Part shown: positions 1-41,856 of the stretch, in pieces
Layout of the letters: every line of letters begins with the position of its first letter
Position numbering within the stretch: the first letter of the stretch is position 1
From: Candidatus Omnitrophota bacterium
Lineage (GTDB): Bacteria > Omnitrophota > Gorgyraeia > 2-01-FULL-45-10
Assembly: GCA_016935115.1 (NCBI GenBank)
Contig: JAFGRN010000014.1
Span: 1-41,856 of the forward strand
Length of the DNA stretch: 41,856 bases
Direction: 5' to 3'
Program-made: the position numbers and the translations under genes
The notes under the pieces: generated by a model
What the model saw: only the letters and a program-made list of their open reading frames with translations
Told to the model about the DNA's origin: nothing
Database searches by the model: none

Positions 1-438
1 GTGATCACAAAAGAGTCGGATAGTTTCAGGGAGGGTAAGGCAAGTATATTAAGGGAAGGCAAGGACCTGGCGATATTTGCCTGCGGCCAGATGGTCTATG
101 AATCCATACTGGCCTGCGATGAGCTCGCCAAAGAGGGCATAAAGGCCCGGCTCGTCAACCTCCATACCATTAAGCCCATCGACAGGGATGCCATCATAAG
201 CGCCGCGTATGAAACCGGCGCGATCGTTACCGTCGAGGAGCATACTGTCATGGGTGGGTTCGGTTCGGCCATAGCGGAGATCGCGGCGCAAGACAGGCCC
301 GTTCCGATAAAGATGGTAGGCATACGGAACAGGTTCGGAGTCTCGGGCGAGCCAGATGAATTGTTTGAATATTTCGGCCTTAAGCCAAAGAATATAGTCC
401 TTGCGGCCAGGGAAGCCCTGCAGATGAAGAAGGGTTAA
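1..438 (+). CDS. Transketolase C-terminal subunit/domain (5'-truncated by window edge)
   Basis: LREGKDLAIFACG, HTIKPID, VTVEEH..GGFGSA and FGVSG motifs of Transketolase_C. Confidence 0.85.
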   Translation: MITKESDSFREGKASILREGKDLAIFACGQMVYESILACDELAKEGIKARLVNLHTIKPIDRDAIISAAYETGAIVTVEEHTVMGGFGSAIAEIAAQDRPVPIKMVGIRNRFGVSGEPDELFEYFGLKPKNIVLAAREALQMKKG

Positions 439-454
439 ATAAGAATCTGGTATT

Positions 455-1318
455 ATGAGTTCCATCGAATTGACAGCGCCGGCCAAAGTAAATCTCGTCC
501 TTAAGGTATTTAACAAGCGTAAAGACGGATATCACAATCTCCTGACCCTCTTCGAGCGCATCTCTCTCTCCGATCTCGTAACCGTTTCCATGGCGCCTTC
601 GGGAATATCGATCACCTGCGACAGGGCTGTCGTAAAAAGAGCGAAGGATAATATAGCTTACAAAGCGGCCGAACTTATCCTGAAAACTGCCCGGGTGGGC
701 GCGGGAGTCAGGATCGATATCAGAAAGCGAATTCCCGTAGCCGCAGGGCTGGGCGGAGGTAGTTCCGATGCCGCGGCAACCCTTATAGGCATTAACAGGC
801 TGTTTAATATTAATATGGGCAAAGCCGGATTAATGCGCCTTGGCGCAAAATTGGGGGCTGATGTCCCTTTCTTTATATTTGATACACCATTTGCGGTGGG
901 TAGGGGTATAGGGGACAGGCTAAAAAAAGCGGATTTAAGGGTAAAATTATATCATCTTCTCATATATCCGGGCTTTAAAGTGGCTACAAAAGACGTATAT
1001 AAGGCGCTGGATTTAGGCTTGACAATGAGGCGGGGCGGTGATAAAATTACACTCCCTAAGGATTGGAGCGGCTTCGAAGGGATCGTTCACAACGACTTAG
1101 AGGATATAATTATAATTAAAAGGCCGGTCATCGGCAAAGTGATACAATGCTTGGTCTCTTCACTCGGCAGGAAGGCTATGGTTTCAGGAAGCGGACCGAG
1201 CGTATTTTGTCTTTACAGGACACGAAGGGAGGCGGTACGGGCCAGGGATAAGTTATTTAGCAGTGTGCCCGCCCGGTTAAGGCGAAACTGGCAGGTATTC
1301 ATCGTCGAGACGGTTTAG
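455..1318 (+). CDS. ispE: 4-diphosphocytidyl-2-C-methyl-D-erythritol kinase
   Basis: APAKVNL, DGYH, KRIPVAAGLGGGSSDAA (GHMP kinase loop), LGADVPFF, SGSGPSVF. Confidence 0.96.
   Translation: MSSIELTAPAKVNLVLKVFNKRKDGYHNLLTLFERISLSDLVTVSMAPSGISITCDRAVVKRAKDNIAYKAAELILKTARVGAGVRIDIRKRIPVAAGLGGGSSDAAATLIGINRLFNINMGKAGLMRLGAKLGADVPFFIFDTPFAVGRGIGDRLKKADLRVKLYHLLIYPGFKVATKDVYKALDLGLTMRRGGDKITLPKDWSGFEGIVHNDLEDIIIIKRPVIGKVIQCLVSSLGRKAMVSGSGPSVFCLYRTRREAVRARDKLFSSVPARLRRNWQVFIVETV
1019..1047 (+). promoter_or_regulatory. Sigma70-type promoter internal to ispE
   Basis: TTGACA (1019-1024), 17 bp spacer, TG-a-TAAAAT (1039-1047). Confidence 0.65.
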
Positions 1319-1330
1319 GAGGAGCGCGCA

Positions 1331-1822
1331 ATGGATATTACGGAAGTAAAGATCTTTTTAAAAGAGGGGCAGGACAAGAAGCTGAAGGCGTATGCGACCA
1401 TCACCTTCGATAACATGTTCGTGGTAAGGAACGTGAAAGTTATCGAGGGCACAAAAGGTTTGTTTGTCGCAATGCCGTCGAGAAAACTTAAAGAGCCGTG
1501 TCCGAAATGCAACTTCAGGAATTCGGTGAGGTCCAAATACTGCAATAACTGCGGCGCGGCGCTGCCGATGACCGAGCATAAGGCTCCCCCCGCGGGCGCG
1601 GAAGGCGCGGCGAGAGAGTCCGAACATAAAGACATAGCGCACCCTATAACGGCGGAGTGCAGGGACTATATACAGAAGAAAGTGCTGGAAGCCTATGATA
1701 AAGAGAAGAAACATACATCTGTCCCATCCTCGCCGTCATCGGCATCGTCTTCCGGAACGCATTCATCCCGTGGACAGGCAAAGCCCGCCATTACAATGGA
1801 AGACGAGGACATAGAGCTGTAG
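1331..1822 (+). CDS. spoVG: SpoVG family nucleic-acid-binding protein with zinc-ribbon insertion
   Basis: MDITEVKI, LKAYATITFD, GLFVAMPSRK, DIAHPI; inserted CPKC...CNNCG; SD AGGAGG. Confidence 0.92.
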   Translation: MDITEVKIFLKEGQDKKLKAYATITFDNMFVVRNVKVIEGTKGLFVAMPSRKLKEPCPKCNFRNSVRSKYCNNCGAALPMTEHKAPPAGAEGAARESEHKDIAHPITAECRDYIQKKVLEAYDKEKKHTSVPSSPSSASSSGTHSSRGQAKPAITMEDEDIEL

Positions 1823-1852
1823 TTCGGGCGAACCGTAAGCCATTAACTATAT

Positions 1853-1926
1853 TGCCCGGTGGTGTAATGGTAGCACATCAGATTTTGGATCTGAGTGTTC
1901 AGGTTCGAATCCTGGCCGGGCAGCCA
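1853..1926 (+). tRNA. tRNA-Gln (anticodon TTG)
   Basis: Acceptor stem TGCCCGG/CCGGGCA, D arm GTGTAATGGTAGCAC, anticodon arm TCAGA-TTTTGGA-TCTGA, T loop GTTCGAATC, encoded CCA. Confidence 0.97.
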
Positions 1927-2044
1927 GTAGCTTGAGCAAGAGAAGTCAGGGATTCGAAGCTTGTGAGCGCCGAGCGAATAGCGAGGAAAAGCGCTATGCG
2001 CGGTAGCCAGGCTGTATGAAGCTTCGTAGGAATGAGAGGTTGAG

Positions 2045-3346
2045 TTGAAAGATATAGTTGCTATAGTACTGGCCGCGGGGCGCGGAACGAGGATGAATTC
2101 GGATATTCCGAAGGTCCTTCACCGCATATTCGGTAAGCCGATAATCTCCTATGTGCTGGGCTCTTTGAGGGAATCGGGCGTGGCCGATATCATAACTGTG
2201 GCGGGGTTCGGCAGTGATAAACTGCGCGAAACGGTAGATACCAGGATCGTTATCCAGAAGAAACTTCTCGGTTCAGGAGACGCGGTCGCCTCGGCGACAG
2301 GCGCCCTCGGGAAATACGAAGGCGATGTGGTCGTAATCTGCGGAGATACTCCGCTCGTCAGCGCTAATACTATACGTGAATTGATCGCCAAACACAGGGC
2401 GTCGGGGGCGAGCGCCACGCTCACAACGGCGGTGCTTAAGGATCCGATGGAATACGGCAGGATCGTGAGAAGCGAGGACGGCAGGATCACGAAGATCGTC
2501 GAAGAGATAAAGGCTGAGCTGCACGAGAAGGCGATAAATGAAGTCAATGTCGGGACATACTGTTTTAAATCGAGAGACTTATTTGACGCGCTCGGCCAGG
2601 TTAAGCGCGACCCGAAAAAGGGAGAGTCCTTCCTGACCGATACGGTTGAAATACTGCGCCGGGCAGGCAAGTCGGTGGAGTCGATATCGATCAAGGACGC
2701 TGACGAAATGATAGGGATAAATTCCCGCAAGGATCTTGCCCGGGCGGCCTCCATCCTGAAGAATAGGATTCTTGATGAGCTGATGTTGAGCGGTGTAACG
2801 ATAGAGGATCCTGCCACTACTACGGTATACCCTGATGCCAGAATAGGCCGTGACACGGTGATCCGTCCCAACACGTTTATAGGCCCGGATGTGGAGATAG
2901 GCAAGGCCTGCAGTATCGGGCCTTTCGCCAGGATCACGGGGAATGTGCGCGTAGGCAATGAAGTCATAATAGGGAACTTTGTCGAGCTGGTGAGGACCGT
3001 GATAGACGACGGATGCAGGGTAAAGCACCATACATATCTCGGGGACACGACGCTCGGCAGGAAAGTCAATATAGGAGCCGGCACTATAACGGCAAACTAT
3101 GATGGCAAGAACAAAAATAAGACGGTAATAGAAGACGGCGCTTTTATAGGAGTGGGCTCGGTATTGATAGCTCCGATAAGGATCGGAAAGGCTGCTACAG
3201 TCGGAGCCGGCTGTGTGGTATTGAGGGGCAATGATGTGCCTTCGGGCAAAACGGTCGTCGGAGTACCGGCGAGGATTCTTGAAAAACGCACGGGTAAGGG
3301 GAGAAGGAGAACGGATGAAAAACGGCCTGTTAATATTCAGCGGTAA
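2045..3346 (+). CDS. glmU: Bifunctional UDP-GlcNAc pyrophosphorylase/GlcN-1-P acetyltransferase
   Basis: LAAGRGTRM..PKVLH, GDTP, YGRIVR, hexapeptide repeats, HHTYLGD, GAGTITANYDG; TTG start after GAGG. Confidence 0.93.
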   Translation: MKDIVAIVLAAGRGTRMNSDIPKVLHRIFGKPIISYVLGSLRESGVADIITVAGFGSDKLRETVDTRIVIQKKLLGSGDAVASATGALGKYEGDVVVICGDTPLVSANTIRELIAKHRASGASATLTTAVLKDPMEYGRIVRSEDGRITKIVEEIKAELHEKAINEVNVGTYCFKSRDLFDALGQVKRDPKKGESFLTDTVEILRRAGKSVESISIKDADEMIGINSRKDLARAASILKNRILDELMLSGVTIEDPATTTVYPDARIGRDTVIRPNTFIGPDVEIGKACSIGPFARITGNVRVGNEVIIGNFVELVRTVIDDGCRVKHHTYLGDTTLGRKVNIGAGTITANYDGKNKNKTVIEDGAFIGVGSVLIAPIRIGKAATVGAGCVVLRGNDVPSGKTVVGVPARILEKRTGKGRRRTDEKRPVNIQR

Positions 3347-4256
3347 TTCCAATAAACGGCTTGCGGAAGACATCTGTAAGTTCCTGAAGGTTGAATTGGG
3401 CGACGCGTCGGTCGACAAATTTTCCGACGATGAAATACGGGTAAAGATAAACGAGAATGTGCGCGGTCACGATGTATTTGTAGTACAGTCCACATCCCAG
3501 CCCTGCAATGACAATTTAATGGAATTATTGATCATGATCGACGCCTTAAAACGCGCTTCTGCCCAGAGGATCACGGCGGTCCTGCCGTATTTCGGATATG
3601 CCAGGCAGGACAGGAAAGACCAGCCGCGCGTTCCAATAACAGCGAAGCTTGTCGCCAATGTGCTATCTGTCGCCGGAGCGGACAGGGTCCTCACCGTAGA
3701 CCTGCATGCGGGCCAGATACAGGGATTTTTTGATATTCCACTGGATCACCTCTACGCCTTTACGATATTCGCCGAATACATAAAAGACCTGGGGATCGAT
3801 AAGAACCTGGTTATCGTTACTCCGGATGTCGGCGGCATAAAGACCGCCAGGGCTTATGCAAAGAAGATGAACTGCCACCTGGCCATTGTCGATAAGAGGC
3901 GAATAGACGATAAGCAAGCTGAAGCCATGCATATAATGGGGGATGTCGCGGGCAAGAATGTTGTCATAGTGGATGACATGGTAGCCACGGCCGGTTCGCT
4001 TGTCGAAGCCGTTACCGCGCTTAAGAAAGCGGGAGCGCTGGAAGTATATGCGACGATAACCCATCCTGTTCTCTGCGGCCCGGCTATAGAACGGCTGAAG
4101 AAAGCCAATATAAAAGAACTCGTTGTAACGGATACAATACCGATTCCGAAGGAGAATATGATTCCCCGGATAAAGGTCCTGTCAGTAGCTTCCCTGCTGG
4201 GAGAAGCGATAATGAGGATCCATACAGAAAAATCCATCAGCGTGCTGTTCGATTAG
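3315..4256 (+). CDS. prs: Ribose-phosphate pyrophosphokinase
   Basis: PYFGYARQDRK, DLHAGQIQGFF, VDDMVATAGS; ATG 3315 follows SD AAGGAG (ORF-track start 3231 too long). Confidence 0.97.
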   Translation: MKNGLLIFSGNSNKRLAEDICKFLKVELGDASVDKFSDDEIRVKINENVRGHDVFVVQSTSQPCNDNLMELLIMIDALKRASAQRITAVLPYFGYARQDRKDQPRVPITAKLVANVLSVAGADRVLTVDLHAGQIQGFFDIPLDHLYAFTIFAEYIKDLGIDKNLVIVTPDVGGIKTARAYAKKMNCHLAIVDKRRIDDKQAEAMHIMGDVAGKNVVIVDDMVATAGSLVEAVTALKKAGALEVYATITHPVLCGPAIERLKKANIKELVVTDTIPIPKENMIPRIKVLSVASLLGEAIMRIHTEKSISVLFD

Positions 4257-4275
4257 AGAAGGAGAGTGTAGCGAT

Positions 4276-5007
4276 ATGGAAAAAGTGGTACTTAAAGCCC
4301 AGGTTCGCACTGAAACCGGCAAGAGGGTTGCCAAGGACCTGAGGGCGAAAGGATTGATTCCCGCTAATGTCTATAAAGGCGGCTCAGGCGCGGTGAGCCT
4401 TCAGCTGGCTTCCGGCGAGCTGATTAATGCGCTTGAAACAAAGGCTGGAGAGAACGTACTGATAACACTCAAGATATCCGGCGGAAAGTCCGTCATAAAG
4501 GATAAGACCGTGCTGATCAAGGAGATCCAGAGGGAGCCGATAAGGGATGGTATACTTCATGTGGATTTTAACGAGATATCCCTTACTGAGATGCTAAAAG
4601 TCAATGTGCCGCTCTCATCCAAAGGAGAGCCTGTCGGAGTGAAGATGGATGGCGGGGTACTGGAGCATATCATGTGGGAGATAGAAGTCGAGTGTCTGCC
4701 TACGGATATACCCGAAAAACTGGAGGTCGATGTCTCCGGCCTGAAGATCGGGGAGTCGTTGCATGTCAAGGATATCGCCGTGCCGTCCGGCGTTAAGATT
4801 ATCAACGATCCTGAGCTTATTATAATGAGTGTGAAGGCTCCTAAAGTCGAGGTTCCAAAAGAAGAGGTTCCTGCCGAAGGCGCGGCCGAACCTGAGCTCA
4901 TAAGGAAGAAGAAGGAAGAGGAAGCCGCCGAAGGCGCCGAAGAGGCTCCAAAAGAAGCTCCAAAAGAAAAGGAAGCCCCTAAGGATAAAGAGGCCAAGAA
5001 GGGATAG
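4276..5007 (+). CDS. rplY: 50S ribosomal protein bL25/CTC (long form)
   Basis: IPANVY, KEIQREP..ILHVDF, GVKMDGG, CLPTDIPE, charged C-tail; prs-rplY-pth synteny. Confidence 0.95.
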   Translation: MEKVVLKAQVRTETGKRVAKDLRAKGLIPANVYKGGSGAVSLQLASGELINALETKAGENVLITLKISGGKSVIKDKTVLIKEIQREPIRDGILHVDFNEISLTEMLKVNVPLSSKGEPVGVKMDGGVLEHIMWEIEVECLPTDIPEKLEVDVSGLKIGESLHVKDIAVPSGVKIINDPELIIMSVKAPKVEVPKEEVPAEGAAEPELIRKKKEEEAAEGAEEAPKEAPKEKEAPKDKEAKKG

Positions 5008-5588
5008 TGTTGAAGTTTATCATAGGCCTTGGCAATCCCGAGCCGGAATATAAGGGTACGAAACATAACATAGGCTTTGCTGTAGTGAATGCCCTCGCCG
5101 GGGATTACGGCATAAAGATAAAGGAGAAGTTCCATTTCTCCCTTGCAGGGCACGGCAGGATTGAAGGCAAGGAAGTGACGCTGGTGCTTCCGCAGACTTT
5201 CATGAACCTATCGGGCAATGCCGTGGGAGAGATAATGCGCCGGGGGGCAAAGAAGCTCGAAGATATACTGGTCATACATGATGACGTGAATCTCGAGCTG
5301 GGGCGCATCAGGCTGAGGAAGAGCGGTTCATCCGGCGGGCATAAAGGGATCGAATCGATAATACATACGTTGAAAGACGGCTCTTTCCCGCGGCTTAAGG
5401 TAGGGATAGCTACCGAGGTCCATAAAGGGGACATTACAGGATATGTCCTTAGCCCCTTTAGGAGAAAAGAGCTGCGCAATGCCGCGCACGCAGTGGAGTT
5501 AGCGAAAGAATCGGTAATAACGCTCTTGACAGATGGCATGGATGCCGCGATGAACAGGTATAATAAAAGGAAAGTGGGAACCTCATAA
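5007..5588 (+). CDS. pth: Peptidyl-tRNA hydrolase
   Basis: GLGNP..Y..TKHNIGF, PQTFMNLSG, HDD, GGHKG. Confidence 0.96.
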   Translation: MLKFIIGLGNPEPEYKGTKHNIGFAVVNALAGDYGIKIKEKFHFSLAGHGRIEGKEVTLVLPQTFMNLSGNAVGEIMRRGAKKLEDILVIHDDVNLELGRIRLRKSGSSGGHKGIESIIHTLKDGSFPRLKVGIATEVHKGDITGYVLSPFRRKELRNAAHAVELAKESVITLLTDGMDAAMNRYNKRKVGTS

Positions 5589-5604
5589 TACATAGTTTTA
5601 ACCT

Positions 5605-5633
5605 TTGATTTATTAAATGTGGTGTGGTAGTCT
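5605..5633 (+). promoter_or_regulatory. Putative sigma70 promoter for rpsF-ssb-rpsR-rplI
   Basis: TTGATT-N17-TAGTCT with TG extension in an AT-rich gap. Confidence 0.45.
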
Positions 5634-5673
5634 AGGTGCTAAATAATTAATAAGCGGAGGAAGAGAGAAGAGG

Positions 5674-5955
5674 ATGAATAATTACGAAGGGGTTTTTATA
5701 ATAAGGCCGGAGATCAAAGAAGAGGACGTAAAGAATATTTTCAAGACCATAAATGATATGGTGTCTAAAAACGGCGGCAATATTAAGAAAGAGGAGCCAT
5801 GGGGTAAAAGGCCGCTCTCCTATCCGGTCAATAAGCTGAAAGAGGCGTATTATTATAAGCTCGATTTTGAAGCGCCTTCTTCCGCTGTGGCGAAAGTCGA
5901 AGCCGCATGCAAGCTCAATGCCGATATAGCAAGGATAATGATAACCAGGAGATAA
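5674..5955 (+). CDS. rpsF: 30S ribosomal protein bS6
   Basis: YEGVFIIRP, WGKRPLSYPVNK; rpsF-ssb-rpsR-rplI order. Confidence 0.95.
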   Translation: MNNYEGVFIIRPEIKEEDVKNIFKTINDMVSKNGGNIKKEEPWGKRPLSYPVNKLKEAYYYKLDFEAPSSAVAKVEAACKLNADIARIMITRR

Positions 5956-5959
5956 GCGG

Positions 5960-6439
5960 ATGGCAAGCCTTAACAGAGTATTGCTTATAGGAAATCTCAC
6001 CAGAGATCCGGAACTCAGATATATACCGAGCGGCTCGGCTGTCGCTACCTTTACTATAGCCGTTAACCGTGTCTATACGACGCCTGCGGGCGAGAAGAAG
6101 GAGCAGGTGTCTTTCATACGTATCGTTGTCTGGGGGCGCAGGGCCGAGGTCTGTGGGGAATATCTATCTAAGGGAAGCCCGGTCTTTGTGGAAGGCCGTC
6201 TGCAATCGCGCGACTGGCAGACCCAGGACGGGCAGAAGCGCAATACAGTCGAAGTAATAGCCGATAATGTGCAATTTTTAAGAAGCGGCGACAGGAAAAG
6301 CCCGGCCGTCGCGGGAAAACAGCCCTCCCAACAGGAGGAGATAGGCACAATAGACCTGAACGAGGAATCTGCCGCATCGCCGGTAGATAACAGTGCCGGC
6401 GCGGGAGCCGGGGTTGCCGACGAGGAAGTTCCGTTTTAA
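5960..6439 (+). CDS. ssb: Single-stranded DNA-binding protein
   Basis: LNRVLLIGNLTRDPELRY, VEGRLQ, C-terminal EEVPF. Confidence 0.97.
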   Translation: MASLNRVLLIGNLTRDPELRYIPSGSAVATFTIAVNRVYTTPAGEKKEQVSFIRIVVWGRRAEVCGEYLSKGSPVFVEGRLQSRDWQTQDGQKRNTVEVIADNVQFLRSGDRKSPAVAGKQPSQQEEIGTIDLNEESAASPVDNSAGAGAGVADEEVPF

Positions 6440-6461
6440 CATGGATAATAAGGAGAAATGA

Positions 6462-6740
6462 ATGTTTAAACCGTTTAACAAGCCTGAAAAAAAGAAACCG
6501 ATAAAAAAAACCGGCGAAAGGAAGAAGAAGGTCTTTAAAAAAAGGCCTTGCCGTTTCTGTATAGACAAGGTTAAGGCTATAGACTATCTGGAGTATCAGA
6601 AATTTTCCAGGTTCCTGACCGAGCGCGGCAAGATAGTTCCGTCCAGGATATCCGGAAATTGCGCGAAACATCAACGGTTGCTCGCCAGAGCGGTCAAAAA
6701 AGCGCGGGTGCTGGCGCTATTACCATTCGTATCGGAGTAA
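6462..6740 (+). CDS. rpsR: 30S ribosomal protein bS18 (Zn-binding form)
   Basis: CRFC, IDY, ERGKIVPSRISGNCAKHQR, ALLPF. Confidence 0.96.
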   Translation: MFKPFNKPEKKKPIKKTGERKKKVFKKRPCRFCIDKVKAIDYLEYQKFSRFLTERGKIVPSRISGNCAKHQRLLARAVKKARVLALLPFVSE

Positions 6741-6744
6741 AGAG

Positions 6745-7188
6745 ATGAAACTTATATTGACACAGGATATAGACAGGCTGGGAAAGGCCGGCGACGTTGT
6801 TGATGTGGCGGAAGGTTACGCGCGTAATTTTCTACTGCCTAACAGTAAGGCGAAGGCCGCGACGGCCGGTAATATGAAGCTGCTGGAAGCCAGGCGGAAG
6901 AAGGAAGCCTCCGACGAGGCTAGGAAAGTCGAAGCTGCCAGGGCCCTTGCTAACAGGATCGGCAATCTTTCCATAACCATAGCGGTTCAGGCCGGTGAAG
7001 AAGAGAAACTCTTCGGATCGGTTACGAGCGAAGCGGTTTCGGAGAGGCTGAAAGAAGAAGGGATAGAGATAGACAAGAAAGATATATTGTTGGAAGAGCC
7101 CATAAAAAAACTGGGCGTCTATCAGATCTCGGCTAAGGTACATCCGGAAGTGAAAGCTACTTTAAGGGTCTGGATAGTAAAGAAATAA
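6745..7188 (+). CDS. rplI: 50S ribosomal protein bL9
   Basis: LGKAGDVVDVAEGYARNFLLP, KLFGSVT, PIKKLG. Confidence 0.96.
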   Translation: MKLILTQDIDRLGKAGDVVDVAEGYARNFLLPNSKAKAATAGNMKLLEARRKKEASDEARKVEAARALANRIGNLSITIAVQAGEEEKLFGSVTSEAVSERLKEEGIEIDKKDILLEEPIKKLGVYQISAKVHPEVKATLRVWIVKK

Positions 7189-7194
7189 GGCAAG

Positions 7195-8565
7195 ATGGCT
7201 AACCAAGAGATTATCGAAAAGATACCGCCTCAGAGTATTGACGCGGAGATGGCTGTGCTCGGCGCGATGCTTCTCGACAGGGAGGTGATACCGCAAGCGA
7301 TAGAGATGCTGATCGCGGATTCTTTTTATAAAGAGGCTAACAGGAAAGTTTTTTCGGCCATCATCAAGATTTTCGACGAAAACAGAGGCGTTGACCTCAT
7401 AACCGTTATAGAGGAGCTTAAAAGCACAAACTCCCTCGAGGCGGCAGGGGGGCCGGATTATATTACAGGCCTGGCTTCGAGCGTGCCCACCGCGGCAAAT
7501 TTCATACACTATGCCAGGATCGTGAGGGAGAAGATGATCCTGCGTAACCTAATCAGCACGGCCACCTCCATAGTCACGGAATGCTATGACACCTCAAAGG
7601 GCGTCGACAGCCTGGTCGATAAAGCCGAGCAGATGATATTCGAAGTAGCGTCGAGGAAGGTCGACAGGAAGCTTACGCCCCTCAAGGATATCATAAAAAA
7701 TTCCATCGAAACTATAGATAACCTGTATCAGCGCAAGGAGAATGTAACCGGCATATCCACGGGATTCAGGGAGCTTGATATCAAGACGGCGGGATTCCAG
7801 CAGTCGGATCTGATAGTGGTGGCGGCCCGTCCGTCGATGGGAAAGAGCGCGCTTGCGTCATGTATCACGGAACATGCGGCCGTTATTGATAAGGTACCGG
7901 TGGCATTCTTCAGCCTTGAAATGTCGAAAGAACAGCTGGTACAGAGGATGCTATGCTCGCATGCGCGCGTGGACGCGCATAAGGTAAGGACAGGCTTCCT
8001 CTCGCAGGCGGACTGGCCAAAACTTGTGAGCGCGGCTGGGAAATTGTCCGAAGCGCCTATCTATATCGACGACACGCCGGGCATATCGGTGCTGGAATTG
8101 CGCGCCAAGGCGCGCCGCATGAAAGCGCAGTTTGACGTGAAGCTTATAGTCCTGGATTATCTTCAGCTTATGCAGGGGCCCTCCGGAGCGGATTCCAGGC
8201 AGCAGGAGATATCCGAGATATCAAGGTCGCTTAAGGCGCTCGCAAGGGAACTGAATGTCCCGATAATCGCTATAAGCCAGCTTTCAAGGGCGGTAGAGCA
8301 GAGGACGGACCACCGTCCGCAGCTCTCGGACCTGAGGGAATCCGGCGCGATAGAACAGGACGCGGATGTTGTTATACTCCTGCTGAGAGAGTGGTACTAT
8401 AATCCCACAGAAGAGAATAAGGGCCGCGCGGAGATAATTGTGGCTAAACAGAGGAATGGCCCAACAGGAAGTTTTGAACTGGCGTTTTTGGGAGAATATA
8501 TGAGATTTGAGAACCTTGTTTCGCGCACAGAAGAGTTTATGGACGCGGAAATGGAGAAGGTATGA
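7195..8565 (+). CDS. dnaB: Replicative DNA helicase
   Basis: PPQSIDAE, AARPSMGKS (Walker A), SLEMS, DYLQLM, SQLSR, DLRESGAIEQDAD, KQRNGP. Confidence 0.98.
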   Translation: MANQEIIEKIPPQSIDAEMAVLGAMLLDREVIPQAIEMLIADSFYKEANRKVFSAIIKIFDENRGVDLITVIEELKSTNSLEAAGGPDYITGLASSVPTAANFIHYARIVREKMILRNLISTATSIVTECYDTSKGVDSLVDKAEQMIFEVASRKVDRKLTPLKDIIKNSIETIDNLYQRKENVTGISTGFRELDIKTAGFQQSDLIVVAARPSMGKSALASCITEHAAVIDKVPVAFFSLEMSKEQLVQRMLCSHARVDAHKVRTGFLSQADWPKLVSAAGKLSEAPIYIDDTPGISVLELRAKARRMKAQFDVKLIVLDYLQLMQGPSGADSRQQEISEISRSLKALARELNVPIIAISQLSRAVEQRTDHRPQLSDLRESGAIEQDADVVILLLREWYYNPTEENKGRAEIIVAKQRNGPTGSFELAFLGEYMRFENLVSRTEEFMDAEMEKV

Positions 8566-10877
8566 CATTGAAAAAGATCACGATCCTTCTAGCGGTCTCC
8601 GCGGTTGCCGCTATCTCCATTCCATGTTTTATCCAGGCCCAGCAGGGCGGTAATGACGGCAGGATTGTTACCGCCGTAAAGGCGGAAAATAACAGGGCCA
8701 TCAGCAGCGACTCCATACTCTCCAAGATAAGGACGAAAGCAGGTGATACATTCAGTCAGGATGCCATAAATGAGGATCTCAAGCGGCTTTACGCGACAGA
8801 CTATTTTATGGATGTCTCCGTAGATGTCAGGGATGAAGCAGGTGGAGTGGCCGTGGTATTTATAGTGGAAGAGAAATCAGTAGTCGAAGATATCGCCTTT
8901 AAGGGCAATGTTTCCATAAGGGCGCCGAAGCTGAAAGAATTGATGAAGACGAAGGCTAACGAGATGCTCAACCTGGCCATCCTCGCTCAGGATGTTTCGG
9001 ACATAAAAGAATTCTATTCGAAGAAAGGGTATCCATTTACCGAAGTGAAGTACGAGATAAACGTCGATAAAGATACCAATAAGGCCGTCGTTATCATAGT
9101 GATTGACGAGAAGACAAAAGTAAAAGTTACGAACATAACGATAACCGGAAACAAGGCGATAAAGACGGGCGAGTTAAAAAAGATACTGTCCACAAAAACA
9201 GCATGGTGGTTTAATCCCGGCGTTTTTAAGGATGAAGTCCTCCAGGAGGATATGGACAGGATCAGGTCCATGTACGACGATATAGGATATCTCGACGTTG
9301 AAGTGACGCCGGACCTGCAATACAGCGAAGACGGAGGGGCTCTTAAGATAGAGATCAAGATAAATGAAGGTAAGCAGTATAAGGTAGGCGACGTAGTGCT
9401 CAAGGGGAATCTTGTGCTTTCGGAAAAAGACATATTAAAGAAGATAACCCTGAAGAAGGGCATGCCATTCTCCAACAGGGCGCTCAGGCAGGACTCTGCG
9501 GAAGTGAGGCAGTTATATCAGAATTACGGGTACATGAATGTGGTCCTGGATGTTGAGAGAAACTTGAACCAGTCTACCGGCGATATAGATATAGTATTCA
9601 ACATCGACGCCAAAGAACCCGTATATGTCGGCAGGATAGATATACGCGGGAATATGAAGACAAAGGAACTGGTAGTAAGGAGAGAACTCAGGATCTATCC
9701 GGGAGAGAAGTTTAACGGCGACAAGATAAAGCGGTCCAAAGAGCGCCTCTATAATCTTGGCTTTTTCGAGAATATATCTTTTGACACGGAACCCACGGAG
9801 ACCCCGGATATACAGAACCTGATAGTTACTGTCAAGGAGACGAAGACCGGCGAATTTTCCTTCGGCGGCGGATACAGTTCGGTGGATATGCTTATAGGAT
9901 TTGTCGAGATAACCCAGAGGAATTTTGATATATTGAATTTTCCGACATTTGTCGGCGGCGGGCAGAATCTCTCGATAAAAGCGGAACTTGGCATGACGCG
10001 CAGTAACTATAATATAGGATGGACCGATCCGTGGATATTCGGCTGGCCATACTCTTTCGGGTTTGACCTTTACAGGACGGCTCATGACAGGAAGAACGCG
10101 ATTGGCTGGGCCTATGATGAGTCCAGGATGGGCGGTGACGCGCGTATAGGTAAAGAATTTACTGATGAATTCAGGGGGCTATTGTTATACAGGCTGGAGG
10201 AGATCAAAATATCGAACCTTGCCGAGGGAGCGTCCCAGGACCTTTCCAGGGAAGTCGGTTCAAATCTGATATCGAGCCTTACACTGGATCTTACCTATGA
10301 TACAAGAGACAATATATATACCCCATCCAGGGGTGTTGTCGCGAACGGATCGATAGAAGGCGCGGGAGGTATATTCCTCGGAGATAAGGACTTTATAAAA
10401 GGGACAGGCACACTGGTGTATTACCATACGTTTTTCGGAAAGATATTGCTTGAACTGAAAGGCCGTGGCGGAATGGCCGGGGCTTACAGCAGCACGGATG
10501 AAGTCCCCATATATGAAAGATTCTTTGCCGGAGGCGCAAATACCATACGCGGCTATAAAGAGAGAAGGGTCGGCCCCAGGGATGCCGGCTCCAACCAGCC
10601 CATAGGAGGCGATGCCATAGCCATAGGAAACGCGGAAGTCACATTTCCTATTTTTGAGAAGATTATAAAGGGCGCGGTTTTTTACGATATAGGTAATGCA
10701 TGGAGAGATGCCAGTGATTTCATTGTAGGGGGAAATTATAAATACGGGGCCGGTGTAGGCGTCAGGATAAAAACTCCTATAGGCCCGGTAAAAGTCGACT
10801 ACGGTTATCCGCTTATAGGTAATTACGATGATGACAGGACGGGAGAGTTCTATTTCAGCATGAGCAGGGGATTTTAA
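8562..10877 (+). CDS. bamA: Outer membrane protein assembly factor
   Basis: Signal peptide, POTRA repeats, GGGYSS, IRGY motif, TPIGPVKVDYG, C-terminal F. Confidence 0.95.
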   Translation: MTLKKITILLAVSAVAAISIPCFIQAQQGGNDGRIVTAVKAENNRAISSDSILSKIRTKAGDTFSQDAINEDLKRLYATDYFMDVSVDVRDEAGGVAVVFIVEEKSVVEDIAFKGNVSIRAPKLKELMKTKANEMLNLAILAQDVSDIKEFYSKKGYPFTEVKYEINVDKDTNKAVVIIVIDEKTKVKVTNITITGNKAIKTGELKKILSTKTAWWFNPGVFKDEVLQEDMDRIRSMYDDIGYLDVEVTPDLQYSEDGGALKIEIKINEGKQYKVGDVVLKGNLVLSEKDILKKITLKKGMPFSNRALRQDSAEVRQLYQNYGYMNVVLDVERNLNQSTGDIDIVFNIDAKEPVYVGRIDIRGNMKTKELVVRRELRIYPGEKFNGDKIKRSKERLYNLGFFENISFDTEPTETPDIQNLIVTVKETKTGEFSFGGGYSSVDMLIGFVEITQRNFDILNFPTFVGGGQNLSIKAELGMTRSNYNIGWTDPWIFGWPYSFGFDLYRTAHDRKNAIGWAYDESRMGGDARIGKEFTDEFRGLLLYRLEEIKISNLAEGASQDLSREVGSNLISSLTLDLTYDTRDNIYTPSRGVVANGSIEGAGGIFLGDKDFIKGTGTLVYYHTFFGKILLELKGRGGMAGAYSSTDEVPIYERFFAGGANTIRGYKERRVGPRDAGSNQPIGGDAIAIGNAEVTFPIFEKIIKGAVFYDIGNAWRDASDFIVGGNYKYGAGVGVRIKTPIGPVKVDYGYPLIGNYDDDRTGEFYFSMSRGF

Positions 10878-10892
10878 CCAAGGAGGAGTGCG

Positions 10893-11396
10893 ATGAAGAA
10901 GTCGGTTGTGTTATTGACGGCAGTGATATTTGTCGCGGGCATGTTCTTGGGGGTATCGCAGGTTTCCGCGAAAGAATACAAGATAGGTTATGTGGATCTG
11001 GCCAAGGTCTTCGATGATTTTAAGAAGACGAAGGAGTCAGAGAAGGAGCTGGAAACAAAAGGCAAGGCCAAAGAGGCCGAGCGCAACAAGATGGTCGACG
11101 AGCTGAGGAAGCTTAAAGACGAGCAGGCCCTTCTTTCCGAGAAAGCCAAAGCTGAGAAGCAAACCATAATAGATAATAAGATAAAGGCGCTTCAGGATTT
11201 TGACAGAAAGACCAGGGATGATCTTATGAAAGAGAGGAATGATATACTTTCCGCGATCCTCAAAGATATAGAGAAAGTGGTTACCGAATATTCCAAAGCC
11301 AATGGCTATGACATCATCCTTAATTCGCGCATGCTTCTTTATGCCGACGAAACGTATGATCTCACCAAAGAGATATTGGCAAGACTCAACAAGTAG
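10893..11396 (+). CDS. skp: OmpH/Skp periplasmic chaperone
   Basis: Signal peptide, KIGYVD, coiled coil, DLTKEIL; follows bamA. Confidence 0.92.
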   Translation: MKKSVVLLTAVIFVAGMFLGVSQVSAKEYKIGYVDLAKVFDDFKKTKESEKELETKGKAKEAERNKMVDELRKLKDEQALLSEKAKAEKQTIIDNKIKALQDFDRKTRDDLMKERNDILSAILKDIEKVVTEYSKANGYDIILNSRMLLYADETYDLTKEILARLNK

Positions 11397-11410
11397 TGTT
11401 TATAATACCT

Positions 11411-11446
11411 GCGAAGCCTGCCTTATAAGCAGGCTTCGTGTTTTTT
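11411..11446 (+). terminator. Rho-independent terminator
   Basis: GCGAAGCCTGC/GCAGGCTTCGT stem followed by GTTTTTT. Confidence 0.8.
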
Positions 11447-11459
11447 AAAGGAAGAGGTA

Positions 11460-12296
11460 ATGAAACAGCGCACGATAAGAAACACGATCCGCATAGAAGG
11501 CGTGGGCCTGCAAACCGGCAATAAGGTTTCGCTTATATTAAAAAGCTCGCCGGAGAATAGCGGCATAAGCTTTATCAGGACGGACCTTGCGGAGAAACCT
11601 TTATTAAATCTGCGCTCGATAGAATTTGGCGCGGGCGGGACGGCTGAGCGCAGGACGACTGTAGGGCTGGGGCCCATGCAGATACAGACCACGGAACATC
11701 TCCTGGCTGCCCTGGCAGGCATTGGCATAGATAATATCGTCATAGAGATGAATAATGTGGAGCTGCCCGGACTTGACGGCAGCGCAAAAGGATTCCTTAA
11801 TTCTATTAAGAAGGCGGGCATAGCTGAACAGAATGAGGAAAAGAAATTTCTGGACCTGAAATCCCCATTGTGGTGTTCTTCAGGGGATTCTTTTCTTGCG
11901 ATATTTCCCGATGAATGTTTCAGTGTTACTTATATGCTGTCGTATCCCGGGATCGGCACGCATCTCTTCAACGCGATGATAGATGAAAAATATTTTGAGA
12001 AAGAGATAGCGCCAGCAAGGACCTTCTGTTCCCAGGCCGAAGCGATGGAGCTTTTGAAGAGAGGGCTCGGCAAAGGCGCAAACTATGATAATACGCTTGT
12101 CATGGGCCCGAACGGCCCGATAAACAATACGCTGAGGTTTACCGATGAGCCGCTCAGGCATAAAGTTCTTGATCTGATGGGGGACCTCTATCTGGCGGGA
12201 AGGCCGGTAAAGGGCCGTGTCATTGCCGTGAAGAGCGGGCATAAATTAAATATGGAGCTTGTGGGCAAGCTAAGGTCGCAAAAGATTTCTCGCTAA
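11460..12296 (+). CDS. lpxC: UDP-3-O-acyl-GlcNAc deacetylase
   Basis: QRTI..GVGL, TTEHLLAAL, DGSA, ARTF, HKVLDLMGDL, SGH. Confidence 0.94.
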   Translation: MKQRTIRNTIRIEGVGLQTGNKVSLILKSSPENSGISFIRTDLAEKPLLNLRSIEFGAGGTAERRTTVGLGPMQIQTTEHLLAALAGIGIDNIVIEMNNVELPGLDGSAKGFLNSIKKAGIAEQNEEKKFLDLKSPLWCSSGDSFLAIFPDECFSVTYMLSYPGIGTHLFNAMIDEKYFEKEIAPARTFCSQAEAMELLKRGLGKGANYDNTLVMGPNGPINNTLRFTDEPLRHKVLDLMGDLYLAGRPVKGRVIAVKSGHKLNMELVGKLRSQKISR

Positions 12297-12347
12297 AGCT
12301 CGAGATTGTTATCTTGAGTCAGGCGGGGGATAACAAGGAGATTTGAA

Positions 12348-12818
12348 ATGGGAAATGAAGAACAGGATATAACAGGCAAGGCGCTCGATATAAATACGAT
12401 AATGAAGATACTGCCGCACAGATATCCTTTTCTTCTGGTCGACAGGGTGCTTGAAGTTTCTGAGAATAGGATAGTCGGCATAAAGAACGTTACGATGAAT
12501 GAGCTCTTCTTCCAGGGTCATTTTCCGGGAAAACCCATAATGCCAGGGGTATTGATCCTGGAGGCGATGGCCCAGGCCGGAGGCGTAGGTGCCCTGAGCC
12601 ATAAAGATAATGTGGGCAAGCTTGCGTACTTCCTTTCCATAAATAATGCCAAATTCCGCAAGCCGGTGGTGCCGGGCGATACGCTCAGGATGGAGATAGA
12701 TATTACCAAGAGGAAGACCAGTATTCTCCAGTGCCGCGCGGTCGCCAAGGTCGATGGCGAGGTAGTGACGGAGGCAGAGATGACATTTGCGCTCATAAAA
12801 CCCAATGAGGCCGAGTAA
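12348..12818 (+). CDS. fabZ: 3-hydroxyacyl-ACP dehydratase
   Basis: [43 protein letters not shown]. Confidence 0.96.
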
Positions 12819-12823
12819 CGGTT

Positions 12824-13627
12824 ATGGCAACGATAGGTCTCGTCGCTGGGTCGGGAAAGCTTCCGGCGATATTTTCGGACTCTGCCAGGCAGCGGGGGGA
12901 TAAGGTAATAGGCATAGGCCTGAAGGGGGTTACCCCTCCGGAGATAGAGAACCATGTTGATAAGTTTATCTGGTTTGAACTGGCGGCATTGCAGAAGATG
13001 ATCTTTGCGGCCGTTTCGAACCGGATAACCAAAATTGTTCTTCTGGGAAAGCTTAGGAAAGACATCTTCTTCAAGAATACGGAAGGATTCGACGAGGATA
13101 CAAGGAAGATCCTGGGCAAACTTACGGATAAAAAGGATTATTCGATGCTCAATAAAGTATCCGAAACTCTCTCGAAGTTCGGCATGGAGGTGCTGGATCC
13201 CACTCCTTATCTGAAGGATTATATGCCGTCTAAAGGCGTCCTTACCAGGCGGCACCCTTCGGAAGATGAGGCAAAGGACCTGGAATATGCCAGGAAGATA
13301 GCTCTGGAGAACGCCGGGCGGGACATAGGACAGGCCGTGGCGGTAAAAAACAGGACGGTCATAGCCATCGAGGCGGTCGAAGGTACAGATGAGATGATAG
13401 CCCGCGCGGGAAGCCTCTCCGGCCGGGGCTTTGTTGTGGCAAAGGTCGCGCGGCCCGAGCAGGACATGCGGTTCGACGTACCGCTCGTCGGGCTCGAGAC
13501 CGTCGAGGCCCTGGTGAAGGCAGGAGCTACGGCGCTTTCCATAGAAGCGGGCAGGACATTCCTCATAGACAGGGAAGAGATAATAAAGCTCGCCGACGAA
13601 AAATCCCTCTCCATAGTCATAGTGTAG
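12824..13627 (+). CDS. lpxI: UDP-2,3-diacylglucosamine diphosphatase LpxI
   Basis: GLVAGSGKLP, DIGQAVAV, AIEAVEGTD, QDMRFDVP. Confidence 0.92.
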   Translation: MATIGLVAGSGKLPAIFSDSARQRGDKVIGIGLKGVTPPEIENHVDKFIWFELAALQKMIFAAVSNRITKIVLLGKLRKDIFFKNTEGFDEDTRKILGKLTDKKDYSMLNKVSETLSKFGMEVLDPTPYLKDYMPSKGVLTRRHPSEDEAKDLEYARKIALENAGRDIGQAVAVKNRTVIAIEAVEGTDEMIARAGSLSGRGFVVAKVARPEQDMRFDVPLVGLETVEALVKAGATALSIEAGRTFLIDREEIIKLADEKSLSIVIV

Positions 13628-13638
13628 CTCCTCCGCAG

Positions 13639-13763
13639 TAGCGAAAATATCCCCCGCTCGTACCAGGTATCTTTCGGCATACCTATAAGGGAAAGTGTTA
13701 CAAGGCTCCCCACCCGGGCTGTAAGGGCTGACTACGGATGAGAAGCCGGGGATATTTTTGCTA
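13639..13763. repeat. MITE/REP-like element, copy A, with 16-bp terminal inverted repeats
   Basis: TAGCGAAAATATCCCC (13639-13654) / GGGGATATTTTTGCTA (13748-13763); internal 24-mer 13711-13734 is the exact reverse complement of 35148-35171. Confidence 0.85.
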
Positions 13764-13843
13764 TGGAAGCAGCTGCCGGGGACAGGTCTGAGAAGGATTT
13801 TGAAAACGTCCCTGATTCTACAGTAGCGAGGAGAGGGAGAGTT

Positions 13844-13852
13844 TGTTATAAT
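13844..13852 (+). promoter_or_regulatory. Extended -10 promoter for the hyp operon
   Basis: TG-T-TATAAT ending 9 nt before ATG 13862. Confidence 0.55.
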
Positions 13853-13861
13853 AGAATCCCT

Positions 13862-14992
13862 ATGAAGACCATAAAGCTGCCGTTTAATGTCCGGAAGGCG
13901 GTACTGGCGTGCGGAGCCGATATGAAGGGCGCTTTTGCCCTTGCGAAAGGCCGTAATGCGTATCTCTTCGAAGGTTTCGGGGACCTGGGCGATCCGGCGA
14001 ATATGTCTAAGTATGAGAGATCCGTCGCTTTATACGAGAAGAAGCTTGGCATAATACCGCGTATCATCGCCTGTGACCACCATCCGGGATACCATTCGAC
14101 CCGCTTCGCGGAGATGCACGGCCTGCGGCTCTTGATCCCGAATCTTTGCGATGTACAGCACCACGAGGCCCATATAGCGGCCGCGATCGCGGATAACGGC
14201 ATAAAGGGCGATGTAATAGGGGTGGCGTTCGACGGTACGGGCCTTGGCTGGGACGGTTGTATATGGGGAGGGGAGTTCTTTACCGGGAACATCAGGAGAT
14301 TAAAGCGCGCGGCGCACCTGGAGTATATTCCAATGCCCGGAGGCGAAATGGCGGTGAAAGAGCCCTGGCGGATGGCGCTTGCCTATCTCTACAGGGCATA
14401 CGGCAGCAGCCTGTTTAAACTTAATATACCTATGGCAAAGAAGCTCAATAAGAAACACCGGCTTATAATGAAGAAGATGCTCCGCGGCGGAATAAACTCG
14501 CCGCTCACATCGAGCGCCGGAAGGCTCTTCGATGCCGCCTCAAGCATAGTGCTATCCAGGGAGAAGACGTCATTCGAAGCCGAGCTGCCGGTGATAATGG
14601 AGAAGATCGCATCCGGCGACCGTGATGAGCATTACAGGTTTGACATTTGTACTGAGCGCGGAATGCGTATCATAGAGGCAGCCGGTATAATGAGAGGCAT
14701 GATCCGTGATATCGAGTCCGGTATAGATAAAGGGGTAATATCCGCCAAATTTCATAATACCGTAGCGCATATAATAACCGCCGTAGCGCTGCTTATAAGG
14801 CAGCGCTACGGAGTGAACAGGGTCGTTTTGAGCGGTGGAGTGTTCCAGAACCATTACCTGACCGGGAGATCTGTGAGCCTTTTACGTAAATCGGATTTCA
14901 GTGTTTATACCAATTCCGGCATCAATACGAATGATTACGGAATACCTATAGGGCAGGTGGCGATCGCGAATGCGAGGGGTGTATGTGCCTAG
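13862..14992 (+). CDS. hypF: HypF carbamoyltransferase, C-terminal Kae1-like domain only
   Basis: CDHHPGY, QHHEAH, DGTGLG.DG..WGGE, SSAGRLFDA, SGGVFQN, ND.GI..GQ; no acylphosphatase, Zn-finger or YrdC regions. Confidence 0.85.
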   Translation: MKTIKLPFNVRKAVLACGADMKGAFALAKGRNAYLFEGFGDLGDPANMSKYERSVALYEKKLGIIPRIIACDHHPGYHSTRFAEMHGLRLLIPNLCDVQHHEAHIAAAIADNGIKGDVIGVAFDGTGLGWDGCIWGGEFFTGNIRRLKRAAHLEYIPMPGGEMAVKEPWRMALAYLYRAYGSSLFKLNIPMAKKLNKKHRLIMKKMLRGGINSPLTSSAGRLFDAASSIVLSREKTSFEAELPVIMEKIASGDRDEHYRFDICTERGMRIIEAAGIMRGMIRDIESGIDKGVISAKFHNTVAHIITAVALLIRQRYGVNRVVLSGGVFQNHYLTGRSVSLLRKSDFSVYTNSGINTNDYGIPIGQVAIANARGVCA

Positions 14993-15189
14993 CTATCCCA
15001 ATGAAAGTCATAAAGATCGATGGTGATGAATGCCTGGTGGAATCCGGCGGCCTGGAGCGCAGGGCTAATCTGGCGCTTCTTGAGGGTGTGAAGAGAGGCG
15101 ATTATATACTGTTGCATGCCGGCTTTGCGATAGAGAAACTTGATCCCGCAGAGGCCAGGAAGACCCTGCGGCTTATCAATGAATCATGA
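14983..15189 (+). CDS. hypC: Hydrogenase maturation chaperone
   Basis: MCLAIP, GDYILLHAGFAI. Confidence 0.95.
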   Translation: MCLAIPMKVIKIDGDECLVESGGLERRANLALLEGVKRGDYILLHAGFAIEKLDPAEARKTLRLINES

Positions 15190-15199
15190 GGGGGCAGAT

Positions 15200-16867
15200 A
15201 TGAGAAGATGGATAAATTTTATCATCGTAGTATTATTAATGTTTGGCATAACCTATGCCGCCGCGGCCGCGGCTGACGGAGATCTTCGCTGGGACGATGC
15301 CGCCCAATGGTCGACAAATGCCGATAGCGGCTGTTTTGTAAAGGTGAACGGATTCACCGGCGAAAACGATGACGGCCTTAGGATAGATTATAGACTGAAG
15401 CCCGAAGGCGGATGGGTCGCATTGTCGAAGGTCGTTATAGGCCGAATAGATCAAGATACCCCTGTAAAATTCCTTATTAAGGCATCATCTTCGGATGATA
15501 TAGAGATGAAGTTCGTAGATGTCGATTCATCTATCTTCGGCAAGAAAGTGGCGTTGAATAGATACGGCCGGTGGACCGAAGTGGTGATCTATCCCGGCAA
15601 TACTGATCACTGGTGGGGAGGCGACGACAACCTCGACCAGATAGTGACATTCGAGATCGCCGTATCGGGCAAAGGCTCAGGCAGGATCTTTATAGACGAG
15701 ATCGGGACCGGAAAAACCGGCACGGAGGCCAGTTTTGTGCAGGGAGGCCCGGCACTCGATCCGGACAGGGAGCTTGCAGGGATAGGTTTCAGGCAGCGCC
15801 GCGCCTCGGAGATGATGGCAGAAGACCCGCTTGTCGTCGAATATCTTAAGGTTATGCAGGACCGTTCGTCACCGGACAGGAAGCTTGTGCCGTCGATGGA
15901 AGATAATATGGCACAGACTTTTAATAACAGTATCGTCGCAATGGCATTTATACTGAAAGGCGAACGCGAAAGAGCGGAGCGCATACTTGATTTTTACGCG
16001 AATGCCACGAGAGTAAATAACGATGATCTTTATCTGCAGAACTTCTTCTATAAAGGCCAGCCGCGCGGATTTTACCAGTTTGTATTTCTCAATGACCAGC
16101 CGGGAACCGCAGCATACCACAACTCTGGTGATTCCGACAGGTGGATAGGGGATATGGCATGGCTGCTGATCGCCTACAAGTATTATGAAAAGGAATACGG
16201 TTCGGACAGGTATGGTAAGATCATAGGGCTGATAAAGGACCTCCTTAAATTTTATTATAAAGAAGAAGGCGGCGGCGGTTACATCCAGCACGGCTGGCGC
16301 CGGGGAGACAGTAAGCTTCATGAAGACTATGGCCATCCGGAAGCGAATATAGACTGTTATGCCGCCCTGAAACTTTGCGGCGAGGATGAGTATGCCGGGA
16401 AGATAAAGAAATGGATCGATGAGAATGTCAAGGGCAACAGCCTCGCCCTCGATAATTATACATGGCGCGTTCTTGCCTTCGGCAAAGATTACGAAGGCCT
16501 GCTCAATATACCAGAATACGATTTCAGGTACAGGAAGACGATGGATCATAAAGGCGCCAGGGTGGCGGGATTTTTTCATGGCCCCGATATCGAGATGGAG
16601 AATATCTGGGTTGACGGAACGGGCCATATGGCATGCGCCTTCATGGAGGTGGGGCAGTTGGAGCGCGGTTATTTCTACGCGAATCAGATGGATCCGATCA
16701 TTTTCGACAGGTATTTTTCCGGCAAGCGCACGAGGGCGCTTCCGTATACGCTTAATAAGGCCGGCGGTTATGATTGGGTCGATACGTCGAAAGGCTTTGT
16801 CTCATGCGCCGCCTGGTATATATTTGCCAAGAACAGATTTAATCCCATGACACTGGAGAAGAATTGA
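15200..16867 (+). CDS. Secreted hypothetical protein: carbohydrate-binding-like beta-sandwich plus putative (alpha/alpha)6 glycosidase-like domain
   Basis: ATG 15200 after GAGGGG; signal peptide; N-half resembles CBM11/CIA30 (LRIDY..GWV, W.EV.I, GRIFIDEI); helical aromatic-rich C-half; fold is inference. Confidence 0.6.
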   Translation: MRRWINFIIVVLLMFGITYAAAAAADGDLRWDDAAQWSTNADSGCFVKVNGFTGENDDGLRIDYRLKPEGGWVALSKVVIGRIDQDTPVKFLIKASSSDDIEMKFVDVDSSIFGKKVALNRYGRWTEVVIYPGNTDHWWGGDDNLDQIVTFEIAVSGKGSGRIFIDEIGTGKTGTEASFVQGGPALDPDRELAGIGFRQRRASEMMAEDPLVVEYLKVMQDRSSPDRKLVPSMEDNMAQTFNNSIVAMAFILKGERERAERILDFYANATRVNNDDLYLQNFFYKGQPRGFYQFVFLNDQPGTAAYHNSGDSDRWIGDMAWLLIAYKYYEKEYGSDRYGKIIGLIKDLLKFYYKEEGGGGYIQHGWRRGDSKLHEDYGHPEANIDCYAALKLCGEDEYAGKIKKWIDENVKGNSLALDNYTWRVLAFGKDYEGLLNIPEYDFRYRKTMDHKGARVAGFFHGPDIEMENIWVDGTGHMACAFMEVGQLERGYFYANQMDPIIFDRYFSGKRTRALPYTLNKAGGYDWVDTSKGFVSCAAWYIFAKNRFNPMTLEKN

Positions 16868-17946
16868 AATACATAGACGAGTTTAGAAGAAAACCGCTTA
16901 TTGGGAAGCTCGCCGGAAGAATAAGAGCCGCCGCGGAGAGGGGCCGCTCCCATTCTTTTATGGAGGTCTGCGGTACGCATACCATGGCAATATTCAGGTT
17001 CGGCTTGCGCGAATTATTGCCGCGGAATATAATGCTAACCTCCGGCCCGGGATGCCCCGTCTGTGTCACGCCGGACAGTTATATCGATCACGCCGCGGCA
17101 ATAGCGCGGTTGCCGGGGATTATCATGGCCACTTTCGGAGACATGCTGCGCGTACCGGGCACTCGATTGAGTCTGGAGAAGGAGCGTTCCCGCGGTAGGG
17201 TTATAAAGACAGTCTATTCTACCGACGACGCGCTCAATATCGCCCGGAACAACCCGGGTAAAGAAGTGGTCTTCCTGGGAGTCGGATTCGAGACTACTGT
17301 CCCAACGGTGGCAGCGTCGATAATCACGGCGGCTAAGGAGGGCATTGGAAACTATTCAGTGCTCTCTACACATAAAACTATGCCGGAAGCGCTTAGGGCA
17401 TTGGCAGAAGACAGGAGCATAAGAGTTGACGGGTTTATACTGCCCGGCCATGTCGGCGTGATAACAGGCTCCGCGCCCTATGGGTTCCTTTCAAAGAAAT
17501 TTGGTATAAGATCCGTAATAGCTGGATTTGAACCGACCGATATATTACAGGCGATACTTATGCTTTTAAGGCAGAAGAAGCCCCGCCTGGAAGTGCAGTA
17601 TTCGAGAGCGATACATCCCGGCGGTAATGCCCTTGCCCGCAGAATAACGGGAAGAGTCTTTGAGCCATGCCCGTCCGTATGGCGCGGCATCGGCAAGATC
17701 GAAAAAAGCGGGTTGAGGATAAGAAAAAAATATTCGCGTTTCGATGCGGCGCTTAAATTTGGCGTAAAAGTCGCGCCGGGGCGCGTAAATAAGGACTGTA
17801 TTTGCGGCGAAATCCTTAAGGGCAAGAAGACGCCCTATGAGTGCAGGTTATTCGGCAGGGCCTGCAATCCGGATAATCCCGTGGGCGCATGCATGGTTTC
17901 GGGCGAAGGCACATGCGCCGCGTACTACAGGTTCGGAAAGAGATGA
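16864..17946 (+). CDS. hypD: Hydrogenase maturation protein
   Basis: MEVCGTHT, GPGCPVC, GFETT, PGHV, C-terminal Cys cluster ending GACMVSGEGTC. Confidence 0.97.
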   Translation: MKYIDEFRRKPLIGKLAGRIRAAAERGRSHSFMEVCGTHTMAIFRFGLRELLPRNIMLTSGPGCPVCVTPDSYIDHAAAIARLPGIIMATFGDMLRVPGTRLSLEKERSRGRVIKTVYSTDDALNIARNNPGKEVVFLGVGFETTVPTVAASIITAAKEGIGNYSVLSTHKTMPEALRALAEDRSIRVDGFILPGHVGVITGSAPYGFLSKKFGIRSVIAGFEPTDILQAILMLLRQKKPRLEVQYSRAIHPGGNALARRITGRVFEPCPSVWRGIGKIEKSGLRIRKKYSRFDAALKFGVKVAPGRVNKDCICGEILKGKKTPYECRLFGRACNPDNPVGACMVSGEGTCAAYYRFGKR

Positions 17947-18950
17947 AGATGGATACCATAACATTGAGCCATGGCGGCGGCGGAAGAAAGATGCACGAAC
18001 TGATCGATTCGGTCTTCAGGAAAGAATTCGCCGACACGGCTCTCGATGAAAAGAAGGATTCGGCAATAGTGAATCTGGCAGGGAGGCCCATCGCGTTTAC
18101 GACGGATTCCTATGTGGTTAATCCGATATTTTTTCCCGGCGGAGATATCGGCTCCCTCGCTATTTACGGCACCGTGAATGACCTGGCAGTGTGCGGGGCC
18201 AGGCCCCTCTATATTTCGGCGGGCGCCGTTATAGAGGAAGGTTTTCCGAAAAAGGACCTCTTGAGGATAGTCCGTTCCATGGCCAAAGCCGCCGGAAAAT
18301 CGGGTGTGCGCATAGTAACGGGAGATACGAAGGTGGTTGAGCGCGGGGCATGTGACAGGATCTTCATCAATACGAGCGGTATAGGCGAGATCTATTACAG
18401 CGGATTGTCGCAGGCGAAGATAAGGGCCGGCGATTCGTTAATATTAAGCGGCCCGGTCGGCGACCATGCCGTAAGCATTCTGTCGAAAAGGGAGGGGATA
18501 GGTTTTTCTACCGCGATAAAGAGCGATTCGGCGCCGCTAAATGCGCTTATTAGAAAAATTCTCGGGGTATCGAAAAGATTGCGTTTTATGCGCGACCCGA
18601 CCAGAGGCGGCCTTGCTACCACGCTCAATGAGATCGCGTCCGGTTCCCGTTTTTCGATCGCGGTAGACGAAGCGGCCGTTCCGGTGCGGGATGGTGTTCG
18701 CCAGGCATGCGAATTATTGGGGCTGGACCCTTTATATCTTGCCTGCGAAGGCCGTGTGGTATTGGTCGCGGCCCAGGATGACGAGCGGGGGATACTGAAA
18801 GCATTACGCTCCGATAAGTCCGGACGCATGGCTGCAAAGATCGGCAGTATCACGGGCGATTATCCCGGGAAAGTATATCTCAATACGATAGCTGGCGGCA
18901 GGAGGATCCTTGATATGCTTTCCGGGGAACAGCTGCCCAGGATCTGCTGA
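17943..18950 (+). CDS. hypE: Carbamoyl dehydratase
   Basis: HGGGG, TTDSYVV.P.FFPGGDIG, GDTKVV, RDPTRGG, C-terminal LPRIC. Confidence 0.97.
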   Translation: MKMDTITLSHGGGGRKMHELIDSVFRKEFADTALDEKKDSAIVNLAGRPIAFTTDSYVVNPIFFPGGDIGSLAIYGTVNDLAVCGARPLYISAGAVIEEGFPKKDLLRIVRSMAKAAGKSGVRIVTGDTKVVERGACDRIFINTSGIGEIYYSGLSQAKIRAGDSLILSGPVGDHAVSILSKREGIGFSTAIKSDSAPLNALIRKILGVSKRLRFMRDPTRGGLATTLNEIASGSRFSIAVDEAAVPVRDGVRQACELLGLDPLYLACEGRVVLVAAQDDERGILKALRSDKSGRMAAKIGSITGDYPGKVYLNTIAGGRRILDMLSGEQLPRIC

Positions 18951-19669
18951 TGTACAGAGAGCGCGCCTACAGGAGATGGGTTAATGCAGACGGCCTCGTC
19001 ACATTCGAGGTGATGGAGAAAGAGACGGATCTCGCCATCTCCGCCTCAAGGGACCTGGAGAGGCAGGCTCGTTCGGCACTATTGACCTACCGCAAGGAGA
19101 TTGAAGATTATATAAAACTTGACTGCGCCTTTTTAACATCTCTGGAGCCGTTAAGCGTGAGAGCCGGAGCCCCTCTTATAATAAGGTCGATGGCTGATGC
19201 GGCCGCGAAAGCCGGTGTCGGACCGATGGCGGCTGTCGCCGGTGCGGTCGCCGAATTCGTCGGCAGGGATCTCCTGCAGTTCTCCGGCGAAGTTATAGTC
19301 GAGAACGGCGGCGACATATTTTTAAGGAGCGCGAAGAAGAGAGTGATGGGTATCTATGCAGGCGAGGAGTCGCCGTTTACCGGCAAACTGGCCATAGAAA
19401 CGGGGCCCTCGGAGGACGGCATCGGCGTATGCGCTTCGAGCGGCACGGTCAGCCACTCCTTAAGCTTCGGGAAATCGGACGCTGTAGTGATCATGGCCGA
19501 TGAGGCCGCCCTGGCGGATGCAGTTGCCACGGCATCGGGTAATATGTTAAAATCTTCCATGGATATAGAGAAGGCTATCGATTTTGCCCGGTCTGTAGAA
19601 GGCGTAAACGGAGCCCTTGTCATAATAAAAGATAAGATGGGAAGCTGGGGCGGGATAAAATTAGTGTAA
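18950..19669 (+). CDS. UPF0280 / COG2122 ApbE-like protein
   Basis: YRER.YR, ETDL, VGPMAAVAGA, ENGGDI, GVCASSGTVSHSLSFG, ADAVATA. Confidence 0.85.
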   Translation: MYRERAYRRWVNADGLVTFEVMEKETDLAISASRDLERQARSALLTYRKEIEDYIKLDCAFLTSLEPLSVRAGAPLIIRSMADAAAKAGVGPMAAVAGAVAEFVGRDLLQFSGEVIVENGGDIFLRSAKKRVMGIYAGEESPFTGKLAIETGPSEDGIGVCASSGTVSHSLSFGKSDAVVIMADEAALADAVATASGNMLKSSMDIEKAIDFARSVEGVNGALVIIKDKMGSWGGIKLV

Positions 19670-19703
19670 AGAGTGAGACGGGGGACAATAAGGGGGTTTA
19701 AAG

Positions 19704-20111
19704 ATGGTATCCAAAAGAATAGTCCTGACATTTCCGCATGACATGGTGGACCAGCCTATAGTCTATAAGCTTGTCAAGGAACACAATCTTGTCTTTAATA
19801 TATTACAGGCCAAGATCACTCCGCGGGAAGAAGGGGTAATGGTGCTGGAATTGAAAGGCAAGAAAGAAGATTATGTCGCGGGCATAAAATACCTGAGGTC
19901 CATAGGCGTGAAGATCCAGCCGATAAGCCGCGATGTGACGAGGGATGAGGAGAAGTGCACCCATTGCGGCGCATGCGTAACAATATGCCCGACAGGAGCG
20001 CTCTATACGGATAAGAAGACGATGAAAGTCATGTTCGATTCCGAAAAGTGTATTGCCTGCGAACTCTGCGTAAAGGCCTGCCCGCCCCGCGCCATGATGG
20101 TGAAATTGTAA
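19704..20111 (+). CDS. NIL-domain 2x[4Fe-4S] ferredoxin
   Basis: P.VYKLVK..NL.FNILQA NIL domain; CTHCGACVTICP and CIACELCVKACP. Confidence 0.88.
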   Translation: MVSKRIVLTFPHDMVDQPIVYKLVKEHNLVFNILQAKITPREEGVMVLELKGKKEDYVAGIKYLRSIGVKIQPISRDVTRDEEKCTHCGACVTICPTGALYTDKKTMKVMFDSEKCIACELCVKACPPRAMMVKL

Positions 20112-20122
20112 CAGATTTCGCC

Positions 20123-20152
20123 TTGACGGAATGGCAATGCTTAGTTTACAAT
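20123..20152 (+). promoter_or_regulatory. Sigma70 promoter of the hydrogenase operon
   Basis: TTGACG-N18-TACAAT. Confidence 0.6.
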
Positions 20153-20188
20153 ATTGGCTCCCTTATTTGTTAACATATAACTTATATC

Positions 20189-21235
20189 ATGAAGAATAAC
20201 CTGTACACCATAACCAAGAAAGACCTGTTCGACTTATTCGGGCGCCTTGCCGGAGCCAACAGGGTAGTCGTGCCTTACATTAAGGGCGAGAAGCTCTCTT
20301 TCGACGACTTTGACCCTAAAAAAGAAGATGTGATAGAGCTCGGCGGCGTTAGGCAGAGCCAGCCGGTCAAGTCATTTATAAATCCGGTAAGGGAGAAGAT
20401 AACCGGTTCAGCCCCCCGTGGCAAGCCTCTCGTATTAGCCGGCGTAAAAGCATGCGACCTGTCGAGCCTTTTTGTGCAGGATTCCGTTTTCCTGGGCGGA
20501 GATATCGAAGACCCTTTTTACGCGGAAAACAGGAAGAATACGACTATTATAGCCTCGGATTGCACATATGCCAAAGAGACCTGTTTTTGCGTAGCGATGG
20601 AAGGCGCGCCTTATCCATCCAGGTATTTTGACCTTTCCATATCGGCGATAGATAATTATTTTCTGGTGGAGGTAGGAAGCGAAAAAGGGCAGAAGCTGAT
20701 CGACGGGTATAAGACTTTCTTCAAGTCTCCCTCAGTTCATGCCGAGGACCTGCGCCGCGCCGCCCGCGAAAGGGTTACAGGGCAGGTCCGCGATTTCATA
20801 GCAGGAAGAGGCACACCCGATACCGCCCGGATCAAGGGCATGGTGAGAAAGAACTATGATCTGACGGACTTCTGGAAGGAGATGGCGTCGACCTGTGTGG
20901 AGTGCGGAGCCTGTAATTTGGCCTGTCCCACGTGTCATTGTTTTCTCCTCTTCGACGAGAAAGACCAGGCTGGAGCGAAACGCTTCAGGGTTTGGGACGC
21001 CTGCCTTTACAGCACATTCGCGAAGGTCGCCGGAAATCATAATCCCAGGAAGCATCTGTACGAACGCCTGCGCAACAGGTTCGACAAAAAATTCGATTTC
21101 TTTCCGGAAACGCTCGGCTGTTTCGCTTGCACGGGATGCGGCCGCTGTATAGAGGCGTGCCCCGGGAGCATAGACATAAGAGAAGTATTGAAAGGCCTGG
21201 TATCAGGCAAATGGAAGACACCTCCCCATGAGTGA
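20189..21235 (+). CDS. AsrA / sulfhydrogenase beta (HydB)-like Fe-S protein
   Basis: GVKACD, D..Y, CFC, CVECGACNLACPTCHC, WDAC, CTGCGRCIEACP. Confidence 0.85.
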   Translation: MKNNLYTITKKDLFDLFGRLAGANRVVVPYIKGEKLSFDDFDPKKEDVIELGGVRQSQPVKSFINPVREKITGSAPRGKPLVLAGVKACDLSSLFVQDSVFLGGDIEDPFYAENRKNTTIIASDCTYAKETCFCVAMEGAPYPSRYFDLSISAIDNYFLVEVGSEKGQKLIDGYKTFFKSPSVHAEDLRRAARERVTGQVRDFIAGRGTPDTARIKGMVRKNYDLTDFWKEMASTCVECGACNLACPTCHCFLLFDEKDQAGAKRFRVWDACLYSTFAKVAGNHNPRKHLYERLRNRFDKKFDFFPETLGCFACTGCGRCIEACPGSIDIREVLKGLVSGKWKTPPHE

Positions 21236-22058
21236 TTGTAAAAAGAACCCCTACGCTTTCATAGAAGCCGAAGTGATAAAGGTTACCGATGAGACATCCA
21301 ATATAAAGACGTTGACCTTGAAGCCGCGCGGTGATATTGCCTTCAGGGCGGGCCAGTTCATGGAGGTAACGCTTCCGGGAATAGGCGAAGCGCCGTTCAC
21401 GCCTTCATCAAACCACAACAGCAAAGAAACCCTGGATTTTACCATAATGAGCGCCGGGCGAGTCACGAAGCTTATCCACCAGGCTAAGGCTGGGGATGTG
21501 GTGGGCCTGCGCGGGCCGTACGGCACGCGGTATCCGCTGGAGCAGTTCAAGGGCAGGGAAGTATTCATCGTAGGCGGCGGTGTCGGGCTGGCGCCGCTCA
21601 GGGCGCTTCTTTACGCTCTCTTCAATGACATCGGGGATTATAAGAAGATAATACTGCGTTACGGCGCGAGGTCCCCGGGCGACATTGTCTATAAGAGCGA
21701 GATAGATTCATGGCGCCGCAAGGCCGGCAATGTGGATGTAGGGATAACGTGCGATGTCGGAGATCCGTCATGGAGCGGCCATGTCGGGCTTGTTACCACG
21801 ATCCTCAGTAATGACGGCCTCGATATCGGAAATGCGGTTGCCATAGTCTGCGGGCCCCCGATAATGATGAAATTCGCCACATTCAAGCTGTTGGACCTGG
21901 GCTTCAAGGACAGCCAGATACACCTTTCCATGGAGAAGAACATGTCCTGCGGCATAGGCAAATGCGGCCATTGCAGGATAGGGCCATATTACGCGTGCAA
22001 AGACGGGCCGGTCTTTACTTACGATAAGATAAAGAGCCTGCCGAATATCTGGGATTAG
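21228..22058 (+). CDS. AsrB / sulfhydrogenase gamma (HydG)-like FAD/NAD(P)-binding [2Fe-2S] protein
   Basis: GQF, RGPYG, GGGVGLAP, CGPPIMM, MSCGIGKCGHC...CKDGPVF. Confidence 0.9.
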   Translation: MSDCKKNPYAFIEAEVIKVTDETSNIKTLTLKPRGDIAFRAGQFMEVTLPGIGEAPFTPSSNHNSKETLDFTIMSAGRVTKLIHQAKAGDVVGLRGPYGTRYPLEQFKGREVFIVGGGVGLAPLRALLYALFNDIGDYKKIILRYGARSPGDIVYKSEIDSWRRKAGNVDVGITCDVGDPSWSGHVGLVTTILSNDGLDIGNAVAIVCGPPIMMKFATFKLLDLGFKDSQIHLSMEKNMSCGIGKCGHCRIGPYYACKDGPVFTYDKIKSLPNIWD

Positions 22059-22062
22059 GATC

Positions 22063-22566
22063 ATGAAACGGTTGTTGATAGATCTGGATATATGTTCAAA
22101 GTGCGATGAGTGCGGGATGCTCTGCAGTTATATCCGGCACCCCTCGAATAACGGCATAACATCCCTGCGGGAATTCGGGCATTTCGCCGTAGTCTGCCGC
22201 CGCTGTGACGACGCGCCGTGTGTGGCATCGTGCCCGTGGGAGGCGCTTGAATTGCAGAAAGATACGAACATGCTGAAGAGATACATGATGCGCTGCACAT
22301 CATGCAAATCATGTTCGAGGGCCTGTCCGTTCGGAGTAATATATCCTGAGACTATACCGTTTGTTATAGCGAGATGCGATCACTGCCTTGGCAGGCTTAA
22401 GGGCGACGAGAAGCCAGTCTGCCTGGAATCGTGCGGCCATGGAGGCATAAAGTACGGCGAGTTTTCGGAAAATAAAGAAGAGGGGATATTCGCCGCTTCC
22501 GAAAATCTCCTCGTGAAGACGTCTTACAAGTGGGAGAGGGTGCTCGAGGCTCCAAAGAAAAAGTAA
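22063..22566 (+). CDS. HycB/DmsB-like multi-[4Fe-4S] electron transfer subunit
   Basis: CSKCDEC, CRRCDDAPCVASCP, CTSCKSCSRACP, CDHC...VCLESC. Confidence 0.85.
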   Translation: MKRLLIDLDICSKCDECGMLCSYIRHPSNNGITSLREFGHFAVVCRRCDDAPCVASCPWEALELQKDTNMLKRYMMRCTSCKSCSRACPFGVIYPETIPFVIARCDHCLGRLKGDEKPVCLESCGHGGIKYGEFSENKEEGIFAASENLLVKTSYKWERVLEAPKKK

Positions 22567-22576
22567 AAGGAATACG

Positions 22577-23515
22577 ATGAAGTTTCCGGCATATATGTTC
22601 GCGTTTCTGGTCTTCCCCGGGTTTGTCTTCTCGGCTGTAGCGGGACTCATGGCAGGGTGGGTGGACAGGAAGGTCACAGCCCGCCTTCAATGGAGGGTAG
22701 GGCCGCCATGGTACCAGAACTTCTTTGATATATTAAAGCTCTTGCTGTATAAGGAGACCCTTATACCGAGGGGTGTGCCCAAAGCTGTCTTTCTTGGAAT
22801 GCCAGCGCTGGGCCTGGCCGCCGCTACTCTCGTTTCGACGATAGTGCTCATTACGAGCGGCATGCCCAAGATCGGATTTATCGGTGATGTAATAGTAGTG
22901 GTCTACCTGATGCTGATACCGCCGATTACGCTCATGCTCGGCGGTTTTGCCTCCGCGAATTCGCTCGCTTCCCTGGGCGCTTCCCGCGAAATGAAGCTGA
23001 TGCTATCGTACGAACTGCCTTTTATACTGGCGCTGGCCGTGCCTATAATGAAATGCGGTTATGTCATACGGCTGGGTGATATCATCGCCTACCAGCGCCT
23101 TCACGGAGATATTTTCGCGAGCCTGTCCGGAGGGATCTCTTTCTTTGTCATGCTTCTCTGCATACAGGCAAAACTCGGGTTTGTCCCTTTTGATATGCCC
23201 GAAGCCGAGACGGAACTGATGGGCGGGCCCTACATAGAGTATTCCGGCAAAGCCCTCGCGATATTCAAATTGACAAAAGCGGTCATGACAGTCGCGATAC
23301 CGGCATTCATGATAGCGCTCTACCTGGGTGGGATTAAATTAACGCTTGATGGCATCGTGAAAGCCGTGATAAAGTACATTCTTATACTTACGGCGATGAT
23401 AATCATAAAGAATACCAATCCCAGGGTAAGAATAGACCAGGCGGTGAAGTTTTTCTGGGGCATTGTAATGGTTCTGGCGGCAGTATCGCTGGTACTGGCA
23501 TTCATGGGAAGGTAA
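22577..23515 (+). CDS. Hydrogenase membrane anchor, NuoH/HycD/MbhM-like
   Basis: DRKVTARLQWRVGPP, GASRE, PFDMPEAETEL..G..EYSG, PRVRIDQ. Confidence 0.92.
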   Translation: MKFPAYMFAFLVFPGFVFSAVAGLMAGWVDRKVTARLQWRVGPPWYQNFFDILKLLLYKETLIPRGVPKAVFLGMPALGLAAATLVSTIVLITSGMPKIGFIGDVIVVVYLMLIPPITLMLGGFASANSLASLGASREMKLMLSYELPFILALAVPIMKCGYVIRLGDIIAYQRLHGDIFASLSGGISFFVMLLCIQAKLGFVPFDMPEAETELMGGPYIEYSGKALAIFKLTKAVMTVAIPAFMIALYLGGIKLTLDGIVKAVIKYILILTAMIIIKNTNPRVRIDQAVKFFWGIVMVLAAVSLVLAFMGR

Positions 23516-23516
23516 G

Positions 23517-23951
23517 ATGGGACTAAAAGAGATTGTACTGACGAAGTCGATATACGTATTCCACGTCTCGAGCGGAAGCTGTAATAACTGTGATATAGAG
23601 ATAATAGCCGCGCTTACGCCGAGGTTCGACCTCGAGCGTTTCGGGGTGGTCCTGGTCGGCAGTATCAAACACGCGGATGCCATGCTCTGCACCGGCTCAT
23701 CGAACCGCCTGGCGATACCGAGGGTAAAGGCCCTGTATGAACAGATGCCGAAACCCGGCTTTGTCATCGCATACGGCTCATGCGGTGCTTCGAGAGGTTT
23801 ATTCAAGGATAGCTACAATACCTGTGCGCCTCTCGATGAGATAATACCTGTCGATGCCTATATACCGGGATGCCCTCCGAAGCCGGAAGCCACTATAGCA
23901 GCGCTCGCAAAACTTATAGCCAGGGTCAGGGCAAAGAAGGCGGTTAAATGA
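23517..23951 (+). CDS. Group 4 [NiFe]-hydrogenase small subunit (NuoB/MbhJ-like)
   Basis: GSCNNCDIE, FDLERFG, GSC, PGCPPKPE. Confidence 0.93.
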   Translation: MGLKEIVLTKSIYVFHVSSGSCNNCDIEIIAALTPRFDLERFGVVLVGSIKHADAMLCTGSSNRLAIPRVKALYEQMPKPGFVIAYGSCGASRGLFKDSYNTCAPLDEIIPVDAYIPGCPPKPEATIAALAKLIARVRAKKAVK

Positions 23952-24415
23952 AGATAGATGATATATTGAAGAGATTGACCGATCGTTACGGCGACCGCCT
24001 GCTTAAGGTCGAGAGGAAGTCGCATAAGCGGGCGTACATAGACATATATCCGAAGGAAATAGTCGATGTGGCTGGATATATCTTCAGGGAACTTGGCATG
24101 CGTTTCAATATAGCTAGCGCGGTGGACGAACTTGAGCGGCTGGAGATATTGTACCATTTTTCATACGATCCCTCGGGCATTATCATATCCGTAAGGACGC
24201 TCTTGAATGACAAGGATAATCCGCGCATCGATACGATTACCGGAGTGACGCCCGCGGCATGGTGGATAGAGAGGGAGATACATGAGCTTTTCGGGATACA
24301 CTTTGACGGCAATGAGGACCTGCGGCAGCTCCTTCTGCCGGATGATTGGCCGAAAGGCGTCTATCCGTTGAGAAAGAGTTTTGTGGTGCCGAAGAGAGAT
24401 TCGAGGAAGTCATGA
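23948..24415 (+). CDS. NuoC/MbhK-like subunit
   Basis: EILYHF, WIEREIHELFGIHF.G, LLLPDDWP..YPLRK. Confidence 0.9.
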   Translation: MKIDDILKRLTDRYGDRLLKVERKSHKRAYIDIYPKEIVDVAGYIFRELGMRFNIASAVDELERLEILYHFSYDPSGIIISVRTLLNDKDNPRIDTITGVTPAAWWIEREIHELFGIHFDGNEDLRQLLLPDDWPKGVYPLRKSFVVPKRDSRKS

Positions 24416-25602
24416 GTTCCAACAGATCGACCATACCCATAGGGCCTTACCATCCGCTGCAGGAAGAGCCGGAGTTCTGGAAGCTGATAGTCGAGGGCGA
24501 GAAGGTCGTTGACGTGGACGTAAGGATAGGCTACAACCACCGTGGCATTGAGAAGCTTTCGGAAGCGAAGAGCTTCGACCAGTCGATATTTATCGTCGAG
24601 CGGATATGCGGCATATGTTCATCGAGCCATCCCATAGCCTGCGTTCAGGCCGTCGAGGATATCTGCAATATAGAAGTCCCGGAGAGGGCCCTGTATATCC
24701 GGACTATAACTCAGGAGCTCGAGAGAATACACTCGCACATGTTATGGCTCGGCCTGGCAGGGCACTTTATCGGTTATAATACAGTATTCATGTGGAGCTG
24801 GAAATACCGCGAGCCCATATGCGAGATCATGGAGACAGTAACTGGGAACCGCCAGAACTACGCTATGCATAAGGTGGGCGGAGTAAGGCGCGATATCGAG
24901 AAAGAGCACATACCTTATATATTGACGAAGCTCGACGAATTCTTAAAACAGCTCGATATGCTTAAAGGAGCGGTACTCGACGACCCTGTTATACACGCCC
25001 GCCTTAAGGGAGTGGGCGTGCTTTCCAGGGAAGCTGCGATAAATTACTCGGCAGTCGGGCCGGTCGCCAGGGCTTCAGATTTCGACATAGACGTAAGGCG
25101 CGACCATCCTTACGGCGTATACAGCAGGCTTAAGTGGAACGTGATCACGCAGAAAGAAGGGGACGTATTCGCGAAGGCGGTTGTGAGGATACTCGAGATG
25201 TTTGAATCCGCCAGTATTATAAGGCAGTGTCTTGATAAGATGCCAGATGGGCCTATAGATTCCAGGCCGAAAGATATTGAGCCGGGCGAAGGTATAGGGG
25301 TCATCGAGGCCCCAAGGGGGGAGTGCTTCCACTATATAAAGTGCGACGGCACAAATTCACCCGTCCGCCACAAGGTCAGGGCGCCTACTTATATGAACTT
25401 TCCGACATTCAGGGAGACTGTGATAGGCGGGAGTGTATCGGATGCCACTATAATAATGGCCGCGATAGACCCCTGTTACTGCTGTACGGAAAGAATGATG
25501 ATAGTGGATGGCGATAATAAAGAACTGCTTAAAGCCGGAGACCTCATAAGGCTTTCACAGGAAAAGACACGCAGGATAAAAGAGAGATTCGGGGTAATAT
25601 AA
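24412..25602 (+). CDS. Group 4 [NiFe]-hydrogenase large subunit
   Basis: IGPYHP..EP, HRGIEK, L1 ERICGIC, EAPRGE, L2 DPCYCCTER plus C-terminal extension; ATG 24412 overlaps the upstream stop. Confidence 0.94.
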   Translation: MSSNRSTIPIGPYHPLQEEPEFWKLIVEGEKVVDVDVRIGYNHRGIEKLSEAKSFDQSIFIVERICGICSSSHPIACVQAVEDICNIEVPERALYIRTITQELERIHSHMLWLGLAGHFIGYNTVFMWSWKYREPICEIMETVTGNRQNYAMHKVGGVRRDIEKEHIPYILTKLDEFLKQLDMLKGAVLDDPVIHARLKGVGVLSREAAINYSAVGPVARASDFDIDVRRDHPYGVYSRLKWNVITQKEGDVFAKAVVRILEMFESASIIRQCLDKMPDGPIDSRPKDIEPGEGIGVIEAPRGECFHYIKCDGTNSPVRHKVRAPTYMNFPTFRETVIGGSVSDATIIMAAIDPCYCCTERMMIVDGDNKELLKAGDLIRLSQEKTRRIKERFGVI

Positions 25603-25605
25603 AAG

Positions 25606-27408
25606 ATGTTCTCAGATCCGCTTCCGATACTGGTCATGGCGCCTATTGCGGCGGGATTTGCCTGCATAGCCGTGCCAGACGGCATGAAAGGTCTTATTAA
25701 ACTGTTTACGGGTATCGTGACTGCCGCATGCCTTGCCGGGAGCATCTTTGTATTCAGGGAAAAACCTGCCTTCTGGTTCTATGGAGATACGGCGGTCCTG
25801 CTGGCTGACAACCTGTCGGGTTTTATTGCAATAGCTGTTTCGGCATTCGCGTTTCTCATAACGATATATTCCTTCGGTTCCGTAGAGAGGTCATTTGGCA
25901 GGTACTTCGGGTATGTGCTGATGACTCTGGGTGCTTCCATGGGGGTCATATTTGCCAATAATCTCCTGGTCATGCTGGTATTCTGGGGATTCCTGGCGGC
26001 GATGCTCTACCTGCTGGTTAATCTGGAAAATACCAAAGAAGCGGCGCTTGCCGGCCGTAAAGCGCTCATAATAATAGGCGGCACTGATGCTGTGATGATA
26101 TTCGGAATAGGGCTCATATGGATCATGACGGATACTTTTTCCATGGATATGATACGGTTGCCTCTCGACAGCATATTAACTTACACCGCTTACTTTTGCA
26201 TAGTCATAGCGAGCTTCGCGAAAGCGGGGGCGATGCCTTTCCATTCATGGCTTCCGGATGTGGCAGAGAGCGCTTCCGGATCTGTGGCGGCATACCTGCC
26301 GGCCTCGCTCGATAAACTTCTCGGGATATACCTGCTTGCCAGGGTTTCATTCGACCTCTTTATAACGACAGCGGCGTCCAACCTTGTGTTATTGGCCGTG
26401 GGCGCTATTACTATAGTGTTGGCGGTTATGATGGCTCTCGTTCAGCATAATTACAGAAAACTTCTTGGGTATCATGCTGTTTCTCAGGTGGGTTACATGA
26501 TACTGGGTATAGGCAGCGGAACTGTGATAGGTATCGCCGGCGGGCTCTTCCACATGCTCAATAATGCAATATATAAATCATGCCTCTTTCTGACGAGCGG
26601 CGCGGTGGAGAAAAAGGCCGGTACAATGGATCTTGATAAGCTGGGCGGTCTGGCGAAGTTCATGCCGTTTACTTTTCTGGCCTGTGTCATAGCATCATTG
26701 GCCATATCCGGAATACCGCCTTTCAATGGTTTTGTATCAAAATGGATGATATACCAGGGCATAATAGAATCGGCCTCTTCATCAAGGTTGTGGGTGGTAT
26801 GGTTATGCGCGGCTATGTTCGGAAGCGCGCTTACCATAGCGAGTTTTATGAAACTGCTGCATGCCGCGTTCATGGGGAGAAAGTCGGATAATATAAAAGA
26901 GATCCGCGAAGTGGGCCCATCCATGTATATCCCGATGCTTACACTGGCCTTAATATGTATCATTTTCGGCATATTTGCTTTTAGCATACCGCTTCCGCTT
27001 TTTATATTGCCGGCCGTAAGCGGCGTTCCGGCTTTTATAGGGACGTGGGGCGCTGTTCTTGCTACGATACTTATCCTTGTGGGGGCGGCAGCGGGTTTTA
27101 TATTATACAGGTTCTTCGGCAGAAGCGGGTTACGCATTGTAGATAATTTCGTCGGCGGAGAAGCGCCGGAGAAATTATCGCGCGTATCGGGCACCGAATT
27201 CTATGATACTATAAATGATATAAGCCTGATCGGCAGGATCAACAGGGCCGAGTCGGCGGGGAATTTCGACCTTTATAACATAGGAATGAAGGCAGTTAAT
27301 TTTTTTACCATACCCCTGCAGCGCCTGCATAACGGCGTACTGCCTACATACCTTATATGGTGTTTTCTGGGAATGGTGGGAATGTTCCTCTTTTTATTTT
27401 TCAGGTGA
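25606..27408 (+). CDS. Antiporter-like membrane subunit (MrpA/NuoL/HyfB family)
   Basis: Many TM helices; KAGAMPFHSWLPD, LLGYHAVSQVGY, GIPPFNGFVSKW. Confidence 0.9.
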   Translation: MFSDPLPILVMAPIAAGFACIAVPDGMKGLIKLFTGIVTAACLAGSIFVFREKPAFWFYGDTAVLLADNLSGFIAIAVSAFAFLITIYSFGSVERSFGRYFGYVLMTLGASMGVIFANNLLVMLVFWGFLAAMLYLLVNLENTKEAALAGRKALIIIGGTDAVMIFGIGLIWIMTDTFSMDMIRLPLDSILTYTAYFCIVIASFAKAGAMPFHSWLPDVAESASGSVAAYLPASLDKLLGIYLLARVSFDLFITTAASNLVLLAVGAITIVLAVMMALVQHNYRKLLGYHAVSQVGYMILGIGSGTVIGIAGGLFHMLNNAIYKSCLFLTSGAVEKKAGTMDLDKLGGLAKFMPFTFLACVIASLAISGIPPFNGFVSKWMIYQGIIESASSSRLWVVWLCAAMFGSALTIASFMKLLHAAFMGRKSDNIKEIREVGPSMYIPMLTLALICIIFGIFAFSIPLPLFILPAVSGVPAFIGTWGAVLATILILVGAAAGFILYRFFGRSGLRIVDNFVGGEAPEKLSRVSGTEFYDTINDISLIGRINRAESAGNFDLYNIGMKAVNFFTIPLQRLHNGVLPTYLIWCFLGMVGMFLFLFFR

Positions 27409-27414
27409 AGATAT

Positions 27415-27945
27415 ATGCTTGAGATAGACCTTTTACTGTTATTTATGATAGCTTCCGCCATTATCGCGGTGCAGGTCAAGGACCTGCTTTCAAGCGTGAT
27501 AGCGGTAGGCGCCGTGGGCATAGGATTATCCATGTCATTCCTTATCATGAAAGCGCCCGACCTGGCCATAATGCAGCTGGTAGTTGAGGTCCTGAGCCTT
27601 ATAATACTTATCCGCGCTACGATAAGGAAAGACCTGCCTTTCAGCGCTTCCGGCAGATGGGCCTTCAATACGTTTTCCATGATACTCTTTCTGGCCGTAT
27701 TCCTCGTATTTGCGTATTTTTCTTTCAGCGATATGCACAGGTTCGGCGCCCCGCTCATGAAAGTATCGCAGGAATATCTGGGAGAGGCCATGGCGAAGAC
27801 AGGGGCACATAATGTCATCGCGGCGATAACGCTTAAATATCGTTCCATCGATACGCTGGGGGAAGTGGCGGCGTTATTTGCCGCTGTTGTAGGGGTACTA
27901 GCTATCGCGCGTAAAGTATCGCGTCCGGGAGGGATCAGGAAATGA
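27415..27945 (+). CDS. Mrp/Mbh subunit (DUF4040 + MbhE-like, corresponds to MrpA C-terminus)
   Basis: APDLAIMQLVVE; NVIAAI...YRSIDTLGE. Confidence 0.85.
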   Translation: MLEIDLLLLFMIASAIIAVQVKDLLSSVIAVGAVGIGLSMSFLIMKAPDLAIMQLVVEVLSLIILIRATIRKDLPFSASGRWAFNTFSMILFLAVFLVFAYFSFSDMHRFGAPLMKVSQEYLGEAMAKTGAHNVIAAITLKYRSIDTLGEVAALFAAVVGVLAIARKVSRPGGIRK

Positions 27946-28346
27946 GCCGCGCCGGGAACAAAGGCATGACTTTGATAGTCAAGACCGTGACCAGGATCAC
28001 CCTCGGTTTTATACTCCTCTACGGTATTTATATAGCCCTTAACGGTGAGACCGCCCCTGGCGGGGGGTTTGCCGGAGGCGTGATAGTAGCGCTTGCCCTT
28101 GTCCATGTCATGCTGGCTTTCGGCAGGGACGTATCGCTGAAATGGCTGCATGTTGGCGGCCTGCGCGCGGCGGTATCTATAGCGGCCTTGATATTTTTAT
28201 TAGCCGCCTGGCCAAGAGGCCAGAGGATCATATTTGGCAATGATATTATATTGCCGGTCTGCGAGATGGTCATAGTAGGCGCCGGCCTATTCGCGATATT
28301 CGTGGCGCTTGTCCTGGTATCGAAAGCGGATAAGGAAGCGGAATAA
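27942..28346 (+). CDS. MnhB/MrpB (MbhF)-like subunit
   Basis: G..APGGGFAGG motif, TM helices. Confidence 0.85.
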   Translation: MSRAGNKGMTLIVKTVTRITLGFILLYGIYIALNGETAPGGGFAGGVIVALALVHVMLAFGRDVSLKWLHVGGLRAAVSIAALIFLLAAWPRGQRIIFGNDIILPVCEMVIVGAGLFAIFVALVLVSKADKEAE

Positions 28347-28357
28347 AGGATTAGAAT

Positions 28358-28696
28358 ATGGTGACTTATTTATTGTGCCTGGTGTTATTCTCCGTCGGAC
28401 TGTATTGTGTTGTAAGGAAGAGGAATATTATAAAGATAATAATAGGCATAGGCATAATGGAGTATGCCATCAACCTTTTCTTTATTCTGATAGGCTACCG
28501 CTCCAATGGCCGCGCTCCGATATTCGCCGATGACCAGGCAGTCGTGAACATGGTCGATCCGCTGCCGCAGGCCATGGCGCTTACCGCGATAGTGATAAGC
28601 CTCGCCGTGACCATGATGCTTGTGGCCCTTGCTATCAGGATTTACGAGAAGTACGGCACATTCGATATAACGAAGATAAACAGGCTGAAGGGGTAG
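28358..28696 (+). CDS. MnhC/MrpC (MbhG)-like subunit
   Basis: NIIKIIIG, DPLPQAMALTAIVI. Confidence 0.92.
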   Translation: MVTYLLCLVLFSVGLYCVVRKRNIIKIIIGIGIMEYAINLFFILIGYRSNGRAPIFADDQAVVNMVDPLPQAMALTAIVISLAVTMMLVALAIRIYEKYGTFDITKINRLKG

Positions 28697-28701
28697 GGTT
28701 G

Positions 28702-30192
28702 ATGCATCTTTTTCTTATAATACCGCTTGCCGCCGCTTTCATGATGGCGATTTTAGCCAGAACCGGCGACTGTGTCCGGGACATTATTTCCGGACTTGCG
28801 GCGATATCGCTTGCCGTTTTTTCGGTATTAACACTGATGGCGGCTAATTTCTTTCACAGCGCCGTGATCGTCAAGTCTTTTGCGGGTTTTATGCCGCCGG
28901 CAGGGACGGCATTCGTGGTGGACGGCCTTTCAGCCTTCATGCTGGTGACCGTGAATACAGTCGCGTTATTTGTCGTATTATATTCCGCCGGCTACATGAA
29001 TAAATATACGGATAAGTGGAAGTTCCAGTCATTATTCTTCCTGATGATCTCCGGCATAAACGGTGTCCTGGTAGCTTCGGACATGTTCAATCTGTATGTT
29101 TTCCTGGAGATCGCGGCTATATCGGCGTACTTTCTCGTCGCGTTCGGTACGGAGGCCGAGGAACTCGAAGCGTCGTTCAAATACGCTGTCATGGGCACGG
29201 TTGCGTCAGCTTTTATACTGCTCGGCATAGCGTTTTTGTACAGCCACACGTCTACTCTCAGCCTTGCAGGCATCGCGCAGGCAATTGCCGCCGCGCCTTC
29301 AGCGCGTATTGTGCAGTTTGTCAGCGTGCTTTTCCTTATGGGATTCGCGCTCAAGGCGGCGCTGGTGCCATTCCACGCGTGGCTGGCATATGCGCATTCA
29401 TCCGCTCCCGCGCCTATATCGGCGATGCTCTCAGGGGTACTCATAAAAGTGCTCGGCATATACGCAATAGCCAGAATATTTTTCAGTGTTTTCGGGGCAA
29501 GCGCCGGCATATGCCAGATACTTATAGCTCTGGGCGTCCTGTCCATGATAGCCGGTGGCGTCCTGGCTTTCGGCCAATCTGACATAAAGAGGCTTTTTGC
29601 TTATTCGACCGTGAGCCAGATAGGATACGTGGCCCTGGCGCTCGGAGTGGCTACGCCGCTGGCTTTTTTCGGGGCGGTATTCCACCTCTTCAATCATAGC
29701 ATAGTAAAGTCGCTGCTCTTCCTTAATTCCGGGTCGATAGAACAGATGTTTCGCACAAGAGACCTTAGCAAGATTTCCGGTGTGGTGGCGGGCGCTCCCG
29801 TTACAGGTTATACGAGTATCATGGGGGCCATGTCTATAAGCGGCGTTCCGCCGTTCGGAGGATTCTGGTCGAAACTGATAATCATCTTTGCCTGCTTACA
29901 GGCTGGCCATCCGGTACTCGCGGCGATCGCCGTATTGGTAAGCGTAATGACCATGGCGTATTACTTTGCCGCAATGACTCCGGCGCTGTTCGGCGCAGGG
30001 ATAAACAGTTTTAATGCCGTGAAGAAGGTGCATGGCATCATGAATGTGTCTGTAATGGCGCTAGCGGTTTTAGCTCTGGCTGCGCCGCTGGCGCTTCTGC
30101 CGGAAATGAGGCAGAGGCTGATCGATGGCGCTGTCCAGGCGCTGGTGAACGGCAGTGCCTATGCAGCCACGGTTTTGGGGGCGATCAAATGA
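28702..30192 (+). CDS. MnhD/MrpD (MbhH)-like antiporter subunit
   Basis: DMFNLYVFLEI, EASFKY, KAALVPFHAWL, AYSTVSQIGY, PPFGGFWSK; alternative TTG start at 28699. Confidence 0.92.
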   Translation: MHLFLIIPLAAAFMMAILARTGDCVRDIISGLAAISLAVFSVLTLMAANFFHSAVIVKSFAGFMPPAGTAFVVDGLSAFMLVTVNTVALFVVLYSAGYMNKYTDKWKFQSLFFLMISGINGVLVASDMFNLYVFLEIAAISAYFLVAFGTEAEELEASFKYAVMGTVASAFILLGIAFLYSHTSTLSLAGIAQAIAAAPSARIVQFVSVLFLMGFALKAALVPFHAWLAYAHSSAPAPISAMLSGVLIKVLGIYAIARIFFSVFGASAGICQILIALGVLSMIAGGVLAFGQSDIKRLFAYSTVSQIGYVALALGVATPLAFFGAVFHLFNHSIVKSLLFLNSGSIEQMFRTRDLSKISGVVAGAPVTGYTSIMGAMSISGVPPFGGFWSKLIIIFACLQAGHPVLAAIAVLVSVMTMAYYFAAMTPALFGAGINSFNAVKKVHGIMNVSVMALAVLALAAPLALLPEMRQRLIDGAVQALVNGSAYAATVLGAIK

Positions 30193-30683
30193 TAAAGAAT
30201 GTTATCATGTTCATGATATGGTACATGGTCTGGATATTCCTGTCATGGCCGCCCGAACCAAAAGATATTATTGTGGGAGCGGTTGTTTCGTTGTTTGTGA
30301 TTCTTATGACGGCAGACATGATGGATCGCTGCGACTCGAAAGCGGATATCATCCGGTTGCCTGTGCGTCTCGCATGGTTCGCATGTTACGCGCTTGTCTT
30401 CATATGGGAATGTTTGAAAGCAAATGTCGATGTAGCTTACAGGGTCATACGTCCGGACCTTCCCATAAGGCCGGGCACCATAAAGGTGAAGGTTGATCTG
30501 AAGTCCGACGCGGGCCTGACATTCCTGGCAAATTCCGTTACGCTTACGCCCGGCACTACGACCGTTGACCTGGATGCCGGAAAGGGCTTTCTTTATGTGC
30601 ACATGCTGGTATTGAAGCGGGATGGGCGCTCGATCAAAGCCATAGGCAGATTCCAGAAAATATTAAAGAGGATATTCGAATAA
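30189..30683 (+). CDS. MnhE/MrpE (MbhA)-like subunit
   Basis: ANVDVA, IRPG, LANSVTLTPGT, LYVH. Confidence 0.92.
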   Translation: MIKNVIMFMIWYMVWIFLSWPPEPKDIIVGAVVSLFVILMTADMMDRCDSKADIIRLPVRLAWFACYALVFIWECLKANVDVAYRVIRPDLPIRPGTIKVKVDLKSDAGLTFLANSVTLTPGTTTVDLDAGKGFLYVHMLVLKRDGRSIKAIGRFQKILKRIFE

Positions 30684-30687
30684 TACC

Positions 30688-31047
30688 ATGAAGAGGATGC
30701 GTTATTTCACAGGCTTGGCCGTAATAATAATAATAGCGGCAGTAATTCTTTATTGCCCGGCCAGATCGATCATAAGATGGCAGTCCGAATTCCTGGGGCG
30801 GGCGTTCCTCTTCCTGCTCCTGTCCGCGTCAATGTGCCTGTACAGGGTGCTGCGCGGCCCGACAGCCCCAGACAGGGCGGTTGCCATAGATATGCTGGGG
30901 ATTCTCATAGTGGGATTCTGCGCCATTCTTTGTATTCCGACGGGAAGGGACTGGTATATTGATATAGGCATAGCCTGGGCGCTGCAGAGTTTTATAGGCA
31001 TAATGGCGCTGGCCAAGTACCTGGAAGGGAAGGATTTTGATGAATGA
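30688..31047 (+). CDS. MnhF/MrpF (MbhB)-like subunit
   Basis: RVLRGPTAPDRAVAID, FIG..ALAKYL. Confidence 0.9.
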   Translation: MKRMRYFTGLAVIIIIAAVILYCPARSIIRWQSEFLGRAFLFLLLSASMCLYRVLRGPTAPDRAVAIDMLGILIVGFCAILCIPTGRDWYIDIGIAWALQSFIGIMALAKYLEGKDFDE

Positions 31048-31375
31048 GACCATAGGAATGGTGCTGGTTGTGACAGGGCTGGTGTTTGATTTTTTCGGAT
31101 GCCTGGGGCTTGTGCGGTTTCCCGATGTGTATAACCGCCTGCAGGCATCGGCTAAATGTATTACGCTCGGCACCTGCGGCATACTCCTGGGGCTTATCTG
31201 TTTTAAGGGGTTCGGCGCCACAAGTGTAAAAGCGTTCCTATGCCTGGTTTTTATAATATTGACCGCTCCCGTATCTGCGCACGCGCTTGCGCGGGCCGCC
31301 TACCGTTCAGGTGTCAAGCCCTGGTCCGGAACAGTCGAGGATGAATATAGTAAAGATATGGATGGCATAAAATGA
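31040..31375 (+). CDS. MnhG/MrpG (MbhC)-like subunit
   Basis: GLVRFPDVYNRLQA..K..TLG, TAPVSAHALARA. Confidence 0.92.
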   Translation: MNETIGMVLVVTGLVFDFFGCLGLVRFPDVYNRLQASAKCITLGTCGILLGLICFKGFGATSVKAFLCLVFIILTAPVSAHALARAAYRSGVKPWSGTVEDEYSKDMDGIK

Positions 31376-31989
31376 GATATCCTAAGCTGAGAGAACTTAA
31401 GGAAGCGGTGATTGCCCTTATAAAGGGGCCGTATACCGAAGCTTATCCGCGTAAGCCGATCCAGAGCCCCAAGAGGTTCCGCGGCAAACCGGAATATTCC
31501 GATGAGGGCTGTATAGGCTGTACCGCCTGCGCCCTGGTATGCCCGGCCAGGGCCATAGAATTCCGCGATACAGTCGAGAACGGTAAAGCGACGAGGAAGA
31601 TGATATTGCATCTGGATGAATGCCATTACTGCGGGCAGTGCAGCGCTCTCTGCACCACGCGCGAAGATACTCCGCCCGGGATCAGGCATACGGCGGAATT
31701 TGATCTTGCGGGCTTCGACCGCGCCTCGATGGTGTCGGCTACGGAGGAGAAAGAGCTCGTGCTTTGCGAGATATGCGGAGATATTATCACCACGAAGGCG
31801 CATCTTGCGTGGATCGCGAAGAAACTCGGGTCGCTGGCATTCTCGAATCCCACGCTCTTCATGTCGAGCCTTAAGGGGATGGGATTTGCCGAAAACGTCC
31901 TCCAGGCAGCCAAAGATTATGTCTTAAGGCCTGACAGGATAAAGATACTCTGCTCCAAATGCAGAAGAAAAGCGACCATTGAGCGATAA
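31372..31989 (+). CDS. NuoI/HycF/MbhN-like [4Fe-4S] subunit with extra C-terminal Cys pairs
   Basis: PYT..YP, RFRGKP, CIGCTACALVCP, CHYCGQCSALC, CEICG...CSKC. Confidence 0.88.
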   Translation: MRYPKLRELKEAVIALIKGPYTEAYPRKPIQSPKRFRGKPEYSDEGCIGCTACALVCPARAIEFRDTVENGKATRKMILHLDECHYCGQCSALCTTREDTPPGIRHTAEFDLAGFDRASMVSATEEKELVLCEICGDIITTKAHLAWIAKKLGSLAFSNPTLFMSSLKGMGFAENVLQAAKDYVLRPDRIKILCSKCRRKATIER

Positions 31990-32473
31990 TAGCGTCAGAT
32001 CGGGCGATCTAGCCGCGGAGATAAAGAAGAGGGTAAGGGGCAAGGTCACGATATCCGCCATCGGCAACATAATGAGGGGCGATGACGGCCTCGGCCCGAA
32101 ACTGATAGAGATGCTGAAGGCCCGCAATGTGAAGGCGGGCCTTTTTGATTGCGGAACGGCCCCGGAGAATTATATCTTTCCAATGCTCACGACGCTGTGC
32201 GATACTCTCATCCTCGTGGACGCGGCGGACATGGCCATAGAGCCGGGGCTCGCCAGGGTGCTTAATGTCGATGATATAGCGAATGTCAGCTTCTCCACGC
32301 ACTGCCCGTCGCCGCGGCTCTTCATAGACCTGCTGAAGACTGGAAACGAAAACCTCAATGTCTTCGTCATATCCGTACAACCCAAAGATACCTCTCTCGG
32401 GATCCCATTGAGCGCGGAGGTCCTCAAAGGGCTCGAAACCCTCGCGGACGCGCTCACAGAAGCGCTTGCCTGA
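31979..32473 (+). CDS. hycI: Hydrogenase maturation endopeptidase
   Basis: IGNIMRGDDGLGP, GTAPEN, LVDAAD, STH. Confidence 0.88.
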   Translation: MSDNSVRSGDLAAEIKKRVRGKVTISAIGNIMRGDDGLGPKLIEMLKARNVKAGLFDCGTAPENYIFPMLTTLCDTLILVDAADMAIEPGLARVLNVDDIANVSFSTHCPSPRLFIDLLKTGNENLNVFVISVQPKDTSLGIPLSAEVLKGLETLADALTEALA

Positions 32474-32475
32474 TA

Positions 32476-32720
32476 GGGATTTTTCAGCTATCAGCTTCAG
32501 GTGGAAGTGACCAAAGCGATCCACCTGGAGCGACTGTCGTAAAAATGCGATACCTATAGGCGATATACCGGGACAAGGAAACTGCTCCATGGCTTATGTG
32601 TATGCAGGTTCATTGGCCATCGCATTTTTACCACAGCGAATTTACATGCCTAATGTAAATTCGCGGCAAGCGAAAGGTGGTCGCTTGGTCACATCTGTAG
32701 GGATGGGACCGAAAAATCCC
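32476..32720. repeat. Structured palindromic intergenic element, copy C
   Basis: GGGATTTTTC/GAAAAATCCC ends; stems 32539-32551/32619-32631 and 32636-32647/32653-32664; motifs shared with 35495-35605. Confidence 0.8.
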
Positions 32721-32773
32721 GAAAAGGGACGTTTTAGCTTGAATTTACGCGTGATATTATACATAATTGAAAT

Positions 32774-34171
32774 ATGCTGAGCGCGACTATAGAAGAGATC
32801 AAGGATCCGCCGGAACCGCAGGAGATATTCCGTTCGATGCACGATCGCGCCTGCGGCTTCTTCCTGGATAGCGCATGTGATCCGGAAAAACTGGGGCGCT
32901 ATTCGTTGATGGGATGCGACCCGTTCCTGGTATTCAGGTCCAAGGGTGATGCCATCATGTTGGAACGCCCCGGCCGCCCGACGGAGAAATTGACGGGCAA
33001 TCCTTTCCTTGTATTAAAAAAACTGCTGAAAAAATACCCCGCAAGGCCTGTAAAGGAGATTCCTTTTGCCGGAGGCGCCGTTGGATATTTCTCCTACGAC
33101 CTGAAGAACTTCATAGAGGACCTGCCGGACCGCCCGCCGGATGACCTTAAGATTCCGGATTGCATCCTGGGGTTTTATGATTCGGTCGTTATATACGACA
33201 ACCTTAAGAAGAGGTGTTATATTTCGGACATGGGAATAACCGGAGGGGCTTCGAAGCGTCTGGCGAAACTTATCCGGGCCGCTTCGCGTAAAGGGACAGG
33301 CCCGGAGGATTTTAATCCGCCCAGGAACGTGAGGTCAAATTTCTCGAAACGTTCATATATGGCCGCCGTCGAAAGGGCAAAAGATTATATCCGGAAGGGC
33401 GATATATATCAGGTCAATCTTTCCCAAAGATTTAAAGCCGTTCTCGCCTGCGGGGCATTCGGCCTTTATATGCGGCTGAGGGAATGTTCTCCGGCGCCGT
33501 TTGCTTCATATCTAAATTTCGGACAGGTGAAGATATTAAGCTCATCGCCGGAACGTTTTCTCTTTAAGAGGGGCGGCTATATCGAGACCCGGCCCATAAA
33601 AGGGACCAGGCCGCGCGGCGCCGATAAGGTTTCAGACGCGGCTATGGAAGCGGAACTGAAAGCCAGCCGGAAGGACATGGCCGAGCATATCATGATAGTG
33701 GACCTGGAGCGCAATGACCTGGGCAGAATATGCCGCTACGGCTCCGTCGGAGTGGATGAATCGGCGGTCATAGAGAAGTATGCAAATGTCTTTCATATGG
33801 TTTCAACGGTCTCCGGCACCCTGAAAGACGGAGTCGATCCCGTCGACTGCCTTTTGGCGGCTTTCCCGGGAGGGTCGATAACGGGAGCGCCCAAAATCCG
33901 GTCGATGGAGATTATCGAGGAGCTTGAAAATGTGAAGAGGTCCGTATATACAGGAGCCATAGGGTATATAGGTTTCGATGGCAATATGGATACTTCCATA
34001 GTGATTAGAACCTTACTGGTTAAAGAAAGAGACGCGTATTTCCAGGTGGGCGGGGGCATAGTTGCCGATTCCGATCCCGAAAAAGAGTATGATGAGACCC
34101 TGCATAAAGCCGCCGGGCTCATTGACGCGCTCGGCCTTGAATCGAAGAATAAGGAGCCGATCCCGGCATGA
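32774..34171 (+). CDS. pabB: Aminodeoxychorismate synthase component I
   Basis: FFLDS, GRYS, GDIYQVNLSQ, SSPERF, PIKGT, IVDLERNDL, FPGGSITGAPK. Confidence 0.93.
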   Translation: MLSATIEEIKDPPEPQEIFRSMHDRACGFFLDSACDPEKLGRYSLMGCDPFLVFRSKGDAIMLERPGRPTEKLTGNPFLVLKKLLKKYPARPVKEIPFAGGAVGYFSYDLKNFIEDLPDRPPDDLKIPDCILGFYDSVVIYDNLKKRCYISDMGITGGASKRLAKLIRAASRKGTGPEDFNPPRNVRSNFSKRSYMAAVERAKDYIRKGDIYQVNLSQRFKAVLACGAFGLYMRLRECSPAPFASYLNFGQVKILSSSPERFLFKRGGYIETRPIKGTRPRGADKVSDAAMEAELKASRKDMAEHIMIVDLERNDLGRICRYGSVGVDESAVIEKYANVFHMVSTVSGTLKDGVDPVDCLLAAFPGGSITGAPKIRSMEIIEELENVKRSVYTGAIGYIGFDGNMDTSIVIRTLLVKERDAYFQVGGGIVADSDPEKEYDETLHKAAGLIDALGLESKNKEPIPA

Positions 34172-35019
34172 ACAAAGTCTGGCTGAATAAGAAGATAATT
34201 GACGCTGAAAGCGCTTGCATACCGATATCGGACAGGGGTTTCATGTACGGTGACGGCGTGTTTGAGACAATGCGTTCTTATTCCGGAATGGTTTTTAAGA
34301 TAGACGCCCATCTTGACAGGTTGTTCAATTCCCTTAAAGTGGCGAAATTTTCCAGTCCTTACGCAAAAGATTATCTGAAGCGGGAAATATACAGGCTGCT
34401 TGACGCCAATCGCCTTAAAGAAGCGTATATCCGCCTAATGATAACCAGGGGCGAGGGGCGATTCGGGATGGAACATAAGGATAGATTTATTCCTAATACC
34501 GTGATAGTCGTAAAAGAGTTCCACAGCTACCCGGCGCGCGTGTACGCTAAGGGTATAACGGCCGGAGTGGTCGATATAAGGCAGAATGAGCTATCACCGG
34601 TTTCGGGGATCAAATCCTTGAACTTCATTAATTACATCCTGGCGAGGTTTGAGGCGAAAGAGAAAGGTTATGACGAGGCCATTCTCGCGAATTCCAGGGG
34701 GCATATTGCCGAGGCGACCACGAGCAATATATTCATGGTGAAGGGAATGGGGCTTATAACACCATCCCCCGATAGCGGTATCCTGCCCGGCATTACAAGG
34801 ATGGTCGTGATGCAGCTGGCCAGGCGCCGCGGGATATTCGTCAAAGAGATGGCCGTTACCAGGCGCGAGCTATATAATTCAGATGAGATATTTCTCACCA
34901 ATTCACTCTCCGAGGTCCTGCCGGTAGTTGCCGTTGACGGGAAGAGGATAGGCCGCGGCGTTCCCGGAGAAACAACCCGGCTCCTTCACAGCCTCTACCG
35001 CAAAGAAACCTCCCGATAG
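34168..35019 (+). CDS. Class IV PLP enzyme, probable aminodeoxychorismate lyase (PabC/IlvE/Dat family)
   Basis: DRGFMYGDGVFET, HLDRL, IKSLN, E...SNIF, ILPGITR, FLTNS; overlaps pabB stop. Confidence 0.85.
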   Translation: MNKVWLNKKIIDAESACIPISDRGFMYGDGVFETMRSYSGMVFKIDAHLDRLFNSLKVAKFSSPYAKDYLKREIYRLLDANRLKEAYIRLMITRGEGRFGMEHKDRFIPNTVIVVKEFHSYPARVYAKGITAGVVDIRQNELSPVSGIKSLNFINYILARFEAKEKGYDEAILANSRGHIAEATTSNIFMVKGMGLITPSPDSGILPGITRMVVMQLARRRGIFVKEMAVTRRELYNSDEIFLTNSLSEVLPVVAVDGKRIGRGVPGETTRLLHSLYRKETSR

Positions 35020-35031
35020 AGATATAATTTG

Positions 35032-35663
35032 TAGCAAAAATATCCCCTGTGCCCCCGCTCCAGTTAAGCCATAATCCAAAGTTATGTTCGCACCGGGTAT
35101 CTTCCGGCACAGGGGGTGAAGTATATTACAAAGCGACCACCTTCCCATAGTCAGCCCTTACAGCCCGGGTGCATCGCGGGGACGTGGAAATTCCCCTGCG
35201 AGGAATTTCCACTCGGAAAGGTCGCTCGCTCTCCCGCCAAATAGGCCGGATGTCAAGCAGAGTATTTTAATATGTATTTGGCGGGATCCATGCCACGCCC
35301 TACGACTTTCGACGCCCCGCTCAACACCCGGGCTGTAAGGGCACTAATGATAAGCTCCAGGTGAGTCGCTTTGTAACACTTTCCCTGTATGCCGGAAGAT
35401 ACCCGTTACTCTCTCCCTGAAGCAAAAATATCGTATGGGGTGTCCCCAAATGGACCGTCCCCTGTTGCGGGGTGGCAGAACTTTTGGCACCTTGCTGGAG
35501 CGAATCTCTAAAATTTCGATACCTATAGGCGCTACAGACTTTATCATCGAAATTTTAGCGACAGCGAACGAGGAAGCCTATTGACGAGTGAGCGGCGAGC
35601 GAAAGCAAGTGCCAAAAGTAAATGCCACCACTGAGGGGATGGGGGCCCGGGGGATATTTTTGC
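35032..35663. repeat. Large composite palindromic element, copy B, with nested inverted repeats
   Basis: GCAAAAATATCCCC (35034-35047)/GGGGATATTTTTGC (35650-35663) enclosing two rods, 35094-35405 and 35457-35640. Confidence 0.88.
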
Positions 35664-35674
35664 CCTGATAGCAT

Positions 35675-35704
35675 TTGACCTTAATAGCATATATATGATA
35701 CAAT
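35675..35704 (+). promoter_or_regulatory. Sigma70 promoter of the LPS sugar operon
   Basis: TTGACC-N18-TACAAT with TG extension; SD AAGGA before ATG 35732. Confidence 0.65.
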
Positions 35705-35731
35705 AGCGCCCGAATTTCGAAAGGAAAAATT

Positions 35732-41856: not shown

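Follow-up and report, generated by a model that had tools for sequence, protein, structure and literature searches.

A run of 17 ORFs, all on the + strand, fills positions 20189-32473 of the window, the whole 41,856-nucleotide stretch analysed here, which comes from an Omnitrophota MAG. Distances between neighbouring genes range from -11 to +11 nt, a spacing that argues for a single transcription unit, bears out the tight coupling claimed in the original prediction and speaks against separate transcription of the asrAB-like genes. Each of the 17 genes has one expected Pfam family, and the premises on ORFs, families and motifs from which that prediction started all hold. The proposal of one promoter fares less evenly: a sigma-70-like candidate (TTGACG-18-TACAAT, 20123..20152, + strand, consensus match 10 of 12) sits in the 77-nt gap ahead of the first gene, but the same consensus scan yields many additional matches within genes, so that a single promoter is deduced from the spacing. 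Associated maturation genes lie just upstream, outside the operon itself: hypF (C-terminal half only), a 575-aa ORF of no assigned function, hypD and hypE (13763..18950, + strand; Pfam, NCBIfam). The genome is 82% complete, which bounds every genome-wide absence given below and leaves such absences unproven.

Gene products of the operon

The first three genes form a module of NAD(P)H type. g01 (20189..21235) encodes a 348-aa Fe-S protein of the SHI-beta/HydB/AsrA kind (Pfam Fer4_22) with 15 Cys invariant in 28 orthologues and a match to sulfhydrogenase 1 beta (PDB 9nez_B, E 2.4e-31). g02 (21228..22058) is a 276-aa FAD, NAD(P) and [2Fe-2S] protein like SHI-gamma, HydG and AsrB, in which Pfam finds FAD_binding_6, NAD_binding_1 and DHODB_Fe-S_bind; it aligns over its full length with PDB 9nez_C (E 1e-51). 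Its motifs GGGxGxAP and CGPP (NAD-binding), CGIGKCGHC..C ([2Fe-2S]) and that of the FAD site show a conservation of 95% or more across 66 sequences. g02 may prefer either NAD or NADP; the Arg aligned with the 'TAR' stretch of SHI-gamma is less than 80% conserved. Judged from their sequences, g01 and g02 are homologues of the beta and gamma subunits of NADPH-linked SHI, whose structure is solved. The NCBIfam ShyB/HydB/AsrA matches of g01 are all under their cut-offs, the HydB/ShyB scores of g01 and the HydG/ShyC scores of g02 being far under the equivalog cut-offs. In a quick tree one branch, with a support of only 77, splits 84 operon-linked gamma subunits from three 3b-linked ones. g03 (22063..22566, 167 aa; Pfam Fer4_11) is a HycB/CooF-like ferredoxin with four [4Fe-4S] clusters; its 16 Cys fall into four groups of CxxCxxCxxxC type, each residue being either invariant or at least 90% conserved among 28 orthologues, and its PDB matches include HycB of FHL (7z0s_B) and HycB3/HycB4 of HDCR.

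The hydrogenase core follows, with a NuoH/MbhM/HycD-like membrane anchor (g04, 22577..23515, 312 aa; Pfam NADHdh, E 1.9e-62), a NuoB-like small subunit (g05, 23517..23951, 144 aa; Oxidored_q6) whose four proximal-cluster Cys are all conserved in 77 sequences, a NuoC-like subunit (g06, 23948..24415, 155 aa; Complex1_30kDa) and the [NiFe] large subunit (g07, 24412..25602, 396 aa; Complex1_49kDa and NiFeSe_Hases). The start of g07 is most likely ATG 24412 and not TTG 24346, since the former gives a 4-nt overlap with the g06 stop and orthologues align from it. As originally predicted, both Ni-binding CxxC motifs are present (RICGICSSSH, DPCYCCTER); the 32-residue C-terminal tail behind them is a predicted substrate for cleavage in maturation. 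Scores of g07 against solved structures are 303 bits for MbhL (6cfw_L, the best), 281 bits for HycE (7z0s_E) and 163 bits for MbsL. The last two genes complete this part: g16 (31372..31989, 205 aa; Pfam Fer4) is HycF/NuoI-like and carries two [4Fe-4S] clusters as well as a Cys4 extension at the C-terminus (C132, C135, C193 and C196, conserved in 51 sequences), its best PDB match being HycF (7z0s_F, E 1.2e-15) with MbhN behind, and g17 (31979..32473, 164 aa; Pfam HycI) is a HycI-type maturation endopeptidase whose NCBIfam hydrog_prot score of 95.7 bits is over the cut-off.

Between them lies the Mrp-type membrane arm. g08 (25606..27408, 600 aa; Pfam Proton_antipo_M) is a large antiporter-like subunit resembling the N-part of MrpA, MbhH and Nqo12, with PDB matches 6cfw_H, 7qru_A, 4he8_L and 6u8y_X, and g12 (28699..30192, 497 aa; Proton_antipo_M and Proton_antipo_N) is a second, MrpD-like one whose best NCBIfam matches are antiporter subunit D models. 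The smaller members are g10 (MrpB/MnhB-like, 27942..28346, 134 aa; MnhB), g11 (MrpC/NuoK-like, 28358..28696, 112 aa; Oxidored_q2), g13 (MrpE, 30189..30683, 164 aa; MNHE, E 7.8e-40), g14 (MrpF, 30688..31047, 119 aa; MrpF_PhaF) and g15 (MrpG, 31037..31375, 112 aa; PhaG_MnhG_YufB). Pfam thus confirms the full Mrp A-G set with two large subunits foreseen in the original prediction, with the correction that g09 (27415..27945, 176 aa; MbhD, MbhE) is the MbhD/MbhE-type small membrane piece corresponding to the C-part of MrpA.

This gene content bears on the idea of a sulfur or polysulfide enzyme, sulfhydrogenase- or MBS-like, in which electrons from H2 or ferredoxin would leave through the SHI-beta-like subunit and reduce S0, polysulfide or some other acceptor. 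SHI was reportedly first described as a sulfhydrogenase. The membrane arm resembles that of MBS, which likewise has two large antiporter-like subunits and a Na+ module (PMC8165549). However, none of the four Ni-binding Cys is lost from g07, and MbhL is a far better match to it than MbsL; these ligands, kept at the acceptor site, point to protons as acceptor and not to quinone or polysulfide. The operon also includes HycI and is preceded by hyp genes, and such an enzyme would give no role to the NAD(P)-binding motifs conserved in g02. We consider a sulfur enzyme very improbable.

Gene order and possible partners

Conservation of the gene order had been set beforehand as a test, and it held. Relatives from genus to class level keep all 17 genes in order in 17/17 informative loci. 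Among the best 80 large-subunit relatives, whose loci were chosen by large-subunit motifs alone, asrA-asrB-hycB-nuoH-B-C-D is intact in 67/67 informative loci (66 contiguous, one in the same order but fragmented); 13 are cut by contig ends, and none of the 80 is shown without the asrA-asrB-hycB module. The records of the 67 bear labels of more than 10 phyla. Downstream, the whole g08-g16 set is found at 51 of the 80 loci, while 28 are too short to tell and one (L120) is without it. A candidate exception to the synteny, G019, was rejected: its contig stops directly after asrB.

The asrAB-like genes might have served AsrC, Hdr or a group 3b hydrogenase encoded elsewhere. The 82%-complete genome yielded no AsrC (NIR_SIR), Hdr (CCG, FlpD), group 3 hydrogenase (alpha and delta subunits included), [FeFe] hydrogenase or molybdopterin enzyme, and the operon itself holds none of the latter. 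Only two PF00374 matches occur, both NuoD-like group 4, and the remaining AsrB-like genes are part of PyrK/PyrD and of an Nfn-like pair. Four relatives (G005, G015, G038, G040) have an asrA paralogue additional to the operon copy; at L039 (from G032), the sole paralogue locus with enough sequence, it adjoins a group-3-like large subunit, so that the operon asrA is probably not shared with another enzyme.

Passages of papers on Omnitrophota, Cloacimonadota, Auribacterota and Nitrospinota call an Mrp-linked 'group 4g' hydrogenase ferredoxin-coupled (PMC8542988, PMC10066038, PMC9324843, PMC10839748), and the Omnitrophota enzyme so named is probably that of this operon. The operon could then encode a ferredoxin-coupled Mbh, g01-g03 being co-transcribed yet forming a separate soluble NAD(P)H:acceptor oxidoreductase, or giving help in assembly or regulation only. 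Those passages, however, do not treat the g01-g03 genes, whose invariant position ahead of nuoH in all 67 informative loci is hard to account for without physical partnership. Moreover, g01 and g02 would on their own lack a catalytic subunit, for which the 82%-complete genome offered no candidate outside the operon. This makes a bystander role for the module improbable.

The hybrid is less novel than first claimed, since clusters of the same kind are known from genes. In 2019 asrA/asrB/cooF were reported beside an Mrp-type group 4 hydrogenase in Saganbacteria RX5A, with a molybdopterin protein, nearest large subunits in Zixibacteria and Omnitrophica and an electron donor given as unknown (PMC6349859). 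In a 2026 paper, group 4b clusters are described that contain homologues of SHI-beta/gamma together with an Fdh-like protein judged non-catalytic, and these clusters are read as bifurcating (PMC13582414). What stays distinctive is that the molybdopterin or Fdh-like subunit is missing here, as it is from all 67 informative related loci. Because the published clusters carry that protein and are read differently, the g01-g03 module may serve a third substrate. The arrangement itself, a putatively ion-pumping membrane [NiFe] hydrogenase joined to an NAD(P)H module of soluble-hydrogenase type, is kept in many phyla.

Proposed NAD(P)H-linked, ion-coupled hydrogenase

We favour, with moderate confidence, the hypothesis that the operon encodes one membrane complex, an FHL-like, Mrp-coupled [NiFe] hydrogenase with FdhF replaced by an NAD(P)H:Fe-S module, which would act as a reversible ion-coupled NAD(P)H:H+ oxidoreductase. 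In it a group 4 [NiFe] hydrogenase would be joined to a complete membrane arm of Mrp type which, like MBS and Mrp, has two large antiporter-like subunits. In FHL (E. coli FHL-1, PDB 7z0s) HycF and HycB are the pair connecting FdhF to the hydrogenase; the peripheral arm here would be built in that style, with HycF-like g16 and HycB-like g03 as the wire to an external dehydrogenase and the beta/gamma pair of the soluble NADPH-linked sulfhydrogenase type in the place of FdhF. We infer that g01-g03 dock on the membrane part and that a pyridine nucleotide is bound and used as partner. NAD(P)H would give its electrons to the FAD and [2Fe-2S] of g02; they would next enter g01 by its [4Fe-4S] clusters, cross g03 (four clusters) and g16 (two clusters), and arrive through the proximal cluster of g05 at the Ni-Fe site of g07. 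The NuoD/NuoB/NuoH junction would be where protons are reduced or H2 is oxidised, the reaction being coupled to the passage of H+/Na+ through the Mrp arm. The potentials of NAD(P)H/NAD(P)+ (-320 mV) and H+/H2 (-414 mV at 1 bar, about -300 mV at 10 Pa H2) are close, so that the enzyme should run either way: at high H2 the ion-motive force could push NAD(P)H-driven H2 release, and ions could be pumped with H2 as the donor to NAD(P)+ or, at trace H2, with NADPH as the donor to protons.

g03 or g16 could also be a docking site for ferredoxin, as known from MBH, in which case NAD(P)H may be neither the only nor the main partner. This opens the way to a three-way complex in which g01-g03, as a second branch, would balance two pools, either by confurcation or bifurcation or by a ferredoxin:NAD(P)+ side path that runs alongside a hydrogenase driven by ferredoxin. 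Bifurcation or confurcation is what the 2026 passage proposes for group 4b clusters (PMC13582414), and this genome encodes two POR_N enzymes, which make reduced ferredoxin, along with Rnf and the Nfn-like pair. Yet the operon lacks the Fdh-like protein that forms the third arm in the published model, and a search of the 82%-complete genome did not find it either. To our knowledge, the FAD of SHI-gamma/PyrK-type proteins is not among the known bifurcating flavins. A second group 4 hydrogenase (on C78), which has no extra input module, is already there for ferredoxin, and the presence of g01-g03 is therefore plausibly the sign of a different redox partner. We regard a three-way complex as unlikely.

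The NAD(P)H-linked reading receives weak support from the distribution of [FeFe] hydrogenases among 400 sampled Omnitrophota genomes: they occur in 7 of the 102 with a g01 orthologue vs 148 of the 298 without, two lists set side by side with kinship ignored. The operon and [FeFe] hydrogenases thus rarely co-occur in one genome, a complementary distribution that a ferredoxin-only H2 valve would explain equally well.

The complex would combine features of several known machines. MBH of Pyrococcus furiosus (PDB 6cfw) takes its electrons from ferredoxin and carries the HydDB label 'Mrp-linked, ferredoxin-coupled'. Like the operon it has NuoB/C/H/I-like subunits, Mrp-type small subunits (MbhD/E, MnhB, C, E, F, G) and HycI-type maturation, and its MbhL is the best solved match to g07; it differs by a single large antiporter-like subunit and no extra input proteins, whereas the operon has two and begins with g01-g03, and by its MbhN, to which g16 is less close than to HycF. 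FHL supplies the second-best solved match, HycE, and the HycF/HycB pair; the operon differs in having SHI-beta/gamma homologues instead of FdhF. An Mrp module is found likewise in the Thermococcus Fdh-Mrp-Mbh form of FHL, according to a passage of PMC13040438. Soluble hydrogenase I of P. furiosus (group 3b, PDB 9nez) shares its NADPH/FAD/Fe-S input, the beta/gamma pair, but not its alpha or delta subunit. Complex I (4hea) and MBS (6u8y) follow the same principle, with antiporter-like pumps, a NuoB/D/H junction, an Fe-S chain and a distal NAD(P)H-oxidising module, although the input module here is not NuoEFG. An NADPH dehydrogenase on a membrane complex of MBH/MBX type had been proposed earlier from the genome of Thermosphaera aggregans (PMC3035292); in that archaeal case the operon is without antiporter genes and the NADPH module is SudA/GltD-like.

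Organization of the operon and its flanks

The genome to which the window belongs (as contig C34) is 1.40 Mb long in 79 contigs and 82% complete. Between positions 20189 and 32473 the window carries 17 ORFs (g01 to g17), all on the + strand, with intergenic spacing of -11 to +11 nt and overlaps of 4-11 nt at 6 of the 16 junctions. The ORFs, their spacing, their Pfam families and the CxxC motifs of the large subunit confirm the 17-gene hydrogenase and Mrp cluster of the original prediction. Three redox genes head the operon: g01, similar to AsrA and to the beta subunit of Pyrococcus furiosus soluble hydrogenase I (SHI), has a Fer4_22 domain; the SHI-gamma/AsrB-like g02 combines FAD_binding_6, NAD_binding_1 and DHODB_Fe-S_bind; the HycB/CooF-like g03 has Fer4_11. 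The hydrogenase genes follow, coding for NuoH-like (g04, NADHdh), NuoB-like (g05, Oxidored_q6), NuoC-like (g06, Complex1_30kDa) and NuoD-like (g07, Complex1_49kDa and NiFeSe_Hases) subunits. Homologues of Mrp A-G are co-encoded, as in Mrp-linked hydrogenases of the membrane-bound hydrogenase (MBH) type: g08 (Proton_antipo_M, 600 aa), g09 (MbhD and MbhE), g10 (MnhB), g11 (Oxidored_q2), g12 (Proton_antipo_M/N, 497 aa), g13 (MNHE), g14 (MrpF_PhaF) and g15 (PhaG_MnhG_YufB). The last two genes code for a NuoI/HycF-like 4Fe-4S dicluster protein (g16) and a HycI endopeptidase (g17, HycI).

The large subunit encoded by g07 likely starts at ATG 24412, which overlaps the preceding stop codon and where the orthologue alignments begin. 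Its Ni-Fe ligand motifs, RICGICSSSH near the N-terminus and DPCYCCTER near the C-terminus, are invariant among 8 orthologues, and a tail of 32 residues extends beyond the second. Such a C-terminal tail is the usual substrate of HycI-type proteases. The operon thus has the features of a group 4 [NiFe] hydrogenase: a NuoD-like large subunit with RxCGxCxxxH and DPCxxCxxR, a NuoB-like small subunit with one proximal cluster, a NuoH-like anchor and NuoC/NuoI-like subunits, together with the maturation set of C-terminal tail, HycI endopeptidase and hypF(C)/D/E upstream.

A TTGACG-18-TACAAT site in the 77-nt gap 5' of g01 is a candidate promoter by its match to the consensus. A terminator scan stayed at chance level (12 found for 12.6 expected). 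The 300-nt gap between hycI and the downstream gene for a chorismate-binding protein (anthranilate synthase component I-like) holds a perfect 12-bp inverted repeat with a 5-nt loop (32636-32664), which no T-run follows on the + strand. The only sequencing run that matched the window is a DNA run, possibly the one from which the window stems, no RNA run being among the matches, and two metatranscriptome contig sets from that study gave only three pieces of 33-44 nt with 90-95% likeness, none from this organism.

Directly upstream lie genes for the C-terminal half of HypF, for HypD and for HypE. HypF (13763-14992) corresponds to the Kae1-like half only (model positions 380-740 of 741); the part with the acylphosphatase, zinc finger and YrdC is missing from the sequence upstream, which holds lpxI. 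Between hypF and hypD, a 575-aa ORF (15140-16867) belongs to no Pfam or NCBIfam family, and tblastn gave no match to it in 100 related loci or the rest of the genome; it possibly represents an insertion into the hyp cluster that is specific to this lineage. The hyp operon ends (18950-20111) with a 239-aa PRK04334-family "hypothetical protein" and, just 5' of the promoter-like site, a 135-aa NIL-domain ferredoxin with two [4Fe-4S] clusters. Of the 100 related loci, 14 have a homologue of the former and 19 one of the latter. For the ferredoxin, a function as dedicated redox partner or in maturation is possible.

Relation to known enzymes

Against the solved sulfhydrogenase 1 of P. furiosus, the product of g01 matches the beta subunit (9nez_B, E 2.4e-31) and that of g02 the gamma subunit over its whole length (9nez_C, E 1e-51). 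Scores against the NCBIfam equivalog models ShyB/HydB/AsrA and ShyC/HydG/AsrB all fall far under the cut-offs: 149 for 690 and 193 for 600 with the ShyABCD/HydABGD beta and gamma models, 122.5 for 323 with AsrA and 214.3 for 288.6 with AsrB. By sequence, g01 and g02 are relatives of these families and not members. In a quick search of gamma-subunit trees, all 84 operon-linked sequences lie on one side of a branch; three group 3b-linked sequences, a tiny sample (n=3), stand apart with a support of only 77, and PyrK and NfnA-like proteins fall outside.

The NAD-binding motifs (GGGxGxAP and CGPP), the FAD site and the [2Fe-2S] cysteines of g02 are kept at 95% or more in 66 sequences. The g01 product has 15 invariant cysteines, and g03 keeps 16 in four ferredoxin-type groups. 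In-frame stops in tblastn hits of g01 had raised the possibility of selenocysteine; they are natural stop codons read through by the aligner. A pairing prediction for g01 with g03 (28-row alignment each) scored 0.00, a value that bears neither for nor against contact. The closest solved relative of g16, whose C-terminal Cys4 extension is conserved, is HycF of Escherichia coli formate hydrogenlyase (FHL; 7z0s_F), followed by MbhN. This affinity, together with the four-group ferredoxin g03, makes the peripheral arm FHL-like (HycF plus HycB) as judged from homology. Bit scores of g07 against solved chains are 303 for MbhL, 281 for HycE and 163 for MbsL. A sulfur-reducing output role for the beta-like subunit g01 is very improbable, in spite of its relationship to sulfhydrogenase beta, since it would leave the conserved NAD(P) site of g02 unexplained and fits poorly with an MbhL-like, Ni-binding large subunit.

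The operon shares the Mrp A-G set with the Mrp-linked MBH type (HydDB 4d, or 4g as labelled in Omnitrophota), but that type has ferredoxin as donor and no input dehydrogenase, whereas three strictly syntenic redox genes are found here. For a putative class of g07, 4d or 4g, the pointers are the bit scores against solved chains and the labels in the portions considered of PMC8542988 and PMC10066038. The membrane arm, with a full Mrp set and two large antiporter-like subunits, is like MBS and Mrp and unlike MBH as described in part of PMC8165549. HycB-like and HycF-like Fe-S subunits are common to the operon and to formate hydrogenlyases (4a/4b), whose molybdopterin formate dehydrogenase subunit is missing here. 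Homology to the beta and gamma subunits of group 3b sulfhydrogenase is clear, below equivalog level, but its alpha and delta subunits were not found in the 82%-complete genome; likewise, neither the sirohaem protein AsrC nor equivalog-level AsrA and AsrB of anaerobic sulfite reductase were found there. Respiratory complex I differs by NuoEFG and by a quinone site free of Ni-Fe ligands, whereas the Ni-Fe cysteines are present here. Altogether, sequence comparison places the operon best as a variant of Mrp-linked group 4 hydrogenases with a predicted NAD(P)H input of sulfhydrogenase type.

To our knowledge, all characterised group 4 hydrogenases receive electrons from ferredoxin, formate or CO. 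The Omnitrophota enzymes have been reported as Mrp-linked, membrane-bound hydrogenases of "group 4g" with an assumed ferredoxin-driven, Mbh-like function (Williams et al. 2021, PMC8542988); in the portion of that article considered, NADPH and HydB do not occur as terms and no asrA/asrB-like genes are mentioned. Seymour et al. 2023 (PMC10066038) also describe "group 4g" membrane-bound hydrogenases in Omnitrophota and, in the corresponding portion, name no donor, Mrp or asrA/asrB-like genes. The same label and ferredoxin assumption appear in sections of articles on Auribacterota and Nitrospinota (PMC9324843, PMC10839748). A similar case is the "enigmatic" group 4 hydrogenase of Saganbacteria, with nearest relatives in Zixibacteria and Omnitrophica, whose cluster comprises genes for Mrp-like subunits and for a molybdopterin oxidoreductase that resists classification, together with cooF, asrA and asrB, and was suggested to include an oxidoreductase module (Matheus Carnevali et al. 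2019, PMC6349859, in part). SHI-gamma and SHI-beta homologues were also described in 4b clusters, with an Fdh without catalytic residue and a suggested bifurcation (PMC13582414, 2026, in part). Both the Saganbacteria RX5A and the 4b Fdh-like clusters have SHI-beta/gamma and CooF/HycB-like genes beside an Mrp-type group 4 hydrogenase, as here, but their molybdopterin/Fdh-like subunit is absent from this operon. A SudA-like NADPH dehydrogenase linked to an MBX-type complex was proposed in Thermosphaera (Spring et al. 2010, PMC3035292, in part). The general idea of an NAD(P)H module on a group 4 hydrogenase is therefore already in print as genomic speculation. Full-text searches yielded neither the Fdh-less 17-gene form, which supplementary maps of PMC6349859, PMC13582414 and PMC10066038 may show, nor its strict conservation, an experimental test of it or a doubt on the partner of the "group 4g, ferredoxin-coupled" label. 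The architecture is absent from the Mrp and NADPH parts of papers on Pelobacter carbinolicus, Staphylothermus marinus and Moorella thermoacetica.

Conservation in relatives

In the protein collection, every named relative of g01 is a MAG protein from "Candidatus Omnitrophota/Omnitrophica". Among 40 related genomes, 26 have a strong g01 match (E <=1e-74), 6 a weak paralogue and 8 none. Twenty stretches from these relatives were examined, 18 with strong matches and 2 with paralogues. All 17 genes are found in the window's order at 17 of the 18 strong-match loci, the remaining one (L037) being cut by the contig end after hycB. One of the two paralogue loci (L039) adjoins a gene for a group-3-like large subunit and a protease. 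Genome G019, counted among the 8 without a match and at first sight a close relative without asrA, does have the operon, on a contig that ends 126 nt past asrB.

One genome per species was then scanned with two large-subunit motifs, a search blind to the extra module g01-g03. At least 577 stretches matched, and 568 of those listed encode a relative; the best 80 loci of these at least 568 relatives were taken for synteny. By our own count of depositor titles, which are unverified, they comprise 39 Omnitrophota, 14 of Planctomycetota type, 5 labelled "bacterium" and 22 others, the latter labelled Elusimicrobiota, Clostridia, Acidobacteriota, Fermentibacteria/Aegiribacteria, Hydrogenedentes, Nitrospirota, Nitrospinaceae, Patescibacteria group, Atribacterota, Actinomycetes, Spirochaetota and Caldisericota. 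A contiguous asrA-asrB-hycB-nuoH-nuoB-nuoC-nuoD array leads to the large subunit in 66 of the best 80 loci; in one more (L108) the order is kept but broken up by frameshifts, and contig ends cut off the other 13. No locus with enough sequence among the best 80 lacks the extra module. The signature, asrA-asrB-hycB immediately 5' of nuoH, is hence seen in every informative locus of the best 80 and the relatives, and the possibility that the asrAB-like genes lose synteny in relatives, which would have spoken against the original prediction, is not borne out. A plain ferredoxin-coupled Mbh, as Mrp-linked enzymes of this kind are annotated in print, with g01-g03 as co-transcribed passengers, would hardly account for synteny so strict under so many phylum labels; we regard this reading as quite improbable.

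Downstream, the whole g08-g16 set is present in 51 of the best 80 loci, that is 51 of the 52 with enough downstream sequence, 28 being too short; hycI comes next on the same strand in 30 of those 51. In L120, a record titled chromosome and labelled Omnitrophota, the genes from asrA to the large subunit are followed by unrelated genes for 10 kb. Two loci labelled Spirochaetota and counted within the 28 short ones (L097 and L121) have hycF-hycI directly 3' of the large subunit, and in L121 the Mrp genes are divergent and upstream. In 32 of the 100 related loci the operon includes a gene for a PhoU-domain protein of ~200 aa, placed either at the mrpG/hycF-like junction or 3' of the large subunit, ahead of the first antiporter gene (for example L023:13728-14375 and L053:11175-11792). 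Relatives of the same genus carry it. The window does not, mrpG overlapping the hycF-like gene at 31375/31372, and no homologue was found anywhere in the genome.

Of 400 further Omnitrophota genomes, sampled evenly, 102 carry an orthologue of g01 (E <=1e-60). [FeFe] hydrogenases occur in 7 of these 102 and in 148 of the 298 operon-less genomes, in lists compared by eye with kinship ignored; 6 of the 40 relatives have one, and 1 of those 6 has the operon. This distribution hints weakly at a shared role as the cell's H2 valve and is silent on NAD(P)H versus ferredoxin.

Proposed electron input and cellular role

The partners with which asrAB-like genes might otherwise work were sought in the 82%-complete genome. 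NIR_SIR (AsrC), the CCG and FlpD domains of Hdr/Mvh, molybdopterin enzymes (PF00384, also sought in the operon) and [FeFe] hydrogenase were not found. Only two PF00374 matches are present, both NuoD-like and covering model positions 1-69 only, so no group 3 large (alpha) or small (delta) subunit was detected. NuoEFG was not found either, the sole Complex1_51K match being RnfC on contig C26. The original prediction that AsrC and a group 3b large subunit are missing thus holds for this genome, which also yields no Hdr partner. The two other AsrB-like hits are an Nfn/Sud-like pair and PyrK/PyrD. RnfC and RnfD and two 2-oxoacid:ferredoxin oxidoreductase alpha subunits are present.

A second group 4 [NiFe] hydrogenase is encoded outside the window, on contig C78 at about 7489-16915 (L126). 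It combines three antiporter-like subunits with small subunits of NuoJ/K type and with NuoB/C/D/H/I-like ones; its Ni-binding motifs are intact, and it has no AsrA/AsrB/HycB-like or MrpE/F/G genes. Orthologues of its large subunit, with 67-82% identity, are found in 16 of the 40 relatives.

The operon most likely codes for an Mrp-coupled hydrogenase of formate-hydrogenlyase type in which FdhF would be replaced by an SHI-type NAD(P)H module. We prefer this assignment because g02 conserves nucleotide- and flavin-binding motifs, the three genes precede nuoH without exception, no other catalytic partner was found in the genome, and the C78 hydrogenase, having no input module, can serve ferredoxin. 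The NAD(P)H input originally predicted is therefore a reasonable interpretation that survived the checks on synteny and on partners encoded elsewhere, its biochemistry being read from the genes; comparison of g02 sequences does not discriminate between NADP and NAD. A branched enzyme taking ferredoxin and NAD(P)H together seems unlikely, since we know of no bifurcating site in a flavoprotein of SHI-gamma/PyrK type. That reading is in print for related 4b clusters (PMC13582414, in part), but the third arm of the published model is missing here.

With NAD(P)H as donor, electrons would enter at FAD and the [2Fe-2S] cluster of g02 and reach the Ni-Fe site by way of the clusters in g01, g03, g16 and g05; catalysis at the NuoD/B/H junction would be coupled, in either direction, to H+/Na+ transport through the Mrp arm. 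At 1 bar H2 the NAD(P)H and H2 couples differ by ~94 mV, and at ~10 Pa H2 they nearly coincide, so that the enzyme should be reversible and run in a direction that would depend on the H2 pressure, on the NAD(P)H/NAD(P)+ ratio and on the ion gradient. The enzyme would act like a formate hydrogenlyase fed by NAD(P)H through a sulfhydrogenase-type module and, in principle, like a complex I that reduces protons. If so, it would be the first ion-coupled NAD(P)H:H+ oxidoreductase and could explain, in organisms without [FeFe] bifurcating hydrogenases, how fermenters dispose of NAD(P)H as H2 and how H2 users produce NAD(P)H with energy conservation. It would also offer a living analogue of the step from hydrogenase to complex I, with a pyridine-nucleotide module, albeit a different one, on a NuoB/D/H core. 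Reconstructions of Omnitrophota that label Mrp-linked enzymes "group 4g, ferredoxin-coupled", and probably those of other phyla, would then need revisiting.

It is conceivable, if doubtful, that the two group 4 hydrogenases form a chemiosmotic stand-in for an electron-bifurcating hydrogenase in this genome, the operon coupling NAD(P)H/H2 and the input-less C78 enzyme coupling ferredoxin/H2 to the same ion gradient. During fermentation, the ions pumped as ferredoxin drives H2 release would cover the cost of releasing H2 from NAD(P)H; during H2-dependent growth (partial Wood-Ljungdahl pathway, AcsB present), those pumped as H2 reduces NAD(P)+ would cover the reduction of ferredoxin by H2. This would make the operon a functional counterpart of complex I that reduces protons and has an input module other than NuoEFG. 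Its distribution would be wide, about a quarter of the Omnitrophota genomes sampled and over 10 phylum labels, and it would so far have been annotated as ferredoxin-coupled. The acetyl-CoA synthase gene (CdhC/AcsB, 223 bits) lies on contig C73 at 2522-2986; its presence with no molybdopterin formate dehydrogenase found matches the partial Wood-Ljungdahl pathway of some Omnitrophota described in part of PMC10066038.

What the first reader, a model, noticed from the sequence alone, without database searches (positions are those of the whole stretch)
32476..32720. Covarying structured motif shared between 32525-32676 and 35495-35605
Seen: both copies read CTGGAGCGA - 13-bp stem - ACCTATAGGCG - variable loop - stem' - ACAGCGAA-N7-GCCTA-N10/11-GCGGC(A/G)AGCGAAAG. 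The stem is GTAAAAATGCGAT/ATCGCATTTTTAC here and CTAAAATTTCGAT/ATCGAAATTTTAG in the other copy: three substitutions, each compensated. The basal stems differ in sequence but pair in both. I do not recognise it as a known riboswitch or ncRNA. Inference: a selected three-way-junction RNA or ssDNA structure, a candidate new motif.
Basis: partly seen in the sequence, partly recalled or inferred. Interest (0 to 1): 0.82.

Follow-up and report, generated by a model that had tools for sequence, protein, structure and literature searches.

The report
Mobile pseudoknotted hairpin repeat family
The two look-alike motifs are copies of a previously uncatalogued, many-copy insertion element of an uncultured sediment bacterium and its relatives, which folds as a long hairpin capped by a three-way junction and a pseudoknot; what moves it and what the fold does are still unknown.

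Summary
Both copies have the stated blocks and compensated stems. They are not a local pair. A covariance model from 8 own-genome copies finds 13 matches in this 1.4-Mb draft, many at contig ends. It matches 28 of 41 related genomes: 24 of 24 in the same family, 1-25 matches each. In a phylum sample it matches 12 of 151, all in one class. Rfam has no match.

On 69 copies from 27 genomes, 96.6% of helix cells pair, against 32-48% when partners are slid, and 33 of 39 pairs show double changes. The P3 loop pairs with the P2 internal loop and covaries (GC 61, CG 5). G-U exceeds A-C and G-A exceeds C-U, so one strand folds.

Copy 1 is an insertion: the hycI|pabB site is empty in five relatives. Elements are modular: interchangeable outer clamps, short, long or no head, and other head types on similar or identical rods. 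They sit in either orientation.

It is not a riboswitch. Best reading: a non-autonomous mobile element whose single-stranded fold is selected. The mobilising enzyme is unidentified. TnpB, IS110, reverse transcriptase and rve transposases are absent or rare in the family. Whether it acts as RNA or ssDNA is open.

The parts
32476..32720 (+). Copy 1, complete long-form type A element (245 nt)
   Evidence: R1 match 32499-32701, 210.9 bits. Fold z -7.07. Absent from the orthologous hycI|pabB site in G001-G005.
32476..32488 (+). Copy 1 outer clamp, 5' arm (GGGATTTTTCAGC; X type)
   Evidence: Pairs with 32708-32720 in the MFE fold. The same clamp bounds other own-genome elements.
32708..32720 (+). 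Copy 1 outer clamp, 3' arm (ACCGAAAAATCCC)
32507..32524 (+). Copy 1 rod (P1), 5' arm; pairs with 32677-32692
   Evidence: P1 pairs covary in 15 of 16 positions (helices 1-2).
32677..32692 (+). Copy 1 rod (P1), 3' arm
32525..32533 (+). Copy 1 junction strand J1/2, CTGGAGCGA. Its GGA faces GAA/GGA of J3/1 (purine 3x3 loop) and its GC pairs with GC of J3/1.
   Evidence: helix 3: GC 67, CG 67 of 68 cells.
32539..32551 (+). Copy 1 P2a, 5' arm; pairs with 32619-32631
   Evidence: helices 5-6
32552..32562 (+). Copy 1 conserved 5'-side internal loop ACCTATAGGCG. TAGGC at 32557-32561 pairs with the P3 loop GCCTA at 32648-32652 (pseudoknot).
   Evidence: pairs 76-279, 77-278, 78-277.
32563..32618 (+). 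Copy 1 P2b distal arm (long form only), with conserved A.G mismatches
   Evidence: 47 of 55 long-form copies fit. Five positions show two or more Watson-Crick pair types.
32619..32631 (+). Copy 1 P2a, 3' arm
32636..32664 (+). Copy 1 P3 hairpin with loop GCCTA
   Evidence: helix 7: 8 of 8 pairs with double changes.
32665..32676 (+). Copy 1 junction strand J3/1, GGCAAGCGAAAG
35422..35664 (+). Copy 2, complete short-form type A element with Y-type outer clamp (GCAAAAATATC at 35422-35432, GATATTTTTGC at 35653-35663)
   Evidence: R1 match 35470-35630, 147 bits. Fold z -4.56. Clamp positions.
35495..35605 (+). Copy 2 head: J1/2, P2a (35508-35520 with 35546-35558), loop ACCTATAGGCG (35521-35531), P3 with tandem G.A pairs (35564-35593), J3/1 (35594-35605)
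35095..35404 (-). Type B element: a different ornate head on a rod closely similar in sequence to that of a type A copy (own contig C18). It starts CTGGAGC (35360-35339 read on the minus strand) and ends GGGAAGG.
   Evidence: Fold of 35015-35475 minus strand: z -11.85. Clamps at 35095-35108 and 35391-35404. Relatives in own contig C8 and in G001, G003, G004 and G005.
32739..32767 (+). Promoter-like site between copy 1 and the pabB start (TTGAAT-17-CATAAT). It places copy 1 outside the pabB leader.
   Evidence: consensus scan only.
35675..35704 (+). Promoter-like site between copy 2 and the ORF at 35732 (TTGACC-18-TACAAT with TG)
   Evidence: consensus scan only.

Best explanation
The two motifs are a long-form and a short-form copy of one clade-restricted family of non-autonomous insertion elements.

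Anatomy. Each element is an imperfect palindrome of about 160-250 nt that folds on one defined strand. From the outside in it has:
- an outer 11-13-bp clamp
- a short variable unpaired spacer
- a conserved rod with fixed internal loops
- a purine-rich 3x3 loop
- a three-way junction

One arm of the junction (P2) has a large one-sided internal loop. That loop pairs with the loop of the other arm (P3), which makes a pseudoknot.

What is shown:
- The elements are many-copy.
- They are present or absent at orthologous sites.
- They lie in either orientation.
- They nest in or beside one another.
- They are built from exchangeable modules.
- The fold is conserved, with covariation and strand polarity.

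What is inferred:
- The fold is kept because the element's own spread needs a folded single-stranded intermediate that an enzyme encoded elsewhere recognises by shape.
- That intermediate is more likely ssDNA than RNA.
- New copies land preferentially in or next to existing hairpin elements.

The enzyme is not identified. HUH-type Y1 (RAYT-like) transposases are the only one of the five candidate mobility-enzyme families tested that is near-universal in carrier genomes. No physical link to them was found.
For: Copy number and spread:
- 13 R1 matches in the own genome, many at contig ends.
- 28 of 41 related genomes match. That is 24 of 24 in family f1, 2 of 3 in f3, 1 of 1 in f14 and 0 of 12 in the other families.
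- 12 of 151 genomes in the phylum sample match, all in one class.
- 117 metagenome stretches hold the pattern.

Mobility:
- The hycI|pabB site is empty in G001-G004, where the stop and start codons abut, and also in G005 by gap size.
- The asd|truA site is empty in G013, G003, G028 and G031. It holds different element types in G000, G004, G010, G005 and G001.
- The ychF|ORF315 site is empty in G005 and holds a headless rod in G004.

Modularity:
- In G004 the same inner unit sits inside either clamp type. G014 copies lie within a further conserved outer repeat.
- Y-clamped elements with other heads occur in the own genome.

Selected single-strand fold:
- 96.6% of 2645 cells pair, against 32-48% for slid partners. 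33 of 39 pairs have double changes. 0 of 500 shuffles reach the observed values.
- Pseudoknot pairs: GC 61 / CG 5 / other 1, and GC 64 / AU 2 / other 1.
- A distant copy has CGCGCC facing GGCGCG at the same two places.
- G-U 50 against A-C 19, and G-A 45 against C-U 5.
- A conserved A.G mismatch in P2b.

Orientation to neighbouring ORFs is mixed, 14 same and 11 opposite. No neighbouring gene recurs apart from housekeeping genes and the IS30-family transposase discussed elsewhere.

Candidate enzymes in family f1:
- Y1_Tnp in 20 of 24 genomes
- TnpB-type domain in 0 of 26
- IS110 in 1 of 26
- RVT_1 in 4 of 26
- rve in 8 of 26
Against: - No mobilising enzyme is linked to the element. None of the 15 RAYT-like loci examined (3 own, 12 from relatives) is flanked by the clamps.
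- Y1_Tnp also occurs in most non-carrier families of the class: 34 of 41 genomes overall.
- No target-site duplication or exact insertion junction could be read. The relatives with empty sites share only about 66-77% nucleotide identity with the window in the flanking genes.
- No autonomous element with the same ends was found.
- A pseudoknot, conserved purine loops and tandem G.A pairs are more typical of functional RNAs than of transposon ends.
- Conservation across at least 21 genera is long for a purely selfish repeat.
- Elements at the same intergenic site in several genera could also mean retention for a host function.
- The 69-copy alignment was fitted to the model, and the copies are related. 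The counts therefore overstate the number of independent events.
Confidence: 0.5

Rival explanations
1. The element is a mobile gene for a functional structured RNA. The head would be a ribozyme, or a guide or scaffold for an enzyme or RNP encoded in trans. The rod would be a processing or presentation stem. Spread through the genome would be secondary to the RNA's activity.
For: - A compact fold with a covarying pseudoknot, conserved one-sided loops, a purine 3x3 loop and tandem G.A pairs.
- Strand polarity.
- Several distinct ornate heads share one platform that begins CTGGA(A)GC and ends AAGCGRAAGG.
- Whole helical modules are gained or lost: short, long and headless forms, and extra hairpins. 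This is the way large RNAs evolve.
- Single-copy occurrences in two further families.
Against: - No orientation bias to neighbouring genes.
- No promoter-like site reads into either window copy. The predicted promoters lie downstream of both.
- No conserved sequence lies upstream of the clamp across genera.
- No partner protein gene is adjacent.
- Known RNA-guided mobile systems are excluded as the partner: TnpB in 0 of 26 genomes and IS110 in 1 of 26.
- IS30-family insertions interrupt the head in at least six cases, so individual copies are dispensable.
Confidence: 0.27
2. The element is a domesticated intergenic module. It would act as a bidirectional terminator or insulator, or as an mRNA-end stabiliser, kept by the host in a compact genome in the way REP, ERIC and BOX repeats are thought to act.
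For: - The elements sit tightly between genes, often abutting the 3' end of a neighbour.
- 16 of the 17 elements with both neighbours called lie between co-directional genes.
- In most genera the clamp reads A-run / stem / T-run on both strands.
- Copy 1 separates two genes that overlap in relatives, and a promoter-like site follows it.
- The same intergenic sites are occupied in several genera.
Against: - A terminator needs only a short hairpin. This reading does not explain the junction, the pseudoknot, the conserved loops or the strand polarity.
- In the window's own genus the clamp lacks the T-run.
- Orthologous sites are often empty.
Confidence: 0.1
3. There is no selection on a fold. The complementarity of the arms would be kept by DNA-level processes acting on inverted repeats, namely quasi-palindrome correction by template switching and gene conversion among copies. 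The apparent covariation would be a by-product. (The mechanism is recalled, not from a call.)
For: - The element is a long inverted repeat.
- The copies recombine into mosaics.
- Related copies inflate the covariation counts, a caveat stated in the output.
Against: - Arm-to-arm correction would erase mismatches. Yet the one-sided 11-16-nt loop, the 3x4 and 3x3 loops and the A.G mismatch persist across genera.
- It cannot produce covariation between a hairpin loop and a distant internal loop.
- It predicts no strand asymmetry, but G-U 50 against A-C 19 and G-A 45 against C-U 5 are seen.
Confidence: 0.05
4. The motif is a riboswitch or leader controlling pabB-pabC and the downstream ORF.
For: Both window copies lie upstream of + strand genes, and pabB/pabC are folate-pathway genes.
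Against: - Copies lie next to unrelated genes and in both orientations.
- The pabB site is empty in five relatives.
- Promoter-like sites lie between each copy and the gene.
- No match to any Rfam riboswitch.
Confidence: 0.01

Closest known systems
REPINs / REP sequences with RAYT (Y1, HUH) transposases (Bertels & Rainey 2011, PMC3116915; I saw the abstract and 12 passages)
   Same: Many-copy intergenic DNA that forms hairpins and is non-autonomous. Clusters form by insertion into or beside existing copies. RAYT-like genes are present in the genome: 3 in G000 and 20 of 24 genomes in the family. A single-stranded folded form is thought to be the active one.
   Different: The arms are not themselves short REP palindromes. 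The element is 160-250 nt with a three-way junction and a pseudoknot. None of the 15 RAYT-like loci examined is flanked by its clamps. In G000 the two RAYT-like genes whose flanks were read as inverted repeats (C20, C19) carry other, simpler REPs.
Bacterial MITEs and structured interspersed repeats (Correia, ERIC, BOX and the like; recalled, plus the review PMC3184786 seen only as a search listing)
   Same: Terminal inverted repeats of 11-13 bp, size, copy number, intergenic location, presence or absence at orthologous sites, and modular mosaics.
   Different: No target-site duplication was seen and no parent IS with the same ends was found. The interior is not decaying. It is conserved across at least 21 genera with covariation, a tertiary pairing and strand polarity.
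Integron attC sites and other folded single-strand recombination sites (architecture recalled, not from a call)
   Same: The layered architecture is the same: a conserved base helix, an unpaired variable spacer, a helix with fixed unpaired bases, then a variable terminal structure that may branch. The sequence drifts while the fold is kept, and one strand is the active one.
   Different: No RYYYAAC/GTTRRRY-type ends. Copies are dispersed in both orientations beside housekeeping genes rather than in one-way cassette arrays. No link to an integrase was tested.
Ornate RNAs of mobile elements: HEARO / omega RNAs of IscB and TnpB, and IS110 bridge RNAs (identities recalled)
   Same: Large, pseudoknotted, many-copy and tied to mobile DNA. 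A conserved scaffold carries variable loops.
   Different: No Rfam match to either copy or to the six further element-bearing loci. The TnpB-type domain is found in 0 of 26 family genomes and IS110 in 1 of 26. No protein gene is adjacent.

Membership tests
Any Rfam 15 family | Match to a curated covariance model | tested here: not met
   At gathering thresholds the window matches only a tRNA at 1853-1923. Up to E=10 on 32200-36000 there are two unrelated weak matches, at 33640-33827. Up to E=1 there are 0 matches on six own-genome loci with type A, B and C elements.
Riboswitch / cis-acting leader | Sense orientation in the 5' leader of a functionally coherent gene set | tested here: not met
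   Relative to the downstream ORF, 14 copies are in the same orientation and 11 are opposite. The neighbours are unrelated housekeeping genes. Promoter-like sites lie between each copy and its gene. The orthologous pabB site is empty in five relatives.
MITE | Terminal inverted repeats, small size, many copies, insertion polymorphism | tested here: met
   Clamps of 11-13 bp. Size 160-250 nt. 13 R1 matches in the own genome and 1-25 per related genome. Empty sites.
MITE | Target-site duplication | tested here: inconclusive
   No direct repeat is visible at the clamp borders of the copies printed. The relatives with empty sites are too diverged (about 66-77% nucleotide identity in the flanking genes) to place the junction to the base.
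MITE | A parent IS with the same ends encoding the transposase | tested here: not met
   In G000 no clamp pair encloses a transposase-sized unit; the three wider pairs were not pursued as elements, and the two whose ORFs were listed were not scanned against protein families. Half-site searches in five near-complete genomes gave only element-sized or shorter pairs at one mismatch or fewer. The search was limited by draft assemblies.
REPIN / REP-RAYT | The repeat unit flanks a RAYT gene | tested here: not met
   0 of 15 RAYT-like loci carry X or Y clamps beside the gene. The two G000 RAYT-like genes whose flanks were read as inverted repeats (C20, C19) are flanked by other repeats.
REPIN / REP-RAYT | Two inverted copies of a short, self-palindromic REP | tested here: not met
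   The two arms pair only with each other. Neither the clamp nor the rod arm is a palindrome on its own (sequences).
TnpB/IscB omega RNA or IS110 bridge RNA | Encoded beside, and co-occurring with, the effector gene | tested here: not met
   PF07282 in 0 of 26 and PF01548 in 1 of 26 family genomes. No such gene lies near the copies. IscB itself was not searched as a protein family.
Integron attC | R''/R' consensus ends, one-way arrays of cassettes, integron integrase | not tested
   The ends read AAATTTTTCGGC/GCCGAAAAATTT or GGCGAAAATATC/GATATTTTCGCC, which is not the recalled attC consensus. Copies are dispersed and in both orientations. No integrase search was made.
Retroelement-borne RNA (retron, group II intron, SINE-like) | Reverse transcriptase in carrier genomes | tested here: not met
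   RVT_1 in 4 of 26 family genomes. The one in G000 belongs to a diversity-generating retroelement.

The most novel reading that the evidence does not exclude
The heads are genes for compact, pseudoknotted RNAs carried on a common hairpin platform that is itself mobile. This would be a class of protein-less mobile RNA genes with interchangeable heads. The RNA would be a self-cleaving or ligating ribozyme, or the guide or scaffold of an enzyme encoded elsewhere, and it would take part in the element's own spread or in a cellular process. The variable unpaired spacers between clamp and rod could then be specificity determinants.
Probability: 0.2. Interest if true: 0.85.

Novelty: new variant of a known kind. 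Interest (0 to 1): 0.6.

Why it matters
Interspersed bacterial repeats are usually simple hairpins. Here the interior carries a conserved three-way junction, fixed non-canonical loops and a covarying tertiary pairing. It is kept across at least 21 genera of small-genome, uncultured bacteria, at 1-25 model matches per related genome.

That combination has marked mobile-element RNAs that later proved to be working parts of their elements. HEARO and the omega RNAs are a recalled example.

If the fold is read by an enzyme, the family offers a new structure-specific nucleic-acid recognition system. If it is an RNA, it offers a new ornate RNA class with modular heads.

There are also practical consequences:
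- These elements break the assemblies of this lineage.
- They mark hot spots of rearrangement.
- They are the specific landing site of an IS30-family insertion sequence.

Tried and rejected
- Riboswitch for pabB: rejected on distribution, orientation, empty orthologous sites and promoter position.
- Known RNA family: no Rfam match.
- Protein-coding: the short ORFs over the element recur only because the DNA is conserved. The stems covary, so a coding reading was dropped.
- Expression: no RNA holder of the window was listed. Two metatranscriptome runs of the same study, kept as contigs, gave no cover on either element. This is not evidence either way.
None of the 119 loci outside the own genome carried the full motif. 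The scan therefore gave no organism names and no information.
- Viral contigs: 0 matches to a 21-base-specified pattern.
- Partner by neighbourhood: clustering the ORFs around 59 + 6 + 80 loci gave only housekeeping genes and the IS30-family transposase.
- Partner by clamp pairs enclosing an ORF: the wider pairs in G000 (C62, C76, C22) were not pursued as candidate elements; the ORFs of C62 and C76 were listed but not scanned against protein families, and C22 was not examined. The half-site searches at 2 mismatches were no better than the reversed control.
- RAYT link: the clamps are not beside 15 RAYT-like genes.
- Orientation against local GC skew: 17 co-oriented and 33 anti in relatives (p = 0.03), 4 and 9 in the own genome. 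This is weak, the copies are not independent, and short-flank skew mostly reflects the coding strand. It was left as inconclusive.
- Guide-like reading of the variable spacers: I checked by eye for complementarity to the flanks in a few copies and saw nothing. No statistical test was made.
- Literature: three word searches listed no paper describing this motif. Word searches cannot find a motif by sequence and the organism's name is unknown to me, so this means 'not found', not 'not in print'. I did not ask for supplementary files, and they may hold motif lists that I could not see.
Full report
**Observation.** The two 13-nt stems (32539-32551 with 32619-32631, and 35508-35520 with 35546-35558) differ at three positions, and each difference is compensated. 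The basal stems differ in sequence and pair in both copies. The full elements fold far better than shuffles: z = -7.07 for 32476-32720 and z = -4.56 for 35421-35664, with 0 of 200 shuffles as stable. Rfam 15 has no match to either copy.

**It is a family, not a pair.**
- The motif pattern occurs at 10 places in the window's own 1.40-Mb, 79-contig draft genome. The reversed control gives none.
- Many copies lie within 100 nt of a contig end, so these repeats break the assembly and the true number is higher.
- A covariance model (R1: 203 positions, 39 pairs) built from 8 own-genome copies finds 13 matches in the own genome.
- R1 matches 28 of 41 related genomes. That is all 24 genomes of the same family (21 genera, 1-25 matches each), 2 of 3 of a sister family, 1 of 1 of another, and 0 of 12 in the remaining families of the class.
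- In an even sample of the phylum it is in 12 of 151 genomes, all in one class.
- A strict pattern finds 117 stretches in public metagenome contigs and none in viral contigs.

**Structure.** I aligned 69 copies from 27 genomes to the model.
- 96.6% of 2645 cells form standard pairs, against 32-48% when the 3' partners are slid by 1-3 columns.
- 33 of 39 pairs show changes on both sides, and no shuffle of 500 reaches the observed values.
- The large one-sided loop after P2a holds GGC, and the P3 loop holds GCC. Where the first reads GCC the second reads GGC (5 of 5 copies). Where the first reads AGC the second reads GCU (2 of 2). One cell breaks at each of those two pairs.
- A single copy in a more distant family has CGCGCC facing GGCGCG at the same two places. 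A loop-loop pseudoknot is therefore supported.
- The long form has a further helix, P2b. It covaries at five positions and carries an A.G mismatch in 45 of the 47 copies that fit my search pattern, out of 55 long-form copies. The pattern itself allowed only G or A at that position.
- Within helices, G-U (50) outnumbers A-C (19), and G-A (45) outnumbers C-U (5). The sense strand folds as well as or better than its complement in 6 of 6 copies. One strand of fixed polarity is therefore the folding strand.
- Caveats: the alignment was fitted to the model, the copies are kin, and the seven pseudoknot changes may stem from only two or three events.

**Anatomy.** From the outside in, an element has:
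- an 11-13-bp clamp
- 5-12 unpaired, variable bases on each side
- a conserved rod (GGCGGAACTTTTG ... CAAAAGTAAACGCC in most genera) with fixed internal loops
- a variable, covarying stretch of rod
- a purine 3x3 loop and a 2-bp GC helix formed by CTGGAGCGA and AAGCGRAAGG
- the junction, with P2 and P3

The parts are exchangeable.
- Two clamp types exist: X (AAATTTTTCGGC/GCCGAAAAATTT, or GGGGATTTTTCGGC in the window's genus) and Y (GGCGAAAATATC/GATATTTTCGCC). The same inner unit sits in either type within one genome.
- P2 is short in copy 2 and long in copy 1, and it may carry extra hairpins.
- One relative has a headless rod in which CTGGAGCGA runs straight into GCGGCAAGCGGAAG.
- Other ornate heads sit on similar or identical rods and clamps. 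Examples are type B on the window's minus strand at 35095-35404 (z = -11.85) and types in own contigs C8, C62 and others.
- In one genome, three copies share a further conserved outer repeat around the X-clamped element.

**Mobility.**
- In four species of the same genus the hycI stop and the pabB start abut (TGA-T-ATG). In the window about 300 nt lie between them: copy 1 plus a promoter-like tail. The first pabB codons also differ. A fifth relative is also empty, judged by gap size.
- The asd|truA spacer is 30-50 nt and empty in four genomes. It is filled by different element types in five others.
- The site before the ORF at 35732 is empty in one relative. It holds a headless rod in a second relative and a different X-clamped element in a third. 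In the relatives examined that ORF lies beside other genes than pabC, so synteny breaks at the repeats.
- Downstream of a transketolase C-terminal gene, three genera each carry a copy. In two it is on the gene's strand and in one on the other.
- Orientation to the neighbouring ORFs is mixed, 14 same and 11 opposite.

**What it is not.**
- It is not a riboswitch. The neighbours are unrelated, both orientations occur, orthologous sites are empty, and promoter-like sites lie between each window copy and its gene.
- It is not the RNA of a TnpB or IS110 element (0 of 26 and 1 of 26 family genomes).
- It is not retroelement-borne. RVT_1 is in 4 of 26 genomes, and the one in this genome is a diversity-generating retroelement.
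- rve-type transposases are in 8 of 26 genomes.

**Partner.**
- No gene recurs beside the copies apart from housekeeping genes.
- Y1 (RAYT-like) genes are in 20 of 24 family genomes, but also in most non-carriers of the class.
- None of the 15 RAYT-like loci examined is flanked by the clamps. In this genome, two of them (C20, C19) are visibly flanked by other, simpler inverted repeats.

**IS30-family insertions.**
- An IS30-family insertion sequence (NF033563, E = 1e-86) sits inside type A heads at one and the same point, between GCGACTG and TC at the foot of P2.
- Three of the contigs showing both junctions (L313, L292, L383) show a 3-bp CTG on both sides inside a recognisable type A 5' half. 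L357 also has CTG on both sides, but its left flank is not a recognisable type A half.
- This occurs in five metagenome contigs and one related genome. The host elements have differing P2 sequences and the transposases are about 80% identical.
- A further genome shows an rve match about 200 nt from a partial model match that starts at that point.
- The IS uses the element as its landing site. It is not the element's own transposase, and this genome has none.

**How it most likely works.**
- Shown: a many-copy, modular insertion element whose single-stranded fold, including a tertiary pairing, is conserved with polarity.
- Inferred: the fold is needed for the element's own propagation through a folded single-stranded intermediate that a trans-encoded enzyme reads by shape, and new copies land in or beside existing hairpin elements.
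- I put this at 0.5.
- The main rival, at 0.27, is that the heads are functional RNAs (ribozyme, guide or scaffold) on a mobile platform.
- A domesticated terminator or insulator role (0.1) does not explain the head.
- Maintenance of the arms by template switching alone (0.05; mechanism recalled) does not explain the kept mismatches, the loop-loop covariation or the strand asymmetry.

**Novelty and limits.**
- The nearest known kinds are REPINs (PMC3116915; I saw the abstract and passages), MITE-like structured repeats, folded single-strand recombination sites such as attC, and the ornate RNAs of IscB/TnpB/IS110 elements. The last three are recalled.
- It fails the defining tests of each that could be run, except the general MITE features.
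- Three word searches of the paper library found no description. The preprint 10.64898/2026.09.22.753630, of which I saw the outline and abstract, treats other families.
- I could not name the organism, see any transcript, read an exact insertion junction or identify the enzyme.

Noticed in passing
L292, L313, L342, L357, L383 (metagenome contigs); L214 (G027:C61); G019:C15:599-1280: An IS30-family insertion sequence (about 1.06 kb, one 328-aa transposase) is inserted at the same point of type A heads, between GCGACTG and TC. Three contigs show a 3-bp CTG on both sides within a recognisable type A half; a fourth (L357) has CTG on both sides but an unrecognisable left flank. The host elements differ in sequence. 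The IS appears to use the element as a specific target. None is found in the window's genome.
   Followed up: yes
window 35095-35404 (minus strand); outer repeats at 35034-35044 and 35422-35432: A second element type (type B, about 310 nt, fold z -11.85) lies back to back with copy 2. The same B-then-A arrangement recurs at four places in G004 and once in G003, judged by blast coordinates.
   Followed up: partly
window 32721-32800: After copy 1 come a fragment of another repeat (GGGACGTTTTAGC), a promoter-like site and a pabB start whose first codons differ from those of four congeners. In those congeners pabB overlaps the hycI stop. The insertion seems to have split an operon and been followed by a new start region.
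   Followed up: partly
G000:C7:12159-15776 (L131): A diversity-generating retroelement. It has a bAvd-like gene, a template repeat, a 335-aa reverse transcriptase, and a near-copy of the repeat (differing mostly where the template has A) at the 3' end of the upstream ORF.
   Followed up: partly
G000:C20:15300-16700, C19:700-2300, C15:5900-7300: Three RAYT-like Y1 transposase genes (184-228 aa). Two (C20, C19) are flanked by their own inverted REP-like repeats, for example GGGACGTTTTCAAAATTAGCTTCAGACCTGTCCCC around the C20 gene. These repeats also turn up beside the hairpin elements.
   Followed up: partly
G004:C1:101185-101315 (in L168): A headless version of the element: Y clamp and rod with CTGGAGCGA joined directly to GCGGCAAGCGGAAG. 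It lies at the site that holds copy 2 in the window.
   Followed up: partly
window 13560-13790; 41682-41692 (contig end): Further pieces of the same superfamily in the window. One is a Y-type half-site pair (one arm a one-base variant) around a partial rod at about 13640-13761. Another is a Y clamp half-site 165 nt from the contig end.
   Followed up: no
window 35732-36679: A 315-aa ORF downstream of copy 2 matches no Pfam family above threshold (weak DS hit only, E 0.006). It is conserved in relatives, but beside different neighbours.
   Followed up: no
own contigs C23, C35, C58, C61, C64, C43: At least six more Y-clamped, 200-300-nt hairpin elements with other ornate interiors. The genome holds a whole superfamily of such elements.
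   Followed up: no

What the first reader, a model, noticed from the sequence alone, without database searches (positions are those of the whole stretch)
35032..35663. 630-bp non-coding element folding almost entirely into nested rods
Seen: outer stem 35034-35056/35641-35663. Rod 1: perfect 16 bp (35094-35109/35390-35405), 12 bp (35126-35137/35365-35376), 18 bp (35154-35171/35325-35342), side hairpin 35184-35212, 12 bp (35232-35243/35275-35286). A second left-end copy AGCAAAAATATC lies at 35421. Rod 2: 35457-35463/35634-35640, 35471-35477/35623-35629, 35480-35490/35609-35619, 35508-35520/35546-35558. No credible ORF. Inference: a REPIN/MITE-like composite grown by nested insertion, or a large structured RNA.
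Basis: partly seen in the sequence, partly recalled or inferred. Interest (0 to 1): 0.78.

Follow-up and report, generated by a model that had tools for sequence, protein, structure and literature searches.

The report
Tandem pair of structured repeat elements
The 630-base hairpin-rich spacer is two folded, multi-copy repeat elements lying side by side in front of a gene, and one of the two families keeps the same fold in several bacterial phyla yet is missing from the catalogue of known RNA families.

Summary
35034-35663 folds far better than shuffles as RNA on both strands and as DNA, and it has no supported ORF.

It is neither one large RNA gene nor a simple Russian-doll nest. It is a tandem pair of two different structured interspersed repeats. 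A "Y" core (35150-35346, rod 1) sits in a shell B/B'. An "X" core (35470-35629, rod 2) is bracketed by an 11-nt terminal inverted repeat, GCAAAAATATC. A third copy of that terminus at 35034 makes the outer stem.

Repeat coverage in the organism's own genome (an Omnitrophota MAG) starts and stops exactly at 35034 and 35663. The same scaffold recurs on three other contigs.

- **X:** 31 of 45 base pairs show compensatory changes. It was found in 13 of 151 Omnitrophota genomes.
- **Y:** 37 of 41 pairs are compensatory. It was found in 44 of 151 Omnitrophota genomes and at 11-26 copies per genome in Aminicenantes, Auribacterota, Patescibacteria-type and Krumholzibacteriales MAGs.
- Neither family is in Rfam 15.

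Copies are gained, lost and decayed between congeners without target duplications. They favour promoter-side spacers.

I read them as non-autonomous mobile elements that act through a folded single strand. The mobilising enzyme is unresolved, and a Y1/RAYT link is not supported for X or Y. An RNA function is not excluded.

The parts
34168..35019 (+). Upstream gene: class IV aminotransferase / aminodeoxychorismate-lyase-like. It follows a pabB-like ORF at 32774-34171.
   Evidence: ORF list. The best NCBIfam matches are below the curated cut-offs: PRK08320 at 281.6 bits, ilvE_I, pabC models.
35034..35044 (+). Terminal motif, type 1, left-end orientation (GCAAAAATATC). With 35045-35056 it forms the outer stem with 35641-35663.
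   Evidence: Inverted repeat I2. The motif occurs 48 times exactly in the own genome against 0.67 expected.
35034..35093 (+). Module A: the terminal motif plus the first ~35-50 nt of a third, high-copy repeat family ('Z', about 300 bp elsewhere).
   Evidence: Own-genome matches at C34:41682-41742, C35:3508-3567, C64:27267-27325 and C18:95-204. The sub-part 35060-35093 is at 7 further places. The Z family is seen.
35094..35145 (+). Shell B, the left arm of rod 1 outside the Y core.
   Evidence: Pairs with 35354-35409 (I3 and I5). The same shell encloses other cores on C18 and C43.
35150..35346 (+). Y core, a structured repeat element. P1/P2 are 35154-35181 with 35315-35342. The side hairpin P3 is 35184-35194 with 35202-35212. 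The apical stem is 35232-35243 with 35275-35286.
   Evidence: Covariance model R2 scores 151.7 bits.
35354..35409 (+). Shell B', the right arm of rod 1.
   Evidence: I3, I5. It is conserved together with the linker and the next terminal motif on C18 (95%), C43 and C58.
35410..35421 (+). Linker between the two units (35406-35421 if the last bases of B' are included).
   Evidence: The same junction B'-linker-terminal motif is seen in 4 own-genome loci. Analogous linkers lie between paired units in G004.
35422..35432 (+). Terminal motif, type 1: the true left end of the X unit.
   Evidence: 11/11 complementary to 35653-35663 (I7). An orthologous unit with the same ends lies in front of the same gene in G004.
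35435..35466 (+). Module C. Its minus strand reads two GGGGAC-type motifs.
   Evidence: Repeated at C64:17618-17657 (100%), C21, C69, C55, C43 and C14, and 3' of the Y1 gene at C20:15530-15557.
35470..35629 (+). X core, a structured repeat element built as a three-way junction. P1/P2 are 35474-35496 with 35603-35626. P3 is 35505-35520 with 35546-35561, with a conserved 25-nt loop. P4 is about 35564-35575 with 35581-35595.
   Evidence: Covariance model R1 scores 162.9 bits.
35641..35663 (+). Right end of the X unit and of the whole composite. The last 11 nt are the terminal motif in right-end orientation (GATATTTTTGC).
   Evidence: I2, I7. Repeat coverage ends at 35663. A public-run contig runs from 35605 through the end into the downstream gene at 100% identity.
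35675..35704 (+). Predicted promoter of the downstream gene (TTGACC, 18 nt, TACAAT). Its -35 hexamer starts 11 nt after the element.
   Evidence: The same promoter block is conserved in G004 and G002 in front of the orthologous gene.
35732..36679 (+). Downstream gene: GSU2086-family (deoxyhypusine-synthase-like) protein.
   Evidence: NF052581 at 430.9 bits, above its cut-off of 250. Orthologues at 81-84% identity in G001, G002 and G004.

Best explanation
**What it is.** The 630 bp are a tandem pair of two non-autonomous, structured interspersed repeat elements lying in the spacer just upstream of a promoter.
- The left unit is a member of the Y family, wrapped in an extra palindromic shell (B/B').
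- The right unit is a member of the X family, bracketed by an 11-nt terminal inverted repeat.
- A further copy of that terminal repeat, with the start of a third family (A/Z), lies at the far left and pairs with the right end. This gives the appearance of one nested rod.

**Shown.**
- Both cores belong to multi-copy families whose helices covary while their junction and loop nucleotides stay fixed.
- Copies differ in position between related species and decay by internal deletion.
- Filled and empty sites differ by the element alone, without a target duplication.

**Inferred.** The elements multiply as selfish DNA through a folded single-stranded intermediate. The conserved unpaired nucleotides are what a trans-acting enzyme recognises, so the helices only need to pair. 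New copies land in spacer DNA, often next to an existing unit.

**Not resolved.** I could not identify the enzyme. Y1/HUH (RAYT- or TIRYT-like) transposases are the best candidate in this genus, but they are not tied to X or Y by any test here.
For: **1. Every part is repeated.**
- 60 matches of the spacer in the own 1.40-Mb genome. Coverage is bounded exactly at 35034 and 35663.
- By my count of the listing, about 67 of 158 contig ends lie in repeat regions.

**2. The scaffold recurs.** The order A, B, core, B', linker, terminal motif, C, core, terminal motif recurs with other cores on C18, and in part on C43 and C58, at 76-95% identity.

**3. The X family.**
- In a MAFFT alignment of 26 copies, 23 of 45 predicted pairs have compensatory double changes.
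- In 72 model-aligned copies, 98.1% of cells are paired, 31 of 45 pairs are compensatory, and the covariation score is 0.414 against 0.120 for shuffles (0 of 500 reach it) and 0.02-0.06 for slid partners.
- Found in 13 of 151 Omnitrophota genomes, all from four families: f1 7/7, f3 2/2, f12 2/2, f27 1/1.

**4. The Y family.**
- 25 of 41 pairs are compensatory in 20 close copies.
- Across phyla, 88.5% of cells are paired, 37 of 41 pairs are compensatory, and the score is 0.581 against 0.140 (0 of 500).
- Found in 44 of 151 Omnitrophota genomes. Copy numbers are 11, 17, 26, 13 and 18 in five genomes of other lineages. Only 4 of 101 genomes in the phylum of the Patescibacteria-type genome have it. 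This is a patchy, multi-copy distribution.

**5. Turnover.**
- G004 has a 600-bp pair of units where the window has a 34-bp spacer at 19670-19703.
- G004 has an X unit plus a remnant of Y where own contig C40 has about 25 bp.
- No target duplication is visible in either case.
- The orthologous X unit in front of the same gene in G004 has lost P3 and P4 by a deletion between two GAGCG repeats.

**6. No autonomous version.** All 8 inverted pairs of the terminal motif in the 99%-complete G004 are 290 bp or less apart.

**7. Pairing of units.** By my reading, at least 6 of 9 type-1 units in G004 follow a type-2 unit within about 110 bp.

**8. Near-exclusive Watson-Crick pairing with few G.U.** X has 50 G.T against 18 A.C in 3031 cells. 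Y has 25 against 17 in 1114 cells and 56 against 43 in 1866 cells. This fits DNA-level pairing better than a typical RNA.

**9. Candidate enzyme.**
- PF01797 is present in 5 of 5 genomes of the genus, while PF07282 is in 0 of 5 and PF01548 in 1 of 5.
- The own C20 copy matches NF047646 over its whole length at 72.4 bits.
- That copy is flanked by a perfect 60-nt inverted repeat of module R, and R abuts modules A and X elsewhere.
Against: - **No adjacency to Y1 genes.** No X or Y copy lies next to a Y1 gene: 0 Y1 genes in 232 loci (1.41 Mb) around X and Y copies. The flanks of the five genus Y1 loci that show inverted repeats (L123, L125-L128; none was found at L124) carry other repeats.
- **No discriminating co-occurrence.** PF01797 is in 123 of 151 Omnitrophota genomes, so its presence does not discriminate. 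The genome with most Y copies (G177, 26 copies) has no PF01797 match (its completeness is unknown).
- **No replication-strand bias.** The orientation bias expected of IS200/IS605-type elements is absent: 15 of 41 copies agree with local GC skew.
- **RNA-like conservation pattern.** Fixed junction and loop sequences with complete turnover of helices over several phyla is also what a functional RNA looks like.
- **One strand per family is special.** Purine-purine oppositions pile up on one strand: X(+) has 22 A.G/G.A against 8 C.T/T.C. Y(+) has 26 C.T/T.C against 5, and 116 against 7, so the purine-purine pairs fall on Y(-).
- **Few, diverged insertion comparisons.** Only two filled/empty sites were found, between genomes about 25% diverged, so a 1-3 bp duplication could be missed.
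- **No vehicle for horizontal spread.** 0 matches in viral contigs, plasmids and phages.
Confidence: 0.55

Rival explanations
1. X and Y are genes, or cis-elements, for functional structured RNAs present in many copies. The 630-bp region then encodes two such RNAs, possibly read from opposite strands. The repeats spread or persist because the RNA does something, for example a ribozyme-like or protein-binding fold, or an insulator or stabiliser at gene borders.
For: - Covariation is very strong in both families.
- Unpaired junction and loop nucleotides are nearly invariant across phyla, for example the CCATGCCCGCTCG and GCTCGCTC blocks and the P3 loop of Y.
- Purine-purine oppositions concentrate on X(+) and Y(-), the strands that carry the GAGCGAGCG-type blocks.
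- In co-directional spacers that strand is antisense to the genes in 29 of 43 cases (p 0.03).
- The elements are enriched in divergent spacers: 22 of 70 against 68 of 463 other spacers, p 0.001.
Against: - G.U pairs are rare and hardly commoner than A.C.
- The distribution is patchy: 44 of 151 genomes, 4 of 101 genomes, 0 of 47 in family f32.
- Copies are truncated or internally deleted even at orthologous sites.
- No consistent neighbour gene was seen.
- No promoter or terminator of their own was detected in the window copy.
- No Rfam family matches at E up to 10.
Confidence: 0.25
2. A true REPIN-RAYT system. X and Y would be REPIN-type doublets mobilised by the genome's RAYT genes, as in Pseudomonas or E. 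coli.
For: - RAYT-like Y1 genes are present: 3 in the own genome, full-length match to NF047646.
- One is flanked by inverted copies of a dispersed repeat, module R.
- R is interleaved with modules A, X and Y.
- No target duplications were seen.
- Elements persist at orthologous sites across species.
Against: - The repeat flanking the RAYT-like gene is R, not X or Y.
- 0 Y1 genes in 232 X/Y loci.
- G177 has 26 Y copies and no PF01797 match.
- The cores are 150-200 nt branched folds, not two 20-40 nt palindromes.
- NF047646 scores 72.4 bits, below its cut-off of 80.
Confidence: 0.15
3. Classical MITEs of a DDE transposase that inserted into one another (a true nest), recognised by the 11-nt terminal inverted repeats.
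For: - Shared terminal inverted repeats bracket different cores.
- A 15-nt direct repeat (35030-35044 and 35418-35432, 93%) flanks rod 1.
- Several outer ends are preceded by TA.
Against: - No consistent target duplication at outer ends.
- No full-length element with these ends in a 99%-complete congener.
- The terminal repeats are not conserved outside Omnitrophota, while the Y core is.
- Conservation and covariation run through the whole core, which a DDE enzyme does not require.
Confidence: 0.05
4. An assembly artefact: a fold-back or chimeric path through repeats.
For: - The window's gene order (pabC-like, element, GSU2086-family gene) differs from that of all three congeners with both genes. 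There the orthologue of own C33:222-1297 precedes the GSU2086-family gene, and in two of the three the orthologue of own C24:159-1500 follows the pabC-like gene.
- Both C33 and C24 start inside repeat modules.
- 40-110 nt stretches around 35354-35463 are 95-100% identical to other copies.
Against: - The arms are diverged (86-91%) and bulged.
- The same internal order of modules occurs on C18, C43 and C58 with diverged sequence.
- The X unit with the same ends lies at the same distance from the same promoter in G004.
- Public-run contigs match 35067-35203, 35434-35484 and 35605-36400 without a difference.
- A chimeric join could therefore change which flank is attached, but not the architecture.
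Confidence: 0.03

Closest known systems
REPINs / REP sequences with RAYT transposases
   Same: - Short non-coding palindromic repeats in spacers, present in many copies.
- Often in inverted or paired arrangement that folds into long hairpins.
- No autonomous copy.
- Vertical persistence over long times.
- A Y1/HUH gene flanked by its own repeat exists in the genome (module R).

Sources: search listing and abstract starts of PMC3337134, PMC3116915 and 10.1101/2021.07.10.451892; abstract of PMC3733652.
   Different: - The X and Y cores are 150-200 nt branched folds with conserved loops, not pairs of 20-40 nt palindromes.
- They do not flank Y1 genes.
- They occur in a genome without a detectable Y1 gene.
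- They favour divergent, promoter-side spacers. The abstract of PMC3733652 says REPs lie mostly between unidirectional and convergent ORFs.
TIRtrons / TIRYT genes with dispersed TIR repeats (Di Nocera et al. 2013, PMC3733652, section 16 read)
   Same: - Y1 genes flanked by long inverted repeats.
- Some of those repeats share a GGGGWSAS motif, form moderately abundant families and occur in dimers or clusters.
- Module R begins GGGGACAG, and the minus strand of module C reads GGGGACAC.
   Different: This description fits modules R and C only. X and Y lack the motif and are not next to the Y1 genes.
BIMEs of E. coli and BOX elements of pneumococci (recalled, no call)
   Same: Mosaic spacer elements built from a small set of modules in varying combinations.
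   Different: Those modules are short and species-restricted. Here two of the modules are large conserved folds found across families (X) or phyla (Y).
ERIC/IRU elements of enterobacteria and other long-hairpin MITEs (recalled; abstract starts of the reviews PMC2229807 and PMC10969869 seen only in the listing)
   Same: Imperfect palindromes of about 100-200 bp, conserved in sequence over several genera, located in spacers, with copy numbers of tens.
   Different: As I recall, ERIC-type elements have TA target duplications and a simple hairpin. X and Y show no duplication, have side branches, and Y crosses phylum borders.
Large or multi-copy structured non-coding RNAs (for example HEARO/IscB RNA, OLE, ROOL; recalled)
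   Same: Size range, strong covariation, conserved junctions, and for HEARO multi-copy status through a mobile element.
   Different: - No match to any of the 4227 Rfam 15 models, even at E up to 10.
- Few G.U pairs.
- Patchy distribution and decaying copies.

Membership tests
REPIN-RAYT system | A RAYT (Y1/HUH) gene is present in the genome | tested here: met
   PF01797 has 3 matches in the own genome and is present in 5 of 5 genus genomes. NF047646 matches over its whole length at 72.4 bits, under the cut-off of 80.
REPIN-RAYT system | The RAYT gene is flanked by the repeat it mobilises | tested here: not met
   This is met for module R at C20 (60-nt perfect inverted repeat). It is not met for X or Y: no X or Y in the flanks of six Y1 loci, and 0 Y1 genes in 232 X/Y loci.
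REPIN-RAYT system | The unit is two short (20-40 nt) REP palindromes in inverted orientation | tested here: not met
   The cores are 150-200 nt with three-way junctions.
REPIN-RAYT system | The RAYT binds and cuts the repeat as single-stranded DNA | not testable with these tools
   Needs biochemistry.
DDE-type MITE | Terminal inverted repeats | tested here: met
   GCRAAAATATC ... GATATTTTYGC and GATTTTTCGGC ... GCCGAAAAATC bracket X and Y copies.
DDE-type MITE | Target-site duplication of fixed length | tested here: not met
   None at the outer ends listed, nor at the two filled/empty comparisons. The divergence of those genomes limits resolution.
DDE-type MITE | A parent IS with the same ends | tested here: not met
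   All inverted motif pairs in G004 are 290 bp or less apart. Other genomes were not examined for this.
IS200/IS605-derived non-autonomous elements | Orientation bias with the direction of replication | tested here: not met
   15 of 41 X copies agree with local GC skew.
IS200/IS605-derived non-autonomous elements | TnpB and its guide RNA, or TnpA, in the element family | tested here: not met
   PF07282 is in 0 of 5 genus genomes. No Y1 gene lies next to X or Y.
Any Rfam 15 RNA family | Score at or above the family's gathering threshold | tested here: not met
   Only a tRNA elsewhere in the window. No match at E up to 10 in 34900-35850. None in 18 Y loci of other phyla. Only chance-level rows.
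Functional structured RNA (generic) | Conserved secondary structure supported by covariation | tested here: met
Functional structured RNA (generic) | Transcribed as a discrete RNA | tested here: inconclusive
   No RNA run holds the stretch, and the two RNA runs of the same study gave nothing. This is no evidence either way.

The most novel reading that the evidence does not exclude
Y, and its lineage-restricted companion X, would be a so far undescribed class of self-propagating structured nucleic-acid elements. Each is a 150-200 nt branched fold whose invariant junction nucleotides, rather than any terminal repeat or neighbouring transposase gene, are the functional core. The fold would either act itself (for example as a catalytic or guide-like RNA or single-stranded DNA) or recruit a ubiquitous host enzyme. 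That would explain how it reaches 10-26 copies per genome in at least five or six phyla of mostly uncultured bacteria, including 0.7-Mb Patescibacteria-type genomes, without a dedicated transposase.
Probability: 0.3. Interest if true: 0.9.

Novelty: new variant of a known kind. Interest (0 to 1): 0.78.

Why it matters
- **A new structured family.** The finding leads to two families of strongly covarying, multi-copy folds that no Rfam 15 model covers. One of them (Y) is shared by Omnitrophota, Aminicenantes, Auribacterota, Krumholzibacteriales and Patescibacteria-type genomes. Conserved junctions with freely covarying helices across phyla are rare outside known RNAs and ribozymes. The family is therefore a concrete candidate either for a new kind of mobile element with a structure-defined recognition core or for a new RNA class.
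- **A practical problem for assembly.** These elements break short-read assemblies: about two fifths of this MAG's contig ends lie in repeats. They also mark a place where this contig's gene order departs from all congeners, so they matter for MAG quality and for detecting rearrangements.
- **A possible effect on gene expression.** They sit preferentially on the promoter side of genes, here 11 nt from a -35 box, which makes such an effect testable.

Tried and rejected
- **Rfam.** Whole window at gathering thresholds, the region at E up to 10, 18 Y loci of other phyla and two Y cores at E up to 10. Nothing relevant.
- **Expression.** No RNA holder is listed for the stretch. The two RNA runs of the same study laid nothing.
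- **Read support.** Only k-mer contigs were available. They break at the repeats, so they cannot test the long-range join.
- **Orientation against GC skew.** No bias, 15 of 41.
- **Other mobility genes in the genus.** PF07282 in 0 of 5 genomes, PF01548 in 1 of 5. Other transposase families were not searched.
- **Association of PF01797 with X.** Uninformative, because PF01797 is in 123 of 151 genomes.
- **Y1 gene next to X or Y.** None in 232 loci.
- **Autonomous element bounded by the terminal motif.** None in G004.
- **Genes between inverted Y pairs (L354, L416, L355).** Ordinary host genes by their translations; no family scan was run.
- **Target duplications.** None seen.
- **A TTGAC box after the right terminal motif.** Present within 11-24 nt in 4 of 57 motif instances in the own genome, where many instances are internal junctions, and in 4 of 18 instances in the G004 loci (4 of 9 outer right ends by my reading). 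I treat it as a hint only.
- **Vehicles.** 0 matches of the Y signature in viral contigs. No match of the 630 bp in plasmids or phages.
- **Literature.**
  - Omnitrophota with 'repeat'.
  - Omnitrophica/Omnitrophota with MITE, palindromic-element or structured-RNA terms.
  - Four 12-letter strings of the Y signature (two unrelated papers).
  - Omnitrophota/Aminicenantes with 'noncoding RNA' and 'covariation' (0 papers).
  - None describes these elements.
- **The two 1.6-kb high-coverage regions (C7, C20)** are not CRISPR arrays.
Full report
**1. The observation**

The window is contig C34 of a 1.40-Mb, 79-contig genome (82% complete). Its nearest relatives by a flanking gene carry titles of Candidatus Omnitrophota MAGs.

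The finding lies in a 712-bp spacer. Upstream is a class IV aminotransferase / pabC-like gene (34168-35019). Downstream is a GSU2086-family, deoxyhypusine-synthase-like gene (35732-36679).

- The spacer folds far better than dinucleotide shuffles: RNA + strand z -9.8, RNA - strand z -12.2, and DNA z -12.6 for the 630 bp.
- Only ORFs of 81 aa or less overlap it, and the four I scanned have no Pfam support.

**2. It is made of repeated modules**

- The spacer has 60 matches in its own genome.
- BLAST coverage by other copies is zero up to 35033, begins at 35034, ends at 35663 and is zero beyond.
- A self-comparison of the genome finds 282 repeat regions totalling 54 kb. By my count of that listing, about 67 of 158 contig ends lie in such regions, so these repeats are what fragments the assembly.

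From break points and matches, the element reads as follows:
- terminal motif GCAAAAATATC plus module A (35034-35093)
- shell B (35094-35145)
- core Y (35150-35346)
- shell B' (35354-35409)
- linker
- second terminal motif (35422-35432)
- module C (35435-35466)
- core X (35470-35629)
- right end with the inverted terminal motif (35641-35663)

The 11-mer occurs 48 times exactly in the genome against 0.67 expected. The same order of modules, with other cores in the same shells, is found on contig C18, and in part on C43 and C58, at 76-95% identity. The composite is therefore itself a repeated scaffold, not a one-off nest.

**3. The X core**

Copies from the congener G004 show a conserved core of about 158 nt. 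It is bracketed either by GCGAAAATATC ... GATATTTTCGC (type 1) or by GATTTTTCGGC ... GCCGAAAAATC (type 2).

- **Structure.** An alignment of 26 copies from many genomes gives a three-way junction: a long closing stem, a hairpin with a conserved 25-nt loop, and a second hairpin. 23 of 45 pairs show compensatory double changes.
- **Distribution in the phylum.** A covariance model (R1) finds X in 13 of 151 Omnitrophota genomes sampled over the phylum. All are from four families: f1 7/7, f3 2/2, f12 2/2, f27 1/1. Up to 16 hits per genome were found, with only 19 candidates scored per genome. The model also finds a variant of about 200 nt.
- **Distribution outside the phylum.** An IUPAC signature of X scanned over one genome for each of 185,579 species gave 88 stretches. 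The model confirmed 72 matches in 63 of the 80 loci returned: 58 titled Omnitrophota and 5 titled 'uncultured Planctomycetia'. None of the 16 loci from other taxa was confirmed.
- **Covariation.** On those 72 copies, 98.1% of cells are paired and 31 of 45 pairs are compensatory. The covariation score is 0.414, against 0.120 for shuffled partners (0 of 500 reach it) and 0.02-0.06 for slid partners. This alignment is fitted to the model, which favours the structure. The MAFFT-based result does not have that bias.
- **Own genome.** It holds 10 X hits, five of them cut by contig ends.

**4. The Y core**

Rod 1's centre is a second family.

- **Structure.** The apical hairpin comes in two variants. 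The window's 12-bp stem 35232-35243/35275-35286 is one of them and is shared with copies in other genera, so it is not an insertion. In 20 copies, 25 of 41 pairs are compensatory.
- **Distribution in the phylum.** Model R2 finds Y in 44 of 151 Omnitrophota genomes, in many families but in 0 of 47 genomes of family f32. At most 17 candidates were scored per genome.
- **Conservation pattern.** Aligned over the phylum, the helices turn over completely: 40 of 41 pairs have two or more Watson-Crick types. Blocks such as GCTCGCTC, CCATGCCCGCTCG and the P3 loop stay fixed.
- **Other phyla.** R2 confirmed 52 matches in 47 of the 80 loci returned. Their titles include Aminicenantes (two of them complete chromosomes), Auribacterota, Krumholzibacteriales, several Patescibacteria-type lineages and some bins with broad labels.
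- **Covariation across phyla.** 88.5% of cells are paired and 37 of 41 pairs are compensatory. The score is 0.581 against 0.140 for shuffles (0 of 500) and 0.08-0.13 for slid partners.
- **Copy numbers elsewhere.** Whole-genome searches give 11, 17, 26, 13 and 18 copies in five such genomes, one of them only 0.7 Mb. In that genome's phylum only 4 of 101 sampled genomes have a hit.
- **Termini.** Outside Omnitrophota the terminal motifs are not conserved. Other lineage-specific outer stems take their place.
- **Not catalogued.** No Rfam 15 family matches. Four literature searches found no description.

**5. Evidence that the elements move and decay**

- **First filled/empty site.** G004 carries two units (X in type-2 ends, a 41-nt linker, the 200-nt X variant in type-1 ends; about 600 bp in all) between two genes. 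In the window the orthologous genes are separated by 34 bp (19670-19703).
- **Second filled/empty site.** G004 has a type-1 X unit preceded by a remnant of a Y unit (a type-2-like left end plus the first bases of Y's closing stem). Own contig C40 has about 25 bp there.
- In neither case is a target duplication visible, though the genomes are about 25% diverged.
- **Persistence and decay.** The X unit of the window has an orthologue in G004 with the same terminal motifs. It ends 7 nt (window: 3 nt) from the same conserved promoter block, but has lost both hairpins by a deletion between two GAGCG repeats. G002 has no such unit there.
- Several G004 element sites correspond to repeat-bearing contig ends in the own genome.
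- Sites can therefore persist across species, copies decay, and new sites arise.
- **No autonomous copy.** In the 99%-complete G004, all eight inverted pairs of the type-1 motif are 290 bp or less apart, so no gene-carrying element with these ends exists there.
- **Pairing.** By my reading, at least 6 of 9 type-1 units in G004 directly follow a type-2 unit. In four of them, and in the window, Y comes first and X second on the same strand.

**6. Which enzyme?**

- Of three mobility families tested in the five genomes of the genus, only Y1/HUH transposase genes are general: PF01797 in 5 of 5, PF01548 in 1 of 5, PF07282 in 0 of 5.
- The three own copies (190-229 aa) match the NCBIfam model for REP-associated tyrosine transposases over its whole length, at 72.4 bits (cut-off 80) for the two scanned.
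- The C20 copy, with a MerR-type ORF beside it, is flanked by a perfect 60-nt inverted repeat of module R. R begins GGGGACAG, occurs at about 16 loci, and directly abuts modules A and X elsewhere.
- The flanking repeats of the genus Y1 genes that have them (L123, L125-L128) begin with a GGGAC-type motif. This fits the 'TIRYT/TIRtron' description and the GGGGWSAS motif of Di Nocera et al. 2013 (PMC3733652; abstract and section 16 read).

The link does not extend to X and Y:
- None lies in the flanks of six Y1 loci.
- No Y1 gene lies in 232 loci (1.41 Mb) around X or Y copies.
- PF01797 is in 123 of 151 Omnitrophota genomes, so it does not discriminate.
- The genome with most Y copies has no PF01797 match.
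- X copies also show no orientation bias with GC skew: 15 of 41 agree.

**7. RNA or DNA?**

- **Pairing type.** Pairing is almost purely Watson-Crick. G.T is only mildly commoner than A.C:
  - X: 50 against 18, with 19 of the 50 from one column.
  - Y: 25 against 17, and 56 against 43.

  This argues for constraint at the DNA level or on both strands.
- **Strand asymmetry.** Mismatches are not strand-neutral. Purine-purine oppositions concentrate on X(+) (22 against 8) and on Y(-) (26 against 5, and 116 against 7, counted as C.T on Y(+)). These are the strands that carry paired GAGCGAGCG-like blocks. I cannot explain this.
- **Placement.** With a crude ORF-based gene call:
  - Elements are enriched in divergent spacers: 22 of 70 against 68 of 463 other spacers in the same loci (p 0.001).
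  - They are depleted in convergent spacers: 5 of 70 against 77 of 463 (p 0.05).
  - In co-directional spacers the GAGCGAGCG strand is antisense to the genes in 29 of 43 cases (p 0.03).
- **Distance to the promoter.** In the window the element ends 11 nt before the -35 box of the downstream promoter. In G004, 4 of 9 outer right ends are followed by TTGAC at 11-20 nt.
- No RNA data could be obtained.

**8. Caveat on the locus**

- In all three congeners with both genes, the gene upstream of the GSU2086-family gene is the orthologue of own C33:222-1297.
- In two of the three (G001 and G002), the gene downstream of the pabC-like gene is the orthologue of own C24:159-1500. No homologue was detected downstream of pabC in the G004 locus.
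- In the own genome both C33 and C24 sit at contig ends that start in repeat modules.
- Either recombination between dispersed composites rearranged this genome, or contig C34 is chimeric within the element.
- The architecture itself does not depend on this. It recurs on other contigs, and the right-hand unit is orthologous in G004.

**9. Verdict**

It is a tandem pair of two structured interspersed repeats with shared terminal repeats, one copy of a recurring scaffold.

- **Most likely reading (0.55).** These are non-autonomous mobile elements that work through a folded single strand, with the partner enzyme unknown.
- **Main rival (0.25).** A functional RNA.
- **Rejected.** A plain RAYT-REPIN system, a DDE-MITE nest and an artefact all fail one or more of their defining tests.

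The unexpected result is the Y family: a strongly covarying fold, uncatalogued in Rfam 15, present at multiple copies in several phyla.

Noticed in passing
window 32472-32722: A second composite repeat in the window. It holds a ~200-nt variant of the X core (32500-32698, 86.9 bits with model R1) between type-2-like ends, in the spacer before the pabB-like gene.
   Followed up: partly
window 13638-13821: A 125-bp element bounded by the type-1 terminal motif (13641 and 13761) with shell-B-like content. It is followed directly by a copy of module R (13778-13813), the repeat that flanks the Y1 gene on C20.
   Followed up: partly
window 41676-41856 (contig end): The contig ends inside a copy of the terminal motif plus module A and the 'Z' family. 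Z has the highest copy number of these repeats (about 15-20 places), and a related element fills the spacer upstream of the orthologous gene in a related MAG (L031) and in G001. Its structure was not analysed.
   Followed up: no
window 19670-19703: An empty site: a 34-bp spacer where the congener G004 carries two X-type units, about 600 bp.
   Followed up: yes
window 35020-35731, with own contigs C33:1-219 and C24:1-75: Break of gene order at the element relative to three congeners and other relatives. Either a rearrangement between dispersed repeats or a chimeric contig.
   Followed up: partly
own genome C20:15086-16277 (L127 806-1997): A Y1/HUH transposase gene (190 aa) and a MerR-type ORF (94 aa) enclosed by a perfect 60-nt inverted repeat made of 24-nt tandem units beginning GGGGACAGG. 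This matches the published 'TIRtron' pattern.
   Followed up: partly
own genome, e.g. C7:15200-16831, C20:1666-3652, C65:1207-1593: Another, unrelated short palindromic repeat family (built around CGTCATTGCGAGG ... CCTCGCAATGACG) with the highest BLAST coverage in the genome (24-37). The two 1.6-kb regions are similar gene-bearing segments flanked by it, not CRISPR arrays.
   Followed up: partly
own genome, contig pairs such as C5/C22, C13/C70, C14/C48, C30/C42: Two-copy segments of about 1 kb shared between contigs. These may be duplicated contigs or strain variants in the MAG.
   Followed up: no
L354 1063-4897, L416 1649-4978, L355 2189-4086: Pairs of Y-type elements in inverted orientation enclosing 1.6-3.5 kb of apparently ordinary host genes, in Aminicenantes-type and Omnitrophota MAGs. 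Whether such pairs move or invert the enclosed genes was not examined.
   Followed up: no
G004 loci L111, L112, L113, L116, L118, L119, L318: In G004, 7 of 9 outer right ends of type-1 units are followed at once by YGTAG, an unpaired GTAG-like tag. This is not seen in the own genome.
   Followed up: no

What the first reader, a model, noticed from the sequence alone, without database searches (positions are those of the whole stretch)
35495..35605. Stems written in tandem G.A mismatches: strand-specific hidden palindromes
Seen: GCGAACGAGGAA (35564-35575) opposite TGACGAGTGAGC (35582-35593) gives 6 Watson-Crick pairs interleaved with three tandem GA/AG pairs. The equivalent 12-bp stem in copy C (32636-32664, same GCCTA loop) is fully Watson-Crick. 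CTGGAGCGA opposite GAGCGAAAG pairs the same way, as do 1970-1986 and, on the minus strand, GCGAA...GGAGC in 35056-35092 and 41706-41741. Established: tandem sheared G.A pairs are stable in both DNA and RNA, while the complementary strand would carry C.T mismatches. Inference: the structure is read on one strand only, as with HUH-transposase/REP or attC-type ssDNA substrates or protein-binding RNA motifs, and inverted-repeat finders would miss it.
Basis: partly seen in the sequence, partly recalled or inferred. Interest (0 to 1): 0.8.

Follow-up and report, generated by a model that had tools for sequence, protein, structure and literature searches.

The report
Mobile fold-back repeat with G.A-paired hairpin
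The stretch is one copy of a previously undescribed mobile, highly structured repeat of Omnitrophota bacteria, in which one hairpin can be written either in normal base pairs or in tandem G.A pairs, showing that the element is read as a folded single strand.

Summary
The core observation holds. 35564-35593 is a 12-position hairpin of 6 Watson-Crick pairs and 3 tandem GA/AG steps. It is the only such hairpin in the window, and none appeared in 200 random controls.

It is helix P3 of a 160-290 nt multi-copy element: outer arms, long P1, a conserved purine-rich three-way junction, P2, and a 12-bp P3 with a GCCTA loop. The covariance model finds 11 matches in this genome. The P3/J3 pattern occurs in 31 of 40 family genomes. 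The model hits 13 of 151 sampled Omnitrophota genomes, in four families.

P3 comes in all-Watson-Crick versions and in a 'CGAG-block' version with tandem G.A at positions 3-4 and 7-8. The G.A steps persist while the pairs around them change compensatorily. Six of 7 copies outside the window's family are of the G.A type.

P3 holds 92 G.A/A.G cells against 1 C.U/U.C cell, so selection acts on one strand. The element is mobile: five orthologous sites are filled in one species and empty in another. Its orientation to neighbouring genes is random.

Not supported family-wide: the third G.A step (copy-specific), the junction pairing as drawn, and the minus-strand examples. Whether ssDNA or RNA is read stays open; I lean to ssDNA.

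The parts
35422..35432 (+). Outer arm P0, 5' side (GCAAAAATATC) of copy 1
   Evidence: Complementary to 35653-35663. The arm motif GGATATTTTTGC occurs 32 times in the genome against about 0.17 expected. Family copies carry the equivalent arms AAAATTTTTCGGC and GCCGAAAAATTTT.
35471..35494 (+). P1, 5' arm (includes the short outer helix and a small internal loop)
   Evidence: Covariance-model match 35471-35629, 158 bits. All 20 pairs of helices 1-3 have compensatory changes. The repeat finder pair I2.
35495..35503 (+). J5 junction strand CTGGAGCGA
   Evidence: Conserved in all copies. Its second base covaries with J3: T-A in 65, C-G in 26, other in 4 of 95 copies. The GC/GC pair holds in 98 of 100 cells.
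35505..35561 (+). P2 hairpin: arms 35505-35520 and 35546-35561, with an apical loop carrying the conserved GATACCTATAGGCG (35518-35531)
   Evidence: the repeat finder I1, 94% complementary. 10 of 13 pairs have compensatory changes. Two exact copies of the 14-mer in the window and 10 matches within 1 mismatch in the genome.
35564..35593 (+). P3 hairpin of the finding: arm GCGAACGAGGAA, loop GCCTAT, arm TGACGAGTGAGC, with tandem G.A at positions 3-4 and 7-8 (family-wide) and 10-11 (this copy only)
   Evidence: for this copy. for the family.
35594..35605 (+). J3 junction strand GGCGAGCGAAAG (family consensus GNCRAGCGRARG)
35606..35629 (+). P1, 3' arm
35653..35663 (+). Outer arm P0, 3' side (GATATTTTTGC)
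32476..32720 (+). Copy 2 of the element (long P2 class, all-Watson-Crick P3 at 32636-32664). It is an insertion between hycI and pabB.
   Evidence: Covariance-model match 32501-32698 and fold. The orthologous site is empty in G003 and G004, where stop and start read TGATATG.
1970..1986 (+). CCGAGCGAATAGCGAGG: a hairpin with one CGAG block in an unrelated repeat module just downstream of a tRNA
35056..35092 (-). Separate repeat module with a small CATAA/TTATG hairpin. The proposed GCGAA/GGAGC closing stem is not conserved.
41706..41741 (-). Second copy of the same module

Best explanation
SHOWN
- 35471-35629 (about 35422-35663 with its outer arms) is one copy of a non-autonomous, mobile fold-back repeat confined to a clade of Candidatus Omnitrophota.
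- On the strand given, it folds into a long closing stem, a conserved purine-rich three-way junction, a long P2 and a 12-position P3 hairpin.
- P3 can be written in Watson-Crick pairs or in two 'CGAG blocks' (C-G, sheared G.A, sheared A.G, G-C). The two spellings replace each other among copies.
- The element inserts into intergenic DNA in either orientation.

INFERRED
- Selection sees the folded top strand, not the duplex.

MY COMMITMENT (least certain)
- The folded form that matters is single-stranded DNA of the top strand, handled by a strand-specific, structure-reading enzyme during the element's propagation. A Y1/HUH transposase of the REP-associated kind is the obvious candidate.
- RNA is nearly as likely.
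For: Real, structured family
- 95.0% of 4767 cells pair, against 76.0% in shuffles. 41 of 49 pairs show compensatory change. 0 of 500 shuffles reach this, and slid controls give 34-44% (the alignment is fitted to the model).
- 31 of 40 family genomes carry the P3/J3 pattern, with 0 control hits.
- 13 of 151 phylum genomes carry the element: f1 7/7, f3 2/2, f12 2/2, f32 1/1.

G.A steps are part of a helix
- 32 of 137 hairpins (13 of 56 distinct) carry them, at positions 3-4 and/or 7-8.
- Among 15 distinct G.A-type pair strings, position 2 is C-G, U-A or G-C; position 5 is G-C, A-U or C-G; position 6 is C-G or U-A; position 9 is G-C, A-U or G.U; position 12 is A-U, U-A or G-C. Position 7 is G.A in 15 of 15 and position 8 is A.G in 14 of 15.
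- 6 of 7 copies outside family f1 are G.A type.

One strand
- P3 G.A 92 against C.U 1. Other helices G.A 41 against C.U 12, and G.U 72 against A.C 35.
- Top strand more stable in 102 of 107 copies.
- Consensus G.A hairpin: -12 kcal/mol on top against -6.7 on the bottom strand.

Mobile
- hycI-pabB is filled in G000 and empty in G003 and G004.
- Four further sites are filled in G004 and short in G000.

Leaning to DNA
- G.U is nearly absent where G.A is common: 3 G.U of 1266 P3 cells, and 2.1% elsewhere. This fits DNA, where G.T destabilises, better than RNA (inference).
- CGAG blocks form thermally stable DNA hairpins by NMR (PMC10085684, abstract and passages).
- Reverse transcriptase was found in only 2 of 5 copy-rich genomes.
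- Y1 transposase genes are in 5 of 5 of them, and one is flanked by its own inverted repeat family in REPIN style.
- Close relatives of that Y1 gene occur in 11 of 13 element-bearing genomes against 15 of 138 without the element. This comparison is confounded by kinship.
Against: - No Y1 gene flanks or adjoins the element. In G000 the three Y1 genes are flanked by other repeats. That repeat family is never within 10 kb of a copy (fragmented assembly). By coordinates there is no adjacency in G004, G017, G019 or G024.
- Y1_Tnp is in 123 of 151 phylum genomes, so its presence is not specific.
- Orientation relative to flanking genes, and so probably to replication, is random: 36 same, 39 opposite, 9 divergent, 4 convergent of 88. 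IS608-type ssDNA elements show a bias (recalled).
- Conserved unpaired junction and loop bases beside covarying helices are the classic signature of a structured RNA.
- DNA nearest-neighbour parameters give the G.A hairpins only -1 to -4 kcal/mol.
- This window's own P3 is marginal under both parameter sets.
- One possible 3-bp duplication (ATA) at the hycI-pabB insertion would fit a cut-and-paste DDE enzyme better (a single composite site).
Confidence: 0.4

Rival explanations
1. The fold is read as RNA. Each copy, or read-through of it, yields a structured non-coding RNA. Its three-way junction, conserved loops and CGAG-block hairpin serve a protein or a tertiary fold. The element would be a mobile RNA gene, or an RNA-level cis element such as a stabiliser or processing site.
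For: - Conserved junction strands (CTGGAGCGA, ACAG, GNCRAGCGRARG), a conserved P3 loop and a conserved P2 apical motif sit beside covarying helices.
- The second J5 base pairs as U-A in 65, C-G in 26 and U.G in 2 of 95 copies.
- G.U exceeds A.C by 72 to 35.
- RNA parameters give the consensus G.A hairpin -12 kcal/mol and recover the proposed pairing.
- Whole copies fold far better than shuffles, z -5.0 and -6.8.
- Tandem sheared G.A in a CGAG context is a classic stable RNA motif (recalled).
Against: - Orientation to neighbouring genes is random, so about half the copies would be read antisense unless each has its own promoter. The flanks show only the outer arms, with no conserved promoter.
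- One copy lies antisense inside a cdhC-cdhD operon.
- G.U is rare for an RNA family: 2.1% of helix cells and 0.2% in P3.
- No Rfam family matches.
- There is no conserved synteny in the families where it has 1-4 copies.
Confidence: 0.33
2. It is an ordinary duplex-DNA MITE moved by a DDE transposase through its terminal inverted arms. The internal helices are kept perfect by DNA-level palindrome correction or by recombination between copies. The G.A hairpin is a tolerated relic with no single-strand reader.
For: - Terminal inverted arms are present.
- Insertion polymorphism is seen.
- A possible ATA duplication flanks one site.
- Helices differ between copies mostly by whole-module swaps with few intermediates.
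- Orientation is random.
Against: - A relic would decay to random mismatches. Instead G.A/A.G stays at the same positions in four families while its neighbours change compensatorily, and C.U is 1 against 92.
- Palindrome correction would erase the G.A steps.
- No transposase gene recurs within 2.5 kb of 137 copies.
Confidence: 0.15
3. The two P3 arms are direct repeats (both contain CGAGCGAG) bound as duplex DNA by a protein. They are not a hairpin.
For: Both arms of the G.A type share the same 8-mer in the same direction.
Against: The changes are antiparallel-complementary, not parallel-identical.
- In G000, arm-1 position 5 G to A goes with arm-2 C to T at the pairing partner, not at the direct-repeat partner.
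- In G014 and G022, position 6 C to T goes with G to A at the pairing partner.
- Three distinct G.A-type pair strings have GC-rich Watson-Crick lower stems with no repeat, and about 100 copies replace the whole stem by unrelated Watson-Crick sequence.
Confidence: 0.03
4. Chance: purine-rich sequence on the coding strand happens to line up as G.A.
For: The + strand is purine-rich throughout. The isolated hairpin of this copy folds no better than shuffles.
Against: 0 of 200 null sequences give such a hairpin. The same motif recurs at the same place in a conserved element in 4 families.
Confidence: 0.02

Closest known systems
REPIN / REP elements with RAYT (Y1 HUH) transposases (Bertels & Rainey 2011, PMC3116915: only the search listing and the start of the abstract seen; the rest recalled)
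   Same: Multi-copy, intergenic, non-autonomous fold-back hairpins. The genome carries Y1_Tnp genes, and one of them is flanked on both sides by an inverted 60-nt repeat that has a dozen other copies. A strand-specific reading is expected.
   Different: It is 160-290 nt with a three-way junction and conserved internal loops, not a 20-40 nt hairpin or a simple doublet. No Y1 gene is flanked by it. It occurs in 13 of 151 genomes, whereas Y1_Tnp occurs in 123 of 151.
Structured MITE-like intergenic repeats (ERIC/IRU, Correia/NEMIS, pneumococcal BOX, bcr1): recalled, no call
   Same: 100-250 nt, mosaic modules, terminal inverted arms, either orientation, inserted between genes and inside operons, strong predicted folds.
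   Different: Here the fold is a branched structure with sequence-conserved junctions, helices that covary across families, and a non-Watson-Crick helix kept on one strand. No parent insertion sequence was found.
IS200/IS605 ends and their palindrome-associated derivatives; integron attC sites (recalled)
   Same: Single-strand substrates whose imperfect hairpins carry non-Watson-Crick information read on one strand.
   Different: Those use small subterminal hairpins or a single bulged stem. They show orientation or strand bias and sit beside their enzyme or in cassette arrays. None of this is seen here.
CGAG block of DNA hairpins (AUTS2 promoter, PMC10085684: abstract and passages read)
   Same: The same unit: C-G, sheared G.A, sheared A.G, G-C, stacked consecutively. 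The consensus P3 (GCGAGCGAGGATGCCTAATCCGAGCGAGC) contains two such blocks.
   Different: That is a human promoter repeat studied in vitro. Here the blocks sit in a bacterial mobile element and are interchangeable with Watson-Crick stems. The geometry is not measured here.
Tandem sheared G.A in RNA helices (the GGCGAGCC duplex; kink-turns): recalled
   Same: The 5'-CGAG-3' context of the most stable RNA tandem G.A.
   Different: It is not a kink-turn: no 3-nt bulge adjoins the G.A pairs (inspection). No RNA evidence.
GCGAAGC-type DNA mini-hairpins (PMC13037366: listing and start of abstract only)
   Same: One copy of the tRNA-side module (C23) reads CCGAGCGAAGCGAGG, i.e. GCGAAGC closed by a CGAG block.
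   Different: This is a different repeat module, and the loop varies between copies.

Membership tests
REPIN/RAYT system | Repeat forms a fold-back hairpin from inverted arms | tested here: met
   Outer arms and P1 pair end to end.
REPIN/RAYT system | The cognate Y1 (RAYT) gene is flanked by the repeat | tested here: not met
   The three Y1 genes of G000 are flanked by other repeats. By coordinates no element lies next to a Y1 gene in G004, G017, G019 or G024.
REPIN/RAYT system | Repeat family and one Y1 lineage co-occur | tested here: inconclusive
   Relatives of Y1a occur in 11 of 13 element-bearing genomes against 15 of 138 others. Kin are not independent. Y1b gives 7 of 13 and Y1c 3 of 13.
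DDE-type MITE | Terminal inverted repeats | tested here: met
   AAAATTTTTCGGC and GCCGAAAAATTTT in the family; GGGATTTTTCGGC and GGATATTTTTGC types in G000.
DDE-type MITE | Target-site duplication | tested here: inconclusive
   A possible ATA at one composite insertion. Four other filled/empty pairs are too diverged to read.
DDE-type MITE | Autonomous parent with the same ends | tested here: not met
   No recurrent ORF within 2.5 kb of 137 copies. The largest clusters are spurious frames or housekeeping orthologues.
IS200/IS605-derived element | Orientation bias and an accompanying TnpB or TnpA | tested here: not met
   36 same against 39 opposite. The TnpB domain PF07282 was found in 0 of 5 genomes.
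Integron attC | Sits in cassette arrays next to an integrase, all in one orientation | tested here: not met
   Flanked by housekeeping genes (hycI, pabB, the KDO operon, cdhC/D, rodA) in both orientations. Core-site motifs were not tested.
Any Rfam 15 family (including hammerhead, twister, HEARO, IS605-orfB) | Covariance-model match | tested here: not met
   Only a tRNA at gathering score in the window. Nothing but two noise hits at E up to 10 in 32400-35750.
CGAG block / tandem sheared G.A motif | Pyrimidine-GA-purine on both strands, antiparallel, closed by C-G and G-C | tested here: met
   Sequence level only. Sheared geometry is not testable with these tools.
Kink-turn | A 3-nt bulge directly followed by G.A and A.G | tested here: not met
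   No bulge next to the G.A steps in P3. The junction strands do not fit either orientation (inspection).

The most novel reading that the evidence does not exclude
This is a new class of mobile element whose recognition structure is a branched single-strand fold. One helix of that fold is natively encoded in sheared G.A 'CGAG blocks'. Copies outside the window's family are mostly of this type (6 of 7 examined), and Watson-Crick spellings were seen only in that family, so the G.A form may be the older one.

If so, it would be the first natural case in which a transposable element carries a non-Watson-Crick helix as a heritable, strand-specific signal.
Probability: 0.3. Interest if true: 0.8.

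Novelty: new variant of a known kind. Interest (0 to 1): 0.6.

Why it matters
- Repeat and inverted-repeat finders, and nearest-neighbour DNA folding, miss helices written in G.A pairs. This case shows such helices can be conserved for long periods and identified by comparison alone.
- It adds an abundant, structured, mobile repeat to Omnitrophota, a phylum known almost only from metagenomes. The repeats break assemblies: many copies sit at contig ends.
- The insertions also split translationally coupled genes such as hycI-pabB, so they probably reshape operon expression.

Tried and rejected
RNA evidence. The look-up of sequencing runs listed one DNA holder and two metatranscriptomes of the same study with next to none of the words: no RNA holder listed. 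Laying their contigs on 32300-35900 gave RNA contigs only on conserved parts of pabB/pabC at under 90% likeness, and none on the elements. This says nothing either way.

Rfam: no family.

Loop-bulge pseudoknot. The P3 loop GCCTA could pair with TAGGC in the P2 apical motif. In the G007 copies read, loop GCCCA goes with TGGGC. But three G000 copies (GCCCA with TAGGC), L104 and L130 break the pattern. Dropped as unresolved.

Hammerhead and kink-turn readings of the junction: the motifs do not fit (inspection) and Rfam is silent.

Neighbouring protein partner: none recurs.

Other mobilisers.
- TnpB domain: 0 of 5 genomes.
- Reverse transcriptase: 2 of 5.
- Y1_Tnp: too common to be informative, 123 of 151.
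- The 60-nt repeat that flanks Y1a is not near any copy.

Viral contigs. The P3/J3 pattern hit 6 stretches, and none matched the covariance model, so they are chance hits. Its hits outside Omnitrophota-titled records are single matches in large genomes and were not checked with the model.

Whole-fold count of G.U. Counting G.U in minimum-energy folds of both strands gave 279 against 272. I judged this uninformative, because free folding re-pairs mismatches, and replaced it with the column-wise count.

Target-site duplication. Four G004-filled/G000-empty pairs are too diverged to read.

Literature. Two searches on Omnitrophota with 'noncoding RNA', 'repetitive' or 'transposase' found nothing on such repeats. 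A third search gave the structural precedents. This is not proof that the element is unpublished. Supplements were not consulted.

Full report
**What is at the coordinates.** The window is contig C34 of a 1.40-Mb, 79-contig genome bin that is 82% complete. All long ORFs lie on the + strand, which is purine-rich. The finding sits in the 700-nt spacer between pabC (34168-35019) and a KDO-synthesis operon (35732-41670). Read antiparallel they make 6 Watson-Crick pairs and 3 tandem GA/AG steps.

I scanned the window for hairpins with 12-nt arms, a 4-7 nt loop, only Watson-Crick or 5'GA/3'AG tandem positions, and at least two tandems. This is the only hit on either strand. None of 200 first-order Markov sequences of the same length had any hit. 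An inverted-repeat finder run on 35440-35670 reports three other stems and misses this one.

**The hairpin belongs to a larger element.** A second copy lies at 32501-32698. The two copies share exact motifs (CTGGAGCGA, GATACCTATAGGCG, ACAG, GGCRAGCGAAAG), while their long stems differ in sequence yet still pair. The architecture is:
- outer arms P0;
- P1, about 20 bp with a small internal loop and one bulge;
- junction strand J5;
- P2, about 13 bp, with a conserved apical motif and either a short loop or a roughly 45-nt extra arm;
- ACA;
- P3, 12 positions with loop GCCTA;
- junction strand J3;
- P1', the 3' arm of P1.

No Rfam family matches, either at gathering score or at E up to 10.

**Copies and distribution.**
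- A covariance model was built from 24 short-class copies. It finds 11 matches in this genome, several cut by contig ends.
- A P3/J3 pattern finds the element in 31 of 40 genomes of the family, with no hit for the reversed control.
- In an even sample of the phylum the model hits 13 of 151 genomes: f1 7/7, f3 2/2, f12 2/2, f32 1/1, and none in the other families sampled, including 0 of 47 in f36.
- Copy number is up to 18 matches per genome in the window's family, and 1-4 in the other three families.
- Public records that carry the pattern and correspond to these genomes are titled Candidatus Omnitrophota.

**The structure is supported by comparison.** I aligned 110 copies to the model. 95.0% of 4767 cells form standard pairs, against 76.0% after shuffling partners and 34-44% when partners are slid by 1-3 columns. 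41 of 49 pairs show changes on both sides, and 0 of 500 shuffles reach any of the five measures. The alignment is fitted to the model and the copies are related, so these figures are generous. The margin is nonetheless very large.

**The G.A pairs.** From 137 hairpins (56 distinct) collected from this genome and 120 loci of the family:
- 32 copies (13 distinct) carry 5'GA/3'AG tandems at P3 positions 3-4 and/or 7-8;
- the remaining copies are Watson-Crick stems of many unrelated sequences but the same length and loop;
- other mismatches in P3 are rare. In the aligned set of 1266 P3 cells there are 92 G.A/A.G, 3 G.U, 1 A.C, 1 C.U, 3 A.A, 1 G.G and 1 U.U.

The consensus G.A form is GCGAGCGAGGATGCCTAATCCGAGCGAGC, which is two CGAG blocks followed by four Watson-Crick pairs. 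Around the G.A steps the Watson-Crick pairs change on both sides:
- position 2: C-G or U-A;
- position 5: G-C or A-U (this genome);
- position 6: C-G or U-A;
- position 9: G-C, A-U or G.U;
- position 12: A-U or U-A.

In three lineages the lower stem is replaced by GGCC/GGCC-type pairs, leaving only the 7-8 tandem. These changes are complementary in the antiparallel sense. That excludes the idea that the two arms are merely direct repeats bound as duplex DNA.

Outside the window's family, 6 of 7 copies examined are of the G.A type: G038, three copies in G039, G147 and G119. G049 is degenerate. Watson-Crick stems were seen only in family f1. The G.A spelling therefore looks like the older one, although horizontal spread cannot be excluded.

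**Strand asymmetry.**
- The complement of a G.A step is a C.T step. In P3 the count is 92 against 1. In the other helices it is 41 against 12, with G.U 72 against A.C 35.
- The top strand has the lower folding energy in 102 of 107 full-length copies, by a mean of 6.2 kcal/mol with RNA parameters.
- For the consensus G.A hairpin the model gives -12 kcal/mol on the top strand and -6.7 on the complement with RNA parameters. With DNA parameters it gives -4 and -2.5.
- NMR work on CGAG repeats shows that such DNA hairpins are thermally stable (PMC10085684, abstract and passages). The DNA parameter set therefore probably undervalues them.

**What does not hold up.**
- This window's own P3 is a worn copy. 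It has an indel (TTGAC for TTCC) that creates the third tandem, seen in no other copy. It folds at only -3.7 kcal/mol as RNA, no better than shuffles, and is not predicted as DNA.
- In the junction, the GC/GC pair and the flanking purine-purine oppositions are constant. The clean tandem G.A on both sides is particular to this copy: G opposite G in 64 of 95 copies and A opposite A in 75 of 95 (several positions were fixed by the search pattern).
- The C/U-to-G/R pair that closes P1 does covary: 65 T-A and 26 C-G.
- The minus-strand stems at 35056-35092 and 41706-41741 belong to another repeat module. Its supposed partner GGAGC is present in 3 of 17 copies.
- The 1970-1986 hairpin is a conserved CGAG-block hairpin in yet another module, without covariation.

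**The element is mobile DNA.**
- In G003 and G004 the hycI stop and the pabB start abut (TGATATG). In this genome about 290 nt lie between them, comprising the element and its outer arms, a fragment of another repeat, and a promoter-like site.
- Four more orthologous spacers are 305-641 nt with elements in G004 and 42-164 nt without them in G000. One of these is at 19660-19704 of this window.
- Copies lie in either orientation relative to their neighbours. Of 88 with genes called on both sides, 36 are co-oriented, 39 opposite, 9 between divergent genes and 4 between convergent genes.
- No ORF recurs beside them.
- In the families with few copies the contexts differ: rodA/radical-SAM, TonB receptor/TPR, and inside cdhD-cdhC.

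**Who reads it.**
- The TnpB domain was found in 0 of 5 copy-rich genomes, reverse transcriptase in 2 of 5, and Y1 (HUH) transposase genes in 5 of 5.
- One Y1 gene of this genome (C20) is flanked on both sides by an inverted 60-nt repeat with a dozen other copies. This is a textbook REPIN-RAYT arrangement, but it involves a different repeat, and that repeat is not near any copy of our element.
- Y1_Tnp is in 123 of 151 genomes of the phylum.
- Close relatives of the C20 gene are in 11 of 13 element-bearing genomes against 15 of 138 others. This is a lead confounded by kinship.

I weigh DNA slightly above RNA for four reasons:
- the element demonstrably moves as DNA;
- reverse transcriptase is mostly not found;
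- G.U is almost never used where G.A is common, which fits DNA energetics better (inference);
- helices differ by whole-module swaps rather than through G.U intermediates.

Against this stand the RNA-like pattern of conserved junctions beside covarying stems, the lack of orientation bias, and the absence of an enzyme next to the element. No RNA data could be obtained.

**Verdict.** The wider claims about the junction and the minus strand are not supported as stated. The object is an undescribed, clade-specific, mobile, branched fold-back repeat of Omnitrophota. Its nearest known kin are REPIN-like and MITE-like structured repeats, and it fails the defining tests for membership in each.

Noticed in passing
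G000 contig C20:15604-16173 and flanks; partial copy in window 13779-13815: A Y1 (HUH) transposase gene is flanked on both sides by an inverted 60-nt unit that contains a tandem 18-nt direct repeat. The unit has at least 12 other copies, many at contig ends: a REPIN-RAYT-like system.
   Followed up: partly
window 35020-35730: The whole spacer is a mosaic of at least five repeat modules found all over the genome. It includes a long imperfect inverted repeat (35094-35193 against 35304-35405) around a core of about 110 nt.
   Followed up: partly
window 32476-32773: The insertion separates hycI and pabB, whose stop and start abut in two sister species. A sigma-70-like site (TTGAAT, 17 nt, CATAAT; 32739-32767) lies just before the pabB start. 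A similar site (35675-35704) precedes the KDO operon.
   Followed up: partly
window 1853-2010: A tRNA (1853-1923) is followed by a repeat module with two small hairpins. The second, GCGCTATGCGC, changes compensatorily to GTGCTATGCAC in contig C66.
   Followed up: partly
L304 and L305 (G019:C21 and C50): Two copies carry an extra hairpin of about 45 nt inserted between P3 and J3. The element tolerates insertions at the junction.
   Followed up: no
L045 (G004:C2:131202-131668): Two copies sit head to head in one spacer that is 44 nt long and empty in this window at 19660-19704.
   Followed up: partly
family-wide, upstream flanks of copies: Many copies are preceded within about 25 nt by another CGAAAAATTTTA-type arm. 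Modules bounded by the same A/T-run arms therefore occur in tandem, in the manner of BIMEs.
   Followed up: no
whole window: All long ORFs are on one strand, with positive GC skew in 40 of the 41 1-kb windows, and positive AT skew over most of the window (negative between about 22 and 31 kb), across 42 kb.
   Followed up: no
window 35732-36679: The first gene after the element (315 aa) has no Pfam family at E 0.001.
   Followed up: no
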